Virus record (IMG/VR): IMGVR_UViG_2565956720_000013
Strand: one strand, 5' to 3'
From: a virus
Lineage: Duplodnaviria > Heunggongvirae > Uroviricota > Caudoviricetes
DNA length: 21,942 nucleotides
Shown: one piece after another, positions 1 to 21,942 of the stretch
How the letters are laid out: every line of letters starts with the position of its first letter
How positions within the stretch are numbered: position 1 is the first letter of the stretch
The notes under the pieces: generated by a model
What the model was told of the DNA's origin: nothing
The model's database searches: none
The model's input: the letters and a program-made list of their open reading frames with translations, nothing else
Position numbers and translations under genes: made by a program

Positions 1-996
1 TTATGGACGCATTATGGACATTCCTGACACCGGGTTAAGAGTCACAGCATCTTGTAAGAAATCCGGTGCAAAGTGTGCGTAGGTCATAGTTTGCTGAATG
101 TTAGAATGACCCAGGATGCGCTGCAATGTGATTATGTTACCTCCATTCATTATAAAATGTGTGGCAAATGTATGCCTCAAAACATGTACTGCTTGTCCGT
201 CAGGTAAATCGGGTTTTACTTCCCTGAGAGCGTTACGCACTTTGTAGTAACTGGCATTAAAAAGCCTGCCTGAATTTTTGGTCTTGATCCGTTTAATCAG
301 GTCCTGCGAAACGGGAATTGTCCTGCGTTTTCCGTTTTTAGTTTTCATAAACGTAACCATCTGGTTAATGATGTGTTCAGCTTTTAAATTAGACACTTCA
401 CTCCAGCGTCCACCAGTAGAAAGGCAGACCAGAGTTGCATTTAATTCATCACCATCAAGCATGGATAACAGCCGCGTAATCTCTTCACTGGACAAAAAAG
501 CCATTTCCGTAACAGCTTCACGTAACCGTTTAATCTCACGGAACGGGTTGTGGGAGTGGTATTCACCGGCGTCAATTAACTTGGTGAACATCCCGCTCAT
601 TATTGCCAGATGTCGATTTACGCTGGCTGGTTTTAGACCATCGTTCATCATTACAACGCGATAATCAGTTATCGTTTTCTTTGTTAGCTGGTCAGCTCTG
701 GACACTCCCATTTCTGCAAATTTGGCGATTATTGTCGTTAAACGCCCCCGTTCAATATCTCCACGCTCATGTGATTTTCCGTGATATATCCACCATCTAC
801 CTAACAACTCTGTAAGAGTTCGGCGGTCGGCTGGTTTCTCCAACCACTCTTTGTTGTGGTAGTTAACCAATACATGACGTTCGAATGCCTGAGCTTCACC
901 TTTAGTTTTAAATTTCCGCCTGATACGTTTTCCATCTGCACCCTGCGGTCTGACGTCCACTTCATAACGACCATCATCGAGCTTTTTAATAGACAT
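1..996 (-). CDS. int: Tyrosine-type site-specific integrase, P2 Int-like; complete ORF with stop at 1-3, so attL should lie just beyond the left window edge
   Basis: 331 aa ORF; C-terminal catalytic region with LRHTFATH and GHSNIQQTMTYAHF (R/H box and catalytic Tyr of tyrosine recombinases); located downstream of and co-oriented with the repressor, as in the P2 C-int arrangement. Confidence 0.9.
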   Translation of the reverse strand: MSIKKLDDGRYEVDVRPQGADGKRIRRKFKTKGEAQAFERHVLVNYHNKEWLEKPADRRTLTELLGRWWIYHGKSHERGDIERGRLTTIIAKFAEMGVSRADQLTKKTITDYRVVMMNDGLKPASVNRHLAIMSGMFTKLIDAGEYHSHNPFREIKRLREAVTEMAFLSSEEITRLLSMLDGDELNATLVCLSTGGRWSEVSNLKAEHIINQMVTFMKTKNGKRRTIPVSQDLIKRIKTKNSGRLFNASYYKVRNALREVKPDLPDGQAVHVLRHTFATHFIMNGGNIITLQRILGHSNIQQTMTYAHFAPDFLQDAVTLNPVSGMSIMRP

Positions 997-1089
997 AAAG
1001 CCCTCCGATGACGCTGTTTACTTCTACTACTTGAAAATTAATGCAATTTTCTTTCGTACATTTACTACACACATATGCTGAATAAATCG

Positions 1090-1389
1090 TCAGCCAGTCT
1101 TCTGGTCTGAGTGGTGCAAGGTTGTTGAGTCTTGCCCAATGTGTGCGAGAGCCGGGGCTATTTGTCCAGCTGCTGGATCTGTTTCATCAAACATGAACCA
1201 GTCACGATACTTGCGAAAGCGTGGATGCTTAAACAGCTTCATACCTGCTTCCATAGGCATTTTTGATTTTCCTGATTCATATCCATGATATGTGTAGTAA
1301 TTAATTCCAATTAATTCAGCAAGTTCCTTAGTTTTAAGGCGTTCGGATTCACGGATGAGCTTTAGTTTCTCACTTTGTTCACTTGACAT
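1090..1389 (-). CDS. C: Immunity repressor, P2 C-like
   Basis: 99 aa from the ATG at 1389 (the ORF-track start at 1407 is a TTG); GGAG Shine-Dalgarno upstream; helix-turn-helix-like segment ELAELIGINYYTYHGYESGKS; C-terminal QIAPALAHIGQ resembles P2 C as recalled from memory; divergent from the cox-like gene. Confidence 0.75.
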   Translation of the reverse strand: MSSEQSEKLKLIRESERLKTKELAELIGINYYTYHGYESGKSKMPMEAGMKLFKHPRFRKYRDWFMFDETDPAAGQIAPALAHIGQDSTTLHHSDQKTG

Positions 1390-1482
1390 AATTTTGCTAA
1401 TCTCCAATTATATTGCTACTTGGCAATTTGTGATTCACTCAAAAAGGCTCTAGATGGCTCCAGTTGGTGAATCGCAAATCTT
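1390..1482. promoter_or_regulatory. Immunity switch region: divergent promoter/operator interval between the repressor and the cox-like gene
   Basis: 93-bp interval between divergent regulator genes; contains a 13-bp imperfect inverted repeat, atttgtgattcac at 1426-1438 and gtgaatcgcaaat at 1467-1479 (12 of 13 positions complementary); a TATAAT hexamer reads on the minus strand around 1407-1412. Confidence 0.5.
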
Positions 1483-1854
1483 ATGGAGGATAGCAAAGTG
1501 ACGACAAATGTAGAAATTTCTTGTCCAACTAGCGATGAGGCAAGTTTCGAAAATGAAGCCAAACGTAAAAGCATTCAGATTTCAGAGCGCCCATCTGATT
1601 TGCTGTCGAAAGAAGGTTTTGCTCTTTACATCGGTAAGACACCACGCGCGGTGGCTGAAATGGCTAAAGCAGGAAAGCTGCCAGCCTTCTACATGACAGA
1701 CCCATTAAAACCAAGAGGGAAAGCTGAATTATGGATTAATCGCCGTGAGTGGGACAAGTACGCAGCCCAACTGGTTGATGAAGCTCCGACAGAATGGCAT
1801 GACTGGAAAAATCGCATTAGTTACAGCAAATCAAGACATGGCCGTGCGGCTTAA
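1483..1854 (+). CDS. cox: Cox-like excisionase / transcriptional switch protein; true start uncertain (ATG 1483 without a clear SD, or GTG 1498 preceded by GGAGGA)
   Basis: First rightward gene, divergent from the repressor; segment GKLPAFYMTDPLKPRGKAELWI resembles the P2 Cox KLPVIDMTDP region as recalled from memory; longer N-terminus than P2 Cox. Confidence 0.6.
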   Translation: MEDSKVTTNVEISCPTSDEASFENEAKRKSIQISERPSDLLSKEGFALYIGKTPRAVAEMAKAGKLPAFYMTDPLKPRGKAELWINRREWDKYAAQLVDEAPTEWHDWKNRISYSKSRHGRAA

Positions 1855-1864
1855 GGTGGAAAGG

Positions 1865-2035
1865 ATGAACGAGCCTCGTTGTATTGCTCAGTTATTGCGT
1901 AACGAAAGCCCCAGGGCGATTGACTTCACCATCACCCACGGTAAGGGGCGTAAGGGAATCATTATCCGCACCAAAAAACAGAGTCCGTTAAAAAAGGCTC
2001 TGACCTTTCTGAAAAGCCGGAGGGTATGGAAATGA
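1865..2035 (+). CDS. Small basic hypothetical protein (56 aa from ATG 1865; alternative in-frame ATG at 1799 would give 78 aa overlapping the cox 3' end), position of P2 orf78
   Basis: ATG 1865 preceded by AGGTGGA Shine-Dalgarno; Lys/Arg-rich C-terminus (GKGRKGIIIRTKKQSPLKKALTFLKSRRVWK); stop overlaps the start of the next gene. Confidence 0.4.
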   Translation: MNEPRCIAQLLRNESPRAIDFTITHGKGRKGIIIRTKKQSPLKKALTFLKSRRVWK

Positions 2036-2532
2036 CAGTGATGACGCTCAATCTCGTTGAAAAACAGCCAGCAGCTATGCGCCGGATAATTGGCAAGCAT
2101 CTTGCCGTCCCTCGCTGGCAGGATACATGTGATTATTATAATCAGATGATGGAGCGCGAACGGCTAACGGTTTGCTTTCATGCACAGTTAAAACAGCGTC
2201 ACGCAACGATGCGTTTTGAAGAAATGAACGACGTCGAACGTGAACGACTGGTATGTGCAATTGATGAATTGCGTGGGGCATTCTCAAAACGCCGTCAGGT
2301 CGGTGCAAGTGAGTATGCATATATTAGCTTTTTAACTGTCAGTCAGCGCCGTACTTTATTTATGCATGCCGGATTGACTGAAAAAGAATTCAACCAGCCA
2401 TACTGGCGAATTAATGAAGAATCATGTTACTGGCGTGATGCCTTATTCCGTGCATTACGTGAATTATTCAGCCTGTTTGAGTATGCACCGACAATTCTGA
2501 CGTCGGTAAAACCAGAGCAATATCTGCATTAA
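2032..2532 (+). CDS. Early replication protein, likely P2 gpB-like (start assigned to second ATG at 2032; ORF-track ATG at 2026 lies too close to the SD)
   Basis: 166 aa from ATG 2032, matching the length I recall for P2 B; GGAGGG Shine-Dalgarno about 7 nt upstream; syntenic position between cox and A. Confidence 0.55.
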   Translation: MTVMTLNLVEKQPAAMRRIIGKHLAVPRWQDTCDYYNQMMERERLTVCFHAQLKQRHATMRFEEMNDVERERLVCAIDELRGAFSKRRQVGASEYAYISFLTVSQRRTLFMHAGLTEKEFNQPYWRINEESCYWRDALFRALRELFSLFEYAPTILTSVKPEQYLH

Positions 2533-2595
2533 GTAATTAACCAGAGTTTTTAACGCACTTAATTGTGCGGGGCTTCTTTTTGCCTGGAGAAAGTC

Positions 2596-2820
2596 ATGCA
2601 TACAGTTTCTGAAAATCAGTGCGGTAAATACGCATTACTGCTGCAACAGGCCAGAACCGAAGCACAGGCCGACGCAGCAACGCGCTTTTCTTCTCATCTT
2701 GACGCCATGATTCGCCACATCACAAAGGCGGAGTTATCCCGCGTAGAGATAGTCGAGCTGCTCAGTCAGGAGTCGGAAAAATTTCACAATATCGGATTGT
2801 CTCGCGGGGAGGTGCGTTGA
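2596..2820 (+). CDS. Hypothetical early-operon protein (74 aa)
   Basis: ATG at 2596 preceded by GGAG; the ORF-track start at 2563 would add 11 residues; stop overlaps the next start (TGATG). Confidence 0.45.
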
Positions 2821-3122
2821 TGTCCTGTTCTCGTTCAGTTGTATTACTGAATAACGCCTTAAAAATCACCGTTATGAAAAATGGCGATCTATCTCTTATT
2901 CAACTTGGTCTTGATAAAGAAAAACGCGAAATAACTGAGTCTGTTATCGCGATTTATCAGAACGAATTAAACCTCCTGTCTGATGTGGTCAATTTACTTG
3001 TTAAACGCGCTGTATTTCACAAGCAAATCTCCTCCGTGGATGAACTGACGAAATTAACGACAGAAATTGCCAGCTATTGCGCTGATGAATTTAAAAAACT
3101 TAACGACAAAAGGAGCTGGTAA
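2820..3122 (+). CDS. Hypothetical early-operon protein (100 aa)
   Basis: ATG 2820 overlapping the upstream stop with GGAGG SD; stop overlaps the next start (TAATG); translationally coupled chain typical of P2-like early operons. Confidence 0.45.
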   Translation: MSCSRSVVLLNNALKITVMKNGDLSLIQLGLDKEKREITESVIAIYQNELNLLSDVVNLLVKRAVFHKQISSVDELTKLTTEIASYCADEFKKLNDKRSW

Positions 3123-3346
3123 TGCCGGACAACGTAGATTTTATTCAGGAACAACAGGCTGAATTACTGGAGCGTCAGATTAACGCGGCAAGGGTAAAAC
3201 ATTGCGGTGCTTCTGCGCTGGTTTGCGAAGAGTGTGACGCGCCAATACCTGCTGCCCGTCGTGCGGCTTATCCGTCAGCCACGCGTTGTGTTTCCTGCCA
3301 GTCAGTCTTTGAAGCAAAAAACAAGCATTACCGGAGAATGGCATGA
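3122..3346 (+). CDS. TraR/DksA-family C4 zinc-finger protein (phage-encoded RNA polymerase secondary-channel regulator type)
   Basis: 74 aa; CxxC-N17-CxxC (CEECDAPIPAARRAAYPSATRCVSCQ); AAGGAG SD; same position as the P2 orf82 zinc-finger ORF. Confidence 0.8.
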   Translation: MPDNVDFIQEQQAELLERQINAARVKHCGASALVCEECDAPIPAARRAAYPSATRCVSCQSVFEAKNKHYRRMA

Positions 3347-3618
3347 GTATTCGTATCGAAATTGGCGAACGTTATGTCGTTACCAGTGACAGCTTTCAGT
3401 TTATTCTCCACGAGAAAAAGAGAGCGGAAAGCGGTAAAAACGCCGGTCAGGAATGGCTGGCGGTGGTTGGTTATTACCCGAAATTAAGCCAGCTCGTTTC
3501 CGGCCTGATGCATCACGATATTCTGACCGGAAGCGCAAAGTCTTTTGCTGATTTAAACGCGCAGGTTGAGCAACTCAGCAAGCGTTGTTCAGAGGCTTTT
3601 GGCTCATATGGCCGTTAA
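3343..3618 (+). CDS. Hypothetical early-operon protein (91 aa)
   Basis: ATGA overlap with the upstream stop; its 3' end overlaps the start of gpA. Confidence 0.45.
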   Translation: MSIRIEIGERYVVTSDSFQFILHEKKRAESGKNAGQEWLAVVGYYPKLSQLVSGLMHHDILTGSAKSFADLNAQVEQLSKRCSEAFGSYGR

Positions 3619-5920
3619 AGCCTCCGGGCGTTTTGTCCCTCCGTCAGCATTTGCCGCAGACACCGGTAAGACGTTTGCCGGTGCTTATGCATGGAACGCG
3701 CCACGCGAGGCTGTCGGGCGCGAAAGACCCCTTACACGTGATGAGATGCGTCAGGTGCAAGGTGTTTTATCCACGATTAACCGCCTGCCTTACTTTTTGC
3801 GCTCGCTGTTTACTTCACGCTATGACTACATCCGGCGCAATAAAAGCCCGGTACACGGGTTTTATTTCCTCACATCCACTTTTCAGCGTCGTTTATGGCC
3901 GCGCATTGAGCGCGTGAATCAGCGCCATGAAATGAACACCGACGCGTCGTTGCTGTTTCTGGCAGAGCGTGACCAGTATGCGCGCCTGCCGGGGATGAAT
4001 GACAAGGAGCTGAAAAAGTTTGCCGCCCGTATCTCATCACAGCTTTTCATGATGTATGAGGAACTCTGCGATGCCTGGGTGGATGCGCATGGCGAGAAAG
4101 AATCGCTGTTTACGGATGATGCGCAGGCTCACCTCTATGGTCATGTTGCTGGCGCTGCACGTGCTTTCAATATTTCCCCGCTTTACTGGAAAAAATACCG
4201 TAAAGGACAGATGACCACGAGGCAGGCATATTCTGCAATTGCCCGTCTGTTTAACGATGAGTGGTGGACTCATCAGCTTAAAGGCCAGCGTATGCGCTGG
4301 CATGAAGCGTTACTGATAGCTGTCGGGGAGGTCAATAAAGACCGTTCTCCTTATGCCAGTAAACACGCCATTCGTGATGTGCGTGCGCGCCGCCAGGCAA
4401 ATCTGGAATTTCTTAAATCGTGTGACCTTGAAAACAGGGAAACCGGCGAGCGCATCGACCTTATCAGTAAGGTGATGGGCAGTATTTCTAATCCTGAAAT
4501 TCGCCGGATGGAGCTGATGAACACCATTGCCGGTATTGAGCGTTACGCCGCTGCAGAGGGTGATGTGGGGATGTTTATCACGCTGACCGCGCCGTCAAAG
4601 TATCACCCGACACGTCAGGTCAGAAAAGGCGAAAGTAAAACCGTTCAGCTTAATCACGGCTGGAACGATGAGGCATTTAATCCAAAGGATGCGCAGCGTT
4701 ATCTCTGCCGCATCTGGAGCCTGATGCGCACGGCATTCAAGGATAATGATTTACAGGTCTACGGTTTGCGTGTCGTCGAGCCACACCACGACGGAACGCC
4801 GCACTGGCATATGATGCTTTTTTGTAATCCACGCCAGCGTAACCAGATTATTGAAATCATGCGTCGCTACGCGCTCAAAGAGGATGGCGACGAAAGAGGA
4901 GCTGCGCGAAACCGTTTTCAGGCAAAACACCTTAACCGGGGCGGTGCTGCGGGGTATATCGCAAAATACATCTCAAAAAACATCGATGGCTATGCACTGG
5001 ATGGTCAGCTCGATAATGATACCGGCAGGCCGCTGAAAGATACTGCTGCGGCTGTTACCGCATGGGCGTCAACGTGGCGAATTCCGCAATTTAAAACGAT
5101 TGGCCTGCCGACAATGGGGGCTTACCGTGAACTACGCAAATTGCCTCGCGGCGTCAGTATTGCTGATGAGTTTGACGAACGCGTCGAGGCTGCTCGCGCT
5201 GCCGCAGACAGTGGTGATTTTGCGTTGTATATCAGCGCGCAGGGTGGGGCAAATGTCCCGCGCGATTGTCAGACTGTCAGGGTTGCCCGTAGCCCGTCGG
5301 ATGACGTTAACGAGTACGAGGAAGAAGTCGAGAGAGTGGTCGGCATTTACGCGCCGCATCTCGGCGCGCGTCATATTCATATCACCAGAACGACGGACTG
5401 GCGCATTGTGCCGAAAGTTCCGGTCGTTGAGCCTTTGACTTTAAAAAGCGGCATCGCCGCGCCTCGGAGTCCTGTCAATAACTGTGGAAAGCTCACCGGT
5501 GGTGATACTTCGTTACCGGCTCCCACACCTTCTGAGCACGCCGCAGCAGTGCTAAATCTGGTTGATGACGGTGTTATCGAATGGAATGACCCGGAGGTCG
5601 TGAGGACGCTCAGGGGTGCATTAAAACACGGCCTGAAAACACCAAATCGTCAGCAAAGAAACGGAAGCCCGTTAAAACCACATGAAATTGCGCCATCGGC
5701 CAGACTGACTCGGTCGGAACGAATGCAAATTACCCGTATCCGCGTTGACCTTGCTCAGAACGGTATCAGGCCACAGCGATGGGAGCTTGAGGCGCTGGCT
5801 CGGGGAGCGAGAGTAAATTATGGTGATATGTCATTCAAATTTCCAGTTGATGATCGATTTTATGATGATGTTAACTCTTTGAATTTATGGAGTATTGAGT
5901 CTCATGTGAACTTCACATAA
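3608..5920 (+). CDS. A: Replication initiation endonuclease gpA (rolling-circle HUH nickase)
   Basis: 770 aa from ATG 3608 (ORF-track start 3566 is a TTG); HUH-type motif PHWHMMLF; tandem active-site tyrosines in GYIAKYISKN as in phiX174-type Rep proteins; syntenic position of P2 A. Confidence 0.9.
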   Translation: MAVKASGRFVPPSAFAADTGKTFAGAYAWNAPREAVGRERPLTRDEMRQVQGVLSTINRLPYFLRSLFTSRYDYIRRNKSPVHGFYFLTSTFQRRLWPRIERVNQRHEMNTDASLLFLAERDQYARLPGMNDKELKKFAARISSQLFMMYEELCDAWVDAHGEKESLFTDDAQAHLYGHVAGAARAFNISPLYWKKYRKGQMTTRQAYSAIARLFNDEWWTHQLKGQRMRWHEALLIAVGEVNKDRSPYASKHAIRDVRARRQANLEFLKSCDLENRETGERIDLISKVMGSISNPEIRRMELMNTIAGIERYAAAEGDVGMFITLTAPSKYHPTRQVRKGESKTVQLNHGWNDEAFNPKDAQRYLCRIWSLMRTAFKDNDLQVYGLRVVEPHHDGTPHWHMMLFCNPRQRNQIIEIMRRYALKEDGDERGAARNRFQAKHLNRGGAAGYIAKYISKNIDGYALDGQLDNDTGRPLKDTAAAVTAWASTWRIPQFKTIGLPTMGAYRELRKLPRGVSIADEFDERVEAARAAADSGDFALYISAQGGANVPRDCQTVRVARSPSDDVNEYEEEVERVVGIYAPHLGARHIHITRTTDWRIVPKVPVVEPLTLKSGIAAPRSPVNNCGKLTGGDTSLPAPTPSEHAAAVLNLVDDGVIEWNDPEVVRTLRGALKHGLKTPNRQQRNGSPLKPHEIAPSARLTRSERMQITRIRVDLAQNGIRPQRWELEALARGARVNYGDMSFKFPVDDRFYDDVNSLNLWSIESHVNFT

Positions 5921-5974
5921 TATGGGGCCGTTGTAGGTGTTTGAACAATCACACTTCAATTCAAAGGGATAGTT

Positions 5975-7222
5975 ATGGTTATTTATCAAGGTGGTAAGAT
6001 AATATCTGAAGATGATTTTTATTCTCATCTTTATTCGTTATGTCAGTTGGATAATGTAGGCGTTCTTTTAGGAGCGGGAGCATCGGTCGGCTGTGGTGGC
6101 CAAACTATGAAGCAGGTATGGCAGTCTTTTAAATATGCACATCCTGAGCTATTGAATTTGTTGCTAGAAAAATACTTACTGGTTGACAATACTGAATCTG
6201 AACAAGACATAGTTAATGTTGAACTTCTGATTGATGAAGTAACTAAATTCTTGTCTGTAGCGAAAACAAGGCGTAATGAAAAAGAACAAAATGAAATTAG
6301 TTTAATATTAAGTGCTTTATATAAACAAGTAACAAGGGCTGCATTGTTAACTGGAGAAGAGTTTGGTTGTAAAAATCAAGGGAAGAAAAACCAGTTTAGG
6401 TCTCATAAAGAATTAATTTCAAAGTTGATTTCAAATAGGCAGCCGGGACAATCGGCACCGGCACTTTTTACCACCAATTATGATTTGGCATTAGAGTGGG
6501 CAGCCGAAGATTTAGGAATTCAGTTATTTAATGGTTTTTCAGGATTGCATACAAGACAATTTTATCCTCAAAATTTTGATTTGGCATTTAGAAATGTCAA
6601 TGCAAAAGGGGAGGCTAGATTTGGTCATTATCACGCTTATCTATATAAGTTGCATGGCTCTCTTACATGGTATCAGGATGATTTTTTAATAGTTAATGAG
6701 GTAAGTGCATCTCAGGCATATGATAATTACATTAAAAATATAATTAATGGTGATGATTTTTACTATGGTCAACATTTGATTTATCCGGGGGCTAATAAAT
6801 ATAGCCATACAATTGGTTTTGTTTACGGTGAAATGTTTAGGCGTTTTGGTGAATTTTTGTCAAAACCTCAAACCGCTTTATTTATTAATGGGTTTGGGTT
6901 TGGTGATTATCATATAAACAGAATTGTTTTTGGTGCTTTGTTAAATCCGTCATTTCATGTTGTTATTTATTACCCTGATCTGGAGAATGCTTTAGATAAA
7001 GTTAGAAGAGGTGTTGCTTCTGAAGGTGAAAAGGCAATTGATGCTTTAAAAAATATGCAATTCAATCAAGTGACTATCGTGGGTGGAGGTCCAGATGCTT
7101 ACTTTGATAGTTTTGTGAAACATCTTCCTTATCCGGTGTTGTTCCCAAGAGAAAATACTGTTGATGATTTGGTTGAAGCTATTTCTAAATTGTCTAAAGG
7201 GGAAGGGAATGTCGCATTTTAA
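5975..7222 (+). CDS. SIR2-like (SIR2_2 / DHS-like NAD-binding fold) protein, predicted NADase effector of a SIR2-HerA-type defence module
   Basis: 415 aa; N-terminal GAGASVGCG glycine-rich motif; TTNYD (sirtuin-type catalytic Asn) about 130 aa downstream; KLHGSL (catalytic His) further on; AT-rich coding sequence unlike the flanking phage genes. Confidence 0.75.
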   Translation: MVIYQGGKIISEDDFYSHLYSLCQLDNVGVLLGAGASVGCGGQTMKQVWQSFKYAHPELLNLLLEKYLLVDNTESEQDIVNVELLIDEVTKFLSVAKTRRNEKEQNEISLILSALYKQVTRAALLTGEEFGCKNQGKKNQFRSHKELISKLISNRQPGQSAPALFTTNYDLALEWAAEDLGIQLFNGFSGLHTRQFYPQNFDLAFRNVNAKGEARFGHYHAYLYKLHGSLTWYQDDFLIVNEVSASQAYDNYIKNIINGDDFYYGQHLIYPGANKYSHTIGFVYGEMFRRFGEFLSKPQTALFINGFGFGDYHINRIVFGALLNPSFHVVIYYPDLENALDKVRRGVASEGEKAIDALKNMQFNQVTIVGGGPDAYFDSFVKHLPYPVLFPRENTVDDLVEAISKLSKGEGNVAF

Positions 7223-9029
7223 ACTATCTGAATTATCTGCTATTGGGTATGTTGTTGGTCTGGAGGGCGAAAAAATAAGGATAAATCTTCATGAAGGATT
7301 GCAAGGTAGGCTAGCCTCTCATAGGGATGGTGTCAGTTCTGTTACTCAGCCTGGAGATTTGATCGGTTTTGATGCCGGAAATATTCTGGTTGTGGCTCGA
7401 GTTACAGATATGGCATTTGTCGAGGCTGATAAAGCACATCAGGCAAAAATAGGTACATCAGATATAGCAGATATCCCGTTAAGGCAAATAATAGCCTATG
7501 CAATAGGTTTTATTAGACGAGATATAGATGGATGTGTGTTTGTTTCGGAAGACTGGAGATTACCTGCTCTGGGAGCATCCGCTGTCCCATTAACATCTGA
7601 CTTTTTAAATGTCGTATATAGTATTGATAAAAATGATCTGGATAAAGCAATTGAGTTGGGAATAGATTCGAGGACTAAATCAGTTAAAATTTTAGCTAGC
7701 ATTGATAAATTACTAACTAGGCATATGGCTGTTTTGGGCAGTACTGGATATGGTAAATCTAATTTTAATGCTTTACTTACACGCCGCATTTCAGAACAGT
7801 ACCCTAATGCAAGAATAGTAATTTTTGATATTAATGGCGAGTATTCTCAGGCTTTTGAAGGTGTTGCTAATGTTAAACATACTATTTTAGGTGAGTTACC
7901 AAAAGGAGAGATTCCAAAACCACCTCTACAGAAAGGAGATATATTTTCTGAGAATAAACATTACTATTATAGAAAAATACCTTATCAAGCATTGGGATTT
8001 GCTGGGTTGATAAAATTACTACGCCCTAGTGATAAGACACAATTACCTGCATTAAGAAATGCGCTTAATGCTATAAATAGTGTTCATTTTTCCGATGATT
8101 CTTTCTTTCTTAAGGATAATGGGGGAAGGGTATTTGATATTTTTGATGATTGTAGAGATGAAGGGCAAGAAGTTTTATCTGCATGGTTGAGTTTCTTAAG
8201 AAGTGGGCATCTGTGTAAGGCAAATAAATGGCCGCCGTTTAAAAGTATTGCTAACTTAGTTGCGGAGTTTGGCTGCGTGGCGGCGGATTCGCGAAAAACT
8301 GGATCTAGTAAACGAGATGCTTTTAGCTATGGCAATGTTCTGCCATTGATTAAGATAATTCAACAGTTATCAGAGGATTCTAGATTCAAGTATATTGTTG
8401 ATTTAAATGGAGGTGGTGAATTATTAAGTGATGGCAAGCATTGGGAATTAGCTATGAGACAGGAGGTTGATTATTTTTTTGGTAAAGAAAAGGGAGAGGA
8501 GAATGACTGGAATATTCATATTGTTAATTTTAAGCATCTTTCACAAGATCATGCTCCAATGCTGTTAAGTGCATTATTAGAAATGTTTGCTGAAGTTCTC
8601 TTCCTTAGAGGTCAAGATAAAGCTTTTCCAACAGTGTTACTTCTTGAAGAAGCGCATCATTATTTAAGAGATCCTTATTCTGAAGTTGATGCTCAAATTA
8701 AAGCTTATGAAAGACTTGCAAAGGAAGGCCGTAAATTTAAATGTTCACTTATTGTGAGCACACAACGACCATCAGAGCTTTCATCAACAGTATTAGCAAT
8801 GTGTGCAAATTGGTTTTCGTTGCGTCTGACAAATGAGCGTGATTTGCAGACTTTACGGTATGCGATGGAAAGTGGAAATGAGTTAATGATTCGGCAGATT
8901 TCTGGGCTTCCCAGAGGAGATGCAATAGCGTTTGGTGCTGCTTTTAATATACCCGTAAGAATTTCAATTCACCCTGCTGTACCCGGTCCGAGATCGTCTG
9001 ACGCAAGTTATTCTCAAGAATGGCGATAA
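7209..9029 (+). CDS. HerA-like (FtsK/HerA superfamily) P-loop ATPase, partner of the SIR2-like protein
   Basis: 606 aa from ATG 7209 (AAGGGGAAGGGA SD; ORF-track start 7161 is upstream in frame); Walker A GSTGYGKSN; Walker B VLLLEEAHHY; downstream LIVSTQRPSELS motif typical of HerA/FtsK-type ATPases; overlaps the upstream gene by 14 nt. Confidence 0.8.
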   Translation: MSHFKLSELSAIGYVVGLEGEKIRINLHEGLQGRLASHRDGVSSVTQPGDLIGFDAGNILVVARVTDMAFVEADKAHQAKIGTSDIADIPLRQIIAYAIGFIRRDIDGCVFVSEDWRLPALGASAVPLTSDFLNVVYSIDKNDLDKAIELGIDSRTKSVKILASIDKLLTRHMAVLGSTGYGKSNFNALLTRRISEQYPNARIVIFDINGEYSQAFEGVANVKHTILGELPKGEIPKPPLQKGDIFSENKHYYYRKIPYQALGFAGLIKLLRPSDKTQLPALRNALNAINSVHFSDDSFFLKDNGGRVFDIFDDCRDEGQEVLSAWLSFLRSGHLCKANKWPPFKSIANLVAEFGCVAADSRKTGSSKRDAFSYGNVLPLIKIIQQLSEDSRFKYIVDLNGGGELLSDGKHWELAMRQEVDYFFGKEKGEENDWNIHIVNFKHLSQDHAPMLLSALLEMFAEVLFLRGQDKAFPTVLLLEEAHHYLRDPYSEVDAQIKAYERLAKEGRKFKCSLIVSTQRPSELSSTVLAMCANWFSLRLTNERDLQTLRYAMESGNELMIRQISGLPRGDAIAFGAAFNIPVRISIHPAVPGPRSSDASYSQEWR

Positions 9030-9183
9030 TCTTGTGGGAGAATGTAATAGGATAACGATAAATGCATCTATCTGCATTAATTCGAATTAGGTTGAGAGGA
9101 GTTCAAAAACAAATTTAGACCGGCATTAGAGTGGTTTAGATAGACATATGCAACTGCATTAAAACCGCCCCGTGAAGCGGGCG

Positions 9184-9202
9184 GGCGAGGCGGGGAAAGC
9201 AC
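9184..9202. other. cos cohesive-end site (P2/P4-type 19-nt sequence GGCGAGGCGGGGAAAGCAC)
   Basis: Exact match to the P2 cos cohesive-end sequence as I recall it; lies between the accessory locus and portal gene Q, as in P2; preceded by the hairpin ccgccc-N8-gggcgg. Confidence 0.7.
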
Positions 9203-9344
9203 TGCGCGCTGGCGGTGGTGCTGATTTTATTTTTTCAGCGTCTGAGCGCGTCGTGATGGCGTTTAGATTGTGTACCGGGGCGTTGGTGTGTCTGCGGGGT
9301 GTTTTGTGCGGTGGTGAGCGTGTGAGGGCGTGATGACGGGGTGT

Positions 9345-9366
9345 AAAAAAGCCGCCCGCAGGCGGC
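9345..9366 (-). terminator. Rho-independent terminator for the leftward P-Q transcript
   Basis: Minus-strand GC stem GCCGCC-tgcg-GGCGGC followed by a run of six T, immediately downstream of the portal stop codon (9372-9374). Confidence 0.55.
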
Positions 9367-9371
9367 GATGT

Positions 9372-10406
9372 TCAGCCGTTGTCAGTGTCCAGTGAGTAGT
9401 TTTTAAAGCGGATGACCTCCTGACCGAGCCAGCCGTTTATCTCGCGGATCCTGTCCTGTAACGGGATAAGCTCATTGCGGACAAAGACCTTTGCCACTTT
9501 CTCAATATCACCCAGCGACCCGACGTTCTCCGGCTTGCCGCCCATCAACTGAAAGGGGATGCGGTGCGCGTCCAGCAGGTCAGCGGCGCTGGCTTTTTTG
9601 ATATTAAAAAAATCGTCCTTCGTTGCCACTTCACTGAGCGGGATAATTTTAATGCCGTCGGCTTTTCCCTGCGGGGCATAGAGAAACAGATTTTTAAAGT
9701 TGTTGCGGCCTTTCGACTTGACCATGTTTTCGCGAAGCATTTCGATATCGTTGCGATCCTGCACGGCATCAGTGACGTACATGATGTATCCGGCATGTGC
9801 GCCGTTTTCGTAATACTTGCGGCGGAACAGCGTGGCTGACTCATTCAGCCAGGCAGAGTTAAGGGCGCTGAGATATTCCGGCATGCCGTACAGCTCCTGA
9901 TTAATATCCGGCTCCAGCAGATGAAACACGGAGCCGGGCGCGAAAGGTGTCGGCTCGTTGAAGGACGGCACCCACCAGTAAACATCCTCCTCCACGCCAC
10001 GGCGGGTATATTTTGCCGGTGAGGTTTCCAGTCTGATGACCTTACCGGTGGTGCTGTAACGCTTTTCCAGAAACGCATTACCGAACACCAGAAAATCCAG
10101 CACAAAGCGGCTGAAATCCTGTTGTGAAAGCCACGGATGCGGGATAAATGTCGAGGCCAGAATATTACGTTTGACGTAAATCGGTGAGCTGTGATGCACG
10201 GCAGCACGCAGGCTTTTTGCCAGACCGGTAAAGCTGACCGGTGGCTCATACCATCTGCCGTTACTGATGCACTCGACGTAATCCAGAATGTCACGGCGGT
10301 CGAGTACCGGCACCGGCTCACCAAAGGTGAATGCCTCCATTTTCGGGGCGCTGGCGGTCATTTTTTTTGCCTCAGGTTGCGGTGTTTTCCCTTTTTTCTT
10401 GCTCAT
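9372..10406 (-). CDS. Q: Portal protein gpQ
   Basis: 344 aa, the length I recall for P2 Q; start overlaps the terminase stop (ATGA overlap); leftward, next to cos. Confidence 0.9.
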   Translation of the reverse strand: MSKKKGKTPQPEAKKMTASAPKMEAFTFGEPVPVLDRRDILDYVECISNGRWYEPPVSFTGLAKSLRAAVHHSSPIYVKRNILASTFIPHPWLSQQDFSRFVLDFLVFGNAFLEKRYSTTGKVIRLETSPAKYTRRGVEEDVYWWVPSFNEPTPFAPGSVFHLLEPDINQELYGMPEYLSALNSAWLNESATLFRRKYYENGAHAGYIMYVTDAVQDRNDIEMLRENMVKSKGRNNFKNLFLYAPQGKADGIKIIPLSEVATKDDFFNIKKASAADLLDAHRIPFQLMGGKPENVGSLGDIEKVAKVFVRNELIPLQDRIREINGWLGQEVIRFKNYSLDTDNG

Positions 10407-12178
10407 CAGTAAAACTCCAGAATGGTGGATGTCAGCGGAGTGCTGATACCGGCGGTGAGTGGCTCATTTAACAGGGCGTGCATGGTCGCCCAGGCGAGGT
10501 CGGCGTGGCTGGCTTCCTCGCTGCGGCTGGCCTCATAGGTGGCACTGCGTCCGCTGCTGGTCATGGTCTTGCGGATAGCCATAAACGAGCTGGTGATGTC
10601 GGTGGCGCTGACGTCGTATTCCAGACAGCCACGGCGGATGACGTCTTTTGCCTTGAGCACCATTGCGGTTTTCATTTCCGGCGTGTAGCGGATGTCGCGC
10701 GCGGCGGGATAGAACGAGCGCACGAGCTGGAACACGCCGACACCGAGGCCGGTGGCATCAATACCGATGTATTCGACGTTGTATTTTTCGGTGAGTTTGC
10801 GGATGGATTCCGCCTGGGTGGCAAAGTCCATGCCTTTCCACTGGTGACGCTCAAGTATTCTGAATTTGCCACCGGCCACCACCGGCGGTGCCAGCACCAC
10901 GCATCCGGCACTGTCGCCACGGTGTGACGGGTCGTAACCAATCCAGACCGGGCGGGAGCCGAACGGATTCGCGGCAAACGGCGCATAGTCTTCCCATTCT
11001 TCCAGCGTGTCGACCATGCAGCGTTGCAGCTCCTCGAACGGGAATACCGACGCCTTGTCGTCAACAAATTCACACATGAACAGGTTTTTAAAATCGTCGG
11101 CGCTGTTTTCGCGTTTAAGCTGCTCAATGTCGAACAGCGTGCAGCCACCTTTCAGGGCGTCCTCAATGGTGACAATCTGCCGCCACTGGCCGTCCGCACA
11201 GAGAAGCCCACCGGCAAGGGCGTTATGACTGACGTCGATTTCCACGCGTTCGGCGGCGCTGGCGCGTCCCCGGTTGAACAGTTCACCCGACCAGAACGGA
11301 TAGGCGTCGTGCGCCAGCGTGGACGGGGTGGAGAAATAGGTCGAGCGCAGGTGACTCTGTGAGGCCATACCTGATGCCACCTTACGCAGTACCTGAAAAT
11401 TCGGGATCCAGAAAATCTCATCGACGTACAGGTCGCCGTTATGGCTCTGCGCGGTGTTGGAGTTGGTGCCGAGAAAAATCAGTTTTGCGCCGTTATTGCC
11501 CAGGACAATCGGGTCACCGGTCAGGTCAACGTCAACCAGCCGGGCAAAGGCGATGATGTATTCGCGGAACACATACGCCTGCGTTTTACTGGCCGACAGA
11601 AAAATCTGGTTATGACCGGTTTTCAGGGCGCGCAGCAGCGCCTCGCGGGAAAAATAAAACGTCGCGCCAATCTGGCGGGATTTCAGGATATCGCGGATGC
11701 GGTGCTCAAGCCCGGCGCGATACCAGTGCAACTGATAGTCGAAAGACTGCTCAAAGAAAATCTGCTCCAGCTTTTCGATGGCCTCGTCACTGAAAAAATT
11801 CTTTTTCGGTTTGCGACGCCCGCCTTTGTTGCGGTTAGCGACGTTCGGATTAAGGTCTGCCTCGTTGCCGGTCTGACTGTAGCGGTTGACCCGCGCCAGC
11901 CGTTCAATCTGGCGTCCCAGCAGGTCAATTTCCTTGAAGTCACCGCCGGTTTTCTGCGGTTTGATGATGAGCTGGGTCAGCCGCGCTTCCAGACTCATTT
12001 CGACACGGCTGATGGGGGCAACGCTGTCCCAGCCGTCGCGCTGTTTCCAGCTCTGCACCGTCGGGCGTTTCATCTGCAACATGGCGGCAATCTGCGGCAC
12101 GGAAAACCCCTGCCAGTACAGCAGCGCCGCCTGACGACGCGGGTCGTGTAAAAGAGTGGTGTCTGTGGTGATGGTCAT
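10406..12178 (-). CDS. P: Terminase large subunit (ATPase) gpP
   Basis: 590 aa from ATG 12178 (MTITTDTTLLHD; ORF-track start 12208 is a TTG), the length I recall for P2 P; GAGGT SD; upstream of and coupled to the portal gene. Confidence 0.9.
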   Translation of the reverse strand: MTITTDTTLLHDPRRQAALLYWQGFSVPQIAAMLQMKRPTVQSWKQRDGWDSVAPISRVEMSLEARLTQLIIKPQKTGGDFKEIDLLGRQIERLARVNRYSQTGNEADLNPNVANRNKGGRRKPKKNFFSDEAIEKLEQIFFEQSFDYQLHWYRAGLEHRIRDILKSRQIGATFYFSREALLRALKTGHNQIFLSASKTQAYVFREYIIAFARLVDVDLTGDPIVLGNNGAKLIFLGTNSNTAQSHNGDLYVDEIFWIPNFQVLRKVASGMASQSHLRSTYFSTPSTLAHDAYPFWSGELFNRGRASAAERVEIDVSHNALAGGLLCADGQWRQIVTIEDALKGGCTLFDIEQLKRENSADDFKNLFMCEFVDDKASVFPFEELQRCMVDTLEEWEDYAPFAANPFGSRPVWIGYDPSHRGDSAGCVVLAPPVVAGGKFRILERHQWKGMDFATQAESIRKLTEKYNVEYIGIDATGLGVGVFQLVRSFYPAARDIRYTPEMKTAMVLKAKDVIRRGCLEYDVSATDITSSFMAIRKTMTSSGRSATYEASRSEEASHADLAWATMHALLNEPLTAGISTPLTSTILEFY

Positions 12179-12351
12179 GAATACCTCGCCGTGATGAATA
12201 CACGGCAAGGCTACTGAGTCGCGCCCCGCGATTCGCTAAGGTGCTGTTGTGTCAGTGATAAGCCATCCGGGACTGATGGCGGAGGATGCGCATCGTCGGG
12301 AAACTGATGCCGACATGTGACTCCTCTAATCACTATTCAGGACTCCTGACA
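12179..12351. promoter_or_regulatory. Divergent late-promoter interval between terminase P (leftward) and scaffold O (rightward)
   Basis: 173-bp non-coding interval between divergent late operons; by analogy with the P2 P_P/P_O promoters; no perfect TGT-N12-ACA activator dyad was found by eye. Confidence 0.4.
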
Positions 12352-13206
12352 ATGGCAAAAAAAGTCTCAAAATTCTTTCGTATCGGCGTTGAGGGTGACA
12401 CCTGTGACGGGCGTGTCATCAGTGCGCAGGATATTCAGGAAATGGCCGAAACCTTTGACCCGCGTGTCTATGGTTGCCGCATTAACCTGGAACATCTGCG
12501 CGGCATCCTGCCTGACGGTATTTTTAAGCGTTATGGCGATGTGGTCGAACTGAAGGCCGAAAAGATTGACGATGATTCGGCGCTGAAAGGCAAATGGGCG
12601 CTGTTTGCGAAAATCACCCCGACCGATGACCTTATCGCGATGAACAAGGCCGCGCAGAAGGTCTATACCTCAATGGAAATTCAGCCGAACTTTGCCAATA
12701 CCGGCAAATGTTATCTGGTGGGTCTGGCCGTCACCGATGACCCGGCAAGCCTCGGCACGGAATACCTGGAATTCTGCCGCACGGCAAAACACAACCCTCT
12801 GAACCGCTTCAAATTAAGCCCTGAAAACCTGATTTCAGTGGCAACGCCTGTTGAGCTGGAATTTGAAGACCTGCCTGAAACCGTGTTCACAGCCCTGACC
12901 GAAAAGGTGAAATCCATTTTTGGCCGCAAACAGGCCAGCGATGACGCCCGTCTGAATGACGTGCATGAAGCGGTGACCGCTGTTGCTGAACATGTGCAGG
13001 AAAAACTGAGCGCCACTGAGCAGCGCCTCGCAGAGATGGAAACCGCCTTTTCCGCACTTAAGCAGGAGGTGACTGACAGGGCGGATGAAACCAGTCAGGC
13101 ATTCACCCGCCTGAAAAACAGTCTCGACCACACCGAAAGTCTGACCCAGCAGCGCCGCAGCAAGGCCACCGGCGGTGGCGGTGACGCCCTGATGACGAAC
13201 TGCTGA
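12352..13206 (+). CDS. O: Capsid scaffolding protein gpO
   Basis: 284 aa from ATG 12352 (MAKKVSKFF), the length I recall for P2 O; first gene of the rightward late operon. Confidence 0.9.
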   Translation: MAKKVSKFFRIGVEGDTCDGRVISAQDIQEMAETFDPRVYGCRINLEHLRGILPDGIFKRYGDVVELKAEKIDDDSALKGKWALFAKITPTDDLIAMNKAAQKVYTSMEIQPNFANTGKCYLVGLAVTDDPASLGTEYLEFCRTAKHNPLNRFKLSPENLISVATPVELEFEDLPETVFTALTEKVKSIFGRKQASDDARLNDVHEAVTAVAEHVQEKLSATEQRLAEMETAFSALKQEVTDRADETSQAFTRLKNSLDHTESLTQQRRSKATGGGGDALMTNC

Positions 13207-13264
13207 CCGGCGTCAGTCAGTCCGGGAAAACCTTCACGATTAACCCTTAATTTCAGGAAAAACT

Positions 13265-14338
13265 ATGCGCCAGGAAACCCGCTTTAAATTTAATGCCTAC
13301 CTGTCCCGTGTTGCCGAACTGAACGGCATCGACGCCGGTGATGTGTCGAAAAAATTCACCGTTGAACCGTCGGTCACCCAGACCCTGATGAACACCATGC
13401 AGGAGTCCTCTGATTTCCTGACCCGCATCAACATTGTGCCGGTCAGCGAAATGAAAGGGGAAAAAATTGGCATCGGTGTCACCGGCTCCATCGCCAGCAC
13501 CACCGACACCGCCGGTGGCACCGAGCGTCAGCCGAAGGACTTCTCGAAGCTGGCGTCAAACAAGTACGAATGCGACCAGATTAACTTCGATTTTTATATC
13601 CGCTACAAAACGCTTGACCTGTGGGCGCGTTATCAGGATTTCCAGCTCCGTATCCGTAACGCCATTATCAAACGCCAGTCCCTTGATTTCATCATGGCCG
13701 GTTTTAACGGCGTGAAGCGTGCCGAAACCTCTGACCGCAGCAGCAATCCGATGCTGCAGGATGTGGCAGTCGGCTGGCTGCAGAAATACCGCAATGAAGC
13801 TCCGGCGCGCGTGATGAGCAAGGTCACTGACGAGGAAGGTCACACGACCTCTGAGGTCATCCGCGTGGGTAAGGGCGGTGATTATGCCAGCCTCGATGCA
13901 CTGGTGATGGATGCGACCAACAACCTGATTGAACCGTGGTATCAGGAAGACCCTGACCTTGTGGTGATTGTGGGGCGTCAGCTACTGGCGGACAAGTATT
14001 TCCCCATCGTCAACAAAGAGCAGGACAACAGCGAAATGCTGGCCGCTGACGTCATCATCAGCCAGAAACGCATCGGCAACCTGCCAGCGGTACGCGTCCC
14101 GTACTTCCCGGCGGATGCGATGCTCATCACGAAGCTGGAAAACCTGTCCATCTACTACATGGATGACAGCCATCGCCGCGTGATTGTGGAAAACCCGAAA
14201 CTCGACCGCGTGGAGAACTACGAGTCAATGAACATTGATTACGTGGTGGAAGACTACGCCGCCGGTTGTCTGGTGGAAAAAATTAAGGTCGGTGATTTCT
14301 CCACACCGGCTAAAGCGACCGCAGAGCCGGGAGCGTAA
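13265..14338 (+). CDS. N: Major capsid protein gpN
   Basis: 357 aa, the length I recall for P2 N; syntenic position after the scaffold gene. Confidence 0.9.
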   Translation: MRQETRFKFNAYLSRVAELNGIDAGDVSKKFTVEPSVTQTLMNTMQESSDFLTRINIVPVSEMKGEKIGIGVTGSIASTTDTAGGTERQPKDFSKLASNKYECDQINFDFYIRYKTLDLWARYQDFQLRIRNAIIKRQSLDFIMAGFNGVKRAETSDRSSNPMLQDVAVGWLQKYRNEAPARVMSKVTDEEGHTTSEVIRVGKGGDYASLDALVMDATNNLIEPWYQEDPDLVVIVGRQLLADKYFPIVNKEQDNSEMLAADVIISQKRIGNLPAVRVPYFPADAMLITKLENLSIYYMDDSHRRVIVENPKLDRVENYESMNIDYVVEDYAAGCLVEKIKVGDFSTPAKATAEPGA

Positions 14339-14341
14339 CCG

Positions 14342-15085
14342 ATGATGAGTCCCGCACAGCGCCACATGATGCGGGTCTCGGCAGCGATGACCGCGCAGCG
14401 GGACGCCGCCCCGCTGCGACATGCAACTGTCTATGAGCAGATGCTGGTCAAGCTGGCCGCAGACCAGCGCACACTGAAAGCGATTTATTCAAAAGAGCTG
14501 AAGGCCGCGAAAAAACGCGAACTGCTGCCGTTCTGGTTGCCGTGGGTGAACGGTGTGCTGGAGCAGGGCAAAGGTGCACAGGATGACATTCTGATGACGG
14601 TCATGCTGTGGCGTCTGGATACCGGCGATATTGCCGGTGCGCTGGAGATTGCCCGTTATGCCCTGAAGTACGGTCTGACCATGCCGGGTAAACACCGCCG
14701 CACCCCGCCGTACATGTTCACCGAGGAGGTGGCGCTCGCGGCCATGCGCGCCCACGCTGCCGGTGAGTCTGTGGATACCCGCCTGCTGACGGAGACCCTT
14801 GCACTGACCGCCACGGCAGACATGCCTGATGAAGTGCGCGCAAAGCTGCACAAAATCACCGGTCTGTTTCTGCGTGACGCTGGTGATGCCGCCGGTGCGC
14901 TGGCTCACCTGCAACGTGCGACACAGCTCGACTGTCAGGCAGGCGTCAAAAAAGAGATTGAACGACTGGAGCGGGAGCTGAAACCGAAGCCAGAGCCGCA
15001 GCCCAAAGCGGCCACCAGTGCCACGCGTAAGACCCGGAGTGCGACACCGGCAAAACGTGGACGCCCGAAAAAGAAAGCCAGTTAA
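14342..15085 (+). CDS. M: Terminase small subunit / endonuclease gpM
   Basis: 247 aa, the length I recall for P2 M; basic Lys/Arg-rich C-terminal tail (TRKTRSATPAKRGRPKKKAS); syntenic. Confidence 0.85.
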   Translation: MMSPAQRHMMRVSAAMTAQRDAAPLRHATVYEQMLVKLAADQRTLKAIYSKELKAAKKRELLPFWLPWVNGVLEQGKGAQDDILMTVMLWRLDTGDIAGALEIARYALKYGLTMPGKHRRTPPYMFTEEVALAAMRAHAAGESVDTRLLTETLALTATADMPDEVRAKLHKITGLFLRDAGDAAGALAHLQRATQLDCQAGVKKEIERLERELKPKPEPQPKAATSATRKTRSATPAKRGRPKKKAS

Positions 15086-15184
15086 CAACCGAATGCGCCC
15101 CGCGCCAGGGCGGCACGCCGGTCTGTGAGGGTGAATCACCTGACACTGTACCGGCGTCCACCGCCCGACTTTTCAGAGGTAGTC

Positions 15185-15694
15185 ATGATGACGCTGATTA
15201 TTCCGCGAAAGGAGGCTCCCGTGTCTGGTGAGGGTACGGTGGTCATCCCGCAACCGGCAGGCGACGAGCCGGTGATTAAAAACACGTTCTTTTTTCCCGA
15301 TATCGACCCGAAGCGCGTCCGGGAACGTATGCGCCTTGAGCAGACCGTCGCCCCCGCCCGTCTGCGTGAGGCCATCAAGTCAGGCATGGCTGAAACGAAT
15401 GCGGAGCTGTACGAGTACCGCGAACAGAAAATTGCTGCCGGTTTTACGCGTCTGGCGGACGTCCCGGCGGACGACATCGACGGTGAAAGCATCAAAGTTT
15501 TTTACTACGAGCGCGCCGTGTGTGCGATGGCGACCGCGTCGCTTTATGAGCGTTATCGCGGTGTGGATGCCAGTGCGAAAGGCGACAAGAAGGCTGACAG
15601 CATTGACAGCACCATCGATGAACTGTGGCGGGATATGCGCTGGGCAGTGGCGCGCATCCAGGACAAGCCGCGCTGCATCGTGAGTCAAATCTGA
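15185..15694 (+). CDS. L: Head completion / stabilisation protein gpL
   Basis: 169 aa from ATG 15185 (GAGGT SD; ORF-track start 15125 is upstream in frame), the length I recall for P2 L. Confidence 0.8.
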   Translation: MMTLIIPRKEAPVSGEGTVVIPQPAGDEPVIKNTFFFPDIDPKRVRERMRLEQTVAPARLREAIKSGMAETNAELYEYREQKIAAGFTRLADVPADDIDGESIKVFYYERAVCAMATASLYERYRGVDASAKGDKKADSIDSTIDELWRDMRWAVARIQDKPRCIVSQI

Positions 15695-15897
15695 TGAAGA
15701 CCTTTGCGCTACAGGGCGACACGCTCGACGCCATTTGTGTCCGGTATTACGGGCGCACTGAGGGCGTGGTCGAGGCCGTGCTCGCCGCAAATCCGGGACT
15801 GGCTGAACTGGGTGCGGTGCTGCCACACGGCACCGCCGTCGAACTGCCCGACGTTCAGACCGCGCCCGTGGCTGAAACTGTCAATCTGTGGGAGTAA
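15694..15897 (+). CDS. X: Tail protein gpX
   Basis: 67 aa from ATG 15694 overlapping the L stop (TGATG), the length I recall for P2 X. Confidence 0.75.
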   Translation: MKTFALQGDTLDAICVRYYGRTEGVVEAVLAANPGLAELGAVLPHGTAVELPDVQTAPVAETVNLWE

Positions 15898-15900
15898 CGC

Positions 15901-16182
15901 ATGACAGCAGAAGAAAAAAGCGTCCTGTCGCTTTTCATGATTGGGGTGCTGATTGTTGTCGGCAAGGTGCTTGCCGGTGGTGAACCCATCACCCCGCGTC
16001 TGTTTATCGGGCGCATGTTGCTCGGTGGTTTTGTCTCAATGGTTGCCGGTGTTGTTCTGGTGCAGTTTCCTGACCTGTCACTGCCTGCGGTGTGCGGCAT
16101 TGGCTCCATGCTGGGTATCGCCGGTTATCAGGTGATTGAGATTGCCATTCAGCGCCGCTTTAAGGGCAGGGGGAAACAGTAA
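15901..16182 (+). CDS. Y: Holin gpY
   Basis: 93 aa; hydrophobic membrane segments (LSLFMIGVLIVVGKVLAGG, FVSMVAGVVLVQF); immediately upstream of the endolysin. Confidence 0.8.
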   Translation: MTAEEKSVLSLFMIGVLIVVGKVLAGGEPITPRLFIGRMLLGGFVSMVAGVVLVQFPDLSLPAVCGIGSMLGIAGYQVIEIAIQRRFKGRGKQ

Positions 16183-16679
16183 TGCCGGTAATTAAAACAC
16201 ATCAGAATATCGCCGCCTTTCTCGACATGCTGGCCGTGTCCGAAGGGACGGCGAATCATCCGCTGACGAAAAACCGGGGCTATGACGTGATAGTCACCGG
16301 ACTGGACGGGAAGCCGGAAATTTTCACCGACTACAGTGACCACCCGTTCGCGCATGGCCGACCGGCGAAGGTATTTAACCGTCGCGGTGAAAAGTCCACG
16401 GCCTCCGGTCGCTATCAGCAGCTTTACCTGTTCTGGCCGCACTACCGCAAACAGCTTGCCCTGCCGGATTTCAGTCCGTTGTCACAGGACAGGCTCGCCA
16501 TTCAGTTGATCCGCGAACGCGGTGCACTGGATGACATCCGGGCGGGACGCATTGAGCGCGCCATTTCACGCTGTCGCAATATCTGGGCGTCCCTGCCGGG
16601 AGCCGGTTACGGTCAGCGTGAGCATTCACTGGAAAAACTGGTCACCGTCTGGCGTAGCGCTGGCGGCGTACCGGCTTAA
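16182..16679 (+). CDS. K: Endolysin gpK (lambda R-like lytic transglycosylase)
   Basis: 165 aa; FLDMLAVSEGT catalytic-Glu region and GYDVIV, FTDYSDHP, NIWASLPGAGYGQ motifs closely resemble lambda R endolysin. Confidence 0.9.
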   Translation: MPVIKTHQNIAAFLDMLAVSEGTANHPLTKNRGYDVIVTGLDGKPEIFTDYSDHPFAHGRPAKVFNRRGEKSTASGRYQQLYLFWPHYRKQLALPDFSPLSQDRLAIQLIRERGALDDIRAGRIERAISRCRNIWASLPGAGYGQREHSLEKLVTVWRSAGGVPA

Positions 16680-16693
16680 ACGGAGTAAACACC

Positions 16694-17119
16694 ATGAAGA
16701 AATTATCCCTTTCACTGATGCTGAACGTGTCGCTGGCGCTGATGCTGGCACTGTCCCTGATTTACCCGCAGAGCGTGGCCGTCAGTTTTGTCGCCACCTG
16801 GGCGATTCTGGCGACGGTTATCTGTGTGGTTGCCGGTGGTGTCGGCGTGTATGCCACGGAGTATGTGCTGGAACGCTACGGGCGGGAGCTTCCGCCGGAA
16901 TCGCTGGCCGTGAAGATTGTCACGTCGCTGTTTTTGCAGCCGGTGCCGTGGCGCAGACGGGCGGTGGCTCTGGTGGTGATGGTGGCGACGTTTATCTCGC
17001 TGGTCGCTGCCGGGTGGATTTTTACCGCGCTGATTTATCTCGTGGCGTCGGTGTTCTTCCGGCTGATACGTACGGCCTGCCGTCAGCGTTTTGAGGGGCG
17101 GGAACCATGTCAAAGCTGA
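16694..17119 (+). CDS. lysA: LysA lysis-timing membrane protein
   Basis: 141 aa; several hydrophobic transmembrane segments; syntenic with P2 lysA. Confidence 0.75.
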   Translation: MKKLSLSLMLNVSLALMLALSLIYPQSVAVSFVATWAILATVICVVAGGVGVYATEYVLERYGRELPPESLAVKIVTSLFLQPVPWRRRAVALVVMVATFISLVAAGWIFTALIYLVASVFFRLIRTACRQRFEGREPCQS

Positions 17120-17532
17120 TGATTGTGATGGTTGTGCTGTTATCGCTGGCGGTGGCGGGGCTGTTTCTGGTGAAGCATGAAAACGCCAGCCTGCGCGCCT
17201 CGCTGGACAGGGCGAACAACGTCGCCAGCGGGCAGCAGACGACCATCACCATGCTGCAAAATCAGCTTCATGTTGCCATCACCAGGGCAGACAAAAACGA
17301 GCTGGCGCAGGTGGCACTGCGTCAGGAACTGGAGAACGCCGCGAAGCGTGAAGCACAGCGCGAGAAAACCATCACGAGGTTACTTAATGAAAGCGAAGAT
17401 TTTCGCCGCTGGTACGGTGCTGACCTGCCTGATGCTGTGCGCCGGTTGCACCAGCGCCCCGCCTGCACTGACGCCAGTGATTGTCGCCAACGCCTGCCCG
17501 AAAGTGAGCCTTTGCCCGATGCCGGGCAGTGA
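17107..17532 (+). CDS. lysB: LysB, Rz-like inner-membrane spanin
   Basis: 141 aa; N-terminal transmembrane segment (MIVMVVLLSLAVAGLFLV) followed by a charged coiled-coil-like region; contains the embedded lysC frame. Confidence 0.8.
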   Translation: MSKLMIVMVVLLSLAVAGLFLVKHENASLRASLDRANNVASGQQTTITMLQNQLHVAITRADKNELAQVALRQELENAAKREAQREKTITRLLNESEDFRRWYGADLPDAVRRLHQRPACTDASDCRQRLPESEPLPDAGQ

Positions 17533-17677
17533 CCCGCAGACGAACGGCGATTTAAGTGCCGATATCCGGCAGCTTGAGAACGCGCTGGCACGCTGTGCCA
17601 GCCAGGTAAAAATGATTAAACACTGTCAGGACGAAAACGATGCTCAAACCCGACAGCCTGCGCAGGGCGCTGACTGA
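17387..17677 (+). CDS. lysC: LysC, Rz1-like outer-membrane lipoprotein spanin, embedded in the +1 frame of lysB
   Basis: 96 aa from ATG 17387; lipoprotein signal with lipobox LCAGC; Pro-rich mature region; starts inside lysB and extends past its stop. Confidence 0.75.
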   Translation: MKAKIFAAGTVLTCLMLCAGCTSAPPALTPVIVANACPKVSLCPMPGSDPQTNGDLSADIRQLENALARCASQVKMIKHCQDENDAQTRQPAQGAD

Positions 17678-18107
17678 TGCCGTCACGGTGCTGAAAACCA
17701 GTCCCGAGATGCTGCGGATATTCGTTGATAACGGGAGTATTGCCTCCACGCTGGCGACGTCGTTGTCATTCGAAAAGCGTTACACGCTCAATGTGATTGT
17801 GACCGACTTTACCGGTGATTTTGACCTGCTCATCGTGCCGGTGCTGGCGTGGCTGCGGGAAAATCAGCCCGACATCATGACCACTGACGAAGGTCAGAAA
17901 AAGGGCTTCACGTTTTATGCAGACATCAACAATGACAGCAGCTTTGATATCAGCATCAGCCTGATGCTGACCGAGCGCACGCTGGTCAGTGAGGTGGACG
18001 GCGCGCTGCATGTGAAGAATATCCCGGAACCCACGCCGCCGGAGCCGGTCACCCGCCCGATGGAGCTTTATATCAATGGCGAACTGGTGAGCAAGTGGGA
18101 TGAATGA
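17640..18107 (+). CDS. R: Tail completion protein gpR
   Basis: 155 aa, the length I recall for P2 R; syntenic. Confidence 0.8.
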   Translation: MLKPDSLRRALTDAVTVLKTSPEMLRIFVDNGSIASTLATSLSFEKRYTLNVIVTDFTGDFDLLIVPVLAWLRENQPDIMTTDEGQKKGFTFYADINNDSSFDISISLMLTERTLVSEVDGALHVKNIPEPTPPEPVTRPMELYINGELVSKWDE

Positions 18108-18552
18108 GTTTAAGCGTTTTGAAGACCGGCTGACCGGACTGATTGAGTCGCTGTCACCGTCAGGGCGTCGACGACTGAGTGCCGAACTGGCGAAACGTCT
18201 GCGGCAGAGTCAGCAGCGTCGGGTGATGGCACAGAAAGCCCCGGACGGCACACCCTACGTGCCACGCCAGCAGCAGAGCGCCAGAAAAAAGACTGGTCGT
18301 GTTAAGCGAAAAATGTTTGCGAAACTTATCACCAGTCGTTTTTTGCATATCCGCGCCAGCCCGGAACAGGCATCAATGGAGTTTTACGGCGGGAAGTCAC
18401 CGAAAATCGCCAGCGTGCATCAGTTCGGTCTGTTGGAAGAAAACCGGAAAGACGGTAAGAAAATTGATTATCCGGCGCGTCCTCTGCTCGGCTTTACCAG
18501 TGAGGATGTGCAGATGATTGAAGAGATTATCCTGGCTCACCTCGACCGTTAG
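18100..18552 (+). CDS. S: Tail completion protein gpS
   Basis: 150 aa, the length I recall for P2 S; start overlaps the R stop. Confidence 0.8.
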   Translation: MNEFKRFEDRLTGLIESLSPSGRRRLSAELAKRLRQSQQRRVMAQKAPDGTPYVPRQQQSARKKTGRVKRKMFAKLITSRFLHIRASPEQASMEFYGGKSPKIASVHQFGLLEENRKDGKKIDYPARPLLGFTSEDVQMIEEIILAHLDR

Positions 18553-18618
18553 TTGTGCCATTCCTGACACCTCATCGTCACATTGCCGCCGGTATGACCC
18601 GGCGGCATCCTTCCCGTT
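18553..18618 (+). promoter_or_regulatory. S-V intergenic region: expected site of the late promoter for the V-W-J-I-H operon; contains a perfect 8-bp-stem hairpin (18585-18606)
   Basis: 66-bp gap between the two late operons; inverted repeat gccgccgg-tatgac-ccggcggc; by analogy with the P2 P_V promoter. Confidence 0.4.
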
Positions 18619-19254
18619 ATGAACACTCTCGCAAATATTCAGGAACTCGCGCGCGCACTGCGCAACATGATTCGCACCGGCCTTGTCGTCGAAACCGACC
18701 TTAACGCCGGTCGCTGCCGTGTGCAGACCGGCGGCATGTGCACCGACTGGCTTCAGTGGCTGACCTGTCGTGCCGGGCGTTCGCGCACATGGTGGGCACC
18801 TTCCGTGGGGGAGCAGGTGCTGATTCTGGCCGTGGGCGGTGAACTTGACACGGCGTTTGTTCTGCCGGGGATTTATTCCGGCGATAACCCCGCGCCGTCT
18901 GCGTCGGCGGATGCCCTGCATATCCGTTTCCCTGACGGGGCGGTGATTGAGTATGAACCCGAAACCAGTGCACTCACGGTAAGCGGAATTAAAACGGCCA
19001 GCGTGACGGCTTCTGATTCTGTTACTGCCACGGTGCCGGTGGTCACGGTGAAAGCATCAACCCGCGTCACCCTGGACACACCGGAGGTGGTCTGCACCAA
19101 CAGGCTGATTACCGGCACGCTGGAAGTGCAGAAGGGCGGGACGATGCGCGGCAACATTGAACACACCGGCGGTGAACTCTCATCAAACGGTAAGGTACTG
19201 CATACCCATAAACACCCCGGCGACAGTGGCGGCACAACAGGGGGACCTCTATGA
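18619..19254 (+). CDS. V: Baseplate spike / central hub protein gpV
   Basis: 211 aa, the length I recall for P2 V; C-terminal HTHKHPGDSGGTTGGP apex-like motif. Confidence 0.85.
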   Translation: MNTLANIQELARALRNMIRTGLVVETDLNAGRCRVQTGGMCTDWLQWLTCRAGRSRTWWAPSVGEQVLILAVGGELDTAFVLPGIYSGDNPAPSASADALHIRFPDGAVIEYEPETSALTVSGIKTASVTASDSVTATVPVVTVKASTRVTLDTPEVVCTNRLITGTLEVQKGGTMRGNIEHTGGELSSNGKVLHTHKHPGDSGGTTGGPL

Positions 19255-19598
19255 CTGCGCGTTATCTCGGAATGAATCGCAGTGATGGCCTGACGGTCAC
19301 TGACCTTGAGCATATCAGCCAGAGTATCGGCGATATCCTGCGCACACCGGTCGGCTCACGGGTGATGCGTCGTGATTACGGCTCGTTGCTGGCATCAATG
19401 ATTGACCAGCCGCAGACCCCGGCGCTTGAGTTGCAGATTAAGGTCGCCTGTTACATGGCGGTGCTGAAATGGGAACCCCGCGTCACCCTGTCATCCGTCA
19501 CCACGGCGCGCAGTTTTGACGGGCGAATGACGGTCACGTTAACCGGTCAGCACAACGACACCGGCCAGCCACTTTCGTTAACCATCCCTGTGAGTTGA
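19251..19598 (+). CDS. W: Baseplate wedge protein gpW (GPW/gp25 family)
   Basis: 115 aa, the length I recall for P2 W; ATGA-type overlap with the V stop. Confidence 0.85.
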   Translation: MTARYLGMNRSDGLTVTDLEHISQSIGDILRTPVGSRVMRRDYGSLLASMIDQPQTPALELQIKVACYMAVLKWEPRVTLSSVTTARSFDGRMTVTLTGQHNDTGQPLSLTIPVS

Positions 19599-19602
19599 AA
19601 CC

Positions 19603-20511
19603 ATGCCGATTATCGACCTGAACCAGCTACCCGCACCGGATGTGGTCGAGGAGCTGGACTTTGAAACCATTCTTGCCGAACGCAAGGCGACACTGATTTC
19701 CCTTTACCCGGAAGACCAGCAGGAGGCGGTCGCCCGTACCCTGACGCTGGAATCTGAGCCTCTCGTCAAACTGCTGGAGGAAAATGCTTATCGTGAGCTT
19801 ATCTGGCGTCAGCGTGTGAATGAGGCCGCACGGGCGGTGATGCTGGCCTGTGCCGCCGGTAATGACCTTGATGTGATTGGTGCCAATTACAACACCACGC
19901 GCCTGATTATCACCCCGGCAGATGATTCGACCATTCCGCCGACACCGGCAGTGATGGAGTCTGACACCGATTATCGTCTGCGTATTCAGCAGGCGTTTGA
20001 GGGCTTAAGCGTCGCCGGGTCGGTGGGAGCCTATCAGTATCATGGTCGCAGTGCTGACGGGCGTGTCGCGGATATTTCTGTCACCAGTCCGTCTCCGGCC
20101 TGCGTCACCATCTCTGTGCTGTCACGTGAAAATAACGGTGTTGCATCCGAAGACCTGCTGGCCGTGGTGCGTAACGCCCTTAATGGCGAGGACGTCAGGC
20201 CGGTGGCCGACCGCGTGACCGTGCAGTCTGCCGCCATCGTTGAATACCAGATAAACGCCACGCTTTACCTTTACCCTGGTCCCGAAAGCGAACCCATCCG
20301 CGCTGCTGCCGTGAAAAAACTGGAAGCGTACATCACGGCACAGCACCGGCTGGGGCGCGACATCCGTCTGTCTGCCATTTATGCCGCTTTGCATGTGGAA
20401 GGCGTGCAGCGTGTCGAACTGGCTGCACCGCTGGACGATATCGTGCTTAACAGCACGCAGGCGTCTTTCTGTACCGAATACCGCGTCGTGACCGGAGGCT
20501 CGGATGAGTGA
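19603..20511 (+). CDS. J: Baseplate protein gpJ
   Basis: 302 aa, the length I recall for P2 J; syntenic. Confidence 0.85.
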   Translation: MPIIDLNQLPAPDVVEELDFETILAERKATLISLYPEDQQEAVARTLTLESEPLVKLLEENAYRELIWRQRVNEAARAVMLACAAGNDLDVIGANYNTTRLIITPADDSTIPPTPAVMESDTDYRLRIQQAFEGLSVAGSVGAYQYHGRSADGRVADISVTSPSPACVTISVLSRENNGVASEDLLAVVRNALNGEDVRPVADRVTVQSAAIVEYQINATLYLYPGPESEPIRAAAVKKLEAYITAQHRLGRDIRLSAIYAALHVEGVQRVELAAPLDDIVLNSTQASFCTEYRVVTGGSDE

Positions 20512-21115
20512 TTCGCGCCTGCTGCCGACCGGCTCATCACCACTTGAAGTCGCCGCCGCAAAAGCCTGTGCGGAAATTGAAAAAACGCCGGTCAGTATTC
20601 GTGAGCTGTGGAACCCGGATACCTGTCCGGCAAATCTGCTGCCGTGGCTGGCGTGGTCATTTTCGGTCGACAGGTGGGATGATAAGTGGCCGGAAGCGAC
20701 AAAACGCGCTGTTATCCGCGATGCGTATTTCATTCACTGCCATAAGGGCACTATTGGTGCGATTCGCCGTGTGGTGGAGCCGCTCGGCTATCTGATTGAG
20801 GTGAGGGAGTGGTGGCAGCTCAACGAGGAGCCGGGGACGTTCCGCATCGTTGTTGGCGTGCTTGAGCAGGGTATTACCGAGGAAATGTATCAGGAGCTGG
20901 AGCGCCTCGTTGCTGATGCAAAACCGGCGAGCCGCCATCTGACGGGACTGGCTATCAGTTTAAGTACAACCGGCAACATTTTTGCCGGTGCGGGATGCTA
21001 TCACGGTGACGCCCTGACGGTTTATCCCTACACCCCGGAGGCCATTATTGTCGGAGGGGATTATTTCCCGGCCTCGGCCATTCATTTAATTGATAACCTG
21101 AGAGTAAACGCATGA
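20504..21115 (+). CDS. I: Baseplate / tail-fibre attachment protein gpI
   Basis: 203 aa ORF overlapping the J stop; longer than the 176 aa I recall for P2 I, so the C-terminus is uncertain. Confidence 0.75.
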   Translation: MSDSRLLPTGSSPLEVAAAKACAEIEKTPVSIRELWNPDTCPANLLPWLAWSFSVDRWDDKWPEATKRAVIRDAYFIHCHKGTIGAIRRVVEPLGYLIEVREWWQLNEEPGTFRIVVGVLEQGITEEMYQELERLVADAKPASRHLTGLAISLSTTGNIFAGAGCYHGDALTVYPYTPEAIIVGGDYFPASAIHLIDNLRVNA

Positions 21116-21942
21116 CAGTGAAATACTACGCCATTCTGACTAATCAGGGCGCAGCACGGCTGGCTAACGCGACGATGCTCGGCAGTAAGCTGAATCTGAC
21201 GCAAATGGCCGTTGGTGATGCGAATGGTGTCTTGCCGACACCAGACCCGGCACAGACAAAACTGATTAATCAGAAACGCATTGCACCGCTGAATCTTCTG
21301 AGTGTTGACCCGAACAACCAGAGCCAGATTATTGCGGAGCAAATCATCCCTGAGAACGAGGGCGGATTCTGGATCCGTGAGATTGGGCTTTATGATGATG
21401 AAGGCGTACTCATTGCGGTGGCGAACTGCCCGGAAACGTACAAACCGCAGTTGCAGGAAGGCAGTGGTCGTACCCAGACTATCCGCATGATTCTGGTTGT
21501 CACGAATACCGAAGCCATCACGCTGAAAATCGACCCGTCGGTGGTACTGGCGACCCGTAAATACGTGGATGATGAAGTCCTGGAATTAAGGCTGTATGTG
21601 GATGAACAGATGAGAAACCACATTGCCGCACAGGATCCTCATACCCAGTATGCACAGAAACATAATCCGACATTTACCGGAGAACCAAAAGCGCCGACTC
21701 CTGATGCAGGAAATAACACCACGCGGATTGCGACCACTGCGTTTGTACAGGCTGCTATTACCGCTCTGATTAATGGTGCGCCTGCCACGCTGGACACACT
21801 GAAAGAAATTGCCGCAGCCATTAACAATGACCCGAAATTCAGCACCACCATTAACAATGCGCTGGCAGGTAAACAACCGCTGGACAATACGCTGACTCAT
21901 TTGAGTGGAAAGGATGTTGCCGGTCTTCTCGCATACCTTGGT
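21112..21942 (+). CDS. H: Tail fibre protein gpH, N-terminal part only (3' end beyond the window)
   Basis: Open frame from ATG 21112 (ATGA overlap with the I stop) to the window end with no stop; my own translation begins MTVKYYAILTNQGAARLANATML; absent from the ORF track because it has no stop. Confidence 0.8.
   Translation, partial: MTVKYYAILTNQGAARLANATMLGSKLNLTQMAVGDANGVLPTPDPAQTKLINQKRIAPLNLLSVDPNNQSQIIAEQIIPENEGGFWIREIGLYDDEGVLIAVANCPETYKPQLQEGSGRTQTIRMILVVTNTEAITLKIDPSVVLATRKYVDDEVLELRLYVDEQMRNHIAAQDPHTQYAQKHNPTFTGEPKAPTPDAGNNTTRIATTAFVQAAITALINGAPATLDTLKEIAAAINNDPKFSTTINNALAGKQPLDNTLTHLSGKDVAGLLAYLG

What the first reader, a model, noticed from the sequence alone, without database searches (positions are those of the whole stretch)
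5921..9183. AT-rich compositional island bounded by the gpA stop and cos: a variable cargo slot
Seen in sequence: 5975-9029 is visibly AT-rich with A/T-biased third codon positions (for example the runs near 6280-6420 and 7600-7760), whereas the flanking gpA, portal and terminase genes are GC-balanced to GC-rich. The boundaries fall at the end of gpA (5920) and about 155 bp before cos. Established knowledge: in P2 this interval holds orf91, tin and old, and it is a recognised hotspot for exchangeable anti-phage genes. Inference: the module was acquired horizontally from a lower-GC donor by cassette replacement.
Basis: partly seen in the sequence, partly recalled or inferred. Interest (0 to 1): 0.55.

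Follow-up and report, generated by a model that had tools for sequence, protein, structure and literature searches.

The report
SIR2-HerA defence cassette in P2 hotspot
The AT-rich stretch is real and is the well-known swappable cargo slot next to the packaging site of P2-like prophages, here filled with a variant of the already characterised SIR2-HerA ("Nezha") anti-phage system, so it is an ordinary, already catalogued feature.

Summary
Window 5823-9147 has GC 0.36, against 0.48 on the left and 0.57 on the right. The two genes inside have GC3 0.24, against 0.53-0.72 in gpA, Q, P, O, N and M. Their codon usage is uncorrelated with host usage.

The cargo is a SIR2-like NADase (5975-7222) and a HerA ATPase (7209-9029). 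They are 81% and about 77% identical to the solved E. coli SIR2-HerA/Nezha complex (PDB 8J4U), and the catalytic residues are intact.

The slot reading is supported. P2, STYP1, pro147 and a cdt-carrying P2 have 96-98% identical flanks and unrelated cargo. Only 24 of 5,426 complete E. coli genomes carry this cassette. Synonymous divergence between SIR2-HerA alleles is saturated (at least 1.6), while gpA and gpQ of the same prophages differ by 0.13-0.15.

Two refinements:
- The left breakpoint lies inside gpA (about 5822-5857), so cassette DNA encodes the gpA tail.
- A phased TGCAT array (9063-9077), conserved beside cos, limits free cargo to about 9060.

A lower-GC donor cannot be shown, because every cargo I measured in this slot is AT-rich.

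Rousset et al. 2022 already list these very proteins as cargo of this hotspot. Verdict: already known, low interest.

The parts
3608..5920 (+). gpA replication endonuclease (770 aa). This is the left homology arm of the slot. The core up to about 5822 is 96% identical to P2 gpA.
   Evidence: The BLAST alignment to P2 AF063097 covers 3574-5822 at 96.4%. RefSeq annotates the equivalent gene in L007 and L008. The P2 ori nick maps to about 5466 (plus the offset).
5823..5920 (+). Chimeric AT-rich 3' end of gpA (last 33 codons), encoded by cassette-side DNA. This is the left recombination junction zone, about 5806-5857.
   Evidence: GC is 0.31. In sampled rows of the 1,681 matching E. coli genomes, matches mostly end at window 5820-5825, and some end at 5853. 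The alignment shows residual similarity (FxFPVxD) and then complete divergence.
5858..5892 (+). Conserved 35-bp block (TTTTATGATGATGTTAACTCTTTGAATTTATGG) upstream of SIR2, present in all four SIR2-HerA alleles. It may be a regulatory element or a remnant of an alternative gpA tail.
   Evidence: The alignment of alleles A, B, Scandinavium and Nezha shows a run of invariant columns, although the coding dS between them is saturated.
5975..7222 (+). SIR2-like NADase (415 aa), the effector of the SIR2-HerA/Nezha system.
   Evidence: PADLOC SIR2 PDLC02186 matches at 1.8e-188. Pfam SIR2_2 matches. PDB 8J4U_A matches at 2.4e-230 over the full length, 81.0% identity. N168, D170 and H227 are present. 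NCBIfam SIR2_antiphage scores 500 bits.
7209..9029 (+). HerA-type (FtsK/HerA) hexameric ATPase/helicase (606 aa). It overlaps the SIR2 stop by 14 bp.
   Evidence: PADLOC HerA PDLC02185 matches at 2.7e-272. Pfam DUF87 matches. PDB 8J4U_M matches with E=0 over the full length. Identity to the Nezha-allele HerA of L010 is 76.8%. Walker A is GSTGYGKS at 177-184 and Walker B is LLLEEAH at 477-483.
9063..9077 (+). Two TGCAT pentamers 10 bp apart, at -121 and -111 from cos. They belong to a phased TGCAT array conserved in P2-like and P4-like elements whatever the cargo. This is probably the outer part of the packaging signal, and so the real right limit of free cargo.
   Evidence: TGCAT occurs at -111/-110 in 48 of 59 independent left flanks, at -101/-100 in 48 of 59, and at -29 in 53 of 59. 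The background rate is 0.0016 per position.
9146..9183 (+). Conserved cos-proximal flank where DNA homology with all P2-like (and P4-like) elements resumes. It includes a GC hairpin at 9165-9184.
   Evidence: In sampled rows, matches mostly start at 9147-9150, with some at 9155 or 9132. The hairpin was listed by the terminator scan.
9184..9202 (+). cos, the 19-nt cohesive end GGCGAGGCGGGGAAAGCAC, identical to P2 cosL/cosR.
   Evidence: There is one exact match, with 0 expected by chance. P2 annotates cosL at 1-19 and cosR at 33575-33593.
9372..10406 (-). gpQ portal gene, the right homology arm. The interval from cos to Q (9203-9371) carries no extra cargo here.
   Evidence: The match to P2 positions 1-1600 is 96.9% identical. 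It is annotated as portal in all related loci.

Best explanation
The island is the cos-proximal accessory slot of a P2-like (Peduovirus) prophage, between the replication gene A and cos/gpQ. In this phage it holds a two-gene SIR2-HerA ('Nezha'-type) abortive-infection defence operon.

**The slot (shown by comparison).** The interval is dispensable. It is bracketed by highly conserved essential sequences: gpA with its internal ori on the left, and the packaging signal plus gpQ on the right. These serve as homology arms. Recombination between related P2-like genomes then swaps whole cargo blocks.

- The left crossover for this cassette lies within the last 65-115 bp of gpA. The cassette therefore supplies gpA's final 22-33 codons.
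- Free cargo ends on the right about 30 bp after the HerA stop. There a phased TGCAT array of the cos region begins.

**The cargo (inferred from 77-81% identity to the solved and assayed E. coli system).** By analogy with the E. coli system, SIR2 would form a dodecamer that binds a HerA hexamer. On phage infection the complex would deplete NAD+ through SIR2 N168/D170/H227. Its ATPase, helicase and nuclease activities would also be unleashed. The infected cell arrests, and competing phages fail to propagate in the lysogen.

**Not shown here.** Expression in the lysogen, which phages trigger this allele, and its protection spectrum.
For: **Composition.**

**Identity of the genes**
- PADLOC: SIR2 1.8e-188 and HerA 2.7e-272.
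- Pfam: SIR2_2 and DUF87.
- Full-length matches to PDB 8J4U/8SU9 chains, at 81.0% for SIR2 and 76.8% for HerA against the same allele in L010.
- PMC13434337 names 8J4U as Nezha. It defines its clusters at 70% identity.
- The catalytic and Walker residues are present. PMC11559045 gives N168 and H227 as the conserved NADase residues.

**The slot**
- P2 has orf91/tin/old here. STYP1, P2-O157:H43 and pro147 have other cargo between the same flanks.
- Junction positions recur across the sampled rows of 1,681 and 2,430 matching E. coli genomes.
- The hotspot is described in PMC9122126.
- Its Table S5B row 14 reads 'SIR2 | DUF87, 188 occurrences, SIR2 + HerA (Gao et al. 2020)'.
- Its Table S5A lists WP_094336912 + WP_023352402. 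These are the proteins of L007, 99.8% and 100% identical to the window's.

**Exchange independent of the backbone**
- dS between alleles A and B is 1.6-1.7. It is 0.13 for the gpA core and 0.15 for gpQ of the same two prophages.
- Four alleles, 77-86% identical in protein, all sit in the P2 slot.

**No other insertion mechanism.** There are no flanking direct or inverted repeats and no transposase or integrase in the island.

**Selection.** The genes are under purifying selection, with dN/dS 0.04-0.08.
Against: - There is no direct evidence that the operon is expressed in the lysogen.
  - It is co-oriented with gpA.
  - The consensus scan found no sigma-70-like site on the + strand upstream of SIR2, and no terminator between gpA and SIR2.
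  - It might therefore be transcribed only by read-through from the early operon.
- This allele is untested. HerA differs from Nezha at about 23% of residues, with divergence concentrated at 211-255 and 286-345. Its trigger and spectrum could differ.
- HerA scores 701 bits, below the NCBIfam equivalog cut-off of 800.
- Homologous recombination as the swapping mechanism is inferred from junction patterns. It has not been observed.
- No isolated phage in INPHARED carries a Nezha-type HerA. Carriage is therefore known only from prophages.
Confidence: 0.9

Rival explanations
1. The AT-richness records recent import from one identifiable low-GC donor lineage, such as Vibrionaceae or Shewanella.
For: The next relatives outside Enterobacteriaceae are in Vibrio, Photobacterium, Shewanella, Marinomonas and Paraferrimonas, at 55-61% amino-acid identity. 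There the system's GC (0.385-0.41) matches its surroundings (0.37-0.43).
Against: - Those relatives are too distant (55-61%) to be donors.
- The enterobacterial copies (GC 0.36-0.37) are more AT-rich than the marine ones.
- Every other cargo I measured in this slot is equally AT-rich: tin/old 0.354, Fic 0.362, cdt 0.41, pro147 0.384.
- Four anciently diverged alleles already reside in P2-like slots. The immediate source is therefore most likely another P2-like phage.
Confidence: 0.15
2. The low GC is a maintained property of the shared accessory and defence gene pool of P2/P4 hotspots. Possible causes are mutational bias in rarely expressed genes, or selection for xenogeneic silencing or regulation. 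On this view it is not a fingerprint of any donor.
For: - All cargos measured in the slot have GC 0.35-0.41, whatever their function.
- Alleles with saturated dS keep GC3 of 0.24-0.29 in hosts with GC around 50%. They have not drifted toward host composition despite long residence in enterobacterial phages.
Against: Composition alone cannot separate this rival from repeated import.
Confidence: 0.5
3. The island is an independent mobile element (IS, transposon, integron cassette or satellite) that inserted next to cos.
For: The compositional borders are sharp.
Against: - The island has only two ORFs, both defence proteins, and no transposase or integrase.
- No direct or inverted repeats flank it. 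The only border-related repeat is the TGCAT motif of the cos region.
- Unrelated cargos share similar junctions in about 1,700-2,400 genomes.
Confidence: 0.03
4. The two genes are conserved core P2 genes, or decayed remnants, and the composition is incidental.
For: None beyond their position in a phage genome.
Against: - They are present in only 24 of 5,426 complete E. coli genomes, against about 2,400 with the flanks.
- P2 itself lacks them.
- Both ORFs are intact at full length, with catalytic residues present and dN/dS 0.04-0.08.
Confidence: 0.01

Closest known systems
E. coli SIR2-HerA / Nezha defence system (Gao et al. 2020; Tang et al. 2023; Shen et al. 2023; PDB 8J4U, 8SU9 and others)
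   Same: - It has the same two-gene architecture and the same lengths (415 aa; 606 versus 610 aa).
- The alignment is full-length, at 81% (SIR2) and about 77% (HerA) identity.
- The catalytic N168/D170/H227 and the Walker A and B motifs are conserved.
- The Nezha allele itself (L010, 99.5% identical to 8J4U SIR2) also sits between a gpA remnant and gpQ of a P2-like element.
   Different: - It is a distinct allele. dS against Nezha is saturated.
- Divergence is concentrated in SIR2 46-90 and 331-360, and in HerA 211-255 and 286-345.
- It is untested experimentally.
- HerA scores below the NCBIfam equivalog cut-off.
P2-like phage gpA-gpQ (cos-proximal) defence hotspot (Rousset et al. 2022, PMC9122126; P2 old/tin locus)
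   Same: - It occupies the same position between gpA and cos/gpQ.
- The cargo size (about 3.2 kb) equals the reported mean.
- SIR2+HerA is row 14 of the paper's system table (188 of 18,150 loci).
- The L007 proteins (HerA identical to the window's, SIR2 one residue different) appear in its locus table.
   Different: - P2's old/tin are transcribed leftward from their own promoter near cos. This operon runs rightward, co-oriented with gpA.
- The left junction here cuts further into gpA than in P2, STYP1 or pro147.
Vibrio cholerae classical-biotype Nezha (PMC11559045)
   Same: It is a homologous SIR2 (55%) and HerA (59%) pair with the same active-site residues. It has been shown to deplete NAD+ and to block ICP1, ICP2 and ICP3.
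   Different: It lies in a 25-kb chromosomal defence island between tonB and trmA, not in a P2-like prophage. It is much more divergent.
Sir2-HerA types I-III of E. coli (PMC13434337)
   Same: They have the same domain pair and the same abortive-infection outcome.
   Different: Those types share only 13-22% identity with Nezha. The window's system is 77-81% identical to Nezha, so it belongs to the Nezha cluster and not to types I-III.

Membership tests
SIR2-HerA (Nezha) anti-phage system | A SIR2-like NADase with the conserved Asn and His (plus Asp) active-site residues | tested here: met
   N168, D170 and H227 lie in the TTNYD and KLHGS motifs. PMC11559045 gives the residue identities. PADLOC SIR2 matches at 1.8e-188.
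SIR2-HerA (Nezha) anti-phage system | A HerA/FtsK-type P-loop ATPase with Walker A and Walker B motifs | tested here: met
   GSTGYGKS lies at 177-184 and LLLEEAH at 477-483. Pfam DUF87 matches at 5.8e-22. PADLOC HerA matches at 2.7e-272.
SIR2-HerA (Nezha) anti-phage system | sir2 and herA adjacent and co-oriented as one operon | tested here: met
   SIR2 is 5975-7222 and HerA is 7209-9029 on the same strand, with a 14-bp overlap.
SIR2-HerA (Nezha) anti-phage system | Falls in the Nezha sequence cluster (CD-HIT 70% identity, PMC13434337) rather than in types I-III | tested here: met
   SIR2 is 81.0% identical to 8J4U_A. HerA is 76.8% identical to the Nezha-allele HerA of L010. The cluster definition is given. 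I did not run CD-HIT itself.
SIR2-HerA (Nezha) anti-phage system | A SIR2 dodecamer plus HerA hexamer complex, infection-triggered NAD+ depletion, and protection against phages | not testable with these tools
   Inferred only, from full-length 77-81% identity to the solved and assayed complex.
SIR2-HerA (Nezha) anti-phage system | Passes the NCBIfam equivalog cut-offs (NF042942 SIR2_antiphage, NF042943 HerA_antiphage) | tested here: inconclusive
   SIR2 scores 500.0 bits against a cut-off of 500. HerA scores 701.2 bits against a cut-off of 800. These are annotation thresholds, not a biological definition.
P2-like phage cos-proximal (gpA-gpQ) cargo hotspot | Located between the replication gene A and cos/gpQ of a P2-like genome | tested here: met
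   gpA is 3608-5920, cos is 9184-9202 and gpQ is 9372-10406. All are 96-97% identical to P2.
P2-like phage cos-proximal (gpA-gpQ) cargo hotspot | Unrelated gene content in close relatives that share conserved flanks | tested here: met
   The relatives carry tin/old, Fic/VbhT, cdtABC, and the pro147 genes between the same flanks. Junction positions recur in sampled rows of about 1,700-2,400 genomes.
P2-like phage cos-proximal (gpA-gpQ) cargo hotspot | This cargo is listed in the published catalogue of the hotspot | tested here: met
   Table S5B row 14 and the Table S5A entries WP_094336912 + WP_023352402 and WP_000237502 list it.
Transposon / integrative island | Own recombinase or transposase, and terminal repeats or target-site duplication | tested here: not met
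   There is no such ORF and there are no flanking repeats.

The most novel reading that the evidence does not exclude
The slot is bounded by functional elements rather than by gene ends, and the cassette is more than two genes.

- **Left side.** The cassette brings a conserved 35-bp block (5858-5892) and rewrites the last 22-33 codons of the essential gene A. Cargo exchange therefore creates gpA C-terminal variants. Allele B even truncates gpA to 706 aa.
- **Right side.** The slot ends at a phased TGCAT array at -124/-121, -111 and -101 from cos. P2-like phages and P4-like satellites share this array. It would be an undescribed terminase-recognition (cosB-like) element.
- **Specificity.** The four deeply diverged alleles, with variation concentrated in HerA 211-345, would represent distinct trigger or anti-defence specificities within 'Nezha'.
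Probability: 0.25. Interest if true: 0.4.

Novelty: already known. Interest (0 to 1): 0.15.

Why it matters
As found, it matters little. It is a textbook case of a prophage-borne defence cassette in a catalogued hotspot, and it mainly serves as a correct annotation. RefSeq names these genes only 'SIR2 family protein' and 'ATP-binding protein'.

Three smaller points have some value:
- This allele and its three siblings form a natural series of diverged Nezha variants in isogenic phage backbones. They could be used to map what determines trigger specificity.
- The junction analysis shows that cargo exchange remodels the C-terminus of the essential replication protein gpA.
- The phased TGCAT array beside cos, if not already described, would define the outer limit of the P2/P4 packaging signal. 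It would also explain why the hotspot stops where it does.

Tried and rejected
- **Promoter for the operon.** The sigma-70 consensus scan found no + strand site upstream of SIR2. By eye I found a weak candidate: TTGAGT at 5895-5900, 17 bp, then TAATAT at 5918-5923. It scores 8 of 12, below the scan's threshold. Its -35 is not conserved in the other alleles. I make no claim for it.
- **Terminator after HerA.** None was predicted on the + strand before cos. The hairpin at 9165-9184 has its T-run on the minus strand.
- **Non-coding RNA.** There is no Rfam family anywhere in the window at gathering threshold.
- **Flanking repeats.** None was meaningful.
- **Isolated phages with this cargo.** None in INPHARED, either by megablast or by tblastn with HerA.
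- **Positive selection in the variable HerA patches.** dN/dS peaks at 0.44, so none was shown. dS is saturated in many windows, so the test is weak.
- **Mechanism papers.** The Shen et al. 2023 paper could not be read (PMC11418745 is not held). The Tang et al. 2023 reference carries no PMC id, and I did not look it up. Mechanism statements rest on later open papers that summarise them.
- **The TGCAT array in the literature.** No paper in the library holds TGCAT together with 'cos site' and 'terminase'.
- **A failed side comparison.** A gpQ dS comparison with L010 was run out of frame and I discarded it.


Full report
**1. Observation**

The window is a P2-like (Peduovirus) prophage segment running from the integrase gene into the late genes. 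Its closest complete-genome match is E. coli ET210, at 98.6% over 1-21867.

The sliding-window profile shows GC of 0.32-0.42 between about 5800 and 9000. GC is 0.51-0.57 just before this stretch and 0.50-0.62 after it.

Using the homology breakpoints found below, the island 5823-9147 has GC 0.361. The left flank has 0.478 and the right flank 0.567. No other window of the same length outside the island falls below 0.441.

Codon statistics agree:
- GC3 is 0.240 and 0.239 for the two island genes, against 0.54-0.72 for gpA, Q, P, O, N and M. The chi-square is 472.
- RSCU correlation with flanking E. coli chromosomal genes is -0.13 and -0.19 for the island genes, against 0.67-0.84 for the phage core.

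**2. What the cargo is**

The island holds exactly two credible ORFs on the + strand. They are 5975-7222 (415 aa) and 7209-9029 (606 aa), and they overlap by 14 bp. The listed TTG start at 7161 is an over-extension.

- The first ORF is a SIR2-like protein. Pfam SIR2_2 matches at 1.2e-9 and PADLOC SIR2 at 1.8e-188.
- The second is a HerA-type ATPase. Pfam DUF87 matches at 5.8e-22 and PADLOC HerA at 2.7e-272.
- Both align end to end with the chains of the solved E. coli SIR2-HerA complex (8J4U, 8SU9 and others).
- SIR2 is 81.0% identical to that structure. HerA is 76.8% identical to the same allele found in locus L010.
- PMC13434337 names 8J4U as 'Nezha' and defines its clusters at 70% identity. 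Its types I-III are only 13-22% identical to Nezha. This system therefore belongs to the Nezha cluster.
- The NADase residues N168, D170 and H227 are present, as are Walker A (K183) and Walker B (E480/E481) of HerA. PMC11559045 identifies N168 and H227.

[quoted passage not shown] On infection it depletes NAD+ and aborts the infection.

**3. The slot and its borders**

P2 carries orf91, tin and old in this interval. Three other phages carry different cargo:
- STYP1 carries a Fic/VbhT gene.
- A P2 from O157:H43 carries cdtABC.
- pro147 carries other genes.

All four have gpA and cos/Q flanks 96-98% identical to the window.

*Left border.* In sampled rows of 1,681 matching E. coli genomes, matches to the left flank mostly end at window 5820-5825. 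A minority end at 5853.
- Base-level alignment shows that the window diverges from the other P2-like phages from about 5806.
- A weak FxFPVxD similarity persists to about 5857.
- After that the sequences are unrelated.
- So the left junction lies inside gpA (3608-5920). The last 22-33 codons of gpA have GC 0.31 and are cassette-side DNA.
- A 35-bp block at 5858-5892 is conserved upstream of SIR2 in all four SIR2-HerA alleles, even though their coding dS is saturated. In allele B the same block is non-coding, because gpA there is truncated to 706 aa.

*Right border.* Homology resumes at 9146-9155, which is 29-38 bp before the 19-nt cos at 9184-9202. The apparently unique spacer in between is not free sequence, as section 7 shows.

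**4. Is it a cassette replacement?**

Yes, in the sense of exchange between related phage backbones.
- Only 24 of 5,426 complete E. coli genomes carry the island. Fifteen carry this allele at 96.6-99.7%. Nine carry a second allele at 78% nucleotide identity with a different left junction.
- At least four alleles are 77-86% identical in protein: the window's, L006, the Nezha/8J4U allele in L010, and one in Scandinavium lactucae. All sit between gpA and cos/gpQ of P2-like elements.
- Synonymous divergence between the window allele and the L006 allele is 1.6-1.7, which is saturated. The gpA core and gpQ of the same two prophages differ by dS 0.13 and 0.15. Cargo history is therefore decoupled from backbone history.
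- There is no recombinase or transposase in the island and there are no flanking repeats. Homologous recombination in the conserved arms is the most economical mechanism. This is an inference.

**5. The 'lower-GC donor'**

It is compatible with the data, but I could not show it.
- Outside Enterobacteriaceae, the nearest relatives are 55-61% identical. They occur in Vibrio, Photobacterium, Shewanella, Marinomonas and Paraferrimonas, including the V. cholerae Nezha.
- Those copies are not next to gpA or gpQ. Their GC (0.385-0.41) is similar to their surroundings.
- They are too distant to be donors, and the E. coli copies are even more AT-rich (0.36-0.37).
- Every other cargo I measured in this slot has GC 0.35-0.41.
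- AT-richness is thus a general property of the slot's gene pool.

**6. Comparison with what is known, and novelty**

The gpA-gpQ hotspot of P2-like phages is described in Rousset et al. 2022.
- Their table of systems lists 'SIR2 | DUF87 - SIR2 + HerA (Gao et al. 2020)' as the 14th most frequent cargo, with 188 loci.
- Their locus table contains WP_094336912 + WP_023352402. These are the proteins of L007. Its HerA is 100% identical to the window's and its SIR2 differs by one residue.

The finding is therefore already known, both as a phenomenon and as this particular cargo.

What remains untested is this allele's activity, its trigger and its expression. The operon is co-oriented with gpA. The consensus scan found no + strand promoter upstream of SIR2 and no terminator between gpA and SIR2.

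**7. Things seen in passing**

*A phased TGCAT array beside cos.*
- I compared 59 independent left-of-cos flanks. They came from P2-like phages and P4-like satellites fetched with the cos sequence.
- TGCAT pentamers occur at fixed positions:
  - at -111/-110 in 48 of 59 flanks;
  - at -101/-100 in 48 of 59;
  - at -126 to -120 in 31 of 59;
  - at -29 in 53 of 59.
- The background rate is 0.0016 per position.
- The window has them at 9063, 9073 and 9155.
- This looks like the outer part of the packaging signal. It sets the true right limit of free cargo at about 9060, only about 30 bp after the HerA stop.
- I could not find it described in the searchable library. It may be in Ziermann & Calendar 1990, which I could not read.

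*A second cargo site between cos and gpQ.* pro147 and the Scandinavium prophage carry extra genes between cos and gpQ. That site is empty in the window.

*Another atypical module.* The integrase and repressor region (1-1400) also has atypical codon usage.

*Generic RefSeq names.* NCBIfam scores the SIR2 exactly at its cut-off and the HerA below its cut-off. This explains the generic RefSeq product names.

**8. Verdict**

The refinements are: the left border lies inside gpA, the right border is set by cos-associated repeats, and the donor cannot be identified. The feature is an ordinary, already catalogued SIR2-HerA (Nezha-cluster) defence cassette in the P2 hotspot. Interest is low.

Noticed in passing
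window 9063-9067, 9073-9077 and 9155-9159; same positions relative to cos in L001-L010 and L020 onwards: There is a phased TGCAT pentamer array at about -124/-121, -111, -101 and -29 from the first base of cos. It is conserved in 48 of 59 independent P2-like and P4-like left flanks whose surrounding sequence is otherwise unrelated (background 0.0016 per position). It is probably the outer part of the packaging signal and the true right limit of the cargo slot. I found no description of it in the searchable literature.
   Followed up: partly
window 5823-5920 (gpA 3' end); L006 5700-5800: Cargo exchange rewrites the C-terminus of the essential replication protein gpA. Here the last 22-33 codons are AT-rich cassette DNA. 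In the allele-B prophage gpA is truncated to 706 aa, against 761 in P2 and 770 here.
   Followed up: partly
window 5858-5892: A 35-bp block (TTTTATGATGATGTTAACTCTTTGAATTTATGG) is conserved upstream of SIR2 in all four alleles, although their coding dS is saturated. Its function is unknown. It could be a regulatory site or a conserved alternative gpA tail (DDxNSLNxW).
   Followed up: partly
L003 (pro147) 3751-6065; L009 (Scandinavium) 9274-11392; window 9203-9371: There is a second cargo site between cos and the end of gpQ. pro147 carries a reverse transcriptase (the RefSeq copy of the record names a retron Ec48 family effector beside it) and an AlkB-annotated ORF there. The Scandinavium prophage carries a 401-aa ORF with a repeat-rich N-terminal region, which I did not scan against any family library. 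The site is empty in the window and in P2.
   Followed up: partly
window 7839-7973 and 8064-8243 (HerA residues 211-255 and 286-345); window 6110-6244 (SIR2 residues 46-90): Divergence among the four Nezha-cluster alleles is concentrated in these patches. Invariant columns fall to 23-43% there, against 90-100% around the catalytic motifs. dN/dS rises to 0.44 but stays below 1.
   Followed up: partly
window 1-1407: The integrase and repressor region has atypical composition and codon usage (GC3 0.38-0.42; RSCU correlation with host 0.14-0.15). It matches a different set of prophages (L006-type, integrated next to pflA) than the rest of the backbone. This is another mosaic module.
   Followed up: no
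L010 (JAEYGZ010000011.1): A contig labelled 'MAG: Bacillota bacterium' carries an E. coli-type P2-like segment (gpQ 98.8% and gpP 100% identical to the window), with the exact Nezha/8J4U allele. The bin assignment is probably wrong.
   Followed up: no
window 5975-9029: NCBIfam equivalog models score this SIR2 at exactly the cut-off (500.0 against 500) and this HerA below it (701 against 800). That is why RefSeq calls the same genes only 'SIR2 family protein' and 'ATP-binding protein'.
   Followed up: yes

Follow-up and report, generated by a model that had tools for sequence, protein, structure and literature searches.

The DNA analysed here (the window, a stretch of 21,942 nucleotides) most probably carries a functional two-gene SIR2-HerA defence of the Nezha type, which would act by abortive infection and which sits as exchangeable hotspot cargo in an apparently intact P2-like prophage of E. 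coli. We put the probability of this reading at about 90%. The pair is a close variant of the known Nezha system, for which the system type, the structure, the biochemistry and the home in the P2 hotspot have already been published. The positions of both genes and of the features around them are given in Table 1.

Table 1. Coordinates of the SIR2-HerA cassette and of the elements of its prophage slot (positions in the window).
Feature	Position	Strand	Basis
gpA replication endonuclease, left flank of the hotspot	3608..5920	+	ORF; RefSeq "replication endonuclease" in the ET210 prophage
Left edge of the swapped segment: cassette-type upstream region	5824..5974	+	Last position with P2-backbone homology is 5823
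Candidate weak promoter	TTGAGT 5895-5900, N17, TAATAT 5918-5923	+	8/12 positions; absent from the consensus-scan output
SIR2-family (predicted NADase) gene, Nezha/EcSir2 allele	5975..7222	+	ORF, ATG start, 415 aa
HerA-like ASCE ATPase gene	7209..9029	+	ORF, 606 aa
Right edge of the swapped segment: AT-rich non-coding tail	9030..9147	+	Homologous among the three SIR2-HerA lineages
cos cohesive-end 19-mer GGCGAGGCGGGGAAAGCAC	9184..9202	.	Exact string located, which we take to be the P2 cohesive end; the slot is cos-proximal
gpQ portal protein, right flank of the hotspot	9372..10406	-	ORF; RefSeq "phage portal protein"

The gene pair and its likeness to E. coli Nezha

An earlier note, made from the nucleotide sequence, had proposed two co-oriented genes with the SIR2 gene first, and the ORF list confirmed both of them, together with their overlap of 14 nt (7209-7222). 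The HerA-like frame is part of a longer ORF (7161..9029, + strand), in which an internal ATG at 7209 gives the 606-aa product; the same ATG is the start annotated by RefSeq in records with 98.6-100% identity. Shine-Dalgarno-like purine runs were found 5' of both genes (AAAGGGATAGTTATG and AAGGGGAAGGGAATG). Every motif named for the two proteins was located in the translations, these being GAGAS (residue 33), TTNYD (residue 166, including N168) and KLHGS (residue 225, including H227) in the SIR2 protein, and GSTGYGKSN (residue 177; Walker A, 177-185, with K183), LLLEEAHHY (residue 477; Walker B, 477-485) and STQRPSELS (residue 517) in the HerA protein. The SIR2 protein is 100% identical to RefSeq WP_023352401.1 and the HerA protein 100% identical to WP_023352402.1.

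The assignment of the module to the SIR2-HerA family was borne out by Pfam, by PADLOC and by end-to-end alignments with PDB entries, the scores exceeding by far what chance would give. Both proteins scored above the Pfam cut-offs for the expected profiles, with 38.9 bits for SIR2_2 (cut-off 24.5) in the case of the SIR2 protein and 79.3 bits for DUF87, "Helicase HerA central domain" (cut-off 23.2), in that of the HerA protein. The PADLOC models for SIR2 and HerA were matched too, PDLC02186 over residues 1-412 of the SIR2 protein (E=1.8e-188) and PDLC02185 over residues 7-606 of the HerA protein (E=2.7e-272). In NCBIfam, the top match of the SIR2 protein was SIR2_antiphage (NF042942), with 500.0 bits for a cut-off of 500, and that of the HerA protein was HerA_antiphage (NF042943), ahead of any other model by >570 bits; its 701.2 bits lie under the curated cut-off of 800, which is a naming threshold and not a biological feature. 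As a consequence of one score being below its cut-off and the other exactly on it, RefSeq gives the pair the generic names "SIR2 family protein" and "ATP-binding protein". A non-sirtuin fold for the first gene was ruled out by the Pfam, PADLOC, NCBIfam and PDB matches.

Whether the pair was a close relative of characterised proteins or a divergent variant had been left open by the earlier note, and the alignments with the solved system settled the question in favour of a close relative. The window's SIR2 protein is 81.0% identical to PDB 8J4U_A (residues 1-415 on 1-415) and its HerA protein 76.2% identical to 8J4U_M over residues 1-605; the solved E. coli chains (8J4U/8SU9/8SUB/8SUW/8UAE/8UAF) aligned full length, with 768 bits for SIR2 and 1070 bits for HerA. 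The SIR2 protein of the NCTC11129 locus is 100% identical to 8J4U, and E. coli NCTC11129 is the source strain of the tested EcSir2-HerA (PMC11514289). The architecture of the window's pair is nearly identical to that of the NCTC11129 system (Gao et al. 2020; EcSir2-HerA/Nezha; PDB also 8SXX), with the same gene order, a short overlap, a SIR2 protein of 415 aa in both, all catalytic motifs at equivalent positions and the pair housed, in each case, between gpA and gpQ of a P2-like E. coli prophage. In contrast, HerA has 610 aa in Nezha and 606 aa in the window, the junction with gpA differs, and the nucleotide identity is of ~74%, which makes the window's copy a separate allelic lineage.

The stretches of both proteins that had been left unassigned, and in which variant-specific features had been suspected, did not bear out that suspicion, as neither needs a large indel to be aligned with the solved proteins. 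They correspond to the HerA N-terminal beta-barrel and to the remainder of the SIR2 Rossmann fold plus the C-terminal assembly helix described in the literature. The beta-barrel is the part of HerA that inserts into the ring of SIR2 subunits, and it is through the C-terminal helix or extension of EcSir2 that the dodecamer assembles and the N-terminus of HerA is held (PMC11472057, PMC11514289). Among the three E. coli lineages described below, the 30-residue segments of HerA starting within residues 1-60 are 80-100% invariant and the SIR2 segment starting at residue 376 is 77% invariant; at the level of sequence, both E. coli-type assembly elements thus appear to be present in the window's proteins.

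The same pairing, with SIR2 first and HerA adjacent and co-oriented, was found in all the E. coli lineages inspected and in other genera. Among related loci ranging from Scandinavium to Vibrio cholerae, 10 were long enough to show which gene directly follows SIR2, and in all 10 it was HerA. In the Nezha system of classical-biotype V. cholerae, SIR2 is directly followed by HerA as in the window, and the system is an NAD+-depleting defence that requires herA as well as the active site of SIR2 (PMC11559045). The pair of V. cholerae ATCC 14035 is much more diverged (55%/59% aa identity to the window), and no relative of the P2-like gpA or gpQ was found in the stretches of ~2.5 kb and 4 kb that flank the V. 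cholerae locus. The SIR2-HerA systems of Paenibacillus sp. 453MF (8W9L/8WIV family) and S. aureus (8YHX/8YHO) are of the same type as the window's and share with the E. coli type the torch-shaped design of a SIR2 ring plus a HerA hexamer, although their similarity to the window's proteins is distant and local (E 1e-10 to 1e-35). Moreover, the Paenibacillus complex has a 14:6 stoichiometry, and the C-terminal helix of the E. coli type, which the window's protein shares, is missing from the Sir2 of S. aureus (PMC11472057, PMC11514289).

The gpA-gpQ slot, its alleles and their selection

The module is flanked by gpA and gpQ, next to cos, in agreement with its earlier reading as prophage cargo in the cos-proximal slot of P2. 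Over 21.9 kb, the window shares 98.6% identity with the ET210 prophage, the genes of which are annotated as P2-family. P2-backbone homology stops at 5823 and restarts at 9148, so that the swapped segment spans 5824-9147. The two genes stand as first delimited (5975-9029); the segment exchanged is slightly wider and includes the 3' end of gpA, since the region 5824..5974 supplies the last ~32 codons of this gene, in addition to holding the Shine-Dalgarno sequence of SIR2. The GC content across 6001-9000 is 0.32-0.40, versus 0.50-0.61 in the flanking phage genes, a drop that is consistent with acquired cargo.

The P2-like phage KC618326 shares positions 4800-5823 and 9148-9600 with the window at 96-98% identity (98% in the case of 9148-9600, a segment that matches 74 Peduovirus-type phage records) and carries cdtABC between them; the cassette tail (9030..9147) is absent from this cdtABC-carrying phage. 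With shared flanks, different content and different composition, the segment is exchangeable. Rousset et al. 2022 (PMC9122126) described the gpA-gpQ slot as a P2 defence hotspot. The old/tin genes of P2 and the other cargo found there occupy the same exchangeable cos-proximal slot and serve in the prophage-borne exclusion of competing phages, although their proteins are unrelated to the window's pair (PMC9122126). No old, tin or cdt genes were found in the ORF list of the window. The cassette was not found in deposited phage genomes either by a DNA search, where the cos flank alone gave matches, or by a protein search, where the only matches were to SIR2 domains of unrelated phages, at 28% identity; its transfer in virions is therefore suggested by the prophage context. 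In addition, no structured RNA was detected with Rfam at gathering thresholds in the window, including the tail.

The P2 early operon, gpA included, is repressed in the lysogen. We hypothesise that a promoter may lie upstream of the SIR2 gene, where the weak candidate of Table 1 is found; a -10-like box (CATAAT/TAATAT) falls within conserved upstream blocks that, in the alignment, are common to all the cassette lineages. Upstream of 5975, the + strand gave no sigma-70 consensus promoter with at least 9/12 positions. Promoter-like sites in the scan were not more numerous than in shuffled sequences (10 vs 11.7 ± 3.3), and terminator-like sites numbered 4 (2.4 ± 1.9 in shuffles).

Three allelic lineages of the cassette were detected in the gpA-gpQ slot, in a total of 46 out of 5,426 complete E. 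coli genomes, 15 of which carried the lineage of the window, and every inspected example of the three occupied this slot. The second lineage (Combat13F7, WP_097514442.1/WP_112910906.1) shares slot and architecture with the window, at 83.4%/83.7% aa identity and ~77.6% nucleotide identity; its SIR2 protein bears the RefSeq name "anti-phage-associated", whereas the window's is named generically. Both genes are under purifying selection, with pairwise dN/dS values of 0.066-0.077 for SIR2 among the three lineages (dS >1.5, saturated) and of 0.073 for HerA in the single estimable pair (dS >1.5). A ratio of ~0.07 over saturated synonymous sites indicates functional genes that diverged long ago. No positive selection among the alleles was seen in segment-wise dN/dS, which never rose above ~0.27, a measure that with saturated dS is uninformative for episodic selection. 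The lineages, and with them the window's copy and Nezha, differ mainly in a few variable patches. Given as the starts of 30-residue segments, these patches were located at 46-61 and 331-346 in SIR2 and at 211-226, 286-316 and 391 in HerA, the latter all falling in the long insert that separates the two Walker motifs.

Alternative readings of the cassette

One alternative takes the HerA-like ATPase for a housekeeping or DNA-transfer machine (HerA-NurA resection, a translocase of the FtsK/TrwB/VirB4 type or an Old-type protein) with a sirtuin as its neighbour by chance. The protein does give secondary matches of this kind, to TrwB_AAD_bind (26 bits), to FtsK_SpoIIIE (14 bits), to archaeal HerA models (88-92 bits) and, also weakly, to VirB4-type models. 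However, these are local, at the P-loop or in the C-terminal ATPase half, and their scores are 10-50 times below those of the anti-phage HerA models (701-903 bits). In addition, according to the ORF list of the window, the slot is free of NurA, TOPRIM and transfer genes, and the SIR2-HerA pairing is kept across genera. We regard this alternative as effectively refuted, its probability being negligible; an Old-type, ABC or TOPRIM ATPase and a conjugative or FtsK translocase, in particular, were rejected for the second gene, as they gave weak local P-loop matches only. It is also very unlikely that the pair belongs to a mechanistically different Sir2-HerA subtype, like types I-III (Zhang et al. 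2026), in which HerA is a nickase and phage SSB the trigger, and not to the ATP-gated Nezha type. It is true that E. coli contains more than one Sir2-HerA subtype, that these subtypes vary in spectrum and logic (PMC13434337), and that the variable patches set the window's allele apart from Nezha. Nevertheless, types I-III are ~13-22% identical to Nezha (PMC13434337), whereas the window's pair is 81%/76% identical over its full length, and its proteins would join cluster 1 of that study, where SIR2 was clustered at a 70% threshold. Membership in types I-III was rejected on identity to Nezha, the comparison with these types being made through the published identities.

Decay of the cassette was considered as well, in the sense of a decaying or inactive remnant that travels with the prophage as a passenger and no longer serves in defence, and seems highly improbable. 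The related prophage of MB7671 is degraded, with a broken terminase gene and a deletion from gpM to ogr, and no strong promoter was detected, both of which would fit a remnant. Against it, both ORFs of the window are intact and encode proteins 100% identical to those of ET210, the catalytic motifs are all preserved, and dN/dS is ~0.07 with saturated dS across the three lineages. In MB7671 itself, HerA is identical and SIR2 99.8% identical, and the fact that a degraded prophage has kept the cassette intact argues for selection on it.

Proposed mode of action and significance

As a functional defence of the Nezha type, the window's pair would be expected to work in the way described for its 76-81% identical homologue, from the literature on which the stoichiometry, the enzyme activities, the ATP gating and the abortive outcome are inferred here. 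Later papers that summarise the primary work on Nezha (PMC13434337, PMC11472057, PMC11514289) give the elements of the following scheme. The SIR2 proteins would form a two-layer dodecameric ring, into which a HerA hexamer would dock its N-terminal beta-barrels, giving a 12:6 SIR2:HerA complex that the SIR2 C-terminal extension would help to hold together. Once assembled, SIR2 would act as NADase and nuclease and HerA as ATPase/helicase, with these activities being restrained by physiological ATP. A superinfecting phage would lower the ATP level, upon which NAD+ would be hydrolysed, and the resulting loss of NAD+ would stop the growth of the infected lysogen, so that the competing phage would fail to propagate. 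Phage protection with NAD+ depletion, dependent on the SIR2 active site and on the ATPase of HerA, has been reported for the NCTC11129 homologue and for others (PMC11472057, PMC11559045, PMC11514289), and there is disagreement in the literature over how important the helicase and nuclease functions are beyond the NADase (PMC11559045, PMC11514289, PMC13434337).

The window's copy is recognised by standard defence-annotation models, and the finding has little weight beyond its correct annotation. Surveys based on names would miss this allele, given its generic RefSeq names. It is conceivable, though rather doubtful, that the three lineages differ in phage spectrum or in sensitivity to inhibitors, with the variable patches forming a surface for sensing or counter-defence. 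Three long-diverged alleles in one slot, all under strong purifying selection, would offer a natural panel for the surfaces that set the phage specificity of Nezha.

Assignment of the two proteins to the SIR2–HerA system

The two overlapping ORFs described in the earlier note, here called the cassette, were present together with all of the motifs listed for them. Gene 1 carries GAGAS, TTNYD, and KLHGS at residues 33, 166, and 225, and gene 2 carries GSTGYGKSN, LLLEEAHHY, and STQRPSELS at residues 177, 477, and 517. Both genes, which overlap by 14 nt, have the same starts in near-identical RefSeq records, and the GC content across 6001–9000 was 0.32–0.40, compared with 0.50–0.61 in the phage genes on either side.

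Features of the cassette and its surroundings (window coordinates)
Feature	Position	Strand	Remarks
gpA, replication endonuclease	3608–5920		left flank of the cassette
Exchangeable segment	5824–9147		takes in the final ~32 gpA codons
Candidate weak promoter	5895–5923	+	TTGAGT (5895–5900)-N17-TAATAT; -10-like box at 5916–5923
Gene 1 (SIR2)	5975–7222	+	ATG start, 415 aa
Gene 2 (HerA)	7209–9029	+	internal ATG of a longer ORF, 606 aa
GTG ORF	9172–9333		53 aa; probably not a real gene
P2-type cos 19-mer	9184–9202		between the cassette and gpQ; presumably the P2 cohesive end
gpQ, portal	9372–10406	-	right flank of the cassette

The profile searches proposed at that stage assigned the proteins to SIR2 and HerA. 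Pfam identified SIR2_2 in gene 1 and DUF87 (HerA central domain) in gene 2, each above the gathering cut-off, and the PADLOC SIR2+HerA models matched both over their full length (E=1.8e-188 for SIR2 and 2.7e-272 for HerA). The best NCBIfam matches of both were anti-phage equivalogs, with SIR2 exactly on the threshold of NF042942 (500.0 bits, cut-off 500) and HerA under that of NF042943 (701 bits, cut-off 800). These scores explain why RefSeq names the window's allele lineage only generically, as "SIR2 family protein" for SIR2 and "ATP-binding protein" for HerA, whereas the SIR2 of the other two lineages described below is named "anti-phage-associated". The window's own two proteins are 100% identical to WP_023352401.1 (SIR2) and WP_023352402.1 (HerA). 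Surveys relying on protein names will thus under-count the system.

Along their entire length, both proteins aligned with chains of the solved E. coli SIR2–HerA complex (8J4U, 8SU9, 8SUB, 8SUW, 8UAE, and 8UAF), with global identities of 81.0% (336/415) for SIR2 and 76.2% for HerA and the catalytic motifs at equivalent positions; 8J4U is labelled Nezha in a 2026 paper (PMC13434337). This settles in favour of a close relative the choice, left undecided before, between a close relative and a divergent variant. The part of SIR2 that follows its core and the ~170-residue region in front of the Walker A of HerA, both suspected earlier of holding variant-specific features, are not specific to a variant but collinear with the solved proteins, and parts of them are described in the literature: the N-terminal beta-barrel domain of HerA docks into the SIR2 ring, and an E. 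coli-specific C-terminal helix or extension of SIR2 serves to build the dodecamer and to stabilise the N-terminus of HerA (PMC11472057; PMC11514289). Among the three E. coli lineages, HerA 30-residue windows starting within 1–60 were 80–100% invariant, and the SIR2 window starting at 376 was 77% invariant. Both the observation and the interpretation in the earlier note are correct: the pair belongs to a defence system that is already known and whose structure has been solved, it sits in an established hotspot, and standard tools recognise it.

Allele lineages, selection, and alternative readings

Among the complete genomes of E. coli, 5,426 in all, a sensitive DNA search detected the cassette in 46, chromosomal every time. 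Fifteen of these 46 carry the window's own lineage (nucleotide identity of at least 96.8%), and the remaining 31 include a second lineage (e.g., Combat13F7; ~77.6%) and a third one (~73.7%), that of Nezha in NCTC11129. In the single locus inspected per lineage, the cassette lay between gpA and gpQ of a P2-like prophage (3/3). The SIR2 of NCTC11129 is 100% identical to 8J4U, and it was from this strain that the EcSir2-HerA assayed with lambda was taken (PMC11514289). The window cassette is therefore an allele of the tested and solved system, and phage type and slot are shared as well.

When other species were scanned, each represented by one genome, 11 relatives were revealed. That of Scandinavium lactucae showed 85% identity and a gpA homologue upstream, and best-segment SIR2 identities were 55–61% in Vibrio, Photobacterium, Shewanella, Marinomonas, and Paraferrimonas (55% in V. 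cholerae ATCC 14035). HerA was directly 3' of SIR2 in all ten non-E. coli loci long enough to judge. Another of the 11, a 7 kb contig labelled MAG: Bacillota bacterium (JAEYGZ010000011.1), contained a Nezha-type cassette plus gpQ and gpP with 99–100% protein identity to those of the window; it is probably an Enterobacteriaceae contig misbinned into that MAG.

Pairwise dN/dS among the three lineages was 0.066–0.077 for SIR2; for HerA it was 0.073, estimable only between the window and the second lineage, as dS was too saturated in both Nezha comparisons. dS exceeded 1.5 wherever estimable. Judged from these alignments, both genes are predicted to be functional and their alleles old. Divergence was uneven, peaking in 30-residue windows starting at SIR2 46–61 and 331–346 and at HerA 211–226, 286–316, and 391; no such window approached a dN/dS of 1 among the three lineages, a test weakened by saturation. 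The three lineages may differ in phage specificity.

These data bear on other ways of reading the locus. That gene 1 has a non-sirtuin fold is contradicted by its SIR2_2 assignment, and that the HerA-like protein is part of an unrelated ATPase machine is excluded by the Pfam, PADLOC, and NCBIfam matches, the top one being the HerA anti-phage equivalog, together with the alignment to solved structures. The identity of both proteins to Nezha likewise rules out a different Sir2-HerA subtype. An inactive remnant carried in the prophage is unlikely, given that both ORFs are intact, that both genes are under purifying selection, and that the cassette is intact (SIR2 99.8% and HerA 100% amino acid identity to the window) even inside the degraded prophage of strain MB7671. 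In this P2-like prophage, between yegR and yegQ (NZ_CP127848.1 1727989–1741534), the terminase gene is broken and a deletion runs from gpM into ogr; the defence cargo looks to have been kept after the death of the phage.

Proposed mechanism and expression

By homology with the E. coli system (PMC13434337; PMC11514289; PMC11472057), SIR2 would form a dodecameric ring with a HerA hexamer bound, and the complex would have NADase, nuclease, ATPase, and helicase activities. Upon infection, a fall in ATP would release NAD+ hydrolysis, leading to abortive infection.

The SIR2 gene starts only 54 nt after the stop of gpA, and a consensus scan found no + strand promoter in this interval. A -10-like CATAAT/TAATAT box, ~52 nt before the SIR2 start, was conserved in the upstream regions of all five aligned cassettes, overlapping the gpA stop codon in the window. 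With the TTGAGT upstream, it matches 8 of 12 consensus positions, under the threshold of the scan, and is hypothesised to be a weak promoter.

The prophage slot and its cargo

A P2-like prophage adjoining pflA in E. coli ET210 matched the window with 98.6% identity over 21.9 kb. The proposal that the cassette is prophage cargo was borne out by its position between gpA and gpQ beside cos, within the published hotspot that serves P2-like phages as a reservoir of anti-phage systems and holds old and tin in P2 (Rousset et al., PMC9122126). Neither the cassette nor a close SIR2 relative was found in 50,697 deposited phage genomes by DNA and protein searches; P2-like phages bearing SIR2-HerA cargo have apparently not yet been isolated as virions.

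The limits of the exchangeable segment are placed where P2-backbone homology to KC618326.1, a P2-like phage of E. coli O157:H43 T22, breaks (5823) and resumes (9148); homology common to other SIR2-HerA prophages begins at ~5860. As the end of gpA falls inside this segment, an exchange of cargo would also change the C-terminus of gpA. According to the annotation of NCTC11129, the gpA beside its Nezha cassette is a truncated pseudogene. The GTG ORF covering the cos region is doubted as a gene because of this overlap; some records of P2-like phages (e.g., KC618326 8779–8940) list a hypothetical protein at the corresponding stretch, and in others it is unannotated.

In KC618326.1, the gpA–gpQ slot (3304–5446 in the coordinates of the locus compared) contains no defence system, but cdtABC, encoding the cytolethal distending toxin; the slot thus exchanges virulence as well as defence cargo.

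Follow-up and report, generated by a model that had tools for sequence, protein, structure and literature searches.

The locus examined here raises the question whether the DNA that follows a putative defence module in a virus of the Caudoviricetes is a packaging site of the P2 type, and whether terminase cleavage at that site would place the module at the extreme end of the virion DNA. The analysis covered a stretch of 21,942 nucleotides (IMG/VR record IMGVR_UViG_2565956720_000013; referred to as the window), which has the gene order of a P2-type prophage.

The cohesive end, the cos core and the P2 backbone

The following elements constitute the site:

9149-9202, no strand assigned: cos core of about 55 bp that is conserved in P2, P4 and 186-type phages and delimits the variable slot on the right
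9165-9184, no strand assigned: imperfect inverted repeat in the cos core, ending at the predicted top-strand nick and identical in P2
9184-9202, plus strand: 19-nt cohesive-end sequence (equivalent of cosN), exact match to the annotated cosL of NC_001895

The sequence GGCGAGGCGGGGAAAGCAC is present once in the window, on the plus strand at 9184-9202 and with 0 mismatches. The original prediction had taken it for the cohesive end of P2 and P4, and this was confirmed: all 19 positions are identical to bases 1-19 of the P2 record NC_001895 (annotated as 'cosL; left cohesive end'), a second copy of the 19-mer constitutes cosR of the same record (33575-33593), and the first 19 nucleotides of P4 are likewise the same. 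Furthermore, at least 10 deposited phage genomes start with the base homologous to window position 9184, including those of HQ103, S164, VB-YPM-4, fiAA91-ss, Wphi, L-413C, PSP3, 186, EtG and P2; the start of the fiAA91-ss record is annotated as cosL, and the records of 186, PSP3 and EtG carry the annotation 'top strand cut at 5' end, bottom strand cut at 3' end'. By analogy with P2 and 186, the cut in the top strand would fall 5' of G9184, that in the bottom strand opposite the junction of 9202 and 9203. Judged from the sequence, the identification of 9184-9202 as the P2 cos cohesive-end sequence is conclusive, its cleavage being predicted.

The similarity extends to the left of the 19-mer. 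Local blastn aligned P2 33546-33593 to window 9155-9202 with 100% identity, and the last 35 nt of P4 (11590-11624) have 94% identity to window 9149-9183; the alignment to both cos regions that had been proposed as a check of the prediction was thus positive. A core of 55 bp is known for the cos sites of P2 and P4 (Ziermann & Calendar 1990, as cited in PMC5694545), and the window contains its two parts, the 19-mer and the approximately 36 bp that precede the top-strand nick. The right end of P2 reads ...gcattaaaaccgccccgtgaagcgggcgg followed by ggcgaggcggggaaagcac and includes the sequence of the inverted repeat, which P2 accordingly possesses too. The extent of the core was supported by aligning 9-11 cos regions. 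In an alignment of nine P2-family cos regions (the window, P2, P4, PSP3, 186, EtG, vB_EcoM-613R3, Klebsiella ST147-VIM1phi7.1 and Erwinia ENT90), 41 columns were invariant, and a strongly conserved block had the form TGCAACTGCATTAAAACCG...AAGCGGGC.GGCG.GGCGGGGAAAGCA.TGCGCGC.

The site has in common with P2 cos the 19-nt cohesive end, the preceding 29 bp with the inverted repeat, and the location just outside the portal gene Q and the terminator tQ. It differs in bases 9149-9154 (TGCAAC), which correspond to the P4/186 version, whereas P2 has AAGGTG..., and in the DNA further to the left, which is SIR2-HerA in the window and the old promoter region in P2. Its agreement with P4 comprises the 19-mer and the adjoining 35 bp on the left, the stem of the inverted repeat being kept in the window, P2 and P4 and the changes in P4 being confined to the loop. 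The 186-type sites (186, PSP3, EtG) have a similar core layout; in contrast to the window, their cohesive end deviates at 2 of the 19 positions (GGCGTGGCGGGGAAAGCAT) and their inverted repeat is degenerate.

The genes and signals of the P2 backbone that surround the site are:

1-996, minus strand: integrase
1090-1407, minus strand: repressor-like ORF
3566-5920, plus strand: replication endonuclease gpA (Pfam Phage_GPA, E = 9e-123), end of the early operon
9345-9366, minus strand: tQ, rho-independent terminator of the P-Q operon (scan hit; corresponds to the annotated tQ at P2 160-181)
9372-10406, minus strand: portal protein gpQ (Pfam Phage_portal; 98.3% identical to P2 gpQ)
10406-12178, minus strand: terminase large subunit gpP (Pfam Terminase_6N/6C/Terminase_5; 590/590 residues identical to P2, where the 590 aa are counted from the P2 start and the listed ORF extends to 12208)
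14342-15085, plus strand: terminase small subunit gpM (96.8% identical to P2 gpM)

Local blastn showed collinearity of window 9184-18554 with P2 1-9369, the identity being 97.5%. The gene P is followed by O, N (gpN is 99.4% identical to that of P2), M and L and then by the lysis and tail genes; the cognate P2-type terminase (gpP, gpM) is thus encoded on the same element as cos. The order gpA, cargo, cos, tQ, Q is the one expected for the position of a P2 cos site.

Outside this collinear block, several deviations from P2 were observed. In window 1-1850 (integrase, repressor and cox side), the identity to P2 reaches only 66-70% where an alignment is possible at all, and from 1851 on the early operon is 97% P2; the immunity/integration module is consequently of a non-P2 type, the rest of the backbone being that of P2. 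Classical P2 prophages are not known to be SOS-inducible. At 18555-18618, the P2 interval 9370-10307 (non-essential orf30) is absent and only 64 bp lie between the S-side and V-side homology blocks, which marks a further indel site in comparison with P2. The P2 homology ends at window 20940 (P2 12629, inside gene I and just before the tail-fibre gene H), which suggests a different tail-fibre/host-range module at 20940-21942. Between cos and tQ, a short patch (9259-9285) deviates from P2 as well as from E. coli CUVET16-819, the flanking DNA being approximately 99% identical.

The SIR2-HerA cargo and the borders of its slot

The segment between gpA and cos is composed of:

5822, inside the 3' end of gene A, plus strand: left border of the slot (end of P2 homology in local blastn)
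5975-7222, plus strand: SIR2 protein of a SIR2-HerA defence pair (Pfam SIR2_2; PADLOC SIR2, E = 1.8e-188)
7209-9029, plus strand: HerA-type ATPase of the same pair (Pfam DUF87; PADLOC HerA, E = 3e-272)
9030-9148, plus strand: non-coding tail travelling with the cargo (diverges along with the cargo allele; absent from P2)

These profile matches identify the cargo at 5975-9029 as SIR2-HerA, a recognised defence system, for which phage resistance is predicted. The HerA gene likely starts with the ATG at 7209 and would then overlap the SIR2 gene by 14 nt: the PADLOC HerA match begins at residue 23 of the longer ORF, in which a Met is found at codon 17, and the annotation of L017, the locus of E. 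coli CUVET16-819, has the same overlap of 14 nt. In the latter strain, the gpA-gpQ slot is likewise occupied by SIR2-HerA, in the form of an allele with 78% identity. Its HerA gene (L017 5237-7051; also 78% identical) has an internal stop and is listed as a pseudogene in the annotation; this would be a case of cargo decay in place. In the window, the HerA stop codon ends at 9029 and the nick would fall at 9184; the distance of about 155 bp between the end of the defence module and cos that had been given in the prediction is therefore correct.

Between window 5822 and 9155, the homology to P2 is interrupted (local blastn). The P2 counterpart of this slot comprises orf91/tin/old (30316-33380) and is located just inside cosR, and, as judged from the aligned sequences, SIR2-HerA replaces these genes in the window. 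The last ~100 bp of gene A (window 5822-5920) are not alignable with P2, which puts the left slot border inside the coding sequence of A and not after it. On the other side, phages with other cargo resume homology at window 9147-9150, and the comparison with CUVET16-819 gave an identity of ~70-78% throughout the cargo genes and the 119-bp non-coding tail that jumps to ~99% from ~9149 onward. In consequence of this step, the cos core represents the fixed right border of the exchangeable slot, as the original prediction had supposed for cos, and the non-coding tail (9030-9148) has to be assigned to the cargo.

Variable content thus lies between conserved gpA and cos/gpQ. A query of window 5900-9260 (cargo and cos region) was matched by 2155 of 5426 complete E. 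coli genomes, only 16 of which carry this cargo. In all 16 of these E. coli hits, the 78% allele included, the cargo is situated in the same P2 slot, and no copy outside the P2 context (e.g. in a P4 satellite) was found among them; in the collection of phage records, the cargo was present in 0 records.

The inverted repeat and transcription around cos

A hairpin had been predicted to precede the 19-mer immediately, and the repeat itself is present as described: the arms ccgccc (9165-9170) and gggcgg (9179-9184) are complementary in 6 of 6 positions and separated by an 8-nt loop, the last base of the repeat being the first base of the 19-mer (9184). The stem consists of six G:C pairs, or of seven pairs with a bulge. 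Its standing as an independent structural element was not upheld. The same 401 bases contain twelve inverted repeats of 6 nt or longer, and the hairpin alone is thus no more than expected by chance. As DNA, it has a folding energy of -7.5 kcal/mol (z = -1.3), which was reached by 22 of 200 shuffles; the minus-strand RNA stem has -13.6 kcal/mol (z = -1.2). A thermodynamically special hairpin was accordingly rejected: when both strands were folded as DNA and as RNA, the short stem had z values between -1.2 and -1.3, and in a 66-nt context z was ~0.

Among the nine aligned cos sequences, the stem pairs 27/44 and 29/42 are unpaired in 6/9 and 5/9, respectively, and the 186-type sites have C-to-A and G-to-A changes in the stem that do not compensate each other. 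Altogether, 72% of the cells were paired, and 500 of 500 shuffles equalled the observed values; in the 6-bp model, no pair (0) was changed on both sides in the nine cos regions, i.e. no covariation was detected in the stem. Because of this lack of covariation and of the broken stem in the 186-type clade, an independently selected stem-loop was rejected (nine cos regions, two stem models). The best reading of the inverted repeat is that of a duplex recognition sequence with partial dyad symmetry within the 55-bp core.

Two other roles of the repeat have to be weighed against this reading. The stem-loop at 9165-9184 might be a working rho-independent terminator of the minus strand that acts as a second stop behind tQ and keeps late P-Q read-through out of the hotspot cargo, where it would be antisense to HerA. 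Indeed, the consensus scan classified the minus strand as terminator-like, with six GC pairs followed by TTTTAATGCA, the RNA stem has the folding energy given above, and P2 has the identical hairpin sequence, which P4 also preserves. However, this fold is unexceptional for its composition, the T-run comprises four T's only, and tQ is already present 160 bp upstream (its RNA fold has -14.4 kcal/mol, z = -2.8). Moreover, pairing is not maintained across the nine P2-family cos sites, two stem pairs being broken in five to six of them without compensatory changes, while the flanking TGCAACTGCATTAAAA is conserved, which fits the recognition of duplex DNA by a protein better than an RNA structure; we therefore regard a terminator at this position as unlikely. 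Similarly improbable appears the proposal that the hairpin is a functional feature of the P2/P4 lineage (conferring terminase specificity versus the 186-type, or insulating the cargo as a leftward terminator) and that, in addition, the sharp border at ~9149 results from recombination starting at the cleaved cohesive ends and not merely from selection on cos.

On the plus strand, the consensus scan found no terminator for the cargo in 9030-9183. Just past cos, a terminator-like element was recorded:

9206-9235, plus strand: terminator-like stem and T-run (consensus scan; sequence conserved in P2)

Its stem (9206-9221) begins 4 nt after the cohesive end and is followed by TGATTTTATTTTTT; the RNA fold of 9198-9240 has -16 kcal/mol (z = -2.1). 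As the cargo has no terminator of its own before cos, the SIR2-HerA transcript may span the site: in the prophage, cargo transcripts may read across cos and stop at 9206-9235, which is put forward as a suggestion only.

Predicted packaging of the prophage and the known gpA-gpQ hotspot

With the inverted repeat taken as part of a duplex recognition sequence, and not as an independently selected stem-loop, we consider it very probable that 9149-9202 serves a P2-type (Peduovirus) prophage as its functional cos site, where cutting by terminase would yield a genome with SIR2-HerA at its right end and with the cos core and gene A bordering the slot. By analogy with P2, the ~55-bp core would be recognised by the phage's own terminase, with gpM as the small and gpP as the large subunit (encoded 1-6 kb rightward), and staggered nicks at the two positions proposed above would generate 19-nt 5' cohesive ends. 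The packaged linear genome would start at 9184 and proceed via Q, P, O, N etc. to the tail genes, ogr, att, int and the early genes up to gpA, with SIR2-HerA coming last and the HerA stop codon positioned 155 bp from the right end. The placement of the cargo at one end of the virion DNA, as originally predicted, accords with the slot of P2, where orf91/tin/old lie just inside cosR. As the cos core must remain intact for packaging, it would form an invariant right-hand border of the slot; the left-hand border would be given by the 3' end of gene A.

A chance GC-rich match of the 19-mer without any involvement in packaging can be dismissed: none of 100 dinucleotide-preserving shuffles (0/100) contained a match even when up to 3 mismatches were allowed, and the flanks on both sides of the 19-mer are collinear with P2. 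Another objection is that the site might be a relic in a defective prophage, which would never be cut and would never have its cargo at the end of virion DNA. The 21.9-kb window indeed covers only part of the prophage, its immunity/int region is unlike that of P2, and the internal stop in the HerA gene of one relative indicates that decay occurs in such prophages. Against this stand the 100% identity of the cos core (9155-9202) to P2, the intact reading frames of the portal, both terminase subunits, capsid and scaffold proteins (97-100% identical to P2), and the 97.5% collinearity with P2 across 9.4 kb of late genes, in view of which a relic seems highly unlikely.

The reading as a functional cos site next to an exchangeable cargo agrees with published work. 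Rousset et al. 2022 (Cell Host Microbe; PMC9122126) described the gpA-gpQ hotspot of P2-like phages next to cos and speculated that the cohesive ends might supply a recombination substrate and thereby drive cargo exchange; since the cos-anchor idea is stated explicitly in that study, it is not new. Supplementary file 6 of the same paper lists 'SIR2_2 + DUF87' with WP_016242007, which is the SIR2 accession annotated in CUVET16-819, and a 2026 NAR paper (PMC13586616) provides a renewed survey of these hotspots. The locus shares with the published hotspot the anti-phage cargo between gene A and gene Q adjoining cos and shows no essential difference from it; SIR2-HerA, which occupies the position of orf91/tin/old in P2, is one allele of the catalogued cargo type SIR2_2+DUF87. 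The direction of transcription differs, in that this cargo is transcribed towards cos and old-tin of P2 away from it. A precedent for foreign DNA in the cos-abutting segment exists in a 186-like prophage, in which retrons replace the DNA abutting cos (Dodd & Egan 1996, as cited in PMC5694545). In the P4 record, by contrast, the canonical cargo (gop onward, from 247) is found on the opposite side of the 19-mer, and psu on the side where this prophage carries its cargo; P2 and P4 would therefore not trade their cargo through a single exchange inside cos.

As the cos site is a textbook element and the hotspot is published, both are already known; little is at stake, and no new question is raised by the locus. 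The analysis fixes the orientation and the predicted ends of the packaged genome of this prophage, which aids its annotation, places SIR2-HerA in the known cos-adjacent hotspot of P2-like phages, and adds one more clean example in which the border of the variable slot coincides with the cos core.
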